A model generated the notes under the pieces. That model ran no database searches. It saw only the letters and a list, made by a program, of their open reading frames with translations, and was not told the DNA's origin. A DNA stretch of 64,000 nucleotides, taken from positions 320,001-384,000 of the forward strand of contig CBDCXV010000002.1 of NCBI GenBank assembly GCA_965223905.1, read 5' to 3'. How positions within the stretch are numbered: position 1 is the stretch's first letter; every line of letters starts with the position of its first letter. Position numbers and translations under genes: made by a program. This document shows, one piece after another, positions 1-64,000 of this stretch. The DNA is from Candidatus Latescibacterota bacterium (GTDB lineage: Bacteria; Latescibacterota; UBA2968; UBA8231).

Positions 1-1
1 G

Positions 2-664
2 CTGGTTACCATCGCCCTCGCCTCCCGCTGGCAGGAGCTGACGGCGACCTCGTACCTGCTCGAGCAGGTGCAGTCGATCCTCATCATCCTGCTGGTCATC
101 GTATTTCAGCCGGAGCTGCGCCGCATGCTGCTCGTTCTCGGTCAGAGCCCACTGCTGAGGTGGTTCTACAAAACGGAGCCGTCTCGCGTGATCGACGAAA
201 TCGCCAGCGGCGCCGAGCAGCTTGCTTCGAACGGATACGGAGCCCTGATCGTCATCGGCAGGGAGGCGGGCTTGCAATCGGTGATCGAATCAGGGGTGCC
301 GCTGGACGCGAAGGTGTCGGCCGACCTGCTGACCACGATTTTCACTCCCCGCTCACCCCTCCACGACCAGGCCGTGGTGGTGCTGGGAGAAACGCTGGTA
401 GCTGCCCGCTGTACTCTTCCGCTCGCAGACAAAGTGGCGGACCAGAGGCTGGGGACCCGGCACCGGGCCGCCCTCGGCCTTTCCCAGGAGACGGATGCGA
501 TCACCGTGGTCGTCTCCGAGGAATCCCGGGCCATCTCGCTGACCGCCGGAGGTGGCTTGTACCGGGGCCTGGACGCGAGAGAGCTCAGGCGCCGTCTGAC
601 CGAGCTGATGTCCACCCGGGGACAATCCTCCGTCCAGCCGGACGAGTTGGCGATCGAGCCCTGA
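2..664 (+). CDS. cdaA: Diadenylate cyclase CdaA/DacA (DisA_N domain), 5'-truncated by window edge
   Basis: Frame open from base 2. TM segment then VFQPELRR, GALIVI, IFTPRSPLHDQAV (DGA-like) and LGTRHRAALG motifs. Confidence 0.92.
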   Translation: MVTIALASRWQELTATSYLLEQVQSILIILLVIVFQPELRRMLLVLGQSPLLRWFYKTEPSRVIDEIASGAEQLASNGYGALIVIGREAGLQSVIESGVPLDAKVSADLLTTIFTPRSPLHDQAVVVLGETLVAARCTLPLADKVADQRLGTRHRAALGLSQETDAITVVVSEESRAISLTAGGGLYRGLDARELRRRLTELMSTRGQSSVQPDELAIEP

Positions 665-700
665 TCACCCCCTGGCCGTTCCGGTTCCCGCAGCCCCGGA

Positions 701-733
701 TTGACAGCCTCCGGGGCCGGAATAGGTTATAAT
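701..733 (+). promoter_or_regulatory. Sigma70-type promoter of the arg operon
   Basis: TTGACA at 701-706. TAGGTT at 723-728 (16-bp spacer) and TATAAT at 728-733, in an AT-rich patch upstream of argR. Confidence 0.7.
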
Positions 734-764
734 CTTTATTCATCGTTTTGAATAATTATTGACC
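727..764 (+). promoter_or_regulatory. Tandem ARG boxes (ArgR operator)
   Basis: Cores ATAAT-CTTT-ATTCA (729-742) and TGAAT-AATT-ATTGA (749-762) match TGAAT-N4-ATTCA. They are offset by 20 bp, overlap the -10 element and lie directly upstream of argR. Confidence 0.8.
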
Positions 765-807
765 GAAGCTTGAGCGGTCACGGACGCTTGGACACGCTTC
801 AAGGACC

Positions 808-1293
808 ATGAAGGCCAAGGAACTGCGGCAAGCCAGGATCAGGGAACTGCTGGAGCGGGACCAGATCGATACGCACGAAAAAATGGCTCGCGCCCTTGCC
901 GGGATGTCGATCGAGGTGAGCCAGTCGACCCTGTCGAAGGACCTGCGCGAGTTGGGGGTAGTTCGCGTGCCCCGGCCCGAGGGCGGGTTCCGCTACGCCT
1001 TGCCGGAGACAGGCGTCACGCTTCGCGATCCCCGGATCCTCGAAAGGGAGCTGGGCGACTACCTGCTCGGGGTGGACCGGGCCGAAAACATGGTCGTCAT
1101 CAAGACCGTATCCGGGCACGCTCAGTCTGTTTGCGAAGCGATCGATCGCATGGGTTGGGAGGAAATAATGGGCACCCTGGCGGGAGAGAACACGATCTTC
1201 GCCCTGGCGCGCACGGCCGAGGATGGTTGCCGGATCGCCAGCCGGCTGGAGCCCACCGGACCGGCCGCGGAAAGCCGCGGGGATGAGCGGTGA
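808..1293 (+). CDS. argR: Arginine repressor
   Basis: wHTH SQSTLSKDLRELG; C-terminal MVVIKTVSGHAQ...GTLAGENTIF; heads the arg genes. Confidence 0.93.
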   Translation: MKAKELRQARIRELLERDQIDTHEKMARALAGMSIEVSQSTLSKDLRELGVVRVPRPEGGFRYALPETGVTLRDPRILERELGDYLLGVDRAENMVVIKTVSGHAQSVCEAIDRMGWEEIMGTLAGENTIFALARTAEDGCRIASRLEPTGPAAESRGDER

Positions 1294-2174
1294 CAAGCCT
1301 GCAGACCTATATCGACAAGGCGGCCATTCTCGTCGAGGCCCTGCCCTACATCCAGGAGTTTCGCGGCAAGACCGTGGTGATCAAGTACGGGGGAAGCATC
1401 GGTACCGGCGCGCCGGGGGAGGACACGATCCTCAAGGATATCGTGTTCATGGAGCACGTCGGCATCAACCCGGTGATCGTGCACGGAGGAGGCCCGGCGA
1501 TAGACCGGCGGCTCAGGGAGCTGAATATCGAGACGCGCCGCGTCAACGGATTGAGGATCACCGATGCCGAGACGATGAAGGTCGTGGAGGAGACCCTGTT
1601 CGGCGTGGTCAACGCCGCCATCGTCGAGCAGCTCGAACGCCTCGGGGGACGGGCTGCCGGCGTTTCCGCCAAGGAGGCCGGCATCATGCACGTCACCAGG
1701 CACACCCCCCGGGACGGAAACGGATCCCCGCTCGACATCGGCTACGTGGGCGAGGTCGAGCGCATGGATCCAGCCCCGATCGAGGAGTTGATCGCCGATG
1801 GCATGATCCCGGTAGTGGCGCCGATCGGCAGGGGCGCGGAAGGGGAATCGTACAACGTCAACGCCGATACCGCAGCCGGGGAGATCGCCGCGGCGCTACG
1901 GGCGGAGAAGCTGGTGTTTCTCACCGACGTCATGGGGATCATGCGCAACCCGGCCGACGATTCCACCCTGATGTCGACGGTGCGCGTAGACGAGGTCGAG
2001 GCGCTGATTTCCTCCGGGGTCATCGCCGGGGGCATGATCCCCAAGGTGCGGGCATGCGTTCACTCGGTGGCCGCAGGGGTGCGCAAGACCCACGTCGTGG
2101 AGGGGCGCACTCCGCACTCGATGCTGCTCGAGTTTTTCACCAACGAAGGAATAGGCACCCAGATCCTGCAGTAG
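1290..2174 (+). CDS. argB: Acetylglutamate kinase
   Basis: EALPYIQEFRGKTVVIKYGG, VHGGGP, GLRITD, NVNADTAAG, GGMIPKV. Confidence 0.96.
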   Translation: MTSLQTYIDKAAILVEALPYIQEFRGKTVVIKYGGSIGTGAPGEDTILKDIVFMEHVGINPVIVHGGGPAIDRRLRELNIETRRVNGLRITDAETMKVVEETLFGVVNAAIVEQLERLGGRAAGVSAKEAGIMHVTRHTPRDGNGSPLDIGYVGEVERMDPAPIEELIADGMIPVVAPIGRGAEGESYNVNADTAAGEIAAALRAEKLVFLTDVMGIMRNPADDSTLMSTVRVDEVEALISSGVIAGGMIPKVRACVHSVAAGVRKTHVVEGRTPHSMLLEFFTNEGIGTQILQ

Positions 2175-2207
2175 GAAAATCAACCGCAATCACCGGGAGC
2201 AGACGAC

Positions 2208-3404
2208 ATGAGGACCGACAAGGTAGTAGAGGGAGAAAAACAGTACATCCTGCAAACCTACGGGCGGCCCGACTTCGTCCTCGAAAGAGGCAACGGTGTT
2301 TACCTGTTCGACCTCGACGGCAACCGCTACCTCGATTTTGTCAGCGGTCTGGCCGTCAACGCGCTCGGCTACGGCGACTACGACGTGCTGAAAGCGATCG
2401 ATGAGCAGGCGGCCCTGCTGATCCACTGCTCCAACCTGTATCACACCGTCCCTTCGACGGGGCTCGCGAAGATCCTGGTCGAAAGCTCGTTCGCGGACCG
2501 CGCCTTTTTCTGCAACAGCGGAACCGAGGCCTGGGAAGCGTCGCTGAAGTTCTGCCGCAAGTGGGGGAACACCCGGCCCGAAAAGCCGCGAAACAGGTTG
2601 ATCGCCTTCAACAATTCCTTCCACGGCCGCACCTACGGCTCGGTTTCGACGACGGGACAACCGAAGTACCACAAGGGGTTCGAGCCGATGCTTCCCGGCA
2701 TCGATTTCGCGGATTTCAACGACCTTTCGTCGGTCGAGAAGCTGGCCACCGACGAGACCGCCGCGGTCCTCGTGGAGCCGCTGCAGGCGGAGGGTGGAAT
2801 CCACGTGGCCTCGAACGAGTTCCTGAGCGGCCTGCGACAGCTGTGCGACGAGCGCGGGATGCTCCTCGTGTTCGACGAGATCCAGGTCGGAATGGGCCGC
2901 ACCGGGTCGCTGTGGGCATACCAGCAGTACGGGGTGGAGCCCGATATCATGACCCTTGCCAAGGCGCTCGGGGGCGGCCTGCCGATCGGCGTCTCGCTGC
3001 TGCGGCAGAAGGTCGCCGACGCCATCGAAGCGGGTGACCACGCCGCGACCTTCGGGGCCAACCCGGTCGCCTGCGCCGCGGCGCTGAAGGTCATGGAGAA
3101 GATGCTGGCCGAGGGGTTCCTGGAAGGGGTGCGGGAGAAGGGGGAGCACCTGCGAACCGGCCTGGAGAAGCTGCACCAGCGCTGGCCGGACCGGATCGGC
3201 GAAGTCAGGGGACGGGGGCTGATCCAGGGAGCGTTGGTCACCGCGAAGCCGGCAGCCGACTACCTTGCCGCCTTCCGGGAACGCAACATCCTCGTCGCTC
3301 CCTGCGGCACCGATATCGTACGCTTCCTGCCTCCCCTGGTCATCGACAAGGAGCAGATCGACGAGGCCGTCGACGTTTTCGACGAGGTCCTGAGGCAGGA
3401 ATAG
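2208..3404 (+). CDS. argD: Acetylornithine aminotransferase (class III PLP)
   Basis: [44 protein letters not shown]; arg operon context. Confidence 0.93.
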
Positions 3405-3416
3405 AGCCAGTTCCCC

Positions 3417-4815
<1,399 letters not shown>

Positions 4816-4822
4816 GCGCGGC

Positions 4823-6208
4823 ATGCCGAACCGTCGCGATGTCCGCGTAACCGCGGCCTCCCTGTATTTCCTGCCGGTGGAGACGCGGGTGCCGCTGAAG
4901 TTCGGCCCCGAGACCCTGACTCACGTCACCTGCGCGCGGGCCGCGGTCGAGGTGGCGGGCGCCACCGGGGAGACCGCCGTCGGCTGGGGCGAGACGCCGC
5001 TGAGCGTGCAGTGGGTGTGGCCGAGCGACCGCCTGGGCTACGAAGAGCGCCACCAGTCCCTGAAAAGCTTCTGCATCGATCTGGCCGCGGAGTGGTCGGG
5101 GTGCGAGGCCTCGGGCCACCCCCTGGAAATCGGTCACCGCTTTCAGGAGGAGCGCCTGGAAAAGGCGCTGGCAGGGCACAACCGCGGGCGCGACGAGCCC
5201 CTGCCGTATCTCGCGGCGCTGGTATGCTGCTCACCCTTCGACATCGCCCTTCACGACGCCTACGGCAGGCTGCACGGCCTGCCGGCCTACGAGACTTACG
5301 GCGGCGCGTTCATGACTTCCGATCTCGCCGATTTCCTCGAGCCGGCCGCGGCCGGCGTCGACTTTGCCGGCACTCACCCGGCGGACTACCTGCGGCCGCG
5401 GCAGAACCGCCTGCCGGCATGGCATCTCGTCGGCGGGCTCGATCCGCTGGACAGGCCGGAGCTCACCGGCGACGAGCCGGAGGACGGCTACCCGGTGCTG
5501 CTCCGGGACTGGATTCGCACCGACGGGCTGACCTGCCTGAAGGTCAAGCTGCGCGGCAACGACGAAGCCTGGGATTACGAGCGCCTGCGCAGGGTCGGGG
5601 AGATCGCAATCGATTGCGGGGCGAGCTGGCTCTCGGCCGACTTCAACTGCACGGTCACCGATCCCGAATACGTCAACGGGATCCTCGACAGGCTGATGAT
5701 GGACCGCCCGCGCATCTACGGCATGGTCCTCTACGTCGAGCAGCCGTTTCCCTACGACCTCGAAGAGCACGCCATCGACGTGCACGGCGTCGCCTCCCGC
5801 AAGCCGCTGTTCATGGATGAAAGCGCTCACGACTGGCGCCTCGTCCGCCGCGGCAGGAGGCTGGGATGGACGGGAGTTGCACTGAAGACATGCAAGACGC
5901 AGACCGGGGCATTGCTCAGTCTGTGCTGGGCACGGGCCCACGGAATGACCCTGATGGTCCAGGATCTCACCAACCCGATGCTCGCCCAGATTTCCCACGT
6001 CCTGCTGGCGGCTCACGCGGGGACCATCATGGGGGTCGAGACCAACAGCATGCAGTTCTACCCGGCCGCCTCGGACCCGGAGGCCGCGGTGCATCCCGGC
6101 GTCTACCGGCGGCGCGGCGGCGAGATCGACCTGACCTCGGTCCGCGGCCCCGGATTCGGGTACGGCCTCGACCGCATTCGCCGGGATCTGCCCCCACCCT
6201 CCGCGTAG
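4823..6208 (+). CDS. Enolase-superfamily (mandelate racemase/MLE-like) protein, uncharacterised subgroup
   Basis: LKVKL, SADFN, VEQP, MDES, LKTCK, C-terminal GPGFG. Confidence 0.8.
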   Translation: MPNRRDVRVTAASLYFLPVETRVPLKFGPETLTHVTCARAAVEVAGATGETAVGWGETPLSVQWVWPSDRLGYEERHQSLKSFCIDLAAEWSGCEASGHPLEIGHRFQEERLEKALAGHNRGRDEPLPYLAALVCCSPFDIALHDAYGRLHGLPAYETYGGAFMTSDLADFLEPAAAGVDFAGTHPADYLRPRQNRLPAWHLVGGLDPLDRPELTGDEPEDGYPVLLRDWIRTDGLTCLKVKLRGNDEAWDYERLRRVGEIAIDCGASWLSADFNCTVTDPEYVNGILDRLMMDRPRIYGMVLYVEQPFPYDLEEHAIDVHGVASRKPLFMDESAHDWRLVRRGRRLGWTGVALKTCKTQTGALLSLCWARAHGMTLMVQDLTNPMLAQISHVLLAAHAGTIMGVETNSMQFYPAASDPEAAVHPGVYRRRGGEIDLTSVRGPGFGYGLDRIRRDLPPPSA

Positions 6209-6221
6209 AGGAAGCGCTTCC

Positions 6222-7664
6222 ATGGCCGAGGCGATCGCTCTCAAGGAGACGCGCTTCTACATGCGCAACGTGCGCACCCGCATGCCGTTCAAGTACGGCG
6301 CGGCGACTCTCGTCTCGGTGCCGATCCTGCACGTCGGCGTCATCGCCGAGCTTGGCGACAGCACCCCGGCGCGCGGCTGGGCGGCCGACATCCTGCCGCC
6401 CAAGTGGTTCGACAAGGATCCGGCCAAGGAGTACGAGGAGAACGTCGGCGACCTGATCGCCATGGCGCGCGCCGGGGGCGAGGCGTACGGCGAAGCCAGC
6501 CTTCGCCCCGGCTCTCTGTTCGCCGTCTGGCGCGACGGCTACGAGGCGACCCTGGAGGCGGGGTGCAGGGCCGGCCTCAACCCGCTTACCGCCGGGCATG
6601 GCAGCAGCCTGTTCGAACGAGCCCTGATCGACGCCATCGGAACGGCGCGCGGCCTTCCGTACCACCAGCTCCTGCGGAGGGATGCCCTCGGGATCGAGTT
6701 GTCCGCCCTGCACGAGGAGCTGCAGGGGGTCTCCGTTTCCCAGGCGGTCCCCGCCCGGCCGCTGGCCTCCGCGGGGGTTCGCCATACCGTCGGCATGGCC
6801 GATCCGATTCGCAGCAACGAGATCCCCGCGGGGGAGCGCCTCGACGACGGGCTTCCGCAAGCCCTGGAGGAGTACATCGAACAGGGGATCCGCTACCTGA
6901 AGATCAAGCTCGGCGGCGTCCTCGAAAGCGACCTCGAACGCCTGCGCCAGATCGCCGAAACGCTCGCCGGAGACCGGGAATTCTCCGTGTCGCTGGATGG
7001 CAACGAGCAGTACGAACATCCGGATGAGCTGCTCGAGCTGTTGCGGGCAATGCACGGCGACAGCCGGCTGCGTGGGCTGTACGAGTCGGTCATCTACATC
7101 GAGCAACCCCTCGACCGCAGCCGGGCCCTGGATGGGGAGTTTGCAGAGGGTATCCGCGCACTTGCCGGACTCAGACCGGTCGTCATCGACGAATCCGACG
7201 ATGCAATTGACTCCTTTGTGCGCGCAGCCGGGATCGGGTACAACGGCGTCTCGGCAAAGAACTGCAAGGGCCTTATCAAGGCGATCGCCAACCGCGCCCT
7301 GACCCTCAAGCTCGGCGCGGACTCCGGCGCCCCCTTCATGATGACCGCAGAAGACCTGATGAATCTTCCGGTGGTGCCGCTGCAGCAGGACCTGGCGCAG
7401 GTCGCAGCGCTCGGTATCGACCATGTCGAGCGCAACGGCCATCACTACGTACGCGGTCTCGACCACCTCAGCGAGGCGGAGAGGACAGACTGCGAGCGGG
7501 TTCACGCGGGACTGTATCGGCGGGAGGGGGGGATGACGAGGCTCGACATCCGCGGCGGCCGCATCGATCTGCGCTCGCTCCAGGTCCCCGGGCTCGGCGT
7601 CGGCGTGAGGGTGGACTGCGAGTCGATGGTGCCGCTGGATCAGTGGCGCTTCGACTCGCTGTAG
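6222..7664 (+). CDS. Second enolase-superfamily protein, paralog of the upstream gene
   Basis: RMPFKYG N-terminus, LKIKL, LDGNE, IEQP, IDES, AKNCK, C-terminal VPGLG. Confidence 0.8.
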   Translation: MAEAIALKETRFYMRNVRTRMPFKYGAATLVSVPILHVGVIAELGDSTPARGWAADILPPKWFDKDPAKEYEENVGDLIAMARAGGEAYGEASLRPGSLFAVWRDGYEATLEAGCRAGLNPLTAGHGSSLFERALIDAIGTARGLPYHQLLRRDALGIELSALHEELQGVSVSQAVPARPLASAGVRHTVGMADPIRSNEIPAGERLDDGLPQALEEYIEQGIRYLKIKLGGVLESDLERLRQIAETLAGDREFSVSLDGNEQYEHPDELLELLRAMHGDSRLRGLYESVIYIEQPLDRSRALDGEFAEGIRALAGLRPVVIDESDDAIDSFVRAAGIGYNGVSAKNCKGLIKAIANRALTLKLGADSGAPFMMTAEDLMNLPVVPLQQDLAQVAALGIDHVERNGHHYVRGLDHLSEAERTDCERVHAGLYRREGGMTRLDIRGGRIDLRSLQVPGLGVGVRVDCESMVPLDQWRFDSL

Positions 7665-7753
7665 CGCCCGGCGCAACTCCCTGAACGGGGCCGTCGCTTC
7701 CCGCACGCCCCGTCTTCCCGAACTGAAGCACAGCGACGGGGAAACCGCAGTGG

Positions 7754-9994
<2,241 letters not shown>

Positions 9995-10068
9995 CTATAT
10001 TCTACGCTGCTCCGCTCGACAGATTCCAAGCTCGCCTCCGCAACAAACCAAATATCGGACGTAGATCC

Positions 10069-10926
10069 GTGCAGAGCCTCTCCGCCTATTTCGAGCTCAC
10101 CAAACCGCGCATAACGATTCTCGTCCTGGTGACGACCGCCCTCGGGTTCTTTCTCGGAGGCCGCGGCATTCACTCGGCCCCGCTGCTGGTCGCGACCCTT
10201 CTCGGCACGGCGCTGACCGCGGGAGGCTCGGCGGCCCTCAACCACTACTTCGAACGCGAGATCGACCGCTCGATGAGGCGCACGCGGTCGCGCCCGCTTC
10301 CACTGGGGGTGATCACACCCGCGGCGGCCGTGTCGTACGGGCTTTGCCTGATTCTCGCAGGGCTCGTCCTCCTGATCAACACCGTCAACCTGATCACCGC
10401 CTTCCTGGCGCTGCTGACCGCCTTCCTCTACGTCGTGATCTACACGCCGATGAAACGGCTGACCTGGCTGAACACCTCCCTGGGATCGATCCCCGGGGCC
10501 CTGCCTCCGGTCGGTGGATGGACCGCGGCGGCAGGTGAGCTCGAGCTCGGGGCCTGGGCGCTGTTCGCCATTCTGTTCGCCTGGCAGCATCCGCATTTCT
10601 ACGCCATCGCCTGGATCTTCAGGGAGGACTACGCCCGCGCCGGCTTCAAGATGCTGCCCGTCCTCGAAAAGGACGGCAGGCGGACCTGCCGTCATATCGT
10701 CGGCTTCTCCATCCTGCTGCTCTTCGCCTCCACGGTCCCGGTGCTTCTCGGGCTTTCGGGATCGCTCTATCTCGCCGGCGCCCTCATCCTCGGGCTCGGC
10801 ATGCTGGCGTCGGCGGTGGCCCTGAACGTCACTCGTTCCACCATCGAAGCGCGGCGTCTGCTGCGGGCATCCGTCCTCTATCTGCCTCTCCTGCTGTTGC
10901 TGACCGTCGTCGACGTCAGCTTCTGA
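10069..10926 (+). CDS. cyoE: Protoheme IX farnesyltransferase (heme O synthase)
   Basis: YFELTKPRI, NHYFEREIDRSMRRTRSRPLP, YTPMKR, WQHPHF, EDYARAG. Confidence 0.95.
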   Translation: MQSLSAYFELTKPRITILVLVTTALGFFLGGRGIHSAPLLVATLLGTALTAGGSAALNHYFEREIDRSMRRTRSRPLPLGVITPAAAVSYGLCLILAGLVLLINTVNLITAFLALLTAFLYVVIYTPMKRLTWLNTSLGSIPGALPPVGGWTAAAGELELGAWALFAILFAWQHPHFYAIAWIFREDYARAGFKMLPVLEKDGRRTCRHIVGFSILLLFASTVPVLLGLSGSLYLAGALILGLGMLASAVALNVTRSTIEARRLLRASVLYLPLLLLLTVVDVSF

Positions 10927-11587
10927 GCCTTCCCTCGGGCCCCGTCGGCTGCGTTCGCCGCAGGAACCGAGCGGCCGCGGCCAGGTCTTCCGGCGTGTTG
11001 ACGTTGGCGAAGGCCATGCCGTGAGGGTCGAGGTGGCCGTACTCCCCGGGCCGCAGCAGACGCAACCGCAGGCCGCGGATGAACGCGGTAACCCCTAAGT
11101 CTTCCCCAGCCAGGGCCTGCCGCAGGCGCGGGCGGCAGGTATCGCGGTACACAGCGCACAGAGGCTGGAGGCCGTTGCCGTCCTCGGGGACCGCGGCGTC
11201 GCAATCGGCATCGGACTGCTCGAGGAGGAACTCCAGCAGCGGGGTGGTGAGGAAAGGGAGGTCGCAGGCGAGTGCGAGAACCCGCTGCGGCGTGTCGATC
11301 TCGAATGCGGTGAGCAGACCCCCGAGGGGGCCGCGGTCAGGAAAGAGGTCGCCGGCGACCTCCAGGCCGGGTCCGGCCGAGGCCGCGGTGCGCAGCTGCG
11401 GCGACGGGGCGGTTCCCGCGACGACGCGGACCGGCAGGCCGAGAGGCCGCGCCGCGGTCAGGACCCGTTCGAGCAGGGTGGTGGCGCCGAGCCGCAGCAG
11501 GGCCTTTTCGCCGCCTCCCATTCTGCGGCTGCGCCCTCCGGCAAGGACGGCCACGACCGCGGGAGCGGCATGACGCTCCTCACCCAC
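10916..11587 (-). CDS. mobA: Molybdenum cofactor guanylyltransferase
   Basis: LAGGRSRRMG...KALL, GPLGGL, ACDLPF, QPLCAVY, NVNTPED. Confidence 0.9.
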   Translation of the reverse strand: MGEERHAAPAVVAVLAGGRSRRMGGGEKALLRLGATTLLERVLTAARPLGLPVRVVAGTAPSPQLRTAASAGPGLEVAGDLFPDRGPLGGLLTAFEIDTPQRVLALACDLPFLTTPLLEFLLEQSDADCDAAVPEDGNGLQPLCAVYRDTCRPRLRQALAGEDLGVTAFIRGLRLRLLRPGEYGHLDPHGMAFANVNTPEDLAAAARFLRRTQPTGPEGRLRS

Positions 11588-12359
11588 CTCGGTCCGGGCT
11601 CGAGGATCGCTGGTTGATGAGGGCCGCAGCGTACCCGGCGCCGTAGCCGTTGTCTATGTTGACGACGAGGATCCCGGAGGCACAGGAGTTGAGCATCGCC
11701 AGCAGGGCGGCGAGTCCCTGGAAACTGGCGCCGTATCCGATGCTCGTCGGCACCGCGATCACGGGTGTTTCCACCAGCCCGCCGACGACGCTGGCCAGGG
11801 CCCCTTCCATTCCGGCGACAACGACGACCACCTCGGCCTCGCGCAGGCGCCCGGCGTGGGTGAGAAGCCTGTGGATGCCGGCGACGCCGACGTCGAAAAT
11901 CGTCTCGACGCGCGCACCCATGACCGAGGCGGTCACCGCGGCTTCCCGGGCTACCGGTATGTCCGAGGTCCCGGCCGACACCACCAGGACGAGCCCCTTT
12001 TCCGGCAGCGGTTCGACCCCGGACGGGCGGACCACCACGGTGCGAGCCGAAGCGTCGACCTCGGCGTCTTCGAAGCGATCGGACATTGCCCGCGAAAGAT
12101 CGCCGTGGACTCGCGTCGCCAGGACTACCGACTGCTTCGCCAGGATACGGGCGGTTATTTCCACAACCTGGTCAACGGTCTTTCCCTCGCAGAAGATCGT
12201 TTCCGGAAAGCCCCGGCGAAGAGCCCGGTGGTGATCGACGTGGGCGAACCCGCCGACCTCCTCGAATGGAAGGTCCTTCAGCCGCGACAGCGCTTCCGCG
12301 GGGCTTACACGTCCTGCGGCGACCTCGTCGAGAAGCTGGCGGAGCAGGTCGGCGTTCAT
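11580..12359 (-). CDS. larB: Nickel pincer cofactor biosynthesis protein LarB (PurE-like)
   Basis: DHHRALRRGFPETIFCEGKT, AGTSDIPVA, DVGVAGIHRL, AGMEGAL, PTSIGYG, NIDNGYGA. Confidence 0.95.
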   Translation of the reverse strand: MNADLLRQLLDEVAAGRVSPAEALSRLKDLPFEEVGGFAHVDHHRALRRGFPETIFCEGKTVDQVVEITARILAKQSVVLATRVHGDLSRAMSDRFEDAEVDASARTVVVRPSGVEPLPEKGLVLVVSAGTSDIPVAREAAVTASVMGARVETIFDVGVAGIHRLLTHAGRLREAEVVVVVAGMEGALASVVGGLVETPVIAVPTSIGYGASFQGLAALLAMLNSCASGILVVNIDNGYGAGYAAALINQRSSSPDRGG

Positions 12360-12535
12360 AGCCCTTCAGGAGGAGGGGAGAACGCGGCCGCGCGCATTCG
12401 CCAGGGGCACCCGGGGAAAAGAAGGGGAGGAGCAAGGCATTTGGGCATTTCCGGCATTCTTCGCCTTCGCTGGAGAAACCTTCAGAAGGGGTGTTTTAGG
12501 CCGTGGTGCCGCGGTTTCATTGCTGTGCCCAGCGG

Positions 12536-13866
12536 CTACCCGCCGCGGCAGCAGCGAAAACCCATTTCCAGCCCATCCTGACGGACGTAGGATGAGAAGA
12601 TCGGGTCCTTCAACAGCTCTTCGACGGCCCCGTCGGAGTAAATGTCGAAATCACCGGCGGGCGGGATCGGCTCGAAGCGCCCGCTGGTATTCGTACAATC
12701 GAAGTCGGTGGTGACACCGCTCAGCCGGAACTCTCCCTGCCGCTCCGACAAGGAGGTGAAATCCATTGTCCATTCGAAGGCGTTGCCGATGAGGTCGTAC
12801 ACACCCGCGGAGCTGCTGCAGTTCGGGAAATGACCGGACGGAGCGACATCGGTGTATTCAGGTGAATCACTGGCGGTCGCCGATCCCGGGGTGTTGCAGT
12901 AGCGTCTCCCGAAGCCCGCGGGCAGATTCTCCCGCACGTCGGTAGAAGAGAACCGCAGGCCCTCCGGGCCCCTGGCAGGCGTGTTCCCACTCCGCCGAGG
13001 AGCAGAGCCTCTTCCCCTGATCGGCGCACAGGCGCGCCGCCTCGAACCAGGATTTCGTCAACAGCGGCGGCTCCCCCTTGCGGTTCGGGTATTCGTACAG
13101 GTCGATCTCGTAGGGGATCACGGCGGCGTCTTCCCCCGGTAATTCCAGGGCCGCCATACCGGTTTCCTGCAGCTCGGGCACCGTTACCTGCAACAGGATC
13201 TCCGAGCGCACCGTGTCGGCGCCATCCGTCACCTCGAGGAGGACCGTGTAGGCGCCCGGGAACAGCGGGGTGATGTTCGCCTGCGACCGGCTCGCTTTCC
13301 ATGCTGCGTTGGAGCAGCGCCTGGGGAGACCCTTCCGCGAGCCCCCAGTCGAAGGTCAACGGATCGCCGTCTTCGTCCTCCGCGAAGGCCTCGAGGACCA
13401 CTACGGGCTCGCGGAAAGGGACCAGGGTATCGGTCACCGACGTCCGCAACGAGGGGGAGGACTGGATCACCTCGATCAGGAACGACTCGGTAATGTCTTC
13501 GGTTCCGTACTGGCGATCGCTGATCGTCGCCGAAATCAGGAAGAACTCGGAGCTGCCCTGAATGGAGAGGGGGGCGGTCCAGATGGTTGCGGGGCTGGTC
13601 GTGTCGCTGAAGCTGCCTGCACCCGAGTCGTTCCAGGAGTACAGCAGCGGATCGTCGTCTTCGTCGGAAGCCCTTACCTCCAGGGACACCGATCCCCCGC
13701 GCCGGACGCGGGTGGTGTCGGCCGAGCTTACCTGGAGTGCCGGGGGTTCGTTCGGCAACTCCTGGTGCAGGAGGCTGCAGGAAGCCGCTGCCATCAGCAC
13801 CATCCCCAGGCTCGCCGGCAGCCGGCAGCCGGCGGCGAGCCGGTGCGGTGGAAAGCCGCCGGGCAC
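12536..13866 (-). CDS. Lipoprotein with two Ig/PKD-like modules and a C-terminal FGE-sulfatase (SUMF1) domain; two apparent frameshifts (~13290, ~12970)
   Basis: Lipobox-like MAAASC; two (S/E)DEDxDPLx(Y/F)xW repeats; YEIDLYEYPN, WFEAARLCADQGKRLCSSAEWEHAC, GVYDLIGNAFEW and GFRCC spread over three frames. Confidence 0.75.
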
Positions 13867-14738
13867 TACTCGTCGCGCAGGAGAAGCTCGAGTATGCGCT
13901 CGAGATCGTCGTCGTCGTAGAACTCGATCTCGACACGCCCCTTCTTCGAGCTGCGCCGGATACCCACGGAGGTAGCGAAGAAGTGGCGCAGCCGCTCCTC
14001 GTACGCCGAAAGCAAAGGATCGGCGGGCTGGTCGCCGTTAACGGCTGGCTCGCGGCGCCGGCGCCGTCCTGAACCTGCGTTGCGGGCGGCGCTCTCGAGA
14101 TCGCGGACGGTCAAGCCTTCGGTGACGGCGCGGCGTCCGAGCTCGAGGGCGTCGTCGGGGTCGAGGGGGACCAGCGTCCGGGCGTGTCCCATCTGAAGCT
14201 GGCCGGAACGCAGGAAATCCTGCAGTTCCTCAGGCAGCTTCAGAAGGCGCACCGTGTTGGCGATGGTCGAGCGGTCGCGGCCGACTTTGCGCGCGATATC
14301 CTCCTGGGTCAGCAGGCAGGTGTCGATCAGCTCGCGATATCCCTGGGCCTCTTCAATAGGATTGAGATCTTCGCGCTGGATGTTCTCGATCAGCGAGAGC
14401 TCCATCAACTCCTCGGTGGAGTCGATCTCGTGCACGATGGCCGGAATCGTCTCCATCCCGGCCATTCTGGCTGCACGCCAGCGGCGTTCGCCGGCGATCA
14501 GATGGTAGCCCTGGCCGGAACGGTTCACCGAGACGGGCTGGATGACCCCCTTCTCCTGGATGGAGCGCATCAGGCCGCGCAAGCTCTCCTCATCGAAATC
14601 GACGCGCGGCTGGTGGGGATTCGGTTCGATGTCGTCGACGGGAAGCAGATCGACCTGAACGCCCCCTTCGGCGCTGGTCTCACCGTATTCGGGGATCAGG
14701 GCGTGGATGCCCTTGCCCAATACCTGCTTCTTAGCCAT
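13866..14738 (-). CDS. parB: ParB/Spo0J partition protein
   Basis: LGKGIHALI, PNPHQPR, LIAGERRWRAA, LIENIQREDLNPIEEA, HTH. Confidence 0.96.
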   Translation of the reverse strand: MAKKQVLGKGIHALIPEYGETSAEGGVQVDLLPVDDIEPNPHQPRVDFDEESLRGLMRSIQEKGVIQPVSVNRSGQGYHLIAGERRWRAARMAGMETIPAIVHEIDSTEELMELSLIENIQREDLNPIEEAQGYRELIDTCLLTQEDIARKVGRDRSTIANTVRLLKLPEELQDFLRSGQLQMGHARTLVPLDPDDALELGRRAVTEGLTVRDLESAARNAGSGRRRRREPAVNGDQPADPLLSAYEERLRHFFATSVGIRRSSKKGRVEIEFYDDDDLERILELLLRDE

Positions 14739-15573
14739 GCCGAATGATCTCTCCGGCGAGGCTCATGTAGTTCTGGGCGCCGGGAGAAACGATGTCGTAG
14801 AGGACGATCGGCTGTCCGTGGCCGGGCGCTTCCGCCAGGCGCACGTTTCGCGTTATCGCCGTACTGTAGACCTTGGTCCCGAAATAGGACCGGACCTCGT
14901 CGGCAACCTGGCGCGAGAGATTCAGGCGGGAGTCGAACATCGTCAGCAGGACGCCGGCGATCTGAAGTCCCTTGTTGAGGTGGCGCTGAATCAGCCGGAT
15001 GGTGTTTAGCAGCTTGCCGAGCCCTTCGAGCGCGTAGTACTCGCACTGAATCGGGATGAGCACCGAGTGGGCGGCGGTCAGGGAGTTGAGCGTCAGCAGC
15101 CCCAGGGATGGCGGGCAGTCGAGGATGATGTAGGAGTAATCCTGCTGCAGCTCGGCGAGCGCGGTCCGCAGCTTCTGTTCGCGAGCGATCAGGCTGACCA
15201 TCTCGACCTCGGCCCCGGTCAGGTTCATGTGCGAGGGGACGAGGGACAGGTGGGAAATCTGCGTCGGGCGCACGACATCCCTGGCAGACTGGTGGCCGAG
15301 CAGGGCGTGGTAGATGTTGGCGGCTTCGACCTCTCGTGGTTCGACCCCGCAGCCGCTGGTCGCGTTGGCCTGCGGATCCATGTCTACGAGCAATGTCTGC
15401 TGCTCGGCAACCGCGAGGCAGGCGGCGAGGTTTACCGCCGTCGTCGTCTTGCCGACTCCCCCCTTCTGGTTGGCCACGGCGATGATCCGCCCCATCCGCT
15501 TGGCCGCTTGCACATCCGGATTCTCGGCAGGTTCGGGGGCTATTCCCGGTTCGGCGGCCAGTTCTGCTGACAT
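14731..15573 (-). CDS. parA: ParA/Soj ATPase
   Basis: NQKGGVGKTTT, DMDPQANAT, DCPPSLG, QCEYYALEG, RLAEAPGHG. The true start may be MGRII. Confidence 0.96.
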   Translation of the reverse strand: MSAELAAEPGIAPEPAENPDVQAAKRMGRIIAVANQKGGVGKTTTAVNLAACLAVAEQQTLLVDMDPQANATSGCGVEPREVEAANIYHALLGHQSARDVVRPTQISHLSLVPSHMNLTGAEVEMVSLIAREQKLRTALAELQQDYSYIILDCPPSLGLLTLNSLTAAHSVLIPIQCEYYALEGLGKLLNTIRLIQRHLNKGLQIAGVLLTMFDSRLNLSRQVADEVRSYFGTKVYSTAITRNVRLAEAPGHGQPIVLYDIVSPGAQNYMSLAGEIIRHG

Positions 15574-15588
15574 CGGCGCCTTCCCTAC

Positions 15589-18288
<2,700 letters not shown>

Positions 18289-18484
18289 CTGGATTGGTGA
18301 TGGTGGATGAGGGCGGTGCGAAACCACTGCCCGAGGATGGGAGATCGGCCTCCGAGATCCTCGGGCGACGGGGATGAGCGCCGGTTCGGGCGCGGGGTCA
18401 ATTGTCGCCGGGAGGCGGAGGCACTGCGAAAGAGAGGCGAATATATCCCGGGAGAGGGACCCCGGCAAGGAGTCCCGAACCTGC

Positions 18485-19501
18485 TCAGCCCCACACTTTT
18501 TCCCATCTGTTGTTGGCGGCGGAGCGATATATCGCCAGTGCGGTTCTGAGCTCGCCGAGCGCCATTTCGGGTCCCGCTTCCGGCTGTTTGCCGTCGAGAA
18601 CGGCTTTCGAGAAGTCGTCGAGCTCCGGTCCGAACGACTTGGGGTATCCCATCGGCTCCATCACCGGCATCCCGTCTCGATGGTCGCTGTCGAACAGCCG
18701 CAGCCCTCCGTCGAAACCGCCGTCGATCAGGATCTCGCCACGCGTGCCGGTGATCCGCCACCAGGAATCCGGGGCGAGCACAGTCTCGAGCATCATGGCG
18801 TCGAACATCGCCACGCGGCCCGACTGGAAACGCAGCAGGGCGCGGGTCAGGGATTCCCCTTCCATCCTTTCGAGGGGCCTGTCGACCACGGCGACGACTT
18901 CGTCCACTTCTCCCATCCACATGCGCAGCGGCCTGATCCAATGAGCGCCCCCGTCTATGGTGATGCCGCCCCCGGTGCGCTTGCTGTCGTACCGCCACGG
19001 CTTTTCGTCCTTGAACCAGTAGTCGTCGAACTCCATGACGAACGCCGCCCTCGCGGTGAGGATGTCGCCGATGGCCCCGTCGTCGATCAGGCGTTTGGCG
19101 GCGACGATCTCGGGCCAGTACTGCGAGTTCTCGGCGACCATGAACACCACCCCGCAGCCGGCGGCTGCGGACATGATGCGGTCGCAGGCGTCGAGGGTGG
19201 GGGCCATCGGTTTTTCGAGCAGCACGTGCTTGCCGGCTTCGAACAGCCTGCAGGCAGCCCACTCGTGCAAATCGTGGGGCAGCATCACGTCCACGGCGTC
19301 GAAGTCGCCGCGGTGAAGGGCCTCATCGAGGGATGTGAAGATCTCCGCTCCTGTCTTTTCGGCGATCTCTTCCGCCTTTCCGGCATCGGTGTCGATTGCG
19401 GCGGTGATCTCGATGCGGGGGGCGCTCTCGCGAATCCCGTCGAGGTGAAAATGCGATATTGCCCCGCACCCCAGCAGGGCGAGCTTCATGGTTTCGGCCA
19501 T
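18485..19501 (-). CDS. Gfo/Idh/MocA family oxidoreductase
   Basis: GCGAIS, PHDLH, GKHVLLEKPM, GGGITIDGGAH. Confidence 0.9.
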   Translation of the reverse strand: MAETMKLALLGCGAISHFHLDGIRESAPRIEITAAIDTDAGKAEEIAEKTGAEIFTSLDEALHRGDFDAVDVMLPHDLHEWAACRLFEAGKHVLLEKPMAPTLDACDRIMSAAAGCGVVFMVAENSQYWPEIVAAKRLIDDGAIGDILTARAAFVMEFDDYWFKDEKPWRYDSKRTGGGITIDGGAHWIRPLRMWMGEVDEVVAVVDRPLERMEGESLTRALLRFQSGRVAMFDAMMLETVLAPDSWWRITGTRGEILIDGGFDGGLRLFDSDHRDGMPVMEPMGYPKSFGPELDDFSKAVLDGKQPEAGPEMALGELRTALAIYRSAANNRWEKVWG

Positions 19502-19685
19502 TTCAGTCTCCGGAAACTTTGAGGTTCGGTGTCATAAATCGAAAATCAAGGTAAATGGCGGAAACCTGCTATCAAGAGCCGGCTTCCCGTCACTATATTT
19601 GGATTGCTCATGAAGTCACAGGGTTCCGCATCCTGAGATCACCCCGCGGAACATTTTGCAATCGCGTTAACGGGAGGAAGCAGCG

Positions 19686-22625
19686 ATGACAAATCGACGA
19701 CAAGGTCTTCTCAGGGCAATCCTCGCGACGGCGCTCGCGGCGCACCCGGCCCTGGGCGGAGACGCGACCCTTTCCGGCCGCGTAACCGATGCGAGCGGGA
19801 CGCCCATGCCGGGTGCTAATCTGATCCTGACGGGATCCTCTCTGGAAGCTCCGATGGGAACTGCCGCCAAGGCGGAAGGCGAGTACAGCTTCGCCGGCGT
19901 CAACCCCGGGCGTTACCAGCTCGAGGTGAGTCACGTAGGTTACCGCACTGCTTCCATCGCAGACATAGAACTCGAATCGGGCGCCTCCAAGCGGCTCGAT
20001 ATCGAACTTGAAGAGGCGGCGATCTACCTCGAGCAGAGTATCGTATCTGCCTCCCGGAGGAAGGAAAAGGCTCTCGACGCCCCCGCTTCGGTCGCAGTGG
20101 TCGAGGGATCCGAGATCCGGGACAAGCCTGCCCTCAACGTTTCGGAGCACGTTCGCGACCTGCCCGGCGTCGACTTCGCAAAGAGTGGGCTCGTCCAGAG
20201 CAACGCGGTAGTGCGCGGCTTCAACAACGTCTTCTCCGGCGCCATGCTGATCCTCACAGACAACCGCATCGCCCGGGTTCCCTCCTTGCGGGTGAACGCC
20301 TACAACTTCATCCCGGTGGTCAACGAGGACATCGAGCGCATCGAGGTGGTACTGGGACCGGGGTCCGCCCTTTACGGCCCCAACAGCGCCAGGGGCGTCA
20401 TGCACATCATAACGCGGTCGCCCTTCGCGTCGGCCGGCACGAACGTGCGTCTCGGGATGGGGGAGCGATCGCTGCGCAAGGGGGCGGTCCGCCACGCAGG
20501 AATAATCAGCCCCAACCTGGCTTACAAGATCTCGGCGCAATATTACACGGGTAACGATTGGGAGTACGAGGATCCTGTCGAGCTGAAAGCCAGGGAAGCG
20601 AATCCGGATCTCGAGGCTCGAGATTTCGGCATCGAGCGACAGAGCGCCGAAGCGCGCATCGACTATCGCCCCGGTGAAGATATGTCAGCGGTGGTATCGG
20701 CGGGGTACAACCGCGGCGATCAGATCGAGCTCACCGGGCTGGGCGCAGGCCAGGCGGATAACTGGGCCTACAACTACGTACAGACCCGGTTCCTGTACCG
20801 CAGCCTGTTTGCCCAGTGGTACCGTAACTGGAGCGACGCCGGCGACACCTTTCTGCTTCGGAACGGGGACGCGATCGTCGACAAGTCCAGCCTCAATGTC
20901 TTCCAGATCCAGCATGCGTATGCGCTCGGCGGCAATCAGCGTTTCATCTACGGATTGGACGCGCTGCTGACGAGGCCGGACACGGAAGGCACGATCACGG
21001 GGCAGAACGAAGAGGAGGACAACATCGACGAGTACGGCGCTTATCTGCAGAGCGATACCGACCTCGGGGAGCAACTCGATATCGTGCTGGCCTTGCGCTA
21101 CGACCAACACAACCGCCTCGACGACGGCGTGCTGTCACCCCGGGCCGGGCTGGTTTTCAAGCCGCGCCAGACCCAGACGTTGAGACTGACGTACAACCGC
21201 GCCTTCGACACTCCCTCTACGAGCAACCTCTATCTCGAGCGCCTGGGGCAGTCCGACCCGTTCGGCATCGGCAGCAATTTCGAACCGGTTCTCGGGTTTT
21301 CTCCGGCCATCGATATCCGGGCGCAGGGGACGTATCGCCAAGGGTTCGACGGGGGGTTCACGTTCCGCCACAGCAACGGACGGCCGATGTTCCGCACTCC
21401 GTTCCAGCCTCTGATCGCCGGACAGCTCGGGGCTCTCGGATTGTCCCCCGGAGACCCTGGGTATTCGATCCAGGAGGACGGGTACATAGCCATGGACGAC
21501 CCGGTCGCGACCGGGGTGATGTGGGGGGTGGCGCGGCAGGCGGTGCTCGCCGGCTTCACCTCGCAACTGCAATTGCTCGCACCGGGATTGATCGCGCAAC
21601 AGCTGCAGGCTTTGGGAATGGAGGCCGATGATGCGCGGGCAGCCGCGGAGGCCCAGACGCAGGTCGTGTTGGAGGCGATTCCCACCCTGGTGCCCGAGCA
21701 GCTGCCGGGGCTTGCGAATGCGATGCTGACTCTCAATCCCGGGACGGGAAGCTTCGCCCCGGCGACCGGCGTCTTCGACGTGCCGCGCACCGAGCCGACC
21801 ATTACCCAGACAGTGGAGCTCGGATACAAGGGGATCGTCGGCGACAAGCTCGTCGTCGCCGCTGACGTCTATCGCAGCGATATCGAGAATTTCGTAGGAC
21901 CTCTGAAAGTGGAGACCCCCAATGTATTCCTGGATCCAGGCAGCCTTGTTGCCGCTCTCGGTCCCGCCTTCGCAGCCTCTCTGGGAGATCCCGACAACGC
22001 AGAAGTCGCCCAGGTCCTGGGGGCTCTCGACCAGATTTCCATACCCGGAGTACTCGAGGGCAACAACAACGGCTCCGCGGTCGACGAGCTGACCACCCTG
22101 TTCGCGGCAGGGGCGGCGAGAATCCCGTTCGGAACCGTGTCCCCCGAACAGGCGTACGATCCCAATGCGGTGCTCTTGACCCACCGCAACTTCGGCTCTA
22201 TCACGCTGTACGGAATGGACTTGAGTGCCGTCTACTACCCGAACGACCGGTGGTCGATCTCCGGCAACTTCTCGTTCGTCAACGACGTTTTCTTCGAGGC
22301 TCTCGACGGTATTGCCGACATCTCGCTCAACGCTCCGAAACAGAAGTTCAAGCTGTCGAGCTCGTACAGTATGCCGGATTGGAACCTGCGCGTGGGAGGC
22401 GGCGTTCGCTACAACGGCTCGTTCCGCCAGGACTCCGGGGTTTATGTCGGCGACGTCGACCCGTACACGGTGGTTGATATGAACGCGGTCTACGACCTGC
22501 CGTTCGCAGAGGACCTGTCGCTGATGTTAAACGTCGACAACGTCCTCAACAGCCGGTACCGGTCCTGGGCCGGCGCACCGGAGATCGGGCGGCTCGCCTA
22601 TCTGCAGCTCGGTCTGGACTTCTGA
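19686..22625 (+). CDS. TonB-dependent receptor with N-terminal carboxypeptidase-regulatory-like domain
   Basis: Signal peptide; LSGRVTD...PMPGAN; plug IERIEVVLGPGSALYG; barrel motifs SPRAGL, ELGYKG, NVDNVLN; ends LGLDF. Confidence 0.93.
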   Translation: MTNRRQGLLRAILATALAAHPALGGDATLSGRVTDASGTPMPGANLILTGSSLEAPMGTAAKAEGEYSFAGVNPGRYQLEVSHVGYRTASIADIELESGASKRLDIELEEAAIYLEQSIVSASRRKEKALDAPASVAVVEGSEIRDKPALNVSEHVRDLPGVDFAKSGLVQSNAVVRGFNNVFSGAMLILTDNRIARVPSLRVNAYNFIPVVNEDIERIEVVLGPGSALYGPNSARGVMHIITRSPFASAGTNVRLGMGERSLRKGAVRHAGIISPNLAYKISAQYYTGNDWEYEDPVELKAREANPDLEARDFGIERQSAEARIDYRPGEDMSAVVSAGYNRGDQIELTGLGAGQADNWAYNYVQTRFLYRSLFAQWYRNWSDAGDTFLLRNGDAIVDKSSLNVFQIQHAYALGGNQRFIYGLDALLTRPDTEGTITGQNEEEDNIDEYGAYLQSDTDLGEQLDIVLALRYDQHNRLDDGVLSPRAGLVFKPRQTQTLRLTYNRAFDTPSTSNLYLERLGQSDPFGIGSNFEPVLGFSPAIDIRAQGTYRQGFDGGFTFRHSNGRPMFRTPFQPLIAGQLGALGLSPGDPGYSIQEDGYIAMDDPVATGVMWGVARQAVLAGFTSQLQLLAPGLIAQQLQALGMEADDARAAAEAQTQVVLEAIPTLVPEQLPGLANAMLTLNPGTGSFAPATGVFDVPRTEPTITQTVELGYKGIVGDKLVVAADVYRSDIENFVGPLKVETPNVFLDPGSLVAALGPAFAASLGDPDNAEVAQVLGALDQISIPGVLEGNNNGSAVDELTTLFAAGAARIPFGTVSPEQAYDPNAVLLTHRNFGSITLYGMDLSAVYYPNDRWSISGNFSFVNDVFFEALDGIADISLNAPKQKFKLSSSYSMPDWNLRVGGGVRYNGSFRQDSGVYVGDVDPYTVVDMNAVYDLPFAEDLSLMLNVDNVLNSRYRSWAGAPEIGRLAYLQLGLDF

Positions 22626-22668
22626 TGCCTGGCGGCACCTGAGGGGAAGCAGGAGCAGCATGTAGCGG

Positions 22669-23220
22669 TCAGGTGATCTCGTTACCCCTGGCCATCACGA
22701 CCTTTCCCGTCCGCACCATTTCGCGCAGCTCGAACTTGCTCAGCAGGCGCCCCAGGGCGTCCATCTTTTCGCTTGTTCCGGTGGCCTCGATAGTCAGCGT
22801 CTCATCGGAGATGTCGATAGTCTTGCCGCGAAACACCTCGGTTATCTGCAGGACTTCGGTGCGCTCTTCCACCGAACAGGAGACCTTGAAAAGCGCCAGC
22901 TCCCGCGTCACCGCATCGTCGTCGGTGTGATCCCGGGCGTGGATAACGTCGACGAGCTTGTCGAGCTGCAGGATGATTTGATTGAGCACGTCCCCGGGCC
23001 CGCTGCAGGTGATCGTCATGCGGGAGCAGCTGGGGATGTGAGCCGGCGATACGACCAGCGATTCGATGTTGAAACCGCGCCTGCTGAACACCTGGCTGAT
23101 GCGCATCAGCACGCCGGGCCGGTCGTTGACCATCAGGCCGATGGTCGTCCTGCTGATCGCCGAGGGAGCCGCTTCGAGGCTGGCGGCCGTCCCGGTCCTG
23201 CCGTTGCCGGCAGCCATCAC
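22669..23220 (-). CDS. ilvN: Acetolactate synthase small subunit
   Basis: ACT domain [21 protein letters not shown]; QLDKLVDV; RELAL; EMVRTG. Confidence 0.95.
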
Positions 23221-24965
23221 GTGCTCCCTTTCGGCGGCGCGAGCTTGCGCTTCGGGGGCTCGATCATCATATCGCTGACCGCTGCTCCCGCCGGTATCAT
23301 CGGCCAGACATTGTCCTCTTTCTCGCAGTGTGCGTGCACGACCACGGGACCGTCGTGCTCGAGCATGCGAGTCAGGATCTTGTCGATGTCAGCGGTGCGC
23401 TTCAGCTGCAGCCCTTTGACGCCGTAGGACTCGGCGAGCTTGACGAAGTCGGGATTGCCCTCGAGATCGACTCCGGACAGGCGGTTCTCGAAGAACAGGT
23501 TCTGCCATTGGCGCACCATCCCGAGGTAGGCGTTGTCCATGACCAGCGTTTTCACCGGGATGTCGTTGACCGCCGCGGTCGCCAGTTCGCACAACGTCAT
23601 CTGGAAGCCGCCGTCGCCGACAATGGCGATAACCGGCTCGCCCGGACGGCCCAGCTGGGCCCCGATGGCGGAGGGAAAGCCGTACCCCATGGTCCCCGAT
23701 CCCCCCGAGGACAGCCACTGGCGGTGATAGGAGGTTTTGTAGAATTGCGCCGCCCACATCTGGTGCTGGCCGACGTCGGTGGTGACGACCGCCCTGCCAT
23801 CGGTGAGGTGGTAGAGCCGGTCGAACACCGCCTGCATCTTGAGGCCCCCCTTGCGGCCGTACTTGAGGGGGTACTTCTGCTTCCACTCGTCGATCTGGGC
23901 GAGCCAGTCCGCGGTGTCGAGAGGCTCCACGTGATTGACAAGCTCTTCGAGCACCTGGAGGGCGTCTCCTTCGATGAAGACGTCCGGCATCACGACCTTG
24001 CCGTGCTCCGCGGGGTCGATGTCGACGTGGATCTTTTTCGCCTCGGGACAGAACTCGGACAGCTTGCCGGTGATGCGATCGTCCCAGCGCCCGCCCACCG
24101 ACATGATGAGATCGCAGCCGACCACCGCCTTGTTGGCGTAGGCGGTGCCGTGCATTCCGAGCATGCCGACCGAAAGCGGGTGCGTCTCGGGAAAGCTCCC
24201 TTTGCCCAGCAGAGTGTTGGTTACCGGCATGCGCGTCTTTTCGGCGAAGGCTCGGGCGGCGTGGTGGGCGCCGGCGCTGATACACCCTCCGCCCAGGTAA
24301 AGCAACGGGCGTTTGCTGCGGCGCAGCAGGCGGGCGGCCTCCATCAACAGCTCTGCAGCCGGCTTGGGGTCGTTGTGGTATCCGGGCAGGTGGACCTTTT
24401 CGGGCCACGGCGCGGTACAGCCTTCTGATTGCGTAACATCTTTCGGCAGGTCGACTAGGACGGGGCCCAGGCGACCGGTCGTGGCGATGTGGAAAGCCTC
24501 CATCATCACCCTCGGTATTTCGTTGGGGTCCTTGACGAGGTAGGAGTGTTTGACCACCGGCATCGAGATGCCGAACACGTCGGCTTCCTGGAAGGCGTCC
24601 TTTCCGAGCATCTCGGTCGGGGTCTGCCCGGTAAGGACCACCATCGGCACCGAATCCATGTGGGCGGTCAGAAGCCCGGTTATGGTATTGGTGGCGCCGG
24701 GACCCGACGTTACGAGGACGACTCCCGGCTTGCCGGTGGCGCGGGCGTAACCGTCGGCCATGTGGGTCGCCCCCTGTTCGTGGCGCGTGAGGATGAACTT
24801 CGTCTCCGTCGAATGCCACAGGGCGTCGAAAATCGGCATGGCCGCACCGCCGGGGTGGCCGAATATGTACTCGACACCCGCCCTTTCGACTGCCTCCATG
24901 ACAACATCCGCACCTCTCATCTCAATTCTCCGTGTTTCTCCGGCTATCTCTGATTTAATGGTCAA
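23217..24965 (-). CDS. ilvB: Acetolactate synthase large subunit
   Basis: [40 protein letters not shown] motif GDGGFQM. Confidence 0.96.
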
Positions 24966-25140
24966 GTATATGGGGAATACCCCATTATCGCAAGACGGCT
25001 CCTGAATTCAGAGGCTAATTTATGCAGAAAACAGGCCTGATTGACTACGTGGAAAAAGGAAATGGAGCTGTTTATACAGAAAAACGGCTTTAAATTCCGC
25101 GATGGGGGATTGGGTGGGACTACCGGAAAACCCTGTCCGC

Positions 25141-26253
25141 TCAGGGGACCAGGTAGGTCTCGAGCACCTGTTCGTCGACGGTTACCCCGAGCCCGGGGCC
25201 TTCCGGCAGAGATACGAAGCCGTCTTCGACAGGGAAGGTCTCTTTCGTGAGCTCATGCCGCAGAGGGGACTCGGCCATGCAGTACTCGAAAACCTCGCCG
25301 CCCGGGGCGGCGGCCAGGCCGTGGAGGGAGGCGGCGATGGTGATCCCGCTCTTGAAGCTGTGGTTGACGAAGCGGCGATGGTGGCGTGCCGCCAGGCGGC
25401 CGACCTCGACCATGGTCGAGATGCCGCATCGACCTGGATCCGGCTGGATCCAGTCGACCCCGCCGTCGACCAGCAGGCGCTCGAAGCTGTCGAGACGGGA
25501 TTCGGCCTCGCCAGCGGCGATCGCGATCGGGCTGGCTTCGCTGAGCAGCCGGTAGCCCTCGACCTCGTCCGGGTTCAACGGCTCTTCAATCCAGAATGGA
25601 CGGAACTCCTCGAACTGCCCTGCCCGTTTAAGCGCCGTTTTCCAGTCCCAGACCTGGCCGGCGTCGATCAGCACGTCGACCTCGTCGCCGGCGCCGCGGC
25701 GTGCCTGCCGGACCAGCTCGATGTCGTTGGCCTCGCTCTGTCCCATCGGACCCCACCCGAACTTGATCGCGGTGAATCCCTGGTCGGCGAACCTGCGGGC
25801 CAGCTCGTATGTCTGGGCAGGAGTGTCGCCGAACAGGATCGAGCAGTAGGCGCGGAATTTCGTTTCGTGCGGTCCGCCTAGCAGGCGGCAGACTGGTTGA
25901 TCGAGCGCTTTACCGGTGATGTCCCAGAGTGCCTGATTGACGCCTGCCATGGCATGGGAGCCGGCACCGCTGCGGCCGTAGTAGTTGGCCCCTTCCCACA
26001 TGCGGGCCATGCACACATCGATCGCAAGGGGATTCTCGCCTGCCAGGATGTTGGCGAGGCCGTTGGCGATCTGGTGCGACAGCGGCGCCTCGACGACGGC
26101 CTTGACCACTGTCGGGGCGGAGTCGACCTCGCCCCAGCCGGTAATGCCAGCGTCGGTGTCGATACGGATCAGGCAGGTGTCCTGAGTCCCTTCGCGCTTG
26201 TCGGTCACCTCGGGCAGGCGCAGAACGAGAGCGGATACGGCGGTGATTTTCAT
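25141..26253 (-). CDS. Mandelate racemase/muconate lactonizing enzyme family protein
   Basis: TDAGITGWGE, ALWDITGK, AIKFG, IDAG, WIEEP, AAGE, QPD, GPGLG. Confidence 0.9.
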   Translation of the reverse strand: MKITAVSALVLRLPEVTDKREGTQDTCLIRIDTDAGITGWGEVDSAPTVVKAVVEAPLSHQIANGLANILAGENPLAIDVCMARMWEGANYYGRSGAGSHAMAGVNQALWDITGKALDQPVCRLLGGPHETKFRAYCSILFGDTPAQTYELARRFADQGFTAIKFGWGPMGQSEANDIELVRQARRGAGDEVDVLIDAGQVWDWKTALKRAGQFEEFRPFWIEEPLNPDEVEGYRLLSEASPIAIAAGEAESRLDSFERLLVDGGVDWIQPDPGRCGISTMVEVGRLAARHHRRFVNHSFKSGITIAASLHGLAAAPGGEVFEYCMAESPLRHELTKETFPVEDGFVSLPEGPGLGVTVDEQVLETYLVP

Positions 26254-26275
26254 GGCGGGTCCGCGAGTTCGAGGT

Positions 26276-28009
26276 TCAGAATTTGAAGACAGTTTCTATG
26301 GTCAACACCTTGCGGCGCTCGAGCGTGCCGTCGGCGGAGCGCTCGAACAGGAACCTCGTCTCCATAACGGCAGAAACGCCGCCCGACATCTGAGCTCCGA
26401 GCTGGTAGCCGTAGAAGGTGTCCTCCGTCGGTTCGAAGAAACCATCGCTGGAGCCGGGAGTGCCCTCCTGATCCAGGTGGGCGCCGATGTTGTTTTTCTG
26501 GAAATACACCTCGGCGCGCGAGATTCTGGGAATTTTTCTCAGCAGTTCGGGTGAAACCCTTGCGGAGAAGTGAAGCTGCTGCTTGGGATGTCCCGAGCCC
26601 ATCAGGTGCTGGTAGTCGGCAAACGCGTCGAGGACACCGTAGATGTCGGTTTGCAACCGGCCAAACCCCCCCGAGACCGATTCGCCGCGGCGCAACTGGG
26701 AATCCTTCGGGGTCGCTTTTCCGGTGGCGAGGTCGATGCGCGCCCGGTCGAGTTCGTACAGGTTGTCGAAATAGCCTGAATCGAAGTCGTCCCGGAAATA
26801 GCGGAACTCGAGCCGGCCGTCGATGGGGCCGGCTCGCAACCACAGCCCCGGCGCCATCAGGCCGAACCCCTCGGCTTTTCGATTTCCGGCAACGACACCC
26901 TGCTCCTCGGCCTCGGCGTCGCTGAGCTCGTCGTCGTCATCCAGAATAGCGGCGATCTGACCGTAAAGCAGCACGTCGAAACGGCTGCCCTCGACGATCG
27001 GATAGCCGGCGTCGAAACCGACGATCGCAAAGCGGTCACGTCCGACCTTGTCCTTGTTGAACGGCCTTTTGCGACTGACATCCCGGTCGACCATGAAGCT
27101 GTCCGGATAGGTCTGTTCCAGGCCTTCAAGCACCGGGATGGCGCCGCCGGGAAGGTCGCTGTCCTCGTCGATGTCGAGGAGGCCGTCGTTGTCGTCATCG
27201 ATGTCGAGCTGGTCCGGGGCCCCGTCGCCGTCGTTGTCGAGGGCGGCCGTAGCATCCGCTGGAAAGGCGTCGACGGCATCTGGGTAGCCGTCGTCGTCGC
27301 GGTCGAGGAGGCCGCTGTACTGGTCGAGGTCGATTACGAAGGTGAGACCGACCTCGAGTTTATCCACTACATCGCGCGCGGCGCGAGCGCCGACTAGCGC
27401 ACCTCCCTGCTGGAAGTCCTGAAGGTTGTTGATAACCCCCTCGATCGTCACGCCCCCCGGCCAGGTCCGGGTCTGGAACAGCACCCCCGTTTTCTTTATT
27501 CCCGGATAGTGCAGCGTGTTTCGGTAACGGTCTACAATCAAACCGTACCCAAGAGTAACGCGATCGAGGGCCCCCACCTTGAAGAACAGCGGATCCCTCG
27601 GCTTGCCGAAGCGCACGTAGTAGATCTTGCGGAGAATGGTGTCCAGGGTTTCGGTGCTGTTGCCGAACGACCAGCCTTTGTCGCTGAAATTTCCCTTCTC
27701 GTCTATGAAAAGCTCGATATCGAAAGCCAGTCCCCAGTTTCCCAGCGGAATATCAGGGCGCAGGCTGAGCCGATAGAGCTGCTGGTCTCCCACCGTTACG
27801 CTGCCCATGCTGGCGCTGTACTGCGGACCGGAGCTGTAGCGGGATTCCGAGCCACCGGATGCGGGATCGGTCATCTGCGCGCCGCCTGCAGCCGGGCCGA
27901 GCAATGCCGGGCATAGAAAGAGGAGGGCCGTCCGGAAAGGGGGAACCCATGCTGGCCGCGCGCCTGGTCGGAGGCACATCCCTGCCATCGCGGTCAAAGC
28001 GCCTATCAT
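26276..28009 (-). CDS. Putative outer-membrane beta-barrel with thrombospondin type 3-like Ca-binding repeats
   Basis: GAGG RBS before ATG 28009; signal-like N-terminus; alternating aromatic strands; DRDDDGYPDAVDAFP...DNDGDGAPDQLDIDDDNDG; ends IETVFKF. Confidence 0.65.
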   Translation of the reverse strand: MIGALTAMAGMCLRPGARPAWVPPFRTALLFLCPALLGPAAGGAQMTDPASGGSESRYSSGPQYSASMGSVTVGDQQLYRLSLRPDIPLGNWGLAFDIELFIDEKGNFSDKGWSFGNSTETLDTILRKIYYVRFGKPRDPLFFKVGALDRVTLGYGLIVDRYRNTLHYPGIKKTGVLFQTRTWPGGVTIEGVINNLQDFQQGGALVGARAARDVVDKLEVGLTFVIDLDQYSGLLDRDDDGYPDAVDAFPADATAALDNDGDGAPDQLDIDDDNDGLLDIDEDSDLPGGAIPVLEGLEQTYPDSFMVDRDVSRKRPFNKDKVGRDRFAIVGFDAGYPIVEGSRFDVLLYGQIAAILDDDDELSDAEAEEQGVVAGNRKAEGFGLMAPGLWLRAGPIDGRLEFRYFRDDFDSGYFDNLYELDRARIDLATGKATPKDSQLRRGESVSGGFGRLQTDIYGVLDAFADYQHLMGSGHPKQQLHFSARVSPELLRKIPRISRAEVYFQKNNIGAHLDQEGTPGSSDGFFEPTEDTFYGYQLGAQMSGGVSAVMETRFLFERSADGTLERRKVLTIETVFKF

Positions 28010-28148
28010 GCAGGCCTCTTCAAGGACACCCCTTCCGCCAGTGACAGCCGCAGCTGCCGGGGAAGTACATGTGATTGGGAGATATCGCGTTTTTGGACAT
28101 GGGGAGAGCCGGCAAGGGCCAAGCGCAATCCTATTTTTCATGCTTCGG

Positions 28149-28174
28149 ATACAATTATATATATATAATTGTAT
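28149..28174. promoter_or_regulatory. Perfect 26-bp AT-rich palindrome in a divergent intergenic region (candidate operator)
   Basis: ATACAATTATATATATATAATTGTAT equals its own reverse complement. Confidence 0.55.
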
Positions 28175-28444
28175 AGGGACTGAGCACATACTGAGGGATC
28201 GCCAGGACCAAGTCAAACCCCCGATGCAACTCGACATGGTAGCAGCGCGCCCGCTTGCGATCCCCGGAGTTGTACAGGATTATTGCAGGGTTCAGCGGGA
28301 CCGCGAAGGCGACCACGGCACTCGCAAGCAACGACTGCTGCCCCCCAATGAGCTTGCCGGATACCTCCATACGGCACCGTCTCACTTCGTTGCGACGTAC
28401 CGCGAAATCTGTCCGCAAACTACGGCCAACCATGGAAAACCGAA

Positions 28445-30274
28445 ATGAACGCTGAAAATCTCAAGACCATGCTCGACCAGAGCATTGATCGCTACGGCGC
28501 GCGGACTGCTGTCCGCGTTCTCAAGCAGGCTCCAGGCCAGGAACCATCCTATGAACCGATCACCTATACCGAACTCGGCAGCATGCGGAACGCCGCGGCG
28601 GCCGGACTTGCCGACCTTGGTGTCGGCAAGGGAGACCGCGTCGGCATTCTCACCGACGGCGGGTTCGAGCCGCTGCTGGTGTTCCTCGCCTGTGACCTGC
28701 TCGCCGCCTGCACCGTGCCGTTGTGCAACAAGCTTTCGGAGGAGATCCTGACTCACAACATCAACCACTCCGGTATCTCCTTTCTCGTCGTCGATGGGAA
28801 ATCGCTGGGCCAGGTAACGGCGGTTGCCGATGCCCTGGAACAGCCGCCGAAACTGATTGTGACCGACGGCAGCCGAGAAGATGCCATTACGTGGGAGCAG
28901 ATCGTCAGCTGCGAAGCGGCGCCGCCGGAAGTTGCGGTGTCGCCTTTCGACGAGACGAAGATCCTCTATACGTCCGGTTCGTCAGGCCTGCCGAAGGGGG
29001 TGGTCCAGACGCACGCCAACATCGTCGCCAACATCCGCCAGGTGTGGGACGTCATCGCCGAGAGCGACACCTTCCGTTTCTTCAAGTCGGCGCCCGACTA
29101 CCACTCGATGGGGATCCTCAACATCTACTATCCCCTGGCAAAGGGATGGGCCCTCGACCTCGCCCGTTCCCCGGACCGGGTTCTCACGGACATTCGCCTG
29201 TCGCAGCCGGAGGGGTTTCTGACCGTTCCGCTGGTCCTCGACAAGGTCTACGGGAACGTGCGCAAGGAGATTGACGCGGGAGGAATAAAGGGCCGTCTCG
29301 TGGAGCGGGCGGTGAGCGCCCGGCAGCGGCTTGCTCGAGGGGAGGGCAGCCTCGGCGACCGGCTGGTCAACGCCACCCTCGGCGGAAGCATCGTCGCCAA
29401 GATCAAAGAGCAGCTGTCGAGGCGGGTTGGAGGCAACCTCGAGCTGCTGGTCGTGGGTTCCGCCAAGGCCGACCCGGAAGCGCTCGATTTTTTTCAGGAT
29501 GTTCTGGGCATTCGCACGTTGGAGGGATACGGAACCACCGAATGCGCACCGTTGATAGCGACCAACCACCTCCGAGGCCGCAAGACGGGAACTGTCGGCA
29601 GGCCGCTGTTCGAGGTCAGGCTGGTAGACGAACAGGGCGAGGTGCTCGCCTCCGGCGATCCGGCGTCCGGCACCTACCGGCCGGGCCCCGGAGCCGGTGA
29701 GCTGTGGGTTTCGGGGGCGAACGTCATGAAGGAGTACCTCAAGGACCCTGAGCGCACCGCCGAGGTTCTGGTGGAAAAAGATGGCAAGAGATGGTACCGG
29801 ACCGGGGACCTGTTCAGCATGGACGACGAAGGCTTTCTGACCTTTCAGGGCCGCGTCGGACGCCAGTTCAAGCTCGCCAACGGGGAGTTCATCAATCCGG
29901 AGTTGCTGGAGCGGGTGTTTTCCAGGGCGGCACTCGTGGAGCACGTTCTGGTGTCGGGCGACCAGACCCGCAACGGGCCGGTCGTCGTGGTGACCGTCGA
30001 CCTCGAGGAAGCAGGCAAAATCGAGGGGGTTTCCGGGGAGGAAGAGGCCATCCGCAGCCACCCGCTAGTCGCGGAGCGGATCCGGAGCCAGCTCCTGCAC
30101 GAATCCGATCTCGCAAGGCTGCCTGCACACGAGCGCCCGGTCAACGTCGTAGTCCTTCCCGCGGCTCTCACCGAGGAGGACGGCACCTTGACTCGAGGGC
30201 TGAAGAAGGTCGTCCCCAAGGCCGTGGAGGAGCTGTACGCCGGGACGATCACCCAGGCTCCACCCTCGGCATAA
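28445..30274 (+). CDS. AMP-binding enzyme, long-chain acyl-CoA synthetase type
   Basis: YTSGSSGLPKGV, EGYGTTE, GELWVSGANVMKEY, WYRTGD, EEDGTLT. Confidence 0.9.
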   Translation: MNAENLKTMLDQSIDRYGARTAVRVLKQAPGQEPSYEPITYTELGSMRNAAAAGLADLGVGKGDRVGILTDGGFEPLLVFLACDLLAACTVPLCNKLSEEILTHNINHSGISFLVVDGKSLGQVTAVADALEQPPKLIVTDGSREDAITWEQIVSCEAAPPEVAVSPFDETKILYTSGSSGLPKGVVQTHANIVANIRQVWDVIAESDTFRFFKSAPDYHSMGILNIYYPLAKGWALDLARSPDRVLTDIRLSQPEGFLTVPLVLDKVYGNVRKEIDAGGIKGRLVERAVSARQRLARGEGSLGDRLVNATLGGSIVAKIKEQLSRRVGGNLELLVVGSAKADPEALDFFQDVLGIRTLEGYGTTECAPLIATNHLRGRKTGTVGRPLFEVRLVDEQGEVLASGDPASGTYRPGPGAGELWVSGANVMKEYLKDPERTAEVLVEKDGKRWYRTGDLFSMDDEGFLTFQGRVGRQFKLANGEFINPELLERVFSRAALVEHVLVSGDQTRNGPVVVVTVDLEEAGKIEGVSGEEEAIRSHPLVAERIRSQLLHESDLARLPAHERPVNVVVLPAALTEEDGTLTRGLKKVVPKAVEELYAGTITQAPPSA

Positions 30275-30737
30275 TCCTTTTCCACAGAATCAGGGGTGAA
30301 TTCGGGCCACCTCTGCAGCTGAGGAAATCCCTGCTCAATCCATACCGCCTCACCTGTTCGATTTCACTTCAATCCGCGCCTTGGCGCTCTGCCACGGCGG
30401 CCGATTTCCGGCGGTGATTCCTAACACGTAACCGCGGACCGCAGGCGCCCGTGGGGCCGCATTTCAAACCCGACAGCTGGAGTCCTGTCCCGGAAAGATT
30501 GGAAATTCGGCCGTCGAGGCACCCGGGTCGCAAGGCGCCTGAGCAAGTCGTACCGAGGGTGTACGGCGAGGGAAGGGCAACGCTGGAATTGCAAGAAATG
30601 GATGGGACAGGACACTGGTTCCGTCCCGCTATACCCGGTCAATCGCCGAGGCGCCCCGGCGGGCGGTGCAGCAGCCTTGCCATTCACCTCTCTGGTTCCA
30701 TTGCGTTGTCGTCAGGCGCTTCGCCCTCGATCCCTAG

Positions 30738-31841
30738 CTATACCAGCAGACTGTGGATGTTCTGCAGGAAAGTGCGGTTGTCTCCGCCGAGGTAGATCAT
30801 CTCGCCACCCATGCGGCTGAAGCTCTTGCAGAACCGGACGTAATACGCGGGATGGTCCTTCGGCGGCTCTCCCCGCGACCAGTCCCAGTCGACCTCCGCC
30901 AGATCGTTGACGGCGATGAAGGGGGTCAGGGGACCGGTCCCCTCCTGGCGCCGGAGATTGTTGGCTATCGACACGGCTTTCTCGAAAACCTGCGGGGCCA
31001 TTACCGCCGAACCGACCGACAGTAGAACGCCTTCCTTTCGCAGCTGTCTCACGGCGTGGACGAAAACCGCGAAGTCGATGCCTGCCGCGCGTCCAAACGC
31101 CGCACCGTTGGCCATCGGATGGGTGTAGACGATATCGTAGCCGATCCCGGGATGCACCGTCAGCGGTACCCCGAGACGGCAGGCTGCCGCTGTCAGTGAA
31201 TTCTCCATGTGGCGGTGCTCGACGCGGAGAAACCCCTCCGGTATCTCGAAGCGTTCGAGGCAGTGCAACAGGTCGGCCTGCGCCGGCAGCAGGGCGGGGT
31301 TTCCAGTCTCGCACGCATCGCTGACGGCATGCCACAGGTCCTCGCGGCGCGGGATTTCACAACCGCCGTCCAGCACGAACCTCCCGATCGATTCCCCGTA
31401 CCCCATACCCGCCAGCGCACCGGTCAGTACGGCGAGGAGCGTGAAGCGGCCGGTCTCGTCCCAACAGCCGAAGCGGCCCTCGGCGACATGGGAGCGCACG
31501 TCTTCTTCGGAGCGGCCGTGGAAAGCGTACTCCCAGTCGTGGATGACTCCCGCACCGTTGGTCGCAAGATGGGTGACCCAGCCAGCCTCCATCAGCTCTT
31601 CGACCACCGCTCCAAGGCCATTTTTGACGAGGTGTGCGCCAAAGGCAAGCACCACGGAGGCTCCCGACGCGCGCGCCGCACGGATGCGCTCGGCGACGAT
31701 CTCCATCTTTTCCGCCAGGTCTCCGGCAGGCGGCGGCGGCGACTGCGGATCGACGCGAAGGGACTCGAAGGCCTGTTTGCTGCGGCGAACAGCAAGAGGC
31801 TGGACCTCGATTCGGGTCAGGTCCTCCCGTTCATGTGCCAC
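30738..31841 (-). CDS. Conserved hypothetical protein, deoxyhypusine-synthase-like fold
   Basis: FGAHLVKNG, HLATNGAGVIHDWE, PLTVHPGIGYDI, VGSAVMAPQVFEKA. Confidence 0.65.
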   Translation of the reverse strand: MAHEREDLTRIEVQPLAVRRSKQAFESLRVDPQSPPPPAGDLAEKMEIVAERIRAARASGASVVLAFGAHLVKNGLGAVVEELMEAGWVTHLATNGAGVIHDWEYAFHGRSEEDVRSHVAEGRFGCWDETGRFTLLAVLTGALAGMGYGESIGRFVLDGGCEIPRREDLWHAVSDACETGNPALLPAQADLLHCLERFEIPEGFLRVEHRHMENSLTAAACRLGVPLTVHPGIGYDIVYTHPMANGAAFGRAAGIDFAVFVHAVRQLRKEGVLLSVGSAVMAPQVFEKAVSIANNLRRQEGTGPLTPFIAVNDLAEVDWDWSRGEPPKDHPAYYVRFCKSFSRMGGEMIYLGGDNRTFLQNIHSLLV

Positions 31842-32871
31842 TGTCCACCTCCCGGAAACGCCTGGCGATCTGCGCCGGGCTCGCCGTTCCGGTGGTTCCG
31901 ATCTGCTGTACCGTAATGGACCCGGCGAGATTGGCTACGAACGCAGCCTCGGAGAGGCCGGCTCCGGCGCTCAGCGAGGCGACGATGGCGGCCGAGGTCG
32001 AATCTCCCGCGCCAACCGGATCGATCGGTCCGTCCGCAGGAAAACCGGCCAGATGTTCGACACGGTCTCCGACGGCCACCAGCATCCCCCTTTCCGACAG
32101 TGTCAGGAAAACGGGGCGCCCCGTGTGCAGAGACAGCTGCGCTGCCCGCTTCCTGGAATCTCCCAGGGGAATTCGCGTCCTGTCGGACGGGGCTTCCTCG
32201 AGGGCCGCCGCGGCCTCGCGCTCGTTGGGCTTGACGATCACGTCCCGGTACAACCCGATGCGTTCGCGGGAGTCGGCGAGGAAGATCGTGTCCTCGCGCT
32301 CCCGGGCGAGGCGGGTGAGAAACCGGCGAACCCGCGTTGTTACGACTCCGCAGTTTGGCTCGTTCGCCTGGTCGACGATGATGACGCCGTCCCAGCGGGG
32401 GACGTTCTCCCGGATGAAACCGACGATCCGCTCCTGCAGGAGGCGCGGTGTGGGCCGCCGGTTCTTGATGTCGATGCGCTCGAGCTCCTCCACGACCCGT
32501 CCTGAGTCGACGTAGCAGGGCTTGGCGTACGTCGGTGTGAAGCGATCGTCGCCGGTGAAGAATCCGTCCGTTCGCAGACCGAGTTCCCCCATCGCCCGCC
32601 GCAATTCGTACCCCTCGCCGTCGTCGCCACAGTAGCCCACGGCCTCGACGGTACCTACTTCCAAGGCGGCGAGGTTGGCCGCAACCGTTCCGGCCGCCCC
32701 CGCCTGCCGGCGGGTGTCGACGACCTGGTAGCAGCGTTTCCCCGTCTCAAGCGACGTCTCTTCCAGGTCGCGTTGGCAGTCGTAGTAAGCGTCGAGAAAG
32801 AAATCGCCCACCACCGAGACGGTGAGTTCGTGGAAGGAGCGCAGCAATCGTCGCAGACCGCCTGCGGTCAT
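31831..32871 (-). CDS. PfkB-family sugar kinase, HldE/RfaE kinase-domain-like
   Basis: VVGDFFLDAY, GAAGTVAANL, KPNERE, TLSERGM, DPVGAGDS, AFVANLAGS. Confidence 0.88.
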   Translation of the reverse strand: MTAGGLRRLLRSFHELTVSVVGDFFLDAYYDCQRDLEETSLETGKRCYQVVDTRRQAGAAGTVAANLAALEVGTVEAVGYCGDDGEGYELRRAMGELGLRTDGFFTGDDRFTPTYAKPCYVDSGRVVEELERIDIKNRRPTPRLLQERIVGFIRENVPRWDGVIIVDQANEPNCGVVTTRVRRFLTRLAREREDTIFLADSRERIGLYRDVIVKPNEREAAAALEEAPSDRTRIPLGDSRKRAAQLSLHTGRPVFLTLSERGMLVAVGDRVEHLAGFPADGPIDPVGAGDSTSAAIVASLSAGAGLSEAAFVANLAGSITVQQIGTTGTASPAQIARRFREVDSGT

Positions 32872-33779
32872 CGCGACCCCACGCCCGAGACCTGCTCGTG
32901 GGGATCATCCTTGGCGCCTGGGACTCCCAGGTGGTCGAGGATGAGGTCCGCCTCGCTCCAGTCAGGGACCAGAATCTGTGCGCCCACTCCAAGCAGACGC
33001 TCCTTTTTCCACAGATCCCATCCCTGTCCACCGGTTTCCAGGCTCGCGACCCCGACGGCGACACCCCCTGTCGCGCGCGCATTCTCCAGCTCGACGTAGC
33101 CATCCCCGAAGGCGGCCAGCTGCGAACCGTCAAGCTGGTACGACCTGAGTATGTCTTCAATGACGATTTTCTTGGAGAACGATCGGTAGTCCTGCCGCGC
33201 CCCGTGGATGCGGCTCCCGAAATAGGGAGTCAGCCCCAGCAGCTCTGCCTCCTCGACCACGTACTCGTGATCGGTGCCGCTGGCGAGATGGCAGACGATC
33301 CCGGCTCGCCGAAGTCTCTCCAGCAGGCGTCCGGACCCGCGGACCATGTACGCCTCCGGAGGTCGGTGCCGGCTGCGCACGCTTTCCAGACGCCCGGCGA
33401 TACGTTTGTTCAACAAAGTCAGGTACTGTCGTTTGTACTCTGCGGCGGGTACGCAGTCTGCACCCCGCTTTCGCATCTCTTCCTCCAGCCGCAGCATCTG
33501 GAAGATCGTCTGTTTTCCCGTAAGCCTGGTGATGAATTCTCGGCAAAGATACTCGAGCTGTTTCGGAGTCTCGGCGGTTTCGGCGCTGCCCAGCACGGTG
33601 ACGAACTGGTGCGTCATCACCTCCTGCCAGCCTCCGCGAAGCAGGGACAAGGTGCCGTCGAAATCGAACAGCGCGTGGCCAATGCGATTCGGTGGCAACG
33701 GCTGCAGACCGTGTATTTCTATCGCTTTTCCTGGGAAAACCGGAAGGGTCGCGGCGGGTTTCACAGCGCCCAACTTCAT
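32868..33779 (-). CDS. HAD-family hydrolase/phosphatase
   Basis: LFDFDGTLS (motif I), LASGT (II), SKK (III), FGDGYVE (IV). GGGAG RBS before MKLGAV. Confidence 0.88.
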   Translation of the reverse strand: MKLGAVKPAATLPVFPGKAIEIHGLQPLPPNRIGHALFDFDGTLSLLRGGWQEVMTHQFVTVLGSAETAETPKQLEYLCREFITRLTGKQTIFQMLRLEEEMRKRGADCVPAAEYKRQYLTLLNKRIAGRLESVRSRHRPPEAYMVRGSGRLLERLRRAGIVCHLASGTDHEYVVEEAELLGLTPYFGSRIHGARQDYRSFSKKIVIEDILRSYQLDGSQLAAFGDGYVELENARATGGVAVGVASLETGGQGWDLWKKERLLGVGAQILVPDWSEADLILDHLGVPGAKDDPHEQVSGVGSR

Positions 33780-33933
33780 CGCTCCCGGGGGGTCGGTCAA
33801 GGGAAGCCTCGGCCTTCGGCAGGCAGCCCTCCGCGCTTGATGCATCAAGAGAAATGCCATAATTTACTGCAAGTTAGGTCAGTATGACGGCTGCGCGCAT
33901 TGCAGCCGAGACAGTGGACTCACAGCGAAAATT

Positions 33934-34839
33934 GTGACTATTTCAAAAGCGGTTCTGCCGGTTGCCGGCAGGGGTACCCGGCTGCTGCCGGCAACCAAAT
34001 CCCAACCGAAGGAGATGCTTCCCGTTGGCACCAAGCCGGTCGTGCAGCACGTGGTCGAGGAGCTGGTCGAGGAAGGAGTCGACAAGCTTCTGTTCGTCAC
34101 CGGCCGCAAAAAGCGGTCGATAGAAGACCATTTCGACGATGATCCCGAACTCGACAGTCTGCTTCAGGAAAAAGGGGAATCGGTCGCACAGCTCGATTAC
34201 GAAAAGGAAGGGGTGGAGTTCTTCTACGTCCGGCAGCGGCGGCCCCTGGGAAACGCCGATGCGATCCGACTTGGCGCCCGGTTTGTCGGCGAAGAGCCTT
34301 TCCTGGTCGGATTCGGAGATACGATCATCCGCTCTCCGCACAAACCGGGAGTTGTAGGGCGCATGATCGCTGCCCACCTGGGAAACGATGTGGCGGCAAC
34401 TATCGCCGTCTGGGAGGTGCCGGCGGAAGAGGTCGAGCGCTACGGCATTGTGAAGCCAAGCTTCGTAACCGGCGACAGCGACTGCTTCGAAATTTCCGAG
34501 ATCGTCGAAAAACCGAGCCCCGAACAGGCCCCCAGCCATCTCGCGGTTGCGGCCCGCTACATCTTCGACCGCCGCGTGTTCGCGGCGATAGAAAAAATCG
34601 AGACCGGCCATGGAGGGGAACTCTGGTTGACGGATGCGATCCAGATTCTGATTGACGAGGGGCACGGAGTTCAGTGCTTGCGCCTGCTTCCGGACGAGAG
34701 GCGGTACGACATCGGAAGTCCAAACACTTACTACCGAGCATTCGCTGATTTTGCACTCGCCGATCCCCACCACGGCCCGGTGCTGGCCGACTATCTCAGA
34801 ACCAGGCTTCTGCCAGGTGCTGAGGAGGTCGGATCGTGA
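33934..34839 (+). CDS. galU: UTP-glucose-1-phosphate uridylyltransferase
   Basis: KAVLPVAGRGTRLLPATKSQPKEMLPV, IEDHFD, VEKP, GELWLTDAI, RYDIG. Confidence 0.88.
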   Translation: MTISKAVLPVAGRGTRLLPATKSQPKEMLPVGTKPVVQHVVEELVEEGVDKLLFVTGRKKRSIEDHFDDDPELDSLLQEKGESVAQLDYEKEGVEFFYVRQRRPLGNADAIRLGARFVGEEPFLVGFGDTIIRSPHKPGVVGRMIAAHLGNDVAATIAVWEVPAEEVERYGIVKPSFVTGDSDCFEISEIVEKPSPEQAPSHLAVAARYIFDRRVFAAIEKIETGHGGELWLTDAIQILIDEGHGVQCLRLLPDERRYDIGSPNTYYRAFADFALADPHHGPVLADYLRTRLLPGAEEVGS

Positions 34840-36113
34840 TAGTCGCTCTCGACTACGGCCGCAAGGGAATCGAGGCGGAGGTGCCGGACGACGCAGAGAT
34901 CCTGTCGATGGCGGCTATGCCCGGCTTGGATCCCATCGAAGAGCGGCTCTACGAATCCCTGCGGGCTCCTTCCGGAACGGCGCCACTCATCGATCTGGCT
35001 CGCGGCCGGGAGGACGCATGCGTCGTCATCTCCGACATCACCCGGCCGGTTCCCAACTCCGTGATCCTTCCACCCATCCTATACACTCTGGAAAACGCCG
35101 GTATAGCGCGCGATGCCATTACCATCCTGATCGCCACCGGCCTGCACCGCCCCAACGAGGGGGAGGAACTGGTCGAGCTCGTCGGCTCCGAGATCGTGCA
35201 GAAATACCGCATCGAGAACCACCGGGCCAGGGATCGCCGCAGCCTGGCCTACCTCGGAGATACCTCGGCAGGGGCTCCGATCTGGGTGGACCGCCTCTAC
35301 CTCGAAGCCGATCTGAAGATCGCCACCTCGTTGATCGAACCCCACCTGATGGCCGGATACTCGGGTGGACGCAAGGCGATCTGTCCCGGGTTGATGGGTG
35401 TCGATACGGTGAAGGTGCTGCACGGACCTGAGCTGATGGGGCACCCCCGATCCGCCGAGGGGATCATCGAAGGCAACCCTTTTCACGAGCAGGCCTTGGA
35501 AGTAGCCCGGACTGTCGGAGTCGACCTCACTCTCAACGTGGCGATGAATGAAAAGCGGAAGATTACCGGCATTTTCTCCGGCGATCTGGAGAAGGCCCAC
35601 GCCGAGGGCGTGGCATTCGTCGAAGAGGCTGCCTTGGCTACCGTTGACGAGGCTGTCGACGTCGTGGTCACGACTAGCGCCGGGTTTCCCCTCGACCTGA
35701 CCTTCTACCAGGCGGTCAAGGGAATGACGGCGGTGCTGCCGATCCTCCGCGAGGGCGGCACCATCGTTATCGCCGCCAGCTGTGACGAAGGGCTGGGAAG
35801 CCGGGAGTTCAGCAAGCTGTTGTTGGGGACAACCGGGCTCGATGAGTTCGCCGGCAAATTGGAGTCGCGTGATTTCTTCGTCGAGGACCAGTGGCAGTTG
35901 CAGGAGTTGTGCAAGGTGCTCGCCAAGGCAAGGGTGAAGCTTTATTCTCAGAAGATCGCCCGCGATTTCGGAGCCTCCTTGCCGATGGTCGACGTAGTTC
36001 CCTCGGTAGAGGCGGGAATAGATGAAGCTCTCCGCGATTCCGCTAAAAAGGTCCGTGTAGCCGTCGTCCCGAAAGGGCCCTACGTGCTTCCGCGATTGAG
36101 ATCGAGTCGCTGA
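34836..36113 (+). CDS. larA: Nickel-pincer-dependent lactate racemase family protein
   Basis: SDITRPVP, ATGLHR, PHLMAGYSGGRKAICPG, GNPFH, FYQAVKG. Confidence 0.9.
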   Translation: MIVALDYGRKGIEAEVPDDAEILSMAAMPGLDPIEERLYESLRAPSGTAPLIDLARGREDACVVISDITRPVPNSVILPPILYTLENAGIARDAITILIATGLHRPNEGEELVELVGSEIVQKYRIENHRARDRRSLAYLGDTSAGAPIWVDRLYLEADLKIATSLIEPHLMAGYSGGRKAICPGLMGVDTVKVLHGPELMGHPRSAEGIIEGNPFHEQALEVARTVGVDLTLNVAMNEKRKITGIFSGDLEKAHAEGVAFVEEAALATVDEAVDVVVTTSAGFPLDLTFYQAVKGMTAVLPILREGGTIVIAASCDEGLGSREFSKLLLGTTGLDEFAGKLESRDFFVEDQWQLQELCKVLAKARVKLYSQKIARDFGASLPMVDVVPSVEAGIDEALRDSAKKVRVAVVPKGPYVLPRLRSSR

Positions 36114-36145
36114 GACGACGGAATGGCTTAGAGGAACAGATTCTC

Positions 36146-37228
36146 ATGGTAATTTCGAAGCTGAAACTACAGCTTCCCCGCACCCTTGCTGGAATGGCTT
36201 TGCTGATTGCCATGGGCACAGGTTGCTCTCAGCTCACATCGATTTGGGGCACGGTTTCTGAAGAGGTGGCAGCACAACCTGCGACCGACGAAACAGTGAC
36301 CCCCGCGCGGCCGGCAACCGCCGTGGAGACGGTGGAACTCGCCGACGCTGAGAAAGACAGCATAGATGCGCTCAAGAAGGTCCTCCTGATTCTGCCGTTC
36401 CGCGACGTTTCCAAATACAAGGGCCCTTGGGACATATACGGCCAGCTCGCCCGTGGATTGGCCGACACCCTCGGGCGTTACAAGGCCTATCGCATCATTC
36501 CGCCGGACTCCGGGTTCGTCCGTCTCGGGAAAAAAGAGCGCCTCGGCAAGATCGAGTCGGGCAGGGCCGTACATCTGGGACGACAGCTGGAGGCCGACGT
36601 CGTAGTCCTCGGTGAAATCGAAGACATCAGCATGAAGCGGTTTCGCGCTACGGTTCCCTTGGGTGGATACCGGAGCTACCAGGGCATTTCGGCGATAAAG
36701 ATCTTTTTCTACAATGCCATCGACGGTCAACCCACGGGTGAGTATCGGTGTGAAGGGCAGATCGACAGCAAGCGCACCGGCGTCGTCAACCCTGCCGCGC
36801 ATGTTCCCCTAGACAAGGAGTATTTTTTCCTGGGGGAAGCGGAATGGGGTTCTGCGGAGTTTCACAAGACCCTCGTAGGGCAGTCTGTCGGCGAGTGCCT
36901 GCACCAACTGGGTGTGGGAGTGGGAGCCACGGTTAGGCCTGCTCCCGAGCTGAGCGTATCAGAGCCGAAAATTATAGATATCGATGCCAGCCGCGCGTAT
37001 ATTAATGTCGGATCTGCGGATGGGGTCAGGAATGGGGACAAGTTCGGGGTCTGGGATCTTGGGCGCGAGCTTCGCGATCCGGAGACCGACACCGTTCTCG
37101 GCTACGCCGTATCCAGAAGAGTGGGGGTGATCCAGGTCGAACAGGTTCTCAACGAACACCTGTCACAGGTCAACATCCTCGAGGGCCAGGGAGAGATCGA
37201 GCCTGCGTTTTCGATTCGGGCCGAATGA
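36146..37228 (+). CDS. Lipoprotein with CsgG/TolB-N-like domain and FlgT-C-like domain
   Basis: Lipobox MGTGC; VLLILPF, AVHLGRQLEADVVVLGEI; AYINVGSADGVRNGDKFGVW...DPETDTVLG. Confidence 0.7.
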   Translation: MVISKLKLQLPRTLAGMALLIAMGTGCSQLTSIWGTVSEEVAAQPATDETVTPARPATAVETVELADAEKDSIDALKKVLLILPFRDVSKYKGPWDIYGQLARGLADTLGRYKAYRIIPPDSGFVRLGKKERLGKIESGRAVHLGRQLEADVVVLGEIEDISMKRFRATVPLGGYRSYQGISAIKIFFYNAIDGQPTGEYRCEGQIDSKRTGVVNPAAHVPLDKEYFFLGEAEWGSAEFHKTLVGQSVGECLHQLGVGVGATVRPAPELSVSEPKIIDIDASRAYINVGSADGVRNGDKFGVWDLGRELRDPETDTVLGYAVSRRVGVIQVEQVLNEHLSQVNILEGQGEIEPAFSIRAE

Positions 37229-37716
37229 GACGCATCTTTTTCCACAAGGCTGCAGTAATTGCGCTCGCCATGGGAATAGTCGCTCCTGGGGCTGGAGTCG
37301 GAAGTGTGGACGTCGCCGCCTACCAGTTGCTCTTCTTGTTTGATCCCGACTCAGAGGAACAGCTACGGAGGGCTCTGGTGCTGGAACGAGCGACCGCGGA
37401 GATCGACGGGATCGAGCTTCTGGGAATGGTGAATTCGCGTGATATAGGCTCTCCGGCTCTGGACCGGCTCGGCTTCCAGATATTGTCGGTCGGGGATTTC
37501 CTACAGCAAGATCAGGTAGCCGCGGAGGCCGCGGAAGACTGGTTCCGGTCCGGGGAGCCCGGCAGTCTCCTGCTGCTGAATCGGAACGGCGGCGGAACCA
37601 GAACTGTCGCGAGCGACGATTTCGAGGCGGCTATTCACCGACTCTCCGCAAGCCTGCCGATCCCTACAGAGGTAGACGTCACCACTTGGGGGAAGGTCAA
37701 GGACCTGTTCAACTAA
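37225..37716 (+). CDS. Exported protein, possible Cys-less thioredoxin-like fold, C-terminal TTWGKVK motif
   Basis: Signal peptide; ATGA overlap with the upstream stop; ends PTEVDVTTWGKVKDLFN. Confidence 0.65.
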   Translation: MRRIFFHKAAVIALAMGIVAPGAGVGSVDVAAYQLLFLFDPDSEEQLRRALVLERATAEIDGIELLGMVNSRDIGSPALDRLGFQILSVGDFLQQDQVAAEAAEDWFRSGEPGSLLLLNRNGGGTRTVASDDFEAAIHRLSASLPIPTEVDVTTWGKVKDLFN

Positions 37717-37729
37717 GTAGGTTCTAAAT

Positions 37730-38136
37730 TTGGATTCGCCTTTCATAGACAGGTCACCATCAGGCCGGATGGGTCAGACCTCCGTCGCCTTACTGATCAC
37801 AGGAAATCCGATTACTTTCCCGCTTGGTCTCCATCCGGAGACCGACTTACTTTCTGTTCGGAACGCTGTCGGAGGACAGGAACTGATGCTGGCCCGGCAA
37901 GACGGCAGCGTACGGGCCCGCATCACGGTGGCTGAGGAGAAGTACGAGCAGGAGCTGGCGTGGTCTCCGGATGGAAAGGGTCTTGCTTATTCGGAACATG
38001 AAGGGCGATTACGAGACCTACCTCGTCAACACACACATGGCTTTGACTTCCACGATGTGGAAACCCGGAAATGCCGTTCAACCTAACCGATAGCTCCGAC
38101 CGCGACGACAAATCGCCGTCTTGGAGACCCTTTTGA
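37730..38136 (+). pseudogene. Fragmented TolB/PD40-repeat protein
   Basis: Across different frames: RLTDHRKSDYFPAWSPSGDRL, QELAWSPDGKGLAYS, NLTDSSDRDDKSPSWRPF*. Confidence 0.65.
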
Positions 38137-38192
38137 AGTGGTCGAGCACAGATCTGCGTTGACAGTGCTACATCGCCTCGTCAAGTTTCTCA

Positions 38193-38909
38193 ATGTCCAC
38201 TAGATTCCATGCCAAAATGAAGGAGCAAGGTCCCGTGGCCACACCAAGACTGCTGCATTCGACAGCTTCACAGCTGCTGGTTTTTTGCCTGCTCGCATCC
38301 GGGTGCGCGACTACTTCGGGAGGGGGCGGTGGTCCCGCACCGATTCCGGAGGGGATGGGCAGACTCATCCTGGATGCAGGCGGCATTAATGAGTTGAATT
38401 TCTACGTTATCGATCAGGATACCGATGAAGAGGTGTATTCCGATACCCCCCGCCTTTCGGCGAGTTCTCCGGCCTATTACGAAATGGGCGCTCAGGAATT
38501 CCGGTTGATGTGCGATATTCCTCCGGGACTCTACACCGTCGTCGTCAATACTGACATCGACGACAATGTGGAGATTCGGAACGTCGAAGTCAGATTGGGC
38601 GAGGAGAGGTACGTCCCCGTTCAAGTCGGTCGTTTCTCGGTCAGGTTCACAGGGGGCGAGGAGTTGGGGCGGCAGATTCCCTTCCTCATCATGGACTACA
38701 ACATGCGCACCGTGCTAGGCAAGGGAATGACCTCTTCGGAGATTCGTTATTTCATAGTCCCGGCCGGCAGGTCGTACAAGGTGCGCATCGAAAATTCACC
38801 GAGCGGCCTCGACGAGTTCCGGCCCGTAGAGGTCACCTACGGAGGAATCACTCATATAACGATCGAATCCGACTCGCCGCAGCTCGAGGAGGAGGGCGGA
38901 ATCGAGTAG
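38193..38909 (+). CDS. Hypothetical lipoprotein, beta-rich
   Basis: Lipobox LLASGC followed by a Gly linker. AAGGAG before GTG 38235 suggests that is the true start. Confidence 0.7.
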   Translation: MSTRFHAKMKEQGPVATPRLLHSTASQLLVFCLLASGCATTSGGGGGPAPIPEGMGRLILDAGGINELNFYVIDQDTDEEVYSDTPRLSASSPAYYEMGAQEFRLMCDIPPGLYTVVVNTDIDDNVEIRNVEVRLGEERYVPVQVGRFSVRFTGGEELGRQIPFLIMDYNMRTVLGKGMTSSEIRYFIVPAGRSYKVRIENSPSGLDEFRPVEVTYGGITHITIESDSPQLEEEGGIE

Positions 38910-38969
38910 CGTGCACCCGGGTCTGACGATACTCCAGGAGAATCAGGGCCCCTTGTGAAAGGCACAACC

Positions 38970-39833
38970 ATGAAGACCCTTCACGCACTGATCACACTCA
39001 CGGGTGCAGCTGTATGTTCAGTCGTAGCGCAACAATCCGACATCGTCGCCACCGTCGTGGATCGAGCCGGCAACCGCCACGAAGTGTCGAAGCTTACCTA
39101 CCAGGGGGGCGACGACATAGAGATCTACGTAGGCAACCAGCGCCGCATCCTCAAAATGCAGGATGTGGATCGGCTGACAATGCAAGGCGACAAGAACGAC
39201 GAAGAGCAGCAGGTTGCTATTTCTCTGCGAACCGGTGAGGTGATCAACGCAACCATTTTTTCGGGCGGTAGCGGCAGTTCCCCCCATCAGGACAGCTTCG
39301 GTGGGGGCTCCGTGATGCAGCGTTTTGGAGGGGTCACCGAACTCGGACCCTTCCTGATCCTGATGTCGGAGGTTAGCGACGTGCTGTTCCTTCATCCCGA
39401 CGTCGCCGAGCCGCAAATCAAACTCAAGGCCACGGTCATCAACGAGGCGGGTGAGCGCTTCGAAGTCTCCAACCTCCGGTTTCGTGGAAAGCGCCGATTC
39501 GAGTATTTCCAAGGGTTGAAATTGCGCTCCAAGGAGATGGAAAGGATCAGCCGACTCGATTTCTCGAAGGCGGCTGCCGGCACTGAATCTCGCACCGTGA
39601 CGATAACTTTTCGCTCGGGACGCACTACCCAAGGAACGGTCGATGCCAGCACCGTGCGACTGGCGGGGGAAACCAACCGCATTTACGAGAAGCGGGTGGG
39701 CTCGGCTTTCACGGGAAGCTCCGGTACCGGTGATTTTGGAATCGGGTTAAATGACGTCAAGCTGATCCGCTTTCACGAAGAAAGCGAAGAGACCCAGCGC
39801 GAGGATGTTTCCGGGGCGGAGGAGGAAAAATAG
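38970..39833 (+). CDS. Exported hypothetical protein with a tandem domain duplication
   Basis: Signal peptide; IVATVVDRAGNRHEVSKLTY aligns with LKATVINEAGERFEVSNLRF. Confidence 0.7.
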   Translation: MKTLHALITLTGAAVCSVVAQQSDIVATVVDRAGNRHEVSKLTYQGGDDIEIYVGNQRRILKMQDVDRLTMQGDKNDEEQQVAISLRTGEVINATIFSGGSGSSPHQDSFGGGSVMQRFGGVTELGPFLILMSEVSDVLFLHPDVAEPQIKLKATVINEAGERFEVSNLRFRGKRRFEYFQGLKLRSKEMERISRLDFSKAAAGTESRTVTITFRSGRTTQGTVDASTVRLAGETNRIYEKRVGSAFTGSSGTGDFGIGLNDVKLIRFHEESEETQREDVSGAEEEK

Positions 39834-39868
39834 TCTCCAAATTGCTGCCGGAGTGGGGTAGGCCGGCG

Positions 39869-40756
39869 ATGAGGTCTTGCGTCTTTCTTACGGTCGCGAT
39901 CTTCGCAGTTCTAGCAATCGCTCACCAACCTCCCGGAGTCAGTATTCGGGCGTTCCAATTTTCCGATCATCACAAACCTGTGATAGATGGCGACTTGGAG
40001 GACTGGGAAATAGTCGATTCCGACTATTGCGTGTCAACAGATCAGCTTACAGATCTCGTCAACGGAGCTGTGCCGGACCTATCCGATTTCCGCACAACAC
40101 TCTGTGTAGGCTGGAATGATGCGTCAAATCAATTGTATGTGAGTGCAGTAGTCGCCGATGACGTCCATCAAATTGACCGTCCCGAGGGGACTCCTCCCGC
40201 CTTGATATTCCAGGACGACGATCTGGAGATATTCGTGGACGCCAATCATTCAGGCGGTCAGTTTGCCGATTTTTCCGACTTGAGTGAGGACGAGCAGCTG
40301 CGCCTGAACGGCACTGAGGCCAACCACTTCATTCTTTCTGGCCCACCACCTCCAAACGGAGATTTTTTCGTCAATTTCTCTGCTGCTGGGTGGTATTCAG
40401 AGCCGGATGGGGAATTCACCAAGGCTGCAGTGGTGGTGGCGATGCCCGGTGTCGTGGCCTATGAAATGGCGCTGACCCCTTTTGACAGAATCGACGTGGG
40501 AGCTTCTTTCCTCAGTGTGGCACACGACTTACGCGAAGGAGAAGTTCTCGGGTTCAACGCGGAGTTCAACGATTTCGACACCCACTCGGAACTCTACGAA
40601 GCCAAGTGGTCTCTGAGCGGGGGGCACAATGCTTTCCGGCTGTCCGAGAGGTTCAGCGATCTCAAGTTGGCAGGTCTTTCCGAGCCGGTCGAAGGCACCG
40701 CAATTTTGGAAAAGTCCTGGGGTCAAATTAAAAACTTCCATCCGACCATGAAATGA
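39869..40756 (+). CDS. Exported CBM9/DOMON-like sugar-binding protein, C-terminal SWGQIK motif
   Basis: PVIDGDLEDW, GWNDASNQLYV, DDLEIFVD, YEMAL, LGFNAEFND; ends GTAILEKSWGQIKNFHPTMK. Confidence 0.72.
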   Translation: MRSCVFLTVAIFAVLAIAHQPPGVSIRAFQFSDHHKPVIDGDLEDWEIVDSDYCVSTDQLTDLVNGAVPDLSDFRTTLCVGWNDASNQLYVSAVVADDVHQIDRPEGTPPALIFQDDDLEIFVDANHSGGQFADFSDLSEDEQLRLNGTEANHFILSGPPPPNGDFFVNFSAAGWYSEPDGEFTKAAVVVAMPGVVAYEMALTPFDRIDVGASFLSVAHDLREGEVLGFNAEFNDFDTHSELYEAKWSLSGGHNAFRLSERFSDLKLAGLSEPVEGTAILEKSWGQIKNFHPTMK

Positions 40757-40881
40757 ACTATCTTACGGCGGGGTTGCATCGGCTGAGCGTTCTTTCGTAT
40801 TTGCTATCTCGAACGACCCGGGCGCCGTGGTTTTCGGCGCGAGGCAAGCCAACAGGATCTCAACAAGGAGCCCGTGCGATC

Positions 40882-41661
40882 ATGTTCGCGAAACCGGATT
40901 TGGGAATGACTACACCGCGCAAAATTCCCTCTCTTCTCTTCTCAGCAATTGCTCTAGTGTCGGTGATTTTGGCGAGTTGCGGATACTACCACTACGCCAC
41001 ACCCTTACGCCCCGCCGAGGGTCAGCAGAGTGCGATGAGCGTCGCTGACGATGGCAGCATCACCTTCACGCAGGATCGCCTCGAGGTCAGGCTTCGTCCT
41101 ATGACCGACGAGGAGCTCAATCGGCAGTTTGCATCGCATTCCAATTCAGGACCGAAATCCACCAATCCCTACACCTACGGAAACACCAAATTCTGGGAAG
41201 GCGAACAGGAACGCACCCGATTTACGGTGTTTCGCCTAAGCGTCAAGAATTACGCCTATCCGAAGGTGAAGATTGATCCCGCCCGAATTCAACTCGTCGC
41301 ATCGAACAACCGCGAGTACTGGAGCTTAGGGAAACAGCAGATGGACACGTACTACCGCGCCTATGCCATCGGGTATCGGGGCAACGAGTACAACCGCTAC
41401 CAAGAGCGGATGGATTTGCTGAATCGCACCATGTTTAAGAACGAAGGGATCTTCAGCGGACAGGAGAATGAGGGGTTCGTAATCTTTCCTGCACTTCACC
41501 CCGATGTCCGCGAGATAAACGTCATCGTCCACGATTGCGTGCTAAGGTTCGACTACCGAAATGAACCGGTCGAAGCGGTTGATATCAACTACGGTTTCGA
41601 GCGAGACATCGGGCGCAGGTATGGCGATGCCGAACCCGTAATCGAGACTGCGAGCAAGTAG
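40882..41661 (+). CDS. Hypothetical lipoprotein, possible Ig-like fold
   Basis: Lipobox ILASC; FTVFRLSVKN...GQENEGFVIFP. Start uncertain (40882 or 40906). Confidence 0.68.
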   Translation: MFAKPDLGMTTPRKIPSLLFSAIALVSVILASCGYYHYATPLRPAEGQQSAMSVADDGSITFTQDRLEVRLRPMTDEELNRQFASHSNSGPKSTNPYTYGNTKFWEGEQERTRFTVFRLSVKNYAYPKVKIDPARIQLVASNNREYWSLGKQQMDTYYRAYAIGYRGNEYNRYQERMDLLNRTMFKNEGIFSGQENEGFVIFPALHPDVREINVIVHDCVLRFDYRNEPVEAVDINYGFERDIGRRYGDAEPVIETASK

Positions 41662-41690
41662 CAAGAAATACCACAAGGAGGATCGAGCTC

Positions 41691-42641
41691 ATGAAGGCAG
41701 GGCGTCTATTCGCAATCGCCAGCGCCATAACGGTCTTGGCGACCACAGCGCATGCATCAATCACAGACATTCAGAATTTAGCCGCGGGCGCGCGCGCGGC
41801 ATCGCTGGGCAACGCTTTTGTGGCGGTGGCCGACAACGGTGACGCGGTGTTTGCCAACCCGGCGGGTCTGAGCCAGATCGAGAGCCGCCAGTTAGCCTAC
41901 ACCAACATGTCGATGATGTTAGGAGGCATCGACGGGGACGATCTGGGCCGGCACCTTACCAGCTTCGTACAGCCGTTGGGGGAGAAGCTCGCTCTAGGGC
42001 TGGGTTATGCGCGCAACGGCTCGGAGTTGTTTAATGAGAACGGGGCGTTTGCTTCCATGTCCTACCGGTTGAACCGCACCCTGTCGCTGGGCCTAACGGC
42101 AAAGTACCTGTTCTGGAGCGTCGGGGAGATTCCAGATGATAACGGTGTTGCAGACCCGTTGTCGAATAAAAGCCACGGTGCTCCGGGGGTCGATGTGGGT
42201 CTGCTGTGGAAGTCGCCATTGCGCGGGGCGCATTTGGGTCTGCTGTTGAAGGATCTCAATCAACCTAACTCGGCATGCGGAACAAAATGCTCCAAGGATG
42301 CCGTGCTGGAGCCTGATGCCGGCAAGTTGCCGATGGATGTGCACATCGGTATTGCAGCCCCAGTTGCGGAGACCTCGATGGTGTCGGTTCAGTGGGTGAT
42401 GCGCGATCTCGGTGGCGAAACCGAGAGGAGTCTTGTGATTGGTGGCGAGACCCGTCTGGTCGAAGGGCTGATGTTGCGTGCTGGAGGAAGCAGGATCCTC
42501 GAAGAGGATGTTAGCGGCGATCTCAATGCCGGTCTGGGGTACCGCTGGAACAAAATGCTGTTTGACTACGGCTACCACATCCCACTTGATCTGACCGAAA
42601 CCAACGGATCTCATCGCTTCACTCTCAATTATAGATTGTAA
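41691..42641 (+). CDS. PorV/PorQ-family (FadL-like) outer-membrane beta-barrel
   Basis: AAGARAASLGNAFVAVADNGDAVFANPAGL; GVDVGLL, LMLRAG, FDYGY, SHRFTLNYRL; AAGGAGG RBS. Confidence 0.82.
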   Translation: MKAGRLFAIASAITVLATTAHASITDIQNLAAGARAASLGNAFVAVADNGDAVFANPAGLSQIESRQLAYTNMSMMLGGIDGDDLGRHLTSFVQPLGEKLALGLGYARNGSELFNENGAFASMSYRLNRTLSLGLTAKYLFWSVGEIPDDNGVADPLSNKSHGAPGVDVGLLWKSPLRGAHLGLLLKDLNQPNSACGTKCSKDAVLEPDAGKLPMDVHIGIAAPVAETSMVSVQWVMRDLGGETERSLVIGGETRLVEGLMLRAGGSRILEEDVSGDLNAGLGYRWNKMLFDYGYHIPLDLTETNGSHRFTLNYRL

Positions 42642-42684
42642 TCCATCCTTCTGTGCATAGAAAAACTGGCAAGGAGTTCTGGTC

Positions 42685-45600
42685 ATGACGGTTTGGTTGG
42701 GACTAATCGTCCTGGGCCTTGGGGTGGGGACTAGCCTCTTCCTCCCCGTTCCGCAGAGCCTGAAGACCAAATTCGACGCGGGCCAATCACTTTATGCCCT
42801 CGGCGAGTACGAAGGCGCCATCATCGAGTACAGCAAGGTTGTCAAGTTCAACAGTCGGGCAGTTCGAACCGACAGTGTCCTAGTAGGTTTCGGCGATGAG
42901 TTGGAGTTGCCGATCATGGCCGCGGCTTGGTATCAGCTTGGCAACGCTCACATGCGCAGTGGAGCCCACGAAAAGGCAGTTGATGCCTTCCGTCAAGTGA
43001 CGGAACAGACCGGCGTTCCCGAAGACTTTAGACAACTCGTCCAATTCCGCGTTGCCGAGACTCGCTTCATGCAAAAGGAGTTTGGTAAGGCGGCAGCCGA
43101 GTACAAGCGATATACGGAGATGTTTCCCGACTCGAAACTGGCCGGAGAGTCGCTGTTCTACGCCGGTTGGAGCGAGTTCAACCTGGAGTCATATGATCAG
43201 GCCATAACCACTCTGGCTAGCATGCTCGAGAGGTATCCCGAAGATCGCTACGCCCCGGACTCCCAGTTCCGCATCGCCTCGTCTTACTACGAGAAAGCCG
43301 AATACCAGCGAGCGGTGGACGAGGCTCAGGCAGTGCTCGATCGTTATCCGGAAAGTCCTGTCATCGCCTCAGCGACCTATTTGAAAGCCCAGGCCTTCGA
43401 CGAGATGGATCGGCCGGACGAAGCTATCAAGGCCTATCGCGAGGTTCGCGATCTGTACGACCGCATGTACGAATTGCTCCGAGGGTCTTTCCGGGAAGGC
43501 AAGAATGTTGATTTTGAAAATTACCGGCAGTTGTTCGAAACGTCATCGTTGCGCGTCGCTGAAATTTACCGAAAACAAGGCCAATTCGAAGAAGCTTACC
43601 AAGAGTTGATATCTGCTCAGGAAACGGCCGAGGAGCGCTTCTACAAAGCGAAAGTTCAGATGCGACTTGGCGACAATTATATGGAATGGGAGCGCTTCGA
43701 CGATGCGTGGAACACCTATAACCAGGTGATCACACTATATGGGGATACCCCTTATCCACCCAATGCCCAGTATCAGAAGGGAGAAGCGCGTTACTTCGCT
43801 GGCCGATACGACGAGGCTCGCAGCGAATACCAGCTCGTAACGCAAAACTATCCGGACAGCGAAACCTCGTTGCGAGCCCAAGCTCTTTACAGTGCAGGTT
43901 GGTCGTCGGAAAAGTTGGGGGATTTCGAAGAGGCTCAGAGCCTTTACACTGAGGTGGTCGAGAGTTTTCCGAGGTCTGACCAAGCACCCCTTTGTCTGTT
44001 GCGGATTGGCCGGGTCAACACCGAGCAACAGCGCTTCGAGGAAGCCATCGAAGCTTACGAGATGATTGCAGAAAACTACGGTGAGACTAAACACGCAGCA
44101 GACGGAAATTACGGTCTGGGAATTCTCTACAAGCAAACGGGAAGACTCGAGGAAGCTATCGCGGCCTTTGCGCGCGTGGGGCGCAAAGCGCGCGAAGTGT
44201 ACGTTGCATCCCTGATTGAGGCGGCAAATATACACATCGGGGAAGGCAGATCTGAGAAGGGGAAAGAGCTCCTTAAAGAGTTGTTGGCAGGAGTTAGCGG
44301 AGACCGCGATCTCGAAGCTACGGCACATTATCAGATCGCCCAGTTGGACCTGAATAACAAGAACTATTTTGACGCAATCACACGATACACAAAAGTAATT
44401 GAGGAATACTCCGAAGCAGGGGTGGTTCGCGATGCACACTATGGCCGTGGTCTTGCCTACCACTACGCCAATCGATACAGCAGCGCGATCGCTGACTACG
44501 GGTGGCTTCTTGAGTCCGACCTTCCGAAGCCTATGCTTTTAAAGGTCGAATTCTCAATGGCGCTGTCGTTGTCCGCTCAAGGCAAGGACGACGAGGCCAC
44601 TGAACTATTAAACAAGGTTATCGATTCAGGAGACGAGACCCTCGCGCGTAATGCCCAGCTACAGCTAATCTCGATGGCAGAGAAGCAGGATCCTCAAGAC
44701 GCCATACGCACCTATGAAAGCATGCTCGCGAAGCTCGAATCCGAGGAAGACAAGGTGCGTGTGCTAATTCGTTTGGCAAGCGCCTACTTCAGACTCGAAC
44801 AGTACGATCGCAGCATCCAGGCATCGCAGCAACTCATTGATCTTGCTGTCGACGTTGAAAGCATTTCCAATGCGTTGTTCGTTCAGGCAAATAGCTTTTT
44901 CCGGTCAGGAAATCTGGAACAGGCGATCGCGACATACCAGACCATCATCGATAACTATCCTCAAATTGGCTGGGCGAAGAATGCTCAATTTCAGATCGGG
45001 GTCGCCTACAATTCCCTGTCTGGAGGCGGCAACGTGCAATACCTACCGTTCATGGTGGAAGCTTTCCGGAAATATCACCAAACGTACCCGGATGACGAAA
45101 AGGCCGTCTATGCTCATTACTACGATGCTTGGGCGAGCTACCGCATGGGCAAATGGCGTGAAGCAGGCACCGCATTCGATCAGTTGGCCAAGAATTATCC
45201 GTCGTCCCACTTTGCTCCTGAAGCGCTGTTCCGATCGGGAGAAGCGATTTTCAACCTAGCCCAAGGCCTGCTTCGGGAAGAAAAGAACCAGATCTTTATC
45301 GAAGCTATGGGAAAATACGACCGCGTTTTGAGTAGATATTCGAAATCCGAGTACGTGGATGATTCCTTGTATAACAAAGCATGGGCATTGATTCATCTGG
45401 GACGAAAGGAAGAGGCCCTGCCAATATTTGAGCGGATCGTAGACAATCACCCCGACGGCTATTACGGTCCAAAAAGTCAATTCACGCTTGGGGATTTCTA
45501 TTACAGTGAGAAGGTCTACGATAAGGCGACCGAAAATTACCAAAAGTTCCTTGAGATATATCCTGATGAGCGTCTCAAGAAAGCCGAAGACAAGAAGCTG

Positions 45601-45930
45601 CGTCGGAAGGCAACCGTCCTTCTCGGTCACCTCTCGGAAATCGACGCCTACAACGTTTACGCCGAAGGCGAGAAGTTGTTCGACAAGGAACAGTACGTCG
45701 AGGCGATCGAGATTTTTGAGCAGGTTCTGGAAAAGTATCCGGACAGCGATCAGGCGGTAAACGCCGCCGTCAACATTGGGGCCGCCTACATGGCACAGGA
45801 AGAGTATCGGAAAGCAGCCGACGTATTCAAACAAGTAGTCGAAAAGTACAGCGAAGCAGCGAGGTTTTCTCCGCAAATAGATTTTTCCAAGCAGCAGCTG
45901 CAGGCTCTGGAAGAAGCTCGTGTCATATAA
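42685..45930 (+). CDS. Large membrane-anchored tetratricopeptide repeat protein (1081 aa)
   Basis: N-terminal hydrophobic helix; many BamD/CpoB-style repeats (YPDS...A.Y..G); AAGGAG RBS. Confidence 0.88.
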   Translation: MTVWLGLIVLGLGVGTSLFLPVPQSLKTKFDAGQSLYALGEYEGAIIEYSKVVKFNSRAVRTDSVLVGFGDELELPIMAAAWYQLGNAHMRSGAHEKAVDAFRQVTEQTGVPEDFRQLVQFRVAETRFMQKEFGKAAAEYKRYTEMFPDSKLAGESLFYAGWSEFNLESYDQAITTLASMLERYPEDRYAPDSQFRIASSYYEKAEYQRAVDEAQAVLDRYPESPVIASATYLKAQAFDEMDRPDEAIKAYREVRDLYDRMYELLRGSFREGKNVDFENYRQLFETSSLRVAEIYRKQGQFEEAYQELISAQETAEERFYKAKVQMRLGDNYMEWERFDDAWNTYNQVITLYGDTPYPPNAQYQKGEARYFAGRYDEARSEYQLVTQNYPDSETSLRAQALYSAGWSSEKLGDFEEAQSLYTEVVESFPRSDQAPLCLLRIGRVNTEQQRFEEAIEAYEMIAENYGETKHAADGNYGLGILYKQTGRLEEAIAAFARVGRKAREVYVASLIEAANIHIGEGRSEKGKELLKELLAGVSGDRDLEATAHYQIAQLDLNNKNYFDAITRYTKVIEEYSEAGVVRDAHYGRGLAYHYANRYSSAIADYGWLLESDLPKPMLLKVEFSMALSLSAQGKDDEATELLNKVIDSGDETLARNAQLQLISMAEKQDPQDAIRTYESMLAKLESEEDKVRVLIRLASAYFRLEQYDRSIQASQQLIDLAVDVESISNALFVQANSFFRSGNLEQAIATYQTIIDNYPQIGWAKNAQFQIGVAYNSLSGGGNVQYLPFMVEAFRKYHQTYPDDEKAVYAHYYDAWASYRMGKWREAGTAFDQLAKNYPSSHFAPEALFRSGEAIFNLAQGLLREEKNQIFIEAMGKYDRVLSRYSKSEYVDDSLYNKAWALIHLGRKEEALPIFERIVDNHPDGYYGPKSQFTLGDFYYSEKVYDKATENYQKFLEIYPDERLKKAEDKKLRRKATVLLGHLSEIDAYNVYAEGEKLFDKEQYVEAIEIFEQVLEKYPDSDQAVNAAVNIGAAYMAQEEYRKAADVFKQVVEKYSEAARFSPQIDFSKQQLQALEEARVI

Positions 45931-45970
45931 GCTTTCAGTGCTGTAGCTCTAACAGGGAGGATTGTAGCAC

Positions 45971-46624
45971 ATGTTAGATTTCTTTCGTGACGGGGGACCG
46001 TTCATGTATCCGCTGGCTCTTTGGTCGATTATGGCCGTGGGTTTTTTCCTCGAGCGTGTGTGGACATATTCGCGGATGCGTAGCGAAGAAGAGTTGGCTG
46101 AAGCAACCAACGACATAAACACCCGTGTTGACTCGGGGACCACTTTCGAGCAGTTGCGGGAGTACTGTGCAGAGGTGGGCAAGCTGGAAGGTGAAGTATT
46201 CTTGGGGGGTATTGATCGCTTTGAGCACCTTTCGAAAGAACAGCGCACGATGGAAGAAATGCGCGCAGAAATGAACGGCACCGTCGAACGCGCAGCCCTT
46301 GGCTATCTGGAGCGCTACTTGTCGGTTATCCAGTTCGTCGCCAACTCGGTAGTGTTGTTGGGACTGCTCGGAACGGTGAACGGAATGATCCGAGCCTTCG
46401 AGGGTATCGCGGAGAAGGGTCTCGGTGAGCCGACCATCGTTGCGGCTGGTATCTCTGAAGCGCTGATAACCACCGTTACCGGCCTTGTAATCGCTGTGCC
46501 CTCGATTGCGATTTATACCTATTTCAGCACACGTGCCGAGAGCAGGTACGTCCAATTCGAAGCCTACGGACACGGCTTCGTCGACGCTTTGCTTCGTCGT
46601 TGGCAATCCTCGCAAGCTGCCTGA
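45971..46624 (+). CDS. exbB: MotA/TolQ/ExbB proton channel family protein
   Basis: GGPFMYPL...ER; LLGLLGTVNGMIRAF; GISEALITTVTGLVIAVP. Confidence 0.92.
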   Translation: MLDFFRDGGPFMYPLALWSIMAVGFFLERVWTYSRMRSEEELAEATNDINTRVDSGTTFEQLREYCAEVGKLEGEVFLGGIDRFEHLSKEQRTMEEMRAEMNGTVERAALGYLERYLSVIQFVANSVVLLGLLGTVNGMIRAFEGIAEKGLGEPTIVAAGISEALITTVTGLVIAVPSIAIYTYFSTRAESRYVQFEAYGHGFVDALLRRWQSSQAA

Positions 46625-46676
46625 GCGGCATTCTTGCAATTTTAATCAGGATTTAGGTAGGGAGGGACAAGGAGAG

Positions 46677-47096
46677 ATGGCAGCCGTCCAAAAACGTGGT
46701 GGCAATGACGAGAAACCCGACCTCACACCAATGATTGATGTGGTGTTCCAGCTTCTCATCTTCTTCATGGTAACGGCGGTGTTCGCTATCACCCCCGGTC
46801 TGGACATCAAGTTGCCAGAGGCAGAGGAGTCACAGGCCCCCGAGAAGGAAAACCTTTTTATTGTGGTCGATCAGGATGGCAATATGAAGCTCAACCATAA
46901 GAGCGTTACGTTTGCCAATCTCAAAGAGGAACTACAGGCCAAGAGGACGCTATTGGATAACACGACCTTGATAATCATTCAGGGTGACGAACGCGCTACA
47001 CACGGCCAGATCGTCCAGATCATGGACATTGCCAGACAGGTAGGCATTGTCGATCAAGTGATCGCAACGGAGCCGCAAAGAGGACGTGGGAAATAG
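46677..47096 (+). CDS. exbD: ExbD/TolR family protein
   Basis: DLTPMIDVVFQLLIFFMV with the conserved Asp; IQGDERATHGQIVQIMD; AAGGAG RBS. Confidence 0.93.
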   Translation: MAAVQKRGGNDEKPDLTPMIDVVFQLLIFFMVTAVFAITPGLDIKLPEAEESQAPEKENLFIVVDQDGNMKLNHKSVTFANLKEELQAKRTLLDNTTLIIIQGDERATHGQIVQIMDIARQVGIVDQVIATEPQRGRGK

Positions 47097-47201
47097 TCAT
47101 TCCAACCGCAGTAGATGCGTGAGTTTTTACAAAGTGAGTTCTCGACAGACCGGACTGGGAATGACGCACTCTTCGCGCCAAACACCTGAGGACTGAATAC
47201 C

Positions 47202-48533
47202 TTGGACGAACGAAAGAAGCAACTATACGCGATATTCGGGGTTGCAGTACTGATTCACCTGCTACTCATCATCTCTAAATGGTTCGCGTACGCTGTAGGC
47301 GCAGCTGCTTTTGCCGTGCTCCTGATGGCGCTATGGAAAGCTACGACTGGACGCCGACTGGGCCTAAACGCCGCCCTTATTCTGTCAGTGATTGTCCACG
47401 CCGGAGCTTGGGGTGTTGCCTACTACATGCAGCTTACAGTGGTTGAAGAAGAAGAAAAGCTGATTTACTTCCAGGCTCCCCCTCCCATTCTGCAGAAAAA
47501 CTTCGATCTCGCCAAACAGCCAGAGATATCGGAAGTACAGATGGAGATGCTGCTTTCCCAGGCAATGCAAGCCCCTGAAGATATTTCGGCAATCGTCGAT
47601 GTCAGTTCGGTGGGAAGCGACCTCCTTGGAGCGGTGTTGCCCGGAACCCAAGTGCTAGGGGCTTTCAGCGGGGCAAAAGCTGAAGAACTCGCCTTCGACC
47701 AAGTCGAGATGATCGAGTTGACACAGACCGCGGCACCCGTGCAGGAAGCTATGAGCTTGAAGCAGGAATTGCTGAACGTCGGCGACTTGGATTTCGGTCG
47801 TTTCCAGGCGATCCTCATCCAGGATCCGGACAACAAGCGCAATATCAAAGGCTTTTTCAACATGACGGTGGTCGACTACGATCTTGCCGACAAAAGCATT
47901 GATCGCTTTCCCACCGCTGTAGAGGAGTTGATGCGGTATATTCGCGACCACTCGCGTGTGAACGCACGTATCGAGGGTACGACACTGCGGCTCAGTGATC
48001 CCGGCGTGATGAAGGCGCCATTTATCTATCTGACTGGCAACAGCGCAGTATTCCAGTTCACCAACACAGAGAAGGAGAACCTCGGCGAGTACCTGAAGAA
48101 CGGTGGGTTTCTGTTCGCGGAAGAAATTCGGCAGGCAGATCCGGAAACCGGTCTCGACCAAAAGAATGCCGGCGTTCAGGGGACTCTTTTTGATCGTCAG
48201 TTCAAGGCGCTGATGAAGGATCCGGACGTCCTCGGAAGCGATGGCAGCAAATGGCAGAAAATCCCCAAGGACCACGATCTATACTACAGCTTCTTCGATT
48301 TCGAAGACGGACCACCGATGGGTGGGGCTCCGGGTGGCAATGTGTTCGACCTTGAAATGCTTGAGCTTCGGGGTCGTGTCGCGGTGGTTTTCAGCGATCT
48401 CAATATCAGCTGGTACTGGGGTGATCCGAACGCCGACGCGAGGGAACGTGGTTTGCAGTTCGGGGTCAACCTGATTGTTTATGCCCTCACCCAACCTGGT
48501 GGCATTGCAAATGTGACTCAATACACTCAGTAG
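47202..48533 (+). CDS. Membrane-anchored DUF4159 domain protein with a TonB/TolA-like SxxxH helix
   Basis: N-terminal hydrophobic segments including LSVIVH; C-terminal PFIYLTG...ENLGEYLKNGGFLF...DHDLYYSFF...GRVAVVFS...GVNLIVYALT. Confidence 0.8.
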   Translation: MDERKKQLYAIFGVAVLIHLLLIISKWFAYAVGAAAFAVLLMALWKATTGRRLGLNAALILSVIVHAGAWGVAYYMQLTVVEEEEKLIYFQAPPPILQKNFDLAKQPEISEVQMEMLLSQAMQAPEDISAIVDVSSVGSDLLGAVLPGTQVLGAFSGAKAEELAFDQVEMIELTQTAAPVQEAMSLKQELLNVGDLDFGRFQAILIQDPDNKRNIKGFFNMTVVDYDLADKSIDRFPTAVEELMRYIRDHSRVNARIEGTTLRLSDPGVMKAPFIYLTGNSAVFQFTNTEKENLGEYLKNGGFLFAEEIRQADPETGLDQKNAGVQGTLFDRQFKALMKDPDVLGSDGSKWQKIPKDHDLYYSFFDFEDGPPMGGAPGGNVFDLEMLELRGRVAVVFSDLNISWYWGDPNADARERGLQFGVNLIVYALTQPGGIANVTQYTQ

Positions 48534-48554
48534 GTTAACTAAAAGGTTAACTAA
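48532..48554. repeat. Tandem 11-bp direct repeat AGGTTAACTAA x2
   Basis: Copies at 48532-48542 and 48544-48554, each containing GTTAAC. Confidence 0.75.
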
Positions 48555-48563
48555 GCTGAAACG

Positions 48564-48611
48564 AGGAAAGCCCGGCGGTTCTTTACGGATCGTCGGGCTT
48601 TCTTCTTTTTT
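48564..48611 (+). terminator. Rho-independent terminator closing the envelope cluster
   Basis: GAAAGCCCGGCG...CGTCGGGCTTTC stem followed by TTCTTTTTT. Confidence 0.85.
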
Positions 48612-49072
48612 GTGTATCTGGTTGAGAGGCTTGAGAGCCTCTATCTCTCTCCCAAATGTCGGGTTGAGCGGCTTGAAGTTCCGGTTTTTTCGGTTTGCCT
48701 TCCGGGCACCCAGTCTCCACTACCATAATGTCCTCGGGTTTTTTCCATGTCACGGATTGTGATTCAGGCACCACGGCACGTAGCGGGACAAGCAACGCCA
48801 CGAAGGGGGCAGAATTACGATTTTGGGTGCCGTCCAATGTCACAGCACCCTGTCGGAGGCGATACACTGCCTGCCGACCCAGTGACATTCATTTTCCGAA
48901 GGAAAAGGGGCGTGGGGTTGTGTTACCCGCTTCGGCCCGGAGAACCTCATCGCGCATGCTTGCATCGCAATTTTTTCGGAACACTCCCCTCGACAATGCA
49001 GAATCCGTCCATATAGAGCTGGAGAAGATGATCGGAGGTTATGAGCGGAATACTTGGAGCCTGGGTTCGAGA

Positions 49073-49924
49073 TCAAACGCGGGTGTATTTGAAGACCAGG
49101 TTTTCGACACCCACTTCGCCGACATAAAGATCGCCATGACGGTCCACCCACAAAGAATGAGCGCCGTGAGGTCGATCGTCTGGTCCCCCGGTCACGACAA
49201 ACTGCGACATAAGCCGCCCCCCCGGACTGAAGATGCTCACGCCGCCTCCTTCAGCCACGAACACGGCCCCATCGGGATCGATGAAAAGCCCACAAGGATA
49301 CAGGCGACCTGGCCACTGCTCCAGAAAGCCGCCGTCGAAGTCGAAGAACTGGAGGCGGTTGTTCGGTTCGCGGTCGGCAACGGCCACTCTCTCGTCGGGG
49401 GTGATGAAGATATTATGCGGCAACGTAAATTGGCCCGGCTGAGACCCCTTTCCACCCCAGGAGTGTTTCCAGGTGCCGTCAGATGAAAAGCAGTGTACGA
49501 ACTGCTGGCCGTAGCCATCGCTGACGAAAATGTCCTCGGAGGGAGCTTGGACCGCCCTGGTTGGCATGTTGAACGGCTCGCCCGGTGCGCCGATATTGCC
49601 AGGGTTTCCCAGGGTCTGAAGCACCTTGCCCTCGGTTGTGCAGATACGCACGCTGTGATCGCGGCAATCCGTGATGAAGAGGCGATCGTCGGGCGAGATC
49701 CAGATTTCGTGCGGCAAGGGAAACAGGTCCTCACCCCAGGAGGTCAAGAAGCGACCCTCGCGATCGAACACCACAATGGCGGGTTCTGGTTCCCGGTCGA
49801 CGACGTAGACGCGGTCCGCTGAATCAACCGCAATTCCCGAATTTACACCCATGGCACGCCCGGCTTGCCCACGCCCCCAGCCTTCGACCCGTTCGTATTG
49901 GTATGGTGCCGATCCTACAATCAC
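49073..49924 (-). CDS. NHL-repeat protein (peptidyl-alpha-hydroxyglycine lyase-like propeller)
   Basis: FDREGRFLTSWG, PHEIWI, FNMPT, IFVSDGYG, SWGGKGSQPGQFTLPH, VADRE. Confidence 0.88.
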   Translation of the reverse strand: MIVGSAPYQYERVEGWGRGQAGRAMGVNSGIAVDSADRVYVVDREPEPAIVVFDREGRFLTSWGEDLFPLPHEIWISPDDRLFITDCRDHSVRICTTEGKVLQTLGNPGNIGAPGEPFNMPTRAVQAPSEDIFVSDGYGQQFVHCFSSDGTWKHSWGGKGSQPGQFTLPHNIFITPDERVAVADREPNNRLQFFDFDGGFLEQWPGRLYPCGLFIDPDGAVFVAEGGGVSIFSPGGRLMSQFVVTGGPDDRPHGAHSLWVDRHGDLYVGEVGVENLVFKYTRV

Positions 49925-50063
49925 GAGATTCTCCGTCTGTTGAGGTTAGGGCACCAAGCATTGATCGAGTTTTTGCGCCTGTCAAGGCAGGTAGAAAAAC
50001 AACGCGTTGACAGTAGATGTTCATTCTCGAAGTTAGGATCCGTTATTGTGGAGGAAGCATGGA

Positions 50064-51941
50064 ATGAGATTGCCCAACACGCTTGCGATCCTCGTTTTTC
50101 TCAGCGTAGGAGTATGGGCGGGGGAGGTCGATACATCGATGACGCAGGTCGCCACACTCCCCGGACCCGCAAGGCAGCTTGTTGAAGACGCCGAAGGCCG
50201 AATTTTCCTCGTTCTCGACGGACCCCGGGCAGGCTTGGCCCTGATTCAGGAGAATGGTGTCCGTATGGTCTATGAGGGGGCAGTGACTTCGGCAGCTGCG
50301 TCACTGGACGGCTTTCTTTTCCTCGTTGCAGGAGAAGAAGACAGGTGCGTTCTCCGTCTGTCTGAGGAGGAAGCGACTACCGTCGCAGACGGACTGGGGG
50401 TTTCCTCCATCGATGTCACTGCGGCCTTCGGAGCCGCGCCGACCGGCAAGGGTAGCATCGCTCGTTCCGCGGATGGCGCGGTCCGGGTCGAGGGCTGCCC
50501 CAATCTGCGCCGCGCAGATGGAACCTTTGGACCTGTCCCCAGTGCGGGCGGGGGCGACCTCGTTGTCCCGTTGACTCGCGATCTATTCGGGAACTCCTGG
50601 TCGCTGACCTCCTCGGCCGAGCCCAACACAAGGGTGTCCGTGCTCGCCGCCAACGAACCGGCCCGCTGGCAGGATGTCACCCCATCCGAAGGAGGGTCGT
50701 GGGAAATCATCCTTGCCGACGCCGTCGGCTTCGTATGGATCGCCGGGGCGAATGGACTGCGGCGTATCGACCCGAGCACAGATGAAGGCTGGCTTGAGCT
50801 GCCGCGAACGCTCAGCCTGCCGCCGGGAGAGGTTTCGGCTCTTGCCCGTTCTCCGAACGGGAGGGCCTTGGTCTGCTTCGCCTCTGGAGAAGTGATCGAA
50901 ATAGACTACAACAACGACATCGGCAAGGCGGAGATCGTCCATCTGACACGCGAACTGCTGGAGGCCCCTGTACAGGCTGCCTACACTGATTCACGGGGCA
51001 ACGTGTGGCTCAGCATGGGCAGCGAGCTTTATCGAAGGCAAGCGGATGAAAATGCTTGGCAACGCCACTGGAAGGCCCTGAGTCCGATGCCGGGAGGCAA
51101 CCACGACATCTTCTCCGTCGAGGTCGGTGGCCGTCTCTACACGGCGGGAGGGGTAACCAGTGGATGGGGGTTCCCCGCTGAGCATCACTGGTTCGACGAG
51201 TTGTGGGCGTACGTCCACGCGACCGGAGTTTGGGAGGTTGCCGGGCGCCTGCAGGCTGAGCTGTGCTACAACGGGATCGTCACGCTGGAACAGGATGTCT
51301 GGGTCGTCGGCGGCGCGGACAATGTCGACGACGTGAGAGTACCGACGGCTGCCGTTCAGATATTCGATCCGCGAACCGCGGCCTGGCGCCAAGGCCCGGA
51401 AATGAACGAAGCGCGCATGGAGCCGGTCGTCGTGACAGCGGCCGGCAGGATCTACGCGATCGGCGGAGCCAGCGACAAATCCTCCCCCATGGCATCGGTC
51501 GAAAGCATCGGTCCTAAGGAGCAAAGCTGGCGAATGGAGGCTCCTCTTCCGAAGCCGATGCGCCAGTTTGCCGGAGCAACCCTTGACGGCATCATTTATT
51601 GCATCTCCAAGGAAGCCGGATTCTCCTACAACGTGCAGACCGGCACTTGGAGCGAGCTCCCCCGTCTGCAGAACATGCCGCAGGCGGCCCAGGTGGCCGC
51701 CCACAACGGTGAGATATGGGTGCTGGGGGGCGTTCGCATCAAGCGAACCTTCCGCTTCGACCCTGCAAACGGCGAATGGCTTCCAGGCCCGGACTTGCCT
51801 ACCGAGCAATCCTGGGGTTCCGCCAGCGATCTCGACGGCCGCCTAGTGGTCGCCGGTGGTGCGCGTTGGTCCGAGTTTCACCAGCGCTACATTTTCGACG
51901 ATTCAGCATATATGTACAGGGAGGGCTCCTTCGAGGAGTGA
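50064..51941 (+). CDS. Exported beta-propeller protein with C-terminal Kelch repeats
   Basis: Signal peptide; GRLYTAGG, VWVVGG, GRIYAIGG, GEIWVLGG, GRLVVAGG. Confidence 0.82.
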   Translation: MRLPNTLAILVFLSVGVWAGEVDTSMTQVATLPGPARQLVEDAEGRIFLVLDGPRAGLALIQENGVRMVYEGAVTSAAASLDGFLFLVAGEEDRCVLRLSEEEATTVADGLGVSSIDVTAAFGAAPTGKGSIARSADGAVRVEGCPNLRRADGTFGPVPSAGGGDLVVPLTRDLFGNSWSLTSSAEPNTRVSVLAANEPARWQDVTPSEGGSWEIILADAVGFVWIAGANGLRRIDPSTDEGWLELPRTLSLPPGEVSALARSPNGRALVCFASGEVIEIDYNNDIGKAEIVHLTRELLEAPVQAAYTDSRGNVWLSMGSELYRRQADENAWQRHWKALSPMPGGNHDIFSVEVGGRLYTAGGVTSGWGFPAEHHWFDELWAYVHATGVWEVAGRLQAELCYNGIVTLEQDVWVVGGADNVDDVRVPTAAVQIFDPRTAAWRQGPEMNEARMEPVVVTAAGRIYAIGGASDKSSPMASVESIGPKEQSWRMEAPLPKPMRQFAGATLDGIIYCISKEAGFSYNVQTGTWSELPRLQNMPQAAQVAAHNGEIWVLGGVRIKRTFRFDPANGEWLPGPDLPTEQSWGSASDLDGRLVVAGGARWSEFHQRYIFDDSAYMYREGSFEE

Positions 51942-51952
51942 GGATTCTAAAG

Positions 51953-53047
51953 ATGGATTTGGGAGAGACTGGTTTTCACAAGAACGAGCTGGATACCCCT
52001 TTCCTTTGGGTCGATCTCAAAGGGATGGAGAAAAATATCGCCGAACTATCCCGGTTTTTCTCCGAAGCCGGGGTTAACTGGCGGCCCCACACCAAGGGGA
52101 TCAAGGTGCCCGCCATCGCACACCGAGCGATAGCCGCGGGGGCAATCGGGGTCACCTGCGCCAAGCTGGGAGAAGCCGAGGTAATGGCCGCCGCCGGAAT
52201 CAGCGACATTCTGGTGGCAAATCAGGTTGTGGGACCTCGCAAAGTCGCTCGACTCGTGAACCTGTGCCGGCAGGCAGACGTCAAGGTTGCCGTGGACAAC
52301 GCCGACAATATCGCCGCCATCGGTGACGCCGCCATCGACAAGGGGGTCGAGGTCGGTGTGCTGGTCGAGGTGGATACGGGCATGGGGCGAGCCGGGGTCG
52401 CCCCGGGCAAAGCGGTGGTGGATCTCTCGCGGCTGGCAGCGGAGACAGCAGGAATCAACTACCAGGGACTAATGGCTTGGGAAGGTCACGCGGTCAGCCT
52501 TTTCGAGCGACGCGAAAAGCGGGAGGCCATCGAGCGGTCGGTCGGACTGCTGGTCGACTCGGCGGAACTGTGTCGGAGTGCGGGACTTTCGGTTCCAATC
52601 GTAAGCGGCGGGGGCAGCGGGACCTACAAGGTGACTCCGTTTCTCCAGGGGATCACCGAAATTCAGGCCGGCGGGGCGATCTTCAACGACCCCCGTTACT
52701 CTCTACGGCACGTGGAGACCGACATCTGCATCTACGTGCGCTCGACGGTTACGAGCCGGCCCGTACCCGAACGCATGATCTTCGACGCTGGTTTCAAGGC
52801 CCTGCCGGCATGGCCGGGGCAGCCTGTGGCAGTGGGGATCGAGGATGTAGAGGAAATTACGACATCGGCCGAACACCTCGTGATGAAGCTGCGCAAGCCC
52901 AACTACGAGGTACGGGTTGGCGACGCCGCCGATTTCCAGCTGGGGTACATCGACGCCACCCTGTTCCTTCACGACAACCTCTACGGCGTCCGCGACGGGG
53001 TCGTCGAGACGGTCTGGCCGATCCTCGGTCGCGGCAAAGTGCGGTAG
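51953..53047 (+). CDS. DSD1/D-threonine aldolase family PLP enzyme (alanine racemase fold)
   Basis: LDTPFLWVD, WRPHTKG, TCAKLGEAE, VEVDTGMGRAG, AWEGH, GGGSGT, SAEH. Confidence 0.88.
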   Translation: MDLGETGFHKNELDTPFLWVDLKGMEKNIAELSRFFSEAGVNWRPHTKGIKVPAIAHRAIAAGAIGVTCAKLGEAEVMAAAGISDILVANQVVGPRKVARLVNLCRQADVKVAVDNADNIAAIGDAAIDKGVEVGVLVEVDTGMGRAGVAPGKAVVDLSRLAAETAGINYQGLMAWEGHAVSLFERREKREAIERSVGLLVDSAELCRSAGLSVPIVSGGGSGTYKVTPFLQGITEIQAGGAIFNDPRYSLRHVETDICIYVRSTVTSRPVPERMIFDAGFKALPAWPGQPVAVGIEDVEEITTSAEHLVMKLRKPNYEVRVGDAADFQLGYIDATLFLHDNLYGVRDGVVETVWPILGRGKVR

Positions 53048-53087
53048 CCAAACCGCAAGACGGCTGTACGGGGCTTCCCAGTCCGGT

Positions 53088-54029
53088 TCAGTTCCCGATC
53101 GCCCTGACGATGTGGCCGAAGCTGCGGCGCAACCAGGCGACCTTGTCGGCCGGCAGGGGACCTTTCTTCAGGCTGGTGATGTTGCGCTGAATATGCTCCA
53201 GCCGAATGCTCCCGCACATCACCGTGGTGACGCCTTCGGTGAACGCGGCGTAGCGATAGGCGGCCTCGGGCAGAGACTGAATGTTGCCGTCGGCCAGCAG
53301 GTGATCGAACGGCTGATTCGGTGAATCCTCCGCAATCAGGCCGTCCGCGCGGAGCTCGGCGACGACCTGCCGCAGTCGAATGCGGTCCGAAAACACGTTG
53401 CGGACGGCGAACACGTTGATCGTCCCGATCTCCTGCTCCATGCAGTATGGCAATACCCACTGTTCCGCCGACTGATTCAGCATGTTGTGGCCGACCATCG
53501 CGGCGTCCGCCAATCCTGTCGGCAGAAACGCCCGCAGCCATTCGTGATCGTCGTCTGACCTGGTCACCTCGCTGGAGCCGATGAATCGGATCTTACCCTG
53601 CTCAAGGAGCTTGTCCAGAGCCGGCAGGTGCTCTCCGAGCGCGACCTCGAGAGCCTGGAGATGGCGCGTGGTCACCAGCAGCAGGTCGATGAACTCGAAC
53701 TGGAGCCGCTGAAGGCTGGCCTCGACCGAGGCGACGATCTCCCCGGCGGTGAAGGGGGCGCCGTCATCGTCAGCCAGTGCCACCTTGCTCGATACCACCA
53801 TGCGGTCGCGAGGCAGGTGGCGCAGGGCTCGTCCGAGAATGAGCTCGCTGTCGCCGTAGCCAGGGGACGTGTCGAAATAGTGGATCCCCAAGTCGACGAC
53901 CTTTTGCAGGAGTCGGTGGATCTCCGCTTCGGGCACGCCGGCATTCTGCCCCAGTTGATTGTGTCCACCCGTGCCCATCCCCATGACCGGCACCTCGAGG
54001 CCCGTGCGTCCGAGGGTGCGATAGATCAA
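53088..54029 (-). CDS. Aldo/keto reductase
   Basis: YRTLGRTGLEV, FDTSPGYGDSE, SSKV, SLQRLQ..IDL, GKIRFIG. TTG start at 54029. Confidence 0.88.
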   Translation of the reverse strand: MIYRTLGRTGLEVPVMGMGTGGHNQLGQNAGVPEAEIHRLLQKVVDLGIHYFDTSPGYGDSELILGRALRHLPRDRMVVSSKVALADDDGAPFTAGEIVASVEASLQRLQFEFIDLLLVTTRHLQALEVALGEHLPALDKLLEQGKIRFIGSSEVTRSDDDHEWLRAFLPTGLADAAMVGHNMLNQSAEQWVLPYCMEQEIGTINVFAVRNVFSDRIRLRQVVAELRADGLIAEDSPNQPFDHLLADGNIQSLPEAAYRYAAFTEGVTTVMCGSIRLEHIQRNITSLKKGPLPADKVAWLRRSFGHIVRAIGN

Positions 54030-54108
54030 TTGGCGCCGTCCTGTTTTTCTGGGATTAGAACAACAACCTACATTAGCCGCTTTCTGTATTTCAAGAAAAC
54101 GGAAGCGG

Positions 54109-55128
54109 ATGGCAGGATCGCCACCCACTAAAAACTCCCCTCACCGGATGGAACGAATCGAGCCGCCTCTCGAGGCGAATCTGAAGGAGCAGTTCGTCGC
54201 CTTGTGGGAGGGTATTTTCGAGACCTCCTACGACTTCCTCGAAACGGTCCTGAAGGGCGGAGAAACGGGATTCAATCGCGACCTGTTTTACTGCATTTCA
54301 CGAGACGGCCGAACCGCGGCTACCTCGCATGTGACGGTGCCGCGCGGAGACCCCACAATCGGAGGTCTCGGAGAGGTAGCGACCGCTGTCGGCCACCGTC
54401 GCCAGGGCATGGCCGCGGCGACCTGTAAGCGCGTGCTGCAGGATTTCAGGCAGAGTGGAGGGGAAGCGCTATTTCTCGGCACCGGCAATCCGGATGCGGC
54501 GCGAGTTTATCACCGACTGGGCTGGCGCAAGTTGTGCGGTTCGAATTCCATGGTCGCCCTGAACCGGCCGCAATCGCCCGAGGCATTCCTCGTCGACTAC
54601 TTCCGCGGCGGTCAACCCGGGGAGATCCGGCCGGCATCGCCGGCCTCTCGAGTGCCGATGATCCCGCTGATCCACACGCCACACGACTGGAAGATCCTCG
54701 ACGCCAACGTTCCGCTCCACTCGAACCGTTACGAGGTGCAGCCTTCGGTCATGGGACTGTACCCCAAGTACGAATCCCTGCTGCGCGCCGGGGGAACCTG
54801 GTTCGAGCTGAGCTGCGACCGCGGCCGCACGGTAGGTCTGGCCAGCGCACGGATGGCGGAGCCGGCTGTCTGCAGGGTGGACGGTTTCGCCCACGCACTC
54901 TACCAGGAAGGATGGCCGGACCTCATCGACGCCGCCTGCCGCTGGGGAAGCGAACGGGGAGCCGCGGTGAGCGAGGCCGTGGTTTGCACCGAAGACGAGG
55001 AAAAACTGGAGGCGTTTCGACTGCTCGGTTTTGCCATCGATCGTGCCGGTCCGGACATGGCCGTCAGCGGCCGTGCCATCGCTTCACATGTGTTGCGCAA
55101 GGAGAACAGAAACGGGGTGCCAGGCTGA
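54109..55128 (+). CDS. GNAT-family N-acetyltransferase
   Basis: LGEVAT...HRRQGMA; NPDAARVYHRLGW; second GNAT-like half ending FRLLGF. Confidence 0.82.
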   Translation: MAGSPPTKNSPHRMERIEPPLEANLKEQFVALWEGIFETSYDFLETVLKGGETGFNRDLFYCISRDGRTAATSHVTVPRGDPTIGGLGEVATAVGHRRQGMAAATCKRVLQDFRQSGGEALFLGTGNPDAARVYHRLGWRKLCGSNSMVALNRPQSPEAFLVDYFRGGQPGEIRPASPASRVPMIPLIHTPHDWKILDANVPLHSNRYEVQPSVMGLYPKYESLLRAGGTWFELSCDRGRTVGLASARMAEPAVCRVDGFAHALYQEGWPDLIDAACRWGSERGAAVSEAVVCTEDEEKLEAFRLLGFAIDRAGPDMAVSGRAIASHVLRKENRNGVPG

Positions 55129-55130
55129 GG

Positions 55131-56298
55131 ATGCAGATATCCGACGTAAAGCTGTTCATCGTAAACAAGGGCGGCAATGTCGAGTTCGGCCTGGGGAACA
55201 CGGCCAACTACGTGATCCTGACCATCCACACCGACCGCGGGATAAAGGGGGTGGGGGAAGCTTTCCACAGCCTCGACGAGCCGATAGAAGGGTGCGTGAC
55301 CAAGTACAAGCGCTGGCTGATCGGAGAGGACCCGACCAAGGTCCTCCACCACTGGCAGGCGATCTATCGCGGCTTGCGCTATCCCCTCGGCACTGCCGAG
55401 CTAGCCGCGTTGAGCGCCGTGGAGCAGGCGCTCTGGGACATCGCCGGCAAGGACTGCGGTCTGCCGATTTACAAGATGCTCGGGGGGCCGAGCCGCGACC
55501 GCGTGCGCGGGTACGCCAGCGGCGGCTGCTGGCCCTCGGGGAACCACGGCACCTTCCTGGAACAGGTGCAGGCCGTCGTCGAGGCGGGATGGCCGGCCCT
55601 GAAGTTCAGCCCTCAGGTAGAAGAGTACGCCTACGATCCCCCGGCCGACGTGGCACCACCCGCAGCAGCGATCCTCGCTCGGCGAGCTCGCCGCCATGGT
55701 GGGCCGGGTGCGCAGGGTGCGGGAAACAGTCGGCGACGACGTCGAGATCTGCCTCGACTACCACGGCCGCAGCATTTCTCCCGCGGAGGCCATACGCCTG
55801 GCCAGGGAAATCGAGCCGTACCACCCGTTCTTTCTCGAAGAGCCGGCCCTGACCGAGAACCCGGATTCCCTGGTGCAGATCAAGGGGCAGACCGCCATCC
55901 CGATCGCCGGTGGCGAACGGGTGGTGCACCGCGACCTGTTCAAGTCGGTGATCGAGAAACGGGCCGTCGACATTCTGCAGCTCGAGCCGACGGCGTGCGG
56001 CGGAATCCTCGAGACCGTGAAACGCGCGGCGGTGGCGGAGCTCTACCACGTCGTGCTGGCGCCTCACCACGCCGGAAGCCCGGTGGCCCTGTGCGCCTGC
56101 GCCCACACCGACGTCGGCTCTCCCCTGAACCGGGACCTGTTCTCCGGCATGCCGAGAGTGACCGGCGGATGGATCGAAATGACGGGAGCGCCCGGTATCG
56201 GGTTGGAGTTCAACGAGGAAGCCGCGGGGGACCACCCGCCGAAGACCTGGGACCGGCCAGTTGTCATCGAAGCGGACGGCTCCATCGGACTCGAGTAG
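55131..56298 (+). pseudogene. DgoD-like acid-sugar dehydratase (MR/MLE family), frameshifted at ~55650-55695 and apparently internally deleted
   Basis: MQISDVK...TDRGIKGVGE...ALWDIAGK...LLG/MLGG in one frame; DYHG, FLEEP, AGGER, APH, PGIG in another. Confidence 0.7.
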
Positions 56299-56391
56299 GT
56301 CCCCCTCCGTCACTGCATCAGGTGATTGCCCACCGTCCCCGTGACGGGTCGAGGATCCAGAACAGCCCGTACATGGCGAACTGCCCTATGG

Positions 56392-56800
56392 TCATGCCGA
56401 GAAAGAGCGGCCGGATCGCGCCGTAGGAATAAGCCGATGCAGCACCATAACCGAGCATCCGACGAGGCCGATCAGGATTATTGCGAGCATGCTCCAGAAC
56501 AGGGGGCGCTTGCGGCCTTCGGCCTCCTCGCTCAGCTTGATCCCGTTGGCGCCATCAGGCCGGAAACGGCGCCCTTGCGGGCAACCTTTCAGTGATGCTC
56601 GCGGGACACCAAATGCGATGGTGCACCAGACTTGGCAGTCCAGACGCTGAGGACCGGCTCCCTGCTGTCGGCAAATCCGAGGTTCGTGTAGATCCCTTCC
56701 TGAACGATGTTCAACGGGTGAACCTCCACAGGCGGGGCAGGAGGTCGCCGAAGCGCCGGTTTGACCTGTTTCCCAACCCGTGGCGACGTTTCGCCACGAG
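56392..56800 (-). CDS. Possible small zinc-ribbon membrane protein, probably frameshifted
   Basis: CPACGG, LDCQVWC and a C-terminal TM segment LFWSMLAIILIGLVGC. Start not resolved. Confidence 0.3.
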
Positions 56801-56958
56801 ACCATTTGCCGGTTCCCCCCGTCTTGCGGTGTGTTGCCATCGACCGCCGTATCCCCCCCGGAAGGTCCCACCCGGCGGCTTGCGAGCCGGCCTCCCCGTG
56901 CCTCAATTCAGGCAACCCATTTCCAAGGGACAGTACACTACCCATGCAGGAGATCAGG

Positions 56959-58083
56959 ATGAATCCGGCACAACTCTACCGCGACCTCGGGGCCACCCCG
57001 GTTATCAATGCCGCCGGTTACCAGACCGTTCTGGGCGGATCGCGCCTTTCCCCCCGAGTGCAGGAGGCGATGGCCGCGGCCAATCGCCATTACGTCGAGA
57101 TGGAGAGGTTGCTGCTGAGCACGGGAGAGGAGATTGCCGGTCTGCTCGGCTGCGAGGCGGCGATGGTGACTCCCGGCTGCGGGGCCGCGCTCGCCCTGTC
57201 GTCGGCGGCCTGCATGTCCGTTGGGAATCCCGGGAGGATGGAGCAGCTGCCCGATACTACCGGGATTGCGAACGAGTTTCTGCTGCAGGCGCGGCAACAT
57301 TACCACTACCAGCGCTGCCTGACGATCTTCGGCGGGGTGCTCGTCGACGCGGGGGACGACGCCGGAACCTCGGCGGCCCAACTGCAAGCCGCGGTCAGTG
57401 GCAACACCGCGGCGATCCATTTCTTCGCATCGGGTGACGAGGACGACTCGATTCTCGACCTCGAAGGGGTCTTCTCAGTGGCCGCACCCAGGGGGCTGCC
57501 GGTCACGGTCGACGCGGCGTACCAGGTCTACCCGCTCGAGACCATGTGGCATGTCGCCTCCTGCGGCGGCCTCGTCGGTTTCGGCGCCAAGTACATAGGG
57601 GCGCCCAATTCCACCGGCATCCTGTGCGGGCCTCGCGAGCTGCTCGAAGCGGCCTACCTGCACAGCTTCATCGGCTTCGAGACCAGCGATTACGAAACCC
57701 TGGGGCGCCCCTTGAAGCTCGATCGCCAGGAAATCGTCGCGGTGGTCGTGGCGCTAAGGGAGTGGTTGGCGATGGATCACGGCGCCCGCATCGCCGAGCA
57801 CTGGGCCAGGGCGGATCGCATCCTCGACGCTCTCGACGGCGTGCCCCATGTCGAAGCGGCGCGGCACGTGGAGGAGAACAGCCTCAGCAACGGCGTCATG
57901 GTGACTCTCGACGAGCAGGCCCTGGGGAGGACGGCAGGCGAAGTCGTCGCGGCGCTGAAGGGAGAGGACCCGAGCATCTGGACGCGCCAGTACGGCTCGC
58001 GAATCCGCGTGGCCGTGGCGCATCTGATCGAAGACGAGGCCGACACCGTCAATGCGCGGCTGAGACACCATCTGAAAGGGTGA
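56959..58083 (+). CDS. SelA-like/DgaE-family PLP-dependent enzyme
   Basis: LGATPVINAAG...LGGS, VTVDAA, FGAKYIGAPNSTGILCG, GRPLKLDRQEI; AGGAG RBS. Confidence 0.82.
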   Translation: MNPAQLYRDLGATPVINAAGYQTVLGGSRLSPRVQEAMAAANRHYVEMERLLLSTGEEIAGLLGCEAAMVTPGCGAALALSSAACMSVGNPGRMEQLPDTTGIANEFLLQARQHYHYQRCLTIFGGVLVDAGDDAGTSAAQLQAAVSGNTAAIHFFASGDEDDSILDLEGVFSVAAPRGLPVTVDAAYQVYPLETMWHVASCGGLVGFGAKYIGAPNSTGILCGPRELLEAAYLHSFIGFETSDYETLGRPLKLDRQEIVAVVVALREWLAMDHGARIAEHWARADRILDALDGVPHVEAARHVEENSLSNGVMVTLDEQALGRTAGEVVAALKGEDPSIWTRQYGSRIRVAVAHLIEDEADTVNARLRHHLKG

Positions 58084-58393
58084 CGAGGCCTGGAAATATC
58101 TCGGTATCCCGCCCGTTGAGCGCGCCGATGTCGCCGAAGAACAACGCCTTCCCCGTCTGACCGGCGCGGCTCCAGTCGGGAAACGATCCCGATCGTTCGT
58201 TTTCGTCATGTTACGGAAAATACCGGGATGCGGAGCGAAGCTCGGATGCCCAGTGGTACAGGGGGAAATCCCCCTTCCGTCAAGGGATAATTCCCAACCG
58301 CCAGATCGTCGTCCCCTTCGGGCAACCTCGGCGATTCAGGTATCGCTGGCGGAGATTTGACGGGAAGCCCGAATGCGCCATTTTCCGGCGCCC

Positions 58394-59473
58394 ATGAAGC
58401 TGCTGTTCGATGGCCACCTCGATCTGGCCCTCTATGCCCTGGCCTGGAACCGGGACGTCACCGAGACCACCTCTCTGATCAACAGGCGCGAGGCCCACAT
58501 GTCCGGGTTCGGCCGCGGCCTCGCCAACGCCAGCCTGCCGGAAATGCGCCGCGGTGGCGTGGCAGCATGCCTTTCGACCGTCGCCGCCCGCGCCAACCGG
58601 GAGGTGCAGCCGCCGGAAGGCCACAAGCGCACCGACCTGGATTTCGGCACCCCGTCCATGGCCTACGCCTGGGCCCAGGGGCAGCTCGCCTACTACCGCG
58701 CCCTGCAGCGACAGGGAGAGATATCCCTGATCGGCGCCGCGGCGGAGTTGCGGTCCCACTGGCAGAGCTGGAGCCGGGCGGAAACCCGCGATGAGCTGCC
58801 GGTCGGCATCATCGTATCGATGGAATGCGCAGATCCCATCATCGAGCCTGCGCAGGCGGCGGATTGGTTCGCCGACGGGGTGCGCTCGGTGAGCCTGGCT
58901 CACTTCGGCCCGAGTCGCTACGCCCAGGGGACAGGGGCCGACGGGCCGTTGACCCGCAAAGGGTTCGAGCTGCTGCGCGAGTTCGAGAGCGTCGGCATGG
59001 TTCTCGATCTCACCCACACCGCCGACCAGGCCTTCTACCAGGCCCTGGATTCCTTCGGCGGGCCGGTGATCGCCAGTCACACCAACTGCCGCGCCCTGGT
59101 TCCCGGGGACCGTCAGTTTGCCGACGAGCAGCTGAAGCTGCTGATCGAGCGTGGTGCCGTCATCGGCTCGGCTTTCGACGCCTGGATGCTGGTGCCGGGC
59201 TGGGTGGTCTACGAGTCGCAGCCCGGGGATCTGCCGATGGAGAGGGTAGCCGACCATGTCGACCGCGTCTGCCAGCTGGCGGGCAACGCCCGGCACGCCG
59301 CCATCGGCACGGACACCGGTACCAACGACCACATGCCCGTGGATTTCAGGACCAGTGCCGACCTGCGAAAGATCGAGGAGATTCTCGAGCGCCGCGGCTA
59401 CTCGGATGGCGATATCGATCGCATTCTGTACCTGAACTGGCTGGAGTTCTTTCTCCGCCACCTGCCGTCGTAG
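58394..59473 (+). CDS. Membrane dipeptidase (peptidase M19/amidohydrolase) family protein
   Basis: FDGHLD, SMECAD, LDLTH, IASHTNCR, HAAIGTD, NWLEF. Confidence 0.88.
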   Translation: MKLLFDGHLDLALYALAWNRDVTETTSLINRREAHMSGFGRGLANASLPEMRRGGVAACLSTVAARANREVQPPEGHKRTDLDFGTPSMAYAWAQGQLAYYRALQRQGEISLIGAAAELRSHWQSWSRAETRDELPVGIIVSMECADPIIEPAQAADWFADGVRSVSLAHFGPSRYAQGTGADGPLTRKGFELLREFESVGMVLDLTHTADQAFYQALDSFGGPVIASHTNCRALVPGDRQFADEQLKLLIERGAVIGSAFDAWMLVPGWVVYESQPGDLPMERVADHVDRVCQLAGNARHAAIGTDTGTNDHMPVDFRTSADLRKIEEILERRGYSDGDIDRILYLNWLEFFLRHLPS

Positions 59474-59479
59474 GACCCC

Positions 59480-60325
59480 ATCAGCTCCACCCTGCTGCTA
59501 ATTCTCTCCGTCGTAACCTCCTTCCTGTTCGGCCAGCTGTTCAAGTGGTCGCAGCGCCGCGGCTGCTTCGGACCGCTGGTGGTGACCGCAAATTACCTCG
59601 TAGCCGCCGCGGTCCTGGCTGCGTACCTGCAGTGGCGGGGCGGCATCGAGCTGGGGCCCCCGGTGGTCCTCGTCGGGGGGGCAACCGGGTTTTCTTTCGT
59701 CGTCTCGATGTTCCTGATGACCTGGGCGCTAGAGGTTTCCGACGCCGCTATCATCCTCACCGCCTTCCGCCTGTCGATCGTCGTGCCGATCGCCGTTTCC
59801 GTGCTGCTGTGGAACGAGGAGGTATCGGCGTTGCAGTTCGCCGGCGTCGTCCTGGCGATGCTCTCGCTGGTGCTGATGAGCGCGGGCACCAAAGGCCTTG
59901 GTCTGCGGGGGCTGGTGCCGCAGGCCGCCCTTGCGGTAACCGTCTGCCTGCTCCAGGGGGTGAGCCACACCTGCGTGCGCTGGGTGCATCACGCCGGCCT
60001 CGACGGCTATCAGCTCGAGGTGCTGATGGTCATCACCGGCAGCGCCGGCATCCTCGGGGCGGTGGCTTTGGGGTTGGCGGGCAGACCTCCGAACCTGGAC
60101 GCGGTGCGCGTGGGGGCCGGTATCGGCGCTTTCAACGCCCTGGCGCTGGCGATCTTTCTCGCCACCCTGGCGCGCTTCTCCAGCGCCCAGTTCTTCCCGA
60201 TCACCGGCTGCGCCGTCGTGATAATGGACGTCCTGGTTGCCCGCGTCGTCTGGCGGGAACGGGTTTCCCCGCTGAGCGCCATCGGCGCCGCGGCCGGCGC
60301 CGGGTCGATGCTGCTGGTGTTCTGA
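59480..60325 (+). CDS. DMT/EamA-family transporter
   Basis: Multiple hydrophobic helices in two repeats. Frame is open from 59474, and the first TM segment (ISSTLLLILSVV) lies upstream of the first GTG. Confidence 0.78.
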   Translation: MSSTLLLILSVVTSFLFGQLFKWSQRRGCFGPLVVTANYLVAAAVLAAYLQWRGGIELGPPVVLVGGATGFSFVVSMFLMTWALEVSDAAIILTAFRLSIVVPIAVSVLLWNEEVSALQFAGVVLAMLSLVLMSAGTKGLGLRGLVPQAALAVTVCLLQGVSHTCVRWVHHAGLDGYQLEVLMVITGSAGILGAVALGLAGRPPNLDAVRVGAGIGAFNALALAIFLATLARFSSAQFFPITGCAVVIMDVLVARVVWRERVSPLSAIGAAAGAGSMLLVF

Positions 60326-61177
60326 TCAGGCGCCGGCCGCGGCCTCGTTCAGCAGCGCTTCGATGTCCTCACCCGGGTGGCTCGGAGGTCCGACGATGGC
60401 GCGCTGAAGGGCCGTCAGCTCGATCTCTTCCCACTGGGGGTTGTAGCTGTGAAGGTGGGACGAAGGGGAGTAGAGGTAGCGCAGCAGCCGCCGCTCGTGG
60501 TCCGCTTTCCAGGGCAGGGTCCCGTGGGTGAGGGCCTCGGTGAAGATCACCGCGTCCCCGGCCCGCATCGGGATATGCAGGATGCATCCGAGGTCGATTT
60601 CGAGGCGGCGGCACCTCCAGGGGGCAGAGGTAGTTGGCCTTGTGGCTGCCGGGATGCAGGCGAATCCCCCGTCCTCGGGGCCGACGTCGCTGAGGGAGTA
60701 GCTCACCGACATCAGGCCGTTGTTCATGCGCCCGTTCTCGAAGCGGTGGTAGAACACGTCGCGCATGTGGTCGTGCTCGGGGGTTCCCCCGCCGTGGAAG
60801 ATGAACCCCTCGCTGCCCCGCGTCATGCTGATGCCGGCGGTGCCGGCGAGGCGGAAGCGCGGACCGATGACCGCCACTATCGCCCGCAGGATGCCCGGCA
60901 GGGTGACGACTTCCCGGAACACCCGGCACCAGGGCTCCTCCCAGAACAGGAAGCTGCCGAAGTCGCCGCGGCCGTGGTCCCCCTTCAGGCCTTCAGCAGC
61001 CCGCCCCCCCTGCTCCTCGAGGCTGCCGTCGAGGGCCTGCTCGCGGGTGCGGATGTGGATCTGGTCGCGGTGGTGGTCGATCGCCCCGTTCATCGCTGCG
61101 ACCTGCGCCGGGGTCAGGGCGCCGGGGACGAGGATGTAGCCGTTGAGGTCGAAGAGGTATTTCTCGTATTCGGTCAT
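60326..61177 (-). CDS. PhyH-family Fe(II)/2-oxoglutarate dioxygenase with compensating indels at ~60610-60653
   Basis: EKYLFDLNGY, FHGGG, DGGF, GDAVIFTEALTHGT; PGSHKANY is present in the shifted frame. Confidence 0.85.
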   Translation of the reverse strand: MTEYEKYLFDLNGYILVPGALTPAQVAAMNGAIDHHRDQIHIRTREQALDGSLEEQGGRAAEGLKGDHGRGDFGSFLFWEEPWCRVFREVVTLPGILRAIVAVIGPRFRLAGTAGISMTRGSEGFIFHGGGTPEHDHMRDVFYHRFENGRMNNGLMSVSYSLSDVGPEDGGFACIPAATRPTTSAPWRCRRLEIDLGCILHIPMRAGDAVIFTEALTHGTLPWKADHERRLLRYLYSPSSHLHSYNPQWEEIELTALQRAIVGPPSHPGEDIEALLNEAAAGA

Positions 61178-61186
61178 GGCTGCAGG

Positions 61187-63121
61187 TCAGAACGGCGCGT
61201 TGGAATAAGCAGGGGTAGCCGCGTAGCGGTCGGTAGCCATGTCGAGGGTGATCTCCATCCCGGGAGGCAGGGTGACGGCGCAGTGGGTCGAGTTCACCTC
61301 GGTGCGGCGTTCTTCCAGTTTCGTCGCCGGCGGCGAGGAAGTGCCGGCGTACCCGCCCAACTGTCCCGGCCACACGCTGGTGCGGCCGCGGCTCTTCACG
61401 GTGCCGAACCGGTGCTCGCCGAAGGCGCCGGCCTGCAGTATCAACTCACGCGTTTCGGTGCCGCCGAGGTTCACCAGGCGCACCACCGTGCGCTCGGCCT
61501 CGAGCTCCTCCACCAGGGCGGCAACGCCGGGGGGCAACCCCGGGCGCCGCTGCTGCGCGTCAAAGTAGCGCAGACGCGCGTGCAGAAGGCCGCCGTTGTA
61601 TACCTGCTGCGGCGCCCCGAGGGTGAGCTGCACCAGCGCCTCCGAGGAGACCGGGTTCGCCCACTGCCAGTGGTGGACGTGGTGCCGCGTGCCGACCGAT
61701 TCGTCTTCCCGCACGAGCGCCAGCCGCCGGCGCGCGATCTGCTCGGTGGCGTGCAGGATACGCTCGGGATAGTCCGGGTTGGCGCCGGCCAGGAACCGCA
61801 CCCAGGGCGCCTCGTGGCCGCCGTCGGTCTTGCCGTGGAAGGCGCTCACCCCGTTCCAGTCGCCGCCGCTTTTTGCCTGCATCTCTTCGATGCGGCTCCA
61901 GTCCTCCTCGGCCATCGACAGGTTCCACAGGGAGATCGGCCAGACCGGGGAGGGCGGCGCCCAGTCGAACCAGCCGGCGTCGCCGTAGCGAAGGGGCACC
62001 ATGAATGTTTCGCCGCCGCCGGACGGGGCCCCGCTCGACTGCCCCGGCCCCAGGGTGTCGCGGGCGTCCTCCCGGCGCAGCTCCCCGAGCTCGAGCATGC
62101 GGTCGAGCTGGCCGCGCGGCAGGTCGAGGTAGCTCGAGTCGCGGGTCAGCAGGAAGGCGTTGGCGCCGGCGTCGAAGATGGCGGCGATCAGGGTGGCGAA
62201 GCCGTGCGGCCAGGTCCAGCCGTAGAGGCCGCCGTACCAGTTGCCGCTGCAGTACTCACCCACCTTTCCGGAGAGGCCGACATTGTCCGGGATCAGGCCG
62301 CCGTTCTCATCAGCCCTGCGCATCCAGGCCCCGGTGTACTCGACCACCCAGTCGCGGTACTTCTCTTCGCCGCTGACCAGGAAGGCGTTGGTCACCAGGG
62401 TCGTGATCGACAGGTTCGAGGCGACGTCGCCGCGGCTGTGGCGGTCGTACATCGCCTGCCCCATGGCCCTGGCTTTCTGCGGGTCGCCGAGGTCCTTCAC
62501 CGTCGTTATGCCCGGCAGGTCGAAGAAGGGGAGGCTGTAGCGCTCCATGGTGGTGCCGACAGGCGCGTACGCACGGTTCTGGCGCGATTCGGGCGGGGCG
62601 ATCCAGGCGCCGCGGCTGCCGTTCAGGGGGGACATGACGATGCGGTGCGCCGGATCGTAGTTGACCGCCTCGGGGTCCTCGTTGAGGTAGAAGCCGGCGA
62701 AGCGGCGGGCGCGCTCGCTCCATTTGTCTGCCAGCGGATTGGCGAGGCAGAGGTTGTAGAAGAAGATGTCGCTTTCCGACTGGTGGAAGTTGTCCTCCCT
62801 GATCCCGTACTCCTCGTGCACGGCGCCGAGGCGGGTGAGCTGCCGGGTGATCGCCTCCCAATGGCCCTCGGCCAGGGAGAGCATGTGCTCGGCGCCCCCC
62901 ATCATGTAGATCACCGGCCAGCTGAAGAACGGCTCGTAGTAGTCGTCGCAGCTGCCCCCGCCCCATTCGTCCCGCCAGACGAACTCGCCGTCGTCCCGGG
63001 TGAAGTGCTCGAGAAAGGGGTGGACGGAGTCGTTGAGGAGGTCGATCAGGTGGCGTTCCCACACCGCCCAGGAGGGCAGCTCGGAAACCGGGACGTCGGC
63101 GGTGATGCGGGTGTCGGTCAT
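61187..63121 (-). CDS. Conserved hypothetical protein, probable alpha-helical barrel enzyme
   Basis: 644-aa ORF packed between PhyH genes; DDYYE, GLIPDNVG, WYGGLYGWTWPHG, LQAGAFGEH. Confidence 0.7.
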   Translation of the reverse strand: MTDTRITADVPVSELPSWAVWERHLIDLLNDSVHPFLEHFTRDDGEFVWRDEWGGGSCDDYYEPFFSWPVIYMMGGAEHMLSLAEGHWEAITRQLTRLGAVHEEYGIREDNFHQSESDIFFYNLCLANPLADKWSERARRFAGFYLNEDPEAVNYDPAHRIVMSPLNGSRGAWIAPPESRQNRAYAPVGTTMERYSLPFFDLPGITTVKDLGDPQKARAMGQAMYDRHSRGDVASNLSITTLVTNAFLVSGEEKYRDWVVEYTGAWMRRADENGGLIPDNVGLSGKVGEYCSGNWYGGLYGWTWPHGFATLIAAIFDAGANAFLLTRDSSYLDLPRGQLDRMLELGELRREDARDTLGPGQSSGAPSGGGETFMVPLRYGDAGWFDWAPPSPVWPISLWNLSMAEEDWSRIEEMQAKSGGDWNGVSAFHGKTDGGHEAPWVRFLAGANPDYPERILHATEQIARRRLALVREDESVGTRHHVHHWQWANPVSSEALVQLTLGAPQQVYNGGLLHARLRYFDAQQRRPGLPPGVAALVEELEAERTVVRLVNLGGTETRELILQAGAFGEHRFGTVKSRGRTSVWPGQLGGYAGTSSPPATKLEERRTEVNSTHCAVTLPPGMEITLDMATDRYAATPAYSNAPF

Positions 63122-63134
63122 GGGTGATTTTCGG

Positions 63135-63914
63135 CTACTGCCCGGTGGGGCGGAAGAGGGCGCGCTGCTCGTCGCTCATGTCGAGGGCGAAATCCGGCAC
63201 CTCCGAGCGGTGGTACCCAGGTCCGTGGGCCTGGGTACCGGTGTTGTACTTGTAGATGAGCGAGCGCCGCTGGTGCTCCCCCTGCCAGACCAGGGTGCCG
63301 TGGGTGACCGCCTCGGTGAAGATGACGGCGTCCCCCGGCTCGGTGTGGATCTCCTTCACGTAGTCGCGGTGCTGCTCGTACATCGCCAGGCTCTTCGGCG
63401 TCGGGAAGTGGCTCTTGTGGGATCCGGGGACGATGGCGAGACCGCCGTCGCCGGGGCCTTCGGCGGCGAGTTGGAACTCGACCACGGTGAGGCCGCAGAA
63501 CATCCGGTCGTACTTGAACTCGTAGGTCTGCGAGAAGTCCTGGCGCTCGACCGCGCCGCCGTGGAGATAGTGGCCGCCATTCCCCTTGTCCATGGCGATC
63601 AGCATGGGGCCGTGGTCGAGGCGGGGGTTGCCGAGCAGCTCTGACAGCAGGGGCCTGATGCGCGGGTGCACGAGCAGCTCGCGGAACGGCTCGCACCAGG
63701 GGCGCTCCCAGGCCAGCATCCCCTCCATCCACTTCTGCTTGGCAGTGCCCCCGAGGACCCGGGAGTCCCCCTCGAGCTTGCGGTCGGTCTCGAAGAAGGT
63801 GCCGGCGTGGCGGTCGATGGCCTCGTTGCAGCGCGCGACCTCCTCCGGGGAAAGCACCCCTCTGAGCAGGAGGTACCCCTTCAAGTCGAAGAGGAATTTC
63901 TCGTCGTCGTTCAC
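63135..63914 (-). CDS. PhyH-family Fe(II)/2-oxoglutarate dioxygenase
   Basis: EKFLFDLKGY, LHGG, DGGLAIVPGSHK, GDAVIFTEAVTHGT, RRSLIYKY. Confidence 0.9.
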   Translation of the reverse strand: MNDDEKFLFDLKGYLLLRGVLSPEEVARCNEAIDRHAGTFFETDRKLEGDSRVLGGTAKQKWMEGMLAWERPWCEPFRELLVHPRIRPLLSELLGNPRLDHGPMLIAMDKGNGGHYLHGGAVERQDFSQTYEFKYDRMFCGLTVVEFQLAAEGPGDGGLAIVPGSHKSHFPTPKSLAMYEQHRDYVKEIHTEPGDAVIFTEAVTHGTLVWQGEHQRRSLIYKYNTGTQAHGPGYHRSEVPDFALDMSDEQRALFRPTGQ

Positions 63915-63933
63915 TTGTGTCCTGTCCCCCGGA

Positions 63934-64000
63934 TCAAACCGGGGCGCGCAGCATGCTCCGCTGCTCTTCCGTCATGTCCTGGATGTAGTCGGGGTACGAC
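63934..64000 (-). CDS. C-terminus of a probable third PhyH paralog, truncated by window edge
   Basis: SYPDYIQDMTEEQRSMLRAPV* resembles the tail PDFALDMSDEQRALFRP of the adjacent PhyH. Confidence 0.6.
   Translation of the reverse strand, partial: SYPDYIQDMTEEQRSMLRAPV

Follow-up and report, generated by a model that had tools for sequence, protein, structure and literature searches.

What does an ExbB/ExbD-type motor drive when its gene cluster contains no match to TonB_C, Plug, GldL or GldM? The question is raised by a locus in the window, the whole 64,000-nucleotide stretch of a Candidatus Latescibacterota contig (CBDCXV010000002.1) that was analyzed. ORF calls place 11 solid co-directional genes and one doubtful one at 36146–48533 (g01 to g12; these and all features below lie on the + strand), and lipoboxes, signal peptides and membrane anchors were read directly from the translations. 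The core comprises a 316-aa outer-membrane barrel distantly related to the PorV/PorQ family (g08, 41691–42641), a 1081-aa TPR protein with an N-terminal membrane anchor (g09, 42685–45930), the ExbB/TolQ-type and ExbD/TolR-type motor subunits (g10, 45971–46624; g11, ORF 46506–47096 with likely start 46677, 139 aa from this ATG) and a 443-aa TonB/TolA-like transducer with a DUF4159 head (g12, 47202–48533). The cluster is closed by an intrinsic terminator-like hairpin (48563–48605), a 19-pair stem with 10 G-C pairs followed by TTTTTTGTGT. This is by far the longest stem among the terminator-like sites of the region, whose number (19) is not above that of shuffles (13.9, sd 4.1). The gene content, shared direction and single terminator described in an earlier note on this DNA are thus borne out by ORF calls, family matches and the 19-pair stem. 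RNA-library contigs (four runs, one study) cover the cluster, and ExbB-ExbD and ExbD-g12 are each bridged by single contigs; these may contain DNA, and strand, level and a single transcript are not readable from them.

The cluster is a real, conserved operon. In both same-genus genomes (2/2) the whole 12.4 kb is collinear at 81–91% nucleotide identity, the g03 stretch excepted. All three same-family genomes tried match at least the ExbB-ExbD-g12 stretch at 66–73%, two of the three also match g08 through the TPR gene, and in the same-family genome G090 most of the TPR gene and weaker pieces of g01–g08 match nearby. The core order barrel-TPR-ExbB-ExbD-TMH-DUF4159 is conserved in Latescibacterota. 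A longer order (barrel, 950-aa protein, TPR, ExbB, ExbD, DUF4159, g07) is found in loci of MAGs labelled Zixibacteria (L073) and Neomarinimicrobiota (L062, L074); the same order with a second DUF4159 gene occurs in L032 (Cytophagia-labelled) and L037 (Zhuqueibacterota-labelled), no barrel being seen in L037. The conservation predicted for this block is therefore upheld by same-genus collinearity and by an order that recurs across MAG phylum labels. Where 8 kb or more of upstream sequence is available (45 loci), 24 loci have TPR, ExbB and ExbD within 9 kb, and 9 have no TPR, ExbB or 950-aa family there; a g07-like gene lies at most 4 kb downstream in 29 of the 67 loci with room. For five of the six giant TPR genes in this genome, a TMH-DUF4159 gene lies no more than about 0.7 kb away; for the sixth, in module C11, the distance is about 12 kb and the gene is on the other strand. 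Sister modules encode F5/8C proteins whose C-terminal domains are of the T9SS type, proteins of CBM9-like, beta-helix and oligogalacturonate-lyase-like kinds, and membrane proteins of DUF6785/DUF6784. They also encode a family of ~950-residue proteins, which is absent from this copy and whose profile does not resemble that of the TonB-dependent transporters in this genome (hhalign probability 0.1%).

Upstream of the core, g01 (36146–37228) encodes a 360-aa lipoprotein (lipobox MGTGC). Its N-terminal part is CsgG/LpoB/TolB_N-like according to ESM Atlas feature matches of 0.94–0.96 to CsgG-family clusters, which serve as a lead only, and its C-terminal part is weakly FlgT_C-like (Pfam, 19.8 bits, below the cut-off of 27); g01-like genes come after g07-like genes in L032, L034, L037 and L083. 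Its stop overlaps by 4 nt the start of g02 (37225–37716), a 163-aa secreted protein with no family in Pfam or NCBIfam. The 118-aa ORF g03 (37730–38086), a PD40-like fragment, is probably not a gene: it has a TTG start and a GC3 of 0.56, Pfam yields weak WD40-type matches only, and the stretch is unmatched in the same-genus genome G129 (query 1578–1901). The 238-aa lipoprotein g04 (38193–38909, lipobox LLASGC) has no match in Pfam or NCBIfam; in L023 and L026 its counterparts precede the barrel. Counterparts of g05 (38955–39833), a 292-aa secreted protein with a signal peptide and no family, are found in L023, L026 and L028. The secreted 304-aa protein g06 (39842–40756) is CBM9-like (Pfam CBM9_1, 34.5 bits, cut-off 23.4) and belongs to a family with 89 matches in the genome.

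The gene product that gives the motor a plausible partner is g12. Two extra N-terminal helices precede a third (47355–47426) with the motif S62xxxH66, which is followed by a conserved motif (around residues 87–107), a disordered linker (residues 123–191) and the head (47868–48488), matched by DUF4159 (PF13709) over residues 223–429 with 96.1 bits (cut-off 25.9). Of 36 aligned relatives, at least 90% retain H66. The genome encodes eight TMH-type DUF4159 paralogs, three with SxxxH, four with AxxxH and one with no His. Among distant-relative representatives of at least 360 aa, 51 of 75 have [SAGTC]xxxH within a hydrophobic helix, and in many distant relatives PLTTxFVKRxPRLTKPLELKK comes after the helix motif. 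The earlier proposal of an SxxxH-DUF4159 transducer agrees with this arrangement, since helix His, post-helix motif and linker make up the anatomy of a TonB/TolA-type partner. The putative "motor box" is read from the conserved motif, and the model predicts no strand there. The modelled head has a glutamine-amidotransferase-like fold: its top structural match is the solved DUF4159 structure PDB 4i66 (Z 21.0, rmsd 2.2 over 188 residues), and the next neighbours are GATase1/ThuA/IFT52-type folds (Z 7–9). DUF4159 is not confined to such arms: it is also found as a small soluble protein and in further settings. The most fitting reading of g12 is that of a force transducer of non-TonB type serving the adjacent motor, with which it would be in contact.

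The cluster is a variant of the force-transducer class proposed by Williams-Jones et al. (2025, PMC12204202), in section 8 of which TMH(SHLS)-linker-non-TonB-head proteins are described downstream of TPR-tolQ-tolR-tolR. Both share a membrane helix bearing the His motif of TonB/TolA, a disordered linker that includes a motor box (putative here), a head unlike TonB_C, and the order TPR, tolQ-like, tolR-like, transducer (here g09-g10-g11-g12). In contrast to that class, this copy has one ExbD instead of two. Its head is DUF4159, with GATase1-like structural neighbours. No entry of the vWA fold, sought for comparison with that class, is among the 50 matches listed in either fold search; both folds are three-layer alpha/beta sandwiches. 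Latescibacterota are not among the hosts reported for the class, which are PVC bacteria, Proteobacteria, Bacteroidetes and Rhodothermaeota; there is no mention of the barrel, the g07 lipoprotein or the 950-aa family, and the term "DUF" is missing from the main text (PMC12204202).

A possible clue to the outer-membrane side comes from g07 (ORF 40753–41661, likely start 40882), a lipoprotein (lipobox ILASC) of a family with 10 matches in the genome. The first 43 codons of the ORF are argued to be non-coding because two RNA-library runs carry an 8-nt insertion variant at 40761. The protein contains a conserved Ig-like beta-sandwich domain, whose best structural neighbours are YcdA/YjhA-type sandwiches (AF2 model, pLDDT 79.9; Z 8.0–8.7), and is a short form without TonB_C. 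Long g07-like proteins from other genomes have a TonB_C or TonB_2-like C-terminal end in nine of ten cases, two of which reach the Pfam cut-off, and two g07-like paralogs in the same genome also end TonB_C-like (26.6 and 18.5 bits, cut-off 24.6). The genome's TonB_C matches are solely C1:236778 and the g07-like gene of module C1, and neither TonB_C nor TonB_2 is found in g12 or any other cluster protein at E ≤ 0.1. The absence of a TonB C-domain stated in the earlier note thus holds for this copy but not for the sister modules, which carry TonB_C on their g07-like lipoprotein. The likeness to Ton systems consists of the motor families, the SxxxH in the partner helix and the TonB_C next door in sister modules. 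The differences are that g12 itself is without TonB_C, which where present is on a separate lipoprotein; that a giant TPR gene is a neighbour here (31 of the 45 loci with sufficient upstream sequence); and that the cluster has no Plug-domain receptor, the nearest of the genome's 27 Plug matches lying at 20073–20399 of the window.

This genome holds six copies of a conserved envelope module, and the cluster is one of them. Somewhat more likely than not, the motor of such a module drives a DUF4159-headed TonB-like arm that engages a partner at the outer membrane. The ExbB/TolQ-ExbD/TolR proton motor would sit in the inner membrane with g12 beside it. The arm follows the TonB/TolA build, with an essential-looking His in its membrane helix, a "motor box"-like motif and a disordered linker that could span the periplasm, and a non-catalytic DUF4159 head replaces the TonB C-terminal domain. 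Proton flow through the motor may pull or turn g12, whose head may engage the g07 and g01 lipoproteins and, through these, the PorV/PorQ-like barrel. In sister modules, the head would instead meet the ~950-residue family, as outer-membrane proteins. The TPR giant g09 may act as a periplasmic scaffold. The output could tentatively be a Ton-like gated outer-membrane transaction for the capture or uptake of carbohydrate-derived substrates. This Ton-like transaction is favoured over T9SS-type export, and it is borrowed from the sister modules because this copy has neither 950-aa proteins nor TonB_C.

The motor itself belongs clearly to the broad families (g10, ExbB PF01618, 86.8 bits; g11, ExbD PF02472, 100.5 bits), and the membrane helix of g11 has its Asp within LTPMIDVVF. 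Both subunits miss all NCBIfam equivalog cut-offs for ExbB, ExbD, TolQ and TolR. The best scores, all sub-threshold, are to TolQ for g10 (TIGR02796, 82.4 bits, cut-off 221; ExbB TIGR02797, 50.7 bits, cut-off 206) and to TolR for g11 (TIGR02801, 67.6 bits, cut-off 127.3). These scores are consistent with a Tol-Pal-like housekeeping machine for outer-membrane tethering or envelope integrity, with g12 as TolA and the TPR giant as CpoB. TPR_6 is the repeat type of CpoB/YbgF, and g09 is rich in it (Pfam TPR_6, 274.9 bits; YfiO/BamD-like, 121 bits; many other TPR families). Furthermore, inspection of two other ExbB loci brought no Tol-Pal operon to notice. However, the TolQ-TolR-TolA-TolB-Pal-CpoB system differs in that many module copies per genome occur here: there are six in this one, and the 101 genomes surveyed in the phylum have 1–27 DUF4159 matches each. 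The accessory genes differ, many of them being related to carbohydrates. So many modules with such variable companions suit substrate-specific units better than one housekeeping machine. The cluster contains no gene resembling Pal or TolB, and Pfam gives no match to the TolA C-domain, TolB or Pal among its 12 proteins. A Tol-Pal-like role is therefore rather unlikely. Ordinary Ton/Tol grouping of the motor, raised beforehand as a competing outcome, is not what the ExbB tree gives: the module ExbBs, g10 included, cluster together and the genome's TonB-linked ExbB is a long branch outside, in a midpoint-rooted tree with two non-module sequences and without reference Ton or Tol proteins.

The earlier note had proposed a T9SS-related or novel system: driven by the ExbBD-type motor, the TPR scaffold and the PorV-like barrel would export or anchor proteins with a short C-terminal WG.xK tag. 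The barrel invites this reading, as g08 aligns with the NCBIfam PorV/PorQ model NF033709 over its full length (residues 27–315 against model 6–325 of 326), although at 70.5 bits it is below the cut-off of 90; scores are lower for the PorV equivalog (NF033710, 16.9 bits, cut-off 250), PorP/SprF (TIGR03519, 29.9 bits) and Pfam PorP_SprF (20.0 bits, cut-off 22.3). Two g08 paralogs sit in modules C2b and C11, where the PorV-like gene comes directly after an F5/8C protein whose C-terminal domain is of the CHU_C/FlgD_ig type. Inside the operon, the tag lies near the ends of both g02 (final residues TTWGKVKDLFN, with WGKVK at 37687–37701) and g06 (final residues SWGQIKNFHPTMK, with WGQIK at 40718–40732). 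The genome has SprA (C10:1146986–1153183), PorU (C2:227875–231813), a canonical PorV paired with PorU and, besides these, at least 49 ORFs with a match to the C-terminal-domain portion of the PorU model. All of the canonical components lie outside the locus, however, and the motor here is of the ExbBD and not the GldLM type. GldK is not detected above threshold in the genome, and GldL and GldM give no match at E ≤ 1 (TIGR03513, TIGR03517, PF12081) in searches that had no positive control. The short tag also differs from a T9SS C-terminal domain. In its WGxIK form it is real, being carried by 86 scattered ORFs (38 of the 89 g06-family matches are tagged). Of these ORFs, 4 lie within 10 kb of an ExbB gene, against a mean of 1.5 for random placement, and 6 lie that close to a DUF4159 gene, against a mean of 2.4. 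The 80 related loci have only 9 tagged ORFs, plus one chance match in ExbB, and none in other-phylum loci. Among the 101 genomes, 10 of the 18 with at least 10 DUF4159 matches have at most two WGRIK-coding sites, which is background; this spelling alone was counted. Judged by that spelling, the tag appears to be lineage-restricted and absent from many module-rich genomes. Neither the tag as a cargo signal nor the T9SS link is sustained, the latter coming down to a sub-threshold barrel, and export of this kind is unlikely.

Two further readings are weaker still. The Myxococcus Agl-Glt machine spans the envelope and unites TolQR-type motors, TPR giants, TonB-like proteins and outer-membrane barrels. 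A surface-adhesin or gliding machine like this one or like Flavobacterium SprB/SprF, whose motor would move a barrel-held surface protein, would fit a similar set of parts and the pairs of C-terminal-domain protein and barrel in C2b and C11; a gliding role is also proposed for the transducers of section 8 (Williams-Jones et al., 2025, PMC12204202). Against this, the heads and barrels here appear to be of other families, this copy has no adhesin-like giant, and the Gld results given above apply equally, which makes gliding improbable. Finally, it is very improbable that the module is a chance meeting of an ordinary extra ExbBD pair, served by a real TonB elsewhere, with unrelated envelope genes: the genome's one canonical ExbB-ExbD-ExbD-TonB operon, with 27 Plug-domain receptors, could in principle serve several motors, but gene order is conserved across phyla, the module ExbBs stand apart from the TonB-linked ExbB, and the relatives of g12 keep both the helix His and the post-helix motif.

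The cluster comprises twelve ORFs on the + strand between window positions 36146 and 48533, separated by short gaps or overlapping, and is closed by a hairpin (48563-48605) with a 19-pair stem followed by a T run. Its gene content is as the earlier note had described it. The products of g10 and g11 match ExbB (PF01618, 86.8 bits) and ExbD (PF02472, 100.5 bits), g12 contains a DUF4159 domain (PF13709, 96.1 bits against a cut-off of 25.9) and g09 encodes a 1081-aa TPR protein with a firm family match. The barrel g08 (316 aa) aligns over its full length with the NCBIfam PorV/PorQ family at 70.5 bits, below the 90-bit cut-off, and a CBM9-like protein reaches 34.5 bits against a cut-off of 23.4. 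The lipoprotein g01 has a CsgG/LpoB/TolB_N-type appearance, a lead taken from ESM Atlas features (0.94-0.96) and a weak FlgT_C match. No family was found for g02, g04, g05 or g07, and the modeled fold of g07 is a generic Ig-like sandwich (Z 8.0-8.7) that is uninformative on function. Signal peptides, lipoboxes and membrane anchors were identified by visual inspection of the translations. The third ORF, g03 (37730-38086), is probably not a gene, since it starts with TTG, is low in GC3 and is the sole stretch unmatched in the same-genus genome G129. Its sequence looks like the remnant of a PD40/TolB-type propeller repeat protein (LAWSPDGKGLAYSEHEG). The G+C content in 2-kb bins is 0.51-0.58 across the cluster (window 36000-50000) against 0.61-0.69 in the surroundings, and GC3 is likewise lower (0.56-0.69) than in the sister modules of the source genome (0.7-0.88); this may reflect later acquisition or a different codon regime. 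Two neighboring genes are seemingly unrelated to the cluster: a LarA-like gene (34836-36113, Lar_N 194.9 bits), which stops 33 nt before g01, and a canonical Plug-domain receptor (20073-20399, within a 984-aa frame) 16 kb upstream.

By its predicted domain arrangement, g12 is built like TonB or TolA. Its third membrane helix carries the motif S62xxxH66, and the His at position 66 is kept in at least 90% of a 36-sequence alignment. The eight paralogs of this membrane-anchored type in the source genome have SxxxH (three), AxxxH (four) or no His (one), and [SAGTC]xxxH lies inside a hydrophobic helix in 51 of 75 distant representatives of at least 360 aa. In many of the distant representatives the helix is followed directly by a conserved basic motif, PLTTxFVKRxPRLTKPLELKK, of which the g12 version is FQAPPPILQKNFDLAK. 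The AlphaFold model of g12 (mean pLDDT 73.1) has a disordered stretch (residues 123-191) and a confident head (about 199-440), within which the nearly invariant GGF of the family (301-303) is located. The head resembles the solved DUF4159 protein 4i66 (Foldseek E 4.3e-12, Z 21.0), and its next fold neighbors are of glutamine-amidotransferase, ThuA and IFT52 type (Z 7-9). No Cys occurs among the conserved columns of the 36-sequence alignment. For this reason, and in view of the position of the nucleophile in amidotransferases, the head reads as non-catalytic. A complex prediction for the g12 head (195-443) with g07 (77-302) scored 0.00 against a mark of 0.32, which weighs neither way on binding.

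The motor proteins g10 and g11 fall below both the TolQ/TolR and the ExbB/ExbD equivalog cut-offs. A tree built from 34 ExbBs puts the module-linked members in supported groups, joined by an ‘orphan’ ExbB of the source genome (C10:2171754), while the TonB-linked ExbB of that genome and a third ExbB lie outside on very long branches. With only two outside sequences and a midpoint root, the tree is indicative rather than conclusive as to module ExbBs being distinct from the TonB-linked one. The absence of a TonB C-domain protein that the earlier note had reported holds for the window copy and not for the sister modules, because the g07-like lipoprotein following the DUF4159 gene often ends in a TonB_C-like domain elsewhere. 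Against a cut-off of 24.6 bits, this end scores 26.6 and 18.5 on two g07-like paralogs of the source genome; it is also present on nine of ten long g07-like forms of other genomes, two of them at or above the cut-off. Lipoproteins of this kind are encoded at L015:6435-7670 and L013:6763-8037 (both - strand) and by g07-like genes in loci L031-L094. On this distribution, the arm and the TonB_C domain may be split between two proteins, the second of them lipid-anchored.

Comparisons with genomes of the same genus and family, within the source genome and across public genomes agree that the block is conserved. The full 12.4 kb is collinear at 81-91% identity in both same-genus genomes, and the ExbB-ExbD-g12 stretch is matched at 66-73% in all three same-family genomes tried, with the match extending from g08 through the TPR gene in two same-family genomes. 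In genome G090, most of the TPR gene is accompanied by weaker pieces of g01, g04, g06, g07 and g08 nearby, in the same order. The source genome has six giant TPR genes, five of which have a membrane-anchored DUF4159 gene within about 0.7 kb; for the sixth, this gene is about 12 kb away on the opposite strand. Four modules of the source genome have their own ExbB and ExbD genes. A scan of public species genomes gave 478 g12 relatives among 572 candidate stretches, and the best 80 of the 478 were kept and scored with HMMs built from the source-genome paralogs. Among the 45 loci of these best 80 with at least 8 kb upstream, 31 have a TPR giant within 9 kb, 24 have TPR, ExbB and ExbD together, 20 have a member of a family of about 950 aa, eight have a PorV-like barrel and nine are without TPR, ExbB and the 950-aa family alike. 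A g07-like gene follows within 4 kb in 29 of the 67 loci of the same 80 with room downstream. The orthologous loci L017-L028 (50-73% identity) keep the order barrel (or 950-aa protein), TPR, ExbB, ExbD, DUF4159. MAGs labeled Zixibacteria and Neomarinimicrobiota have barrel, 950-aa protein, TPR, ExbB, ExbD, DUF4159 and g07, and MAGs labeled Cytophagia and Zhuqueibacterota have that order plus a second DUF4159 gene, with a g01-like gene after g07; an HMM search for the barrel saw none in the Zhuqueibacterota-labeled locus. Two of ten distant g12 relatives carry taxon names, Ignavibacteriaceae and Latescibacterota. DUF4159 as a whole occurs in 100 of the 101 phylum genomes sampled, with 1-27 matches per genome. 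A separate small DUF4159 protein (frame of about 220-260 aa; C1:1005897-1006469 in the source genome) scores far higher on the Pfam model, at about 200-250 bits, and in most of the 100 family-bearing genomes no other match outscores it; this protein is a distinct and nearly universal family member.

The sister modules hold one to three members of the 950-aa family, which is uncharacterised and has about 35 paralogs in the source genome (L010:9059-14778, L011:13093-16077, L014:1863-10786, L015:12106-17705 and about 25 other places). Members often adjoin TPR giants, and we read their consensus as a run of Asp-rich, Ca-binding-like repeats. The family has no Pfam match above a cut-off and no PDB match by profile (best E 0.17), and against the 27 Plug-domain receptors of the source genome the hhalign probability is 0.1%. 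Its nearest named ESM Atlas cluster, the TonB-dependent-receptor-like DUF6029 (0.88), serves as a lead only. These proteins are probably outer-membrane proteins. The sister modules further contain F5/8C proteins with CHU_C/FlgD_ig-type C-terminal domains, CBM9-like, beta-helix, oligogalacturonate-lyase-like and FG-GAP/ASPIC proteins, and DUF6785/DUF6784 membrane proteins. Such genes, and the multiplicity of modules in each genome, speak for substrate-specific work at the outer membrane and against a single housekeeping role. Polytopic proteins with DUF6785 and DUF6784 end the sister modules C10 (L013:4664-6631, - strand) and C11 (L011:2408-4357, + strand), and a similar gene adjoins the canonical ExbBD-TonB operon of the source genome (C1:231556-233481); these proteins may be inner-membrane permeases.

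The core reading, in which a motor, a DUF4159-headed transducer and a TPR scaffold are predicted to act together on the outer membrane, has a good basis in the comparative evidence. For the output, our tentative preference is a Ton-like transaction connected with the capture or uptake of carbohydrates, ahead of the export of tagged proteins, and we hold it somewhat less probable than the alternatives combined. The earlier note had proposed a type IX-related or novel machine, in which the motor drives the TPR scaffold and barrel to export or anchor proteins with a short C-terminal tag. The conserved motor, TPR and DUF4159 block is the part that stood; the tag does not track the machine. The tag itself is a real C-terminal signal: in the source genome, 86 ORFs of at least 100 aa have WG.[IVLM]K among their final 25 residues, with only 110 occurrences anywhere in ORFs of this size, in the context TAVE..SWGRIKA. 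It is present in the window at 37687-37701 (g02) and 40718-40732 (g06), and no NCBIfam model matched it on either protein. Of the 86 tagged ORFs, 38 encode CBM9-like proteins, a family with 89 matches in the source genome. The surroundings of 950-aa genes show a modest excess of tagged genes, with 19 of 86 inside 10 kb against a random mean of 5.6 and a maximum of 14 over 200 trials, and near g07-like genes their number is above the mean and inside the trial range (8; mean 2.0, maximum 9). There is no clear enrichment near ExbB (4; mean 1.5, maximum 6) or DUF4159 (6; mean 2.4, maximum 10). Counting WGRIK as the only tag spelling, three genomes of this genus have 45, 64 and 74 coding sites, and 10 of 18 genomes with at least ten DUF4159 matches are at background (0-2 sites; reversed-pattern control 0-3). 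Export of tagged proteins is thus an improbable output.

A further reading takes the ExbBD, DUF4159-transducer and TPR modules as the power source that type-IX-style secretion or surface attachment otherwise lacks in Latescibacterota and neighboring phyla; clients of the motor would then be the PorV/PorQ-like barrels together with neighboring proteins that bear a C-terminal domain or the tag. It draws on the presence in the source genome of SprA (C10:1146986-1153183, 607.6 bits summed over the frame), PorU with a PorV-like gene directly after it (C2:227875-233027, PorU 617 bits) and at least 49 further ORFs matching the C-terminal-domain part of the PorU model, with no detectable GldK, GldL or GldM. 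In searches run without a true positive control, GldL and GldM had no match in this genome at E ≤ 1, and GldK reached at best 92.5 bits against a cut-off of 350. GldM (PF12081) was likewise found in none of 31 genomes from the phylum of the Cytophagia-labeled MAG G001 and none of five other module-bearing genomes, an absence that is unvalidated. Resting on absences of this kind, the type IX idea of the earlier note is a long shot, and an energiser role is unlikely. A literature search met no paper joining type IX secretion or T9SS with Latescibacteria or Latescibacter.

In textbook accounts, energy from the inner membrane reaches the outer membrane by way of the Ton and Tol systems. Williams-Jones et al. 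(2025, PMC12204202) reported transducers that combine a TMH(SHLS) with a linker and a non-TonB head, encoded downstream of TPR-tolQ-tolR-tolR genes; they describe the head as vWA-like and the function as unknown. The transducer class was therefore already proposed in 2025, and the cluster is a variant of that kind. By the main-text description, the published head is vWA-like; that of g12 is DUF4159 with amidotransferase-like neighbors; the main text contains no ‘DUF’ term, and in the literature search ‘DUF4159’ was met only in the Pfam database paper. A third type of head would show that the work of this motor platform at the outer membrane extends beyond import and division. The DUF4159 head is often multi-copy per genome and travels with a TPR giant and new putative outer-membrane proteins. 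The modules are also a concrete candidate for powering the cell surface of uncultured polysaccharide-associated bacteria.

The cluster is covered by contigs of four metatranscriptome-library runs from one study, labeled sponge metagenome, with depth in 27-28 of its 30 bins. Single contigs bridge ExbB-ExbD and ExbD-g12; contigs of this kind carry no strand, level or single-transcript information, and DNA may be present in the libraries. Just past the terminator, 48552-49035 has no contig cover in any of the four runs, which, coming from contigs of a single study, is not counted as evidence of termination. The contigs also record strain variants: two of the four runs have 8 nt inserted at 40761, within the 5′ part of the g07 ORF, and all four have a 1-nt deletion at 46653 or 46654, between ExbB and ExbD.

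Follow-up and report, generated by a model that had tools for sequence, protein, structure and literature searches.

A TonB/TolA-like membrane-anchored protein with a DUF4159 head encoded after exbB-exbD in a Latescibacterota bacterium

The gene at positions 47202–48533 of the window analysed here (a stretch of 64,000 nucleotides from a Candidatus Latescibacterota bacterium) probably encodes an arm, driven by a proton motor, in a so far unstudied envelope machine, given that the protein is encoded after exbB-exbD and has a TonB/TolA-like build. Its most likely role, on balance, is that of a force transducer of the TonB/TolA style, working for the ExbB-ExbD proton motor whose genes lie just upstream, with physical contacts that we infer. 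The protein belongs, as a variant, to a class whose first proposal dates from 2025; the "new class of motor effector" put forward in a preliminary description of this locus was an overstatement, since transducers with heads other than that of TonB are already presented as a class in the main text of PMC12204202.

Architecture and orientation of the protein

The 443-residue protein consists of three N-terminal helices, an acidic linker with a QAPPP sequence and then a DUF4159 domain.

47202–48533, plus strand: gene for the TonB-like anchored DUF4159 protein, 443 aa, start codon TTG
47226–47276, plus strand: helix 1, aa 9–25 (AF2 helix 2–24), with AVLIH at 47244–47258 and H19 at 47256–47258
47280–47336, plus strand: helix 2, the return helix, aa 27–45 (AF2 helix 26–47)
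47361–47429, plus strand: helix 3, aa 54–76 (AF2 helix 52–75), with LSVIVH at 47385–47399
47430–47801, plus strand: acidic, largely disordered spacer, aa 77–200, pLDDT <50 for aa 120–188 (AF2)
47457–47522, plus strand: post-helix motif KLIYFQ-APPP-ILQKNFDLAKQP, candidate motor box, aa 86–107, conserved in orthologs
47868–48488, plus strand: DUF4159 head, glutamine-amidotransferase-like alpha/beta fold, aa 223–429, Pfam E 2.6e-27

The start codon is preceded by GAGGA, 9 nt upstream. An alternative start at M42, leaving a single TonB-like helix, was ruled out, as helices 1 and 2 are kept as coding sequence in 52 orthologs. The features to which the preliminary description had drawn attention were all found: LSVIVH in helix 3 (S62, nt 47385–47387; H66, nt 47397–47399), AVLIH in helix 1, and an acidic linker (the acidic stretch VVEEEEKLIYFQAPPPILQ, aa 80–98) leading to DUF4159. 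Within the spacer, the AF2 model contained only one short helix, at 111–120. No match to TonB_C was obtained for the full protein (Pfam, E≤0.01), and the N-terminal fragments alone, searched against Pfam at E≤10, matched neither TonB_C nor any other TonB-related family. These results supported the earlier view of a TonB/TolA-like build with DUF4159 in place of the TonB C-domain.

The basic N-terminus and the basic loop between helices 2 and 3 (KATTGRR, directly after helix 2), together with the acidic stretch after helix 3, place the DUF4159 head in the periplasm by charge distribution and not in the cytoplasm. Counted towards the same orientation was a short DUF4159 paralog of this genome, the N-terminus of which is signal-peptide-like. 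The predicted cytoplasmic parts thus amount to about eight residues before helix 1 and a nine-residue loop, with no output domain.

Operon and gene order

The gene follows these genes of the operon.

40882–41661, plus strand: lipoprotein Y, 259 aa when read from its likely start (the ORF opens at 40753), lipobox ILASCG, first conserved gene of the operon
41691–42641, plus strand: putative outer-membrane beta-barrel, 316 aa, signal peptide, Pfam matches below threshold: PorP_SprF (E 5.6e-4), FadL/Toluene_X (E 5.9e-4)
42685–45930, plus strand: giant TPR protein, 1081 aa, N-terminal hydrophobic anchor, TPR_6 E 5e-85, numerous further TPR families matched
45971–46624, plus strand: ExbB/TolQ-type motor subunit, 217 aa, MotA_ExbB E 1.3e-24
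46677–47096, plus strand: ExbD/TolR-type motor subunit, 139 aa when read from its likely start within ORF 46506–47096, ExbD E 9.7e-29

The gene lies directly after exbD, where tonB often sits, as had been described; the gap is 105 nt, and exbD is directly upstream in 62/63 orthologous loci (48–96% identity), the single exception being a gene at the start of its contig. The transmembrane Asp of ExbD, D21, is invariant in 32 sequences, and by this measure the ExbB-ExbD motor looks functional. ExbD itself is 85–98% identical across most orthologous loci. Both motor subunits scored best against TolQ/TolR models, below the cut-offs (for ExbB, the top NCBIfam match was TolQ, at 82 bits). A complex prediction with the periplasmic domain of ExbD (aa 38–139), present twice, and aa 74–135 of the DUF4159 protein scored 0.00 in a run without controls, gave no answer and speaks neither for nor against binding. 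In Escherichia coli, the ExbB residues that touch His20 of TonB are Ser34 and Trp38 (PMC12215075). No ExbB of the present genome keeps equivalents of both, and the comparison is uninformative because the pair is missing even from the TonB-linked ExbB.

The TPR gene was located upstream of exbB in 57/63 orthologous loci, lipoprotein Y was syntenic wherever the flank was long enough, and the position of the 316-aa barrel gene was conserved. Four paralogs of the TPR protein adjoin other DUF4159 genes of the genome, as do paralogs of Y, which in metagenome loci lie directly downstream of DUF4159 genes. AF2 (pLDDT 81) models Y as a beta-sandwich that contains an inserted helical part, for which the PDB matches were weak beta-sandwiches (best Foldseek E 2.3e-3). 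Like Tol-Pal with CpoB, the system shares an SxxxH helix and has a TPR protein in its operon. The TPR protein here, with 1081 residues and a membrane anchor, is unlike CpoB. TolA domain III, TolB and Pal were all missing from the operon genes examined, and no regulator gene was conserved in the operon across the orthologous loci.

How often DUF4159 lies beside exbBD had been listed earlier among the means of judging the idea, and the association held for one part of the family only. Beyond the orthologous loci, a distant subfamily (30–40% identity) was represented by 45 metagenome loci that offered 600 nt or more of upstream sequence; in 16 of them the gene was immediately preceded by exbD in the same orientation, and in the other 29 it was not. 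The typical motor-linked order there is X-TPR-ExbB-ExbD-ExbD-gene-Y. Among the helix-bearing paralogs of the present genome, two are found directly after exbD and one lies divergently beside exbB-exbD-exbD, but most of its DUF4159 paralogs are not adjacent to motor genes, and in five other genomes only about 1/26 long paralogs adjoins a motor. Adjacency to exbBD is therefore specific to subfamilies and not general. Conversely, motor loci devoid of any transducer gene were encountered in genome G003 (locus L206) and in the present genome (contig C11, where the locus is headed by a TPR-like 1091-aa ORF).

This distribution bears on an unlikely, though not negligible, alternative, namely that the protein plays a passive part in the periplasm, as a membrane-anchored subunit of a TPR/lipoprotein/barrel envelope complex, while the motor acts elsewhere (on the TPR protein, on Y or on an unlinked TonB) and the His serves helix packing or oligomerisation. 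The many family members far from any motor gene and the motor loci without a transducer gene favor such a role, as does the finding that exbBD is no more constant a neighbor than the TPR protein and either Y or X; a three-helix anchor is, in addition, unlike that of TonB. The strict exbD-gene order of the orthologous loci argues against it, as do the features of the N-terminus described below.

The helix His and the post-helix motif

Conservation of the helix residues was unequal. In helix 1, H19 is kept in 52/52 orthologs that possess this helix, and the A15 column holds 51 Ala and a single Ser. In helix 3, the H66 column comprises 47 His, 11 Glu and 2 Leu among 60 aligned orthologs, and the S62 column 35 Ser and 25 Ala. 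The preliminary description had made S62/H66 the key feature and looked to its conservation across orthologs; this stood for the His in 47/60 sequences, but H66 was lost in 13/60, Ala replaced the Ser in 25/60, and H19 of helix 1 proved to be the better kept residue. Helix 3 of the present protein occupies the position of the lone helix of distant orthologs, and single-helix orthologs had SxxxH at the helix 3 position in 8/8 cases. Within the wider family, 34/35 distant representatives possess the helix His, and the residue four positions before it is Ala in 21 and Ser in just 5 of those 34. The His is also invariant in an alignment of 27 sequences (A2), made up of representatives of 50%-identity clusters and one paralog of the present genome. 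On its own, an SxxxH in a single protein carries little weight, as its chance over three helices is, by a rough estimate, a few percent; it is raised above chance here because the His is conserved.

The depth of the His is likewise fixed. H19 lies 13 residues past a cytoplasmic Lys, the His of the family 13–14 residues past cytoplasmic basic residues, and a spacing of 13 was the modal value both in A2 (13/27) and in the His-bearing TonBs of the phylum (6/12). Just past the helix, the motif at aa 86–107 aligns with PLTTxFxxRxPRxxKPxE of the distant subfamily, which is invariant in A2. It is Pro-flanked and strand-like, with alternating hydrophobic residues, and judged by eye it resembles the D-box, the pattern bound by ExbD dimers (PMC10907165). 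The motif is thus a candidate motor box, that is, a predicted D-box-like ExbD contact. The family is accordingly built from a near-invariant His helix, a strand-like motif flanked by Pro and a disordered spacer that leads to the DUF4159 head in the periplasm.

In common with TonB, the protein has an N-in anchor whose His is equally far from the basic residues on the cytoplasmic side; past the helix come a strand-like motif flanked by Pro and a long spacer that is not globular, and the gene is placed after exbB-exbD. The N-terminal profile of the family also matches the TonBs of the phylum: hhalign of 26 Latescibacterota TonB N-termini against A2 gave a probability of 86.6% (E 4.5e-6, 44 columns) and brought the His columns into register, although such matches of short helix-containing regions can be spurious. 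The proteins differ in that the present one has a DUF4159 head and no TonB_C (PF03544), a spacer that is acidic and not rich in Pro-Lys or Pro-Glu, and three helices where TonB has one. Counted against motor coupling were the Glu or Leu found for H66 in 13/60 orthologs, the three helices versus the one of TonB, and the location of most family members away from motors.

A further feature of the N-terminus is newly described here. Genome G003 carries 12 paralogs that are 86–97% identical over the helix and motif and have heads just 15–55% identical, together with a single exbB-exbD-exbD locus encoding no transducer. This pattern fits one shared dock with many heads. Near-identical N-termini under diverged heads and the similarity to TonB N-termini speak against a passive subunit, and a near-invariant His at fixed depth followed by an invariant Pro-flanked motif is a prediction of docking that a plain anchor does not need.

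The DUF4159 head, related systems and a proposed mechanism

The head scored 96.1 bits against DUF4159 (PF13709; cut-off 25.9). Its closest structure was PDB 4i66 (profile E 2.1e-27; Foldseek E 2.2e-10), on which it superposed with a VIA Z of 22.1 and an rmsd of 2.0 Å over 188 residues at 25% identity. This structure is Hoch_4089, which has the same DUF4159 domain in a stand-alone exported form, its 200–209-residue chain being about the length of the domain alone, whereas the protein studied here is membrane-anchored. The next-best folds, at Z 8–9.4, were class I glutamine amidotransferases (PurQ, PdxT, HisH), ThuA-like proteins and glycosidase accessory domains. These could suggest a membrane-tethered periplasmic enzyme, its amidotransferase-like fold hydrolysing or transferring on an envelope substrate, a reading that we consider highly improbable. 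The flavodoxin-like alpha/beta fold of class I glutamine amidotransferases is indeed present, at a middling Z of a range (8–9) common for a shared arrangement, but no Cys, which is catalytic in these enzymes together with His and Glu, was found in the invariant or near-invariant columns of 97 aligned family members. The residues conserved in those members are Y297, G301, G302, H358, F367, P372, R392, W406 and N423. Fast divergence of heads between paralogs is also more typical of binding modules.

DUF4159 comprises at least 883 clusters at 50% identity, and a full-text literature search by family, InterPro entry, locus tag and PDB code for its function offered only the Pfam database paper. In the protein atlas, clusters of distant relatives came from Latescibacterota and Gemmatimonadota only. 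The domain is also attached to ECF sigma factor N-termini in 3 representatives and to BlaR1/peptidase M56 N-termini in 3 proteins; DUF4159 alone is consequently no proof of motor coupling. Such fusions would suit a transmembrane sensor or regulator in which DUF4159 senses a periplasmic signal and the helices relay it inward, in the manner of an anti-sigma factor or a BlaR1-type receptor. Given cytoplasmic parts as short as those above, and an operon without a conserved regulator gene, we consider this role very unlikely. TonB_C is also fused to M56 domains, and the M56 fusions therefore cannot separate a sensor from a transducer.

For a force transducer, the nearest published parallel is that of Williams-Jones et al. 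(2025, Mol Biol Evol; PMC12204202), whose main text describes TonB-like transducers with a vWA head, of unknown function, in TPR-tolQ-tolR operons and proposes that motors of the ExbBD/TolQR type drive more than Ton and Tol. As presented there, those proteins share with ours an N-terminal helix with an SHLS-type His, a disordered region of about 100 residues followed by a globular head unrelated to TonB/TolA, and a gene downstream of TPR, tolQ-like and tolR-like genes. They differ in the head, which here is DUF4159 with a glutamine-amidotransferase-like fold and not a Pfam VWA, and in the three helices and the single exbD of our ortholog group, where the published operons, like our distant subfamily, have two exbD. 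Latescibacterota are not mentioned in the main text of that article. We found no VWA family by Pfam in our protein, and the 50 top-ranked PDB hits of each fold search with the head contained no vWA structure, an absence that by itself does not rule against such a fold. In the present genome, no vWA gene lies near any exbD, and one is located about 8 kb from a short DUF4159 form. The genome also carries a separate canonical exbB-exbD-exbD-tonB locus, all TonB_C matches being outside the gene described here, and its matches to the barrel family of TonB-dependent receptors number 26.

The architecture, conservation, gene order, head fold and charge-based orientation set out above are observed; in the mechanism that we now propose, every contact, the transmission of force and the target are what we infer. 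The His-bearing helix would dock at the periphery of the ExbB pentamer. By conservation, helix 1 is the likelier of the two candidates, and helix 3 sits where the ancestral single helix would sit. The strand-like motif just past the membrane (KLIYFQ, then APPPILQKNFDLAKQP) would be gripped by the periplasmic domains of ExbD, and the acidic disordered spacer of about 120 residues would span the periplasm. The DUF4159 head, as a non-catalytic amidotransferase-like domain, would hold a partner near the outer membrane, for which the candidates are the co-operonic lipoprotein Y and the small barrel or, in paralogous cassettes, protein X. Torque or pull from the motor would then be passed through the head to this partner. 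The proposed coupling has a precedent by analogy, as the same logic is set out for vWA-headed proteins in the main text of PMC12204202.

Protein X, an exported protein of 900–1000 residues in the paralogous cassettes, had no Pfam match and no PDB sequence match; a single lead at 0.89 in the protein atlas pointed to the TonB-dependent-receptor-like barrel family DUF6029. More tentatively, and with doubt prevailing, one may picture Latescibacterota and their relatives as having, next to TonB and its receptors, a second system that is their non-homologous counterpart. In it, a single ExbB-ExbD motor and a giant TPR partner might serve interchangeable transducers that have near-identical His-helix/motor-box docks and divergent DUF4159 heads, each encoded beside a cognate 900–1000-residue Asp-repeat X that the head would recognise and energise. 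The housekeeping role would fall to the three-helix ortholog of the window, which has a motor, a lipoprotein and a small barrel dedicated to it.

For a family of the size of DUF4159, the head of a TonB-like motor-linked arm is a testable hypothesis of function. The finding would widen the proposal, made in the main text of PMC12204202, that motors of the ExbBD/TolQR type extend beyond Ton and Tol, and the pattern of a shared dock with variable heads, together with the recurrent X, Y and TPR partners, indicates which proteins to examine for binding.

Architecture, topology and operon of the DUF4159 protein

The protein encoded at 47202–48533 is on balance probably a TonB/TolA-like arm coupled to an ExbB-ExbD motor and carrying a DUF4159 head, the reading best supported by its architecture, conservation and synteny. 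Its 443-residue ORF (+ strand) starts with TTG, with GAGGA 9 nt 5' of the start. The preliminary description of this gene, namely an SxxxH helix, a similar AVLIH, an acidic linker and DUF4159 in a gene following exbD, was confirmed. AVLIH, which includes H19, is part of helix 1; the acidic stretch C-terminal of helix 3 is VVEEEEKLIYFQAPPPILQ; and DUF4159 is the sole Pfam match (aa 223–429, E 2.6e-27). The operon's ExbB and ExbD scored slightly higher with the TolQ and TolR models than with those of ExbB and ExbD, all scores being below the curated cut-offs.

Features of the operon and of the DUF4159 protein
40882–41661, +, lipoprotein Y, farther upstream
Farther upstream, +, putative outer-membrane barrel, 316 residues; PorP/SprF and FadL matches, both sub-threshold
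Farther upstream of exbB, +, TPR protein, 1081 residues
5' of ExbD and the DUF4159 gene, +, ExbB; MotA_ExbB, E 1.3e-24
46677–47096, +, ExbD, just before the DUF4159 gene; ExbD, E 9.7e-29; transmembrane Asp retained
47385–47387, +, S62, within LSVIVH of helix 3
47397–47399, +, H66, within LSVIVH of helix 3

Just 3' of the operon lie an NHL-repeat propeller gene (49073–49924, −), syntenic only in the closest relative (locus L016), and a Kelch-repeat protein gene (50046–51941, +).

An AlphaFold2 model (97-sequence alignment, mean pLDDT 80) placed helices at residues 2–24, 26–47 and 52–75, followed by a low-confidence region with one short helix (76–200; pLDDT <50 over 120–188) and an alpha/beta domain, modelled with confidence, that begins near residue 200 and takes up the rest of the chain. 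The N-terminus (DERKK), like the helix 2–3 loop (KATTGRR), is basic, and an acidic segment comes after helix 3; judged by the positive-inside rule, this charge distribution places the DUF4159 head in the periplasm, the point on which the preliminary description had asked for a topology prediction. The signal-peptide-like N-terminus of a short DUF4159 paralog of the same genome agrees with this localization.

The head matched the Haliangium protein of PDB 4i66, itself uncharacterised (profile E 2.1e-27; Foldseek E 2.2e-10; VIA Z 22.1, rmsd 2.0 Å over 188 residues). The next best VIA matches were class I glutamine amidotransferases, ThuA-like proteins and IFT52-type domains (Z 8–9.4); since the alignment of 97 family members revealed no conserved Cys, a glutaminase-type active site is unlikely.

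DUF4159 was also found behind ECF sigma-factor domains (three representatives: P0139, P0140, P0170) and BlaR1 peptidase M56 domains (three proteins: P0213, P0270, L201:532-2751), and thus behaves as a portable periplasmic module. A sensor role is kept alive for these fusions; against extending it to the protein of the window, the latter has almost no cytoplasmic part. At least seven DUF4159 matches stand in tandem on contig C5 of genome G006 (L201:532-19589 and L202), the first being the BlaR1/M56-DUF4159 fusion at L201:532-2751; no exbD was found on that contig.

Conservation of the helix histidines and likeness to TonB

For the reading as a motor-coupled arm, a search of species-representative genomes yielded 63 ortholog loci (48–96% identity), all labelled Latescibacterota, or Gemmatimonadota and others, the latter labels probably being wrong. 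In 62 of the 63, exbD is the gene immediately upstream, the lone exception being a gene at a contig start, and the TPR gene is found in 57, the remaining loci having short flanks. ExbD is the best-conserved operon protein, at 85–98% identity in most loci, compared with ~65% for the TPR protein and ~72–75% for the DUF4159 protein. The upstream motor genes of L063, L064, L065 and L077 are merely 26–32% identical to those of the window.

The N-terminal alignment comprised 59 loci and the window; L060 (missed by the motif pattern) and L072, L073 and L075 (truncated or containing X) were left out. The preliminary description had singled out the Ser and His of helix 3, and their conservation held in part: H66 is His in 47 of the 60 sequences and is replaced in 13 (Glu 11, Leu 2), while S62 is Ser in 35 and Ala in 25. 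The unvarying His of the three-helix clade is instead that of helix 1, H19, retained in 52/52 sequences possessing this helix, with Ala (51) or Ser (1) in the A15 column. In eight orthologs that are more distant, the only helix occupies the helix-3 position and carries SxxxH (8/8); helix 3 thus sits where the ancestral TonB-like helix sits.

An exhaustive search at E ≤ 0.001 returned 883 clusters (50% identity). Among the 150 best clusters inspected, a pattern search identified a motif past the helix in 39; the N-terminus was long enough to judge in 35, and a helix His was present in 34 of these. The residue four positions before this His in the 34 distant representatives was Ala in 21, Ser in 5, Gly in 3 and Ile in 1, with 4 undetermined. 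In a 27-sequence alignment of the distant subfamily, both the helix His and the motif PL-T-F--R-PR--KP-E, 18 residues past it, are invariant, the latter lining up with KLIYFQAPPPILQKNFDLAKQP in the window's protein. With its flanking Pro residues and alternating hydrophobics, this motif resembles the pattern described for the TonB D-box, which the ExbD dimer binds through strand addition (PMC10907165).

The nearest cytoplasmic Lys/Arg in the window's protein is 13 (helix 1) or 14 (helix 3) residues before the His; 13 is the modal spacing in the subfamily (13/27) and in the phylum's His-bearing TonBs (6/12). Comparing the subfamily profile with one of 26 TonB N-termini, drawn from 30 TonB loci in the 40 other Latescibacterota genomes covered, gave a 44-column match in which the His columns coincide (probability 86.6%, E 4.5e-6). 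Just 12 of these 26 canonical TonB N-termini (loci from L159–L188) have the helix His, which is thus kept more strictly in the TonB-like DUF4159 family.

Motor neighborhoods and shared N-termini

The window's own genome (7.9 Mb) contains 10 DUF4159, 13 ExbD, 9 MotA/ExbB and 2 TonB_C matches, one of the last in a canonical exbB-exbD-exbD-tonB locus. Seven of its DUF4159 paralogs have an N-terminal helix, six with [S/A]xxxH. Two, including the window's gene, directly follow exbD and one, divergent, adjoins exbB-exbD-exbD; recurrent beside the paralogs are a ~1080-residue TPR protein, an exported 900–1000-residue protein lacking a Pfam match (X) and lipoprotein Y.

Among 45 metagenome loci of the distant subfamily with at least 600 nt upstream, exbD is directly upstream in 16 and any motor gene is present in 18, the usual order being X-TPR-ExbB-ExbD-ExbD-gene-Y; 15 of the 29 loci without an adjacent exbD are short contigs of one sample. 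In five other genomes of the phylum, exbD adjoins only one of ~26 long DUF4159 genes. The association of DUF4159 with exbBD, raised in the preliminary description, is therefore strong in some subfamilies and absent for many members.

Two side observations concern the own genome. A sixth TPR-ExbB-ExbD-ExbD locus (C11:899412-908061, −), followed by a 259-residue lipoprotein, encodes no transducer, and the nearest DUF4159 gene is ~12 kb off. In a paralogous TPR-ExbB-ExbD-ExbD-DUF4159 cluster, an FGE-sulfatase (SUMF1-like) gene separates the two exbD genes (L009:11271-12746; C2:283271-284746, −). Near several of the paralogous clusters there are, repeatedly, propeller proteins of the FG-GAP/ASPIC (UnbV) type and a DUF6785-DUF6784 protein (L011:2908-6631, L009:1766-4078).

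Genome G003 (3.1 Mb) has 16 DUF4159 matches and a single motor locus, barrel-X-TPR-ExbB-ExbD-ExbD-Y, which encodes no transducer. Thirteen paralogs (L190–L200, e.g. L192:1405-5570; three in tandem) have the His helix and motif; in 12 of them the 80 N-terminal alignment columns spanning both are 86–97% identical and the heads 15–55%. An X-family gene lies within 1.5 kb of 11 of the 13. The overall pattern is that expected if many transducers dock on one motor, each head with its own partner, although gene conversion, or some other role common to the N-termini, could account for it as well.

Candidate partners and relation to known transducers

Members of the X family (L009:6827-9559, L009:17059-19806, L010:14106-19705, L206:14382-17297) are proteins of 900–1000 aa with a signal peptide that recur beside DUF4159 genes, and possess invariant Asp-rich repeats (DxDxDG and DDNDD types) reminiscent of calcium-binding sites. 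Searches found neither a Pfam match nor a PDB sequence relative; a protein atlas gave a weak lead to a TonB-dependent-receptor-like barrel family. Lipoprotein Y is a predicted beta-sandwich. Toward the C-terminus of its long forms, and always in the same place (~residues 320–375), there is a domain with a weak likeness to TonB_C (L010:8435-9670, E 8e-6; L011:6763-8037, 2.8e-3; L127:9270-10466, 0.036; L150:1660-2865, 0.19); this domain is absent from the Y of the window.

In cryo-EM work, Ser16 and His20 of TonB touch ExbB Ser34 and Trp38 (PMC12215075). No ExbB of the own genome retains the equivalents of both residues, a comparison uninformative on docking.

In the transducers of Williams-Jones et al., a helix bearing SHLS and a His of the essential type is combined with a motor box, a ~100-residue spacer and a vWA-fold head (PMC12204202). 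The window's protein is alike in plan and operon type but differs in its head, by both Pfam and fold search, and no vWA gene was found near any exbD of its genome. The main text of that paper names neither DUF4159 nor Latescibacterota. The proposed "new class" of motor effector is hence better described as a variant of this recently proposed, vWA-headed kind of transducer. What the window adds is a three-helix form in which the His of helix 1 is invariant, the loss of H66 in some of the orthologs, paralog expansions with a common dock and divergent heads, and X, Y and the small barrel as candidate partners.
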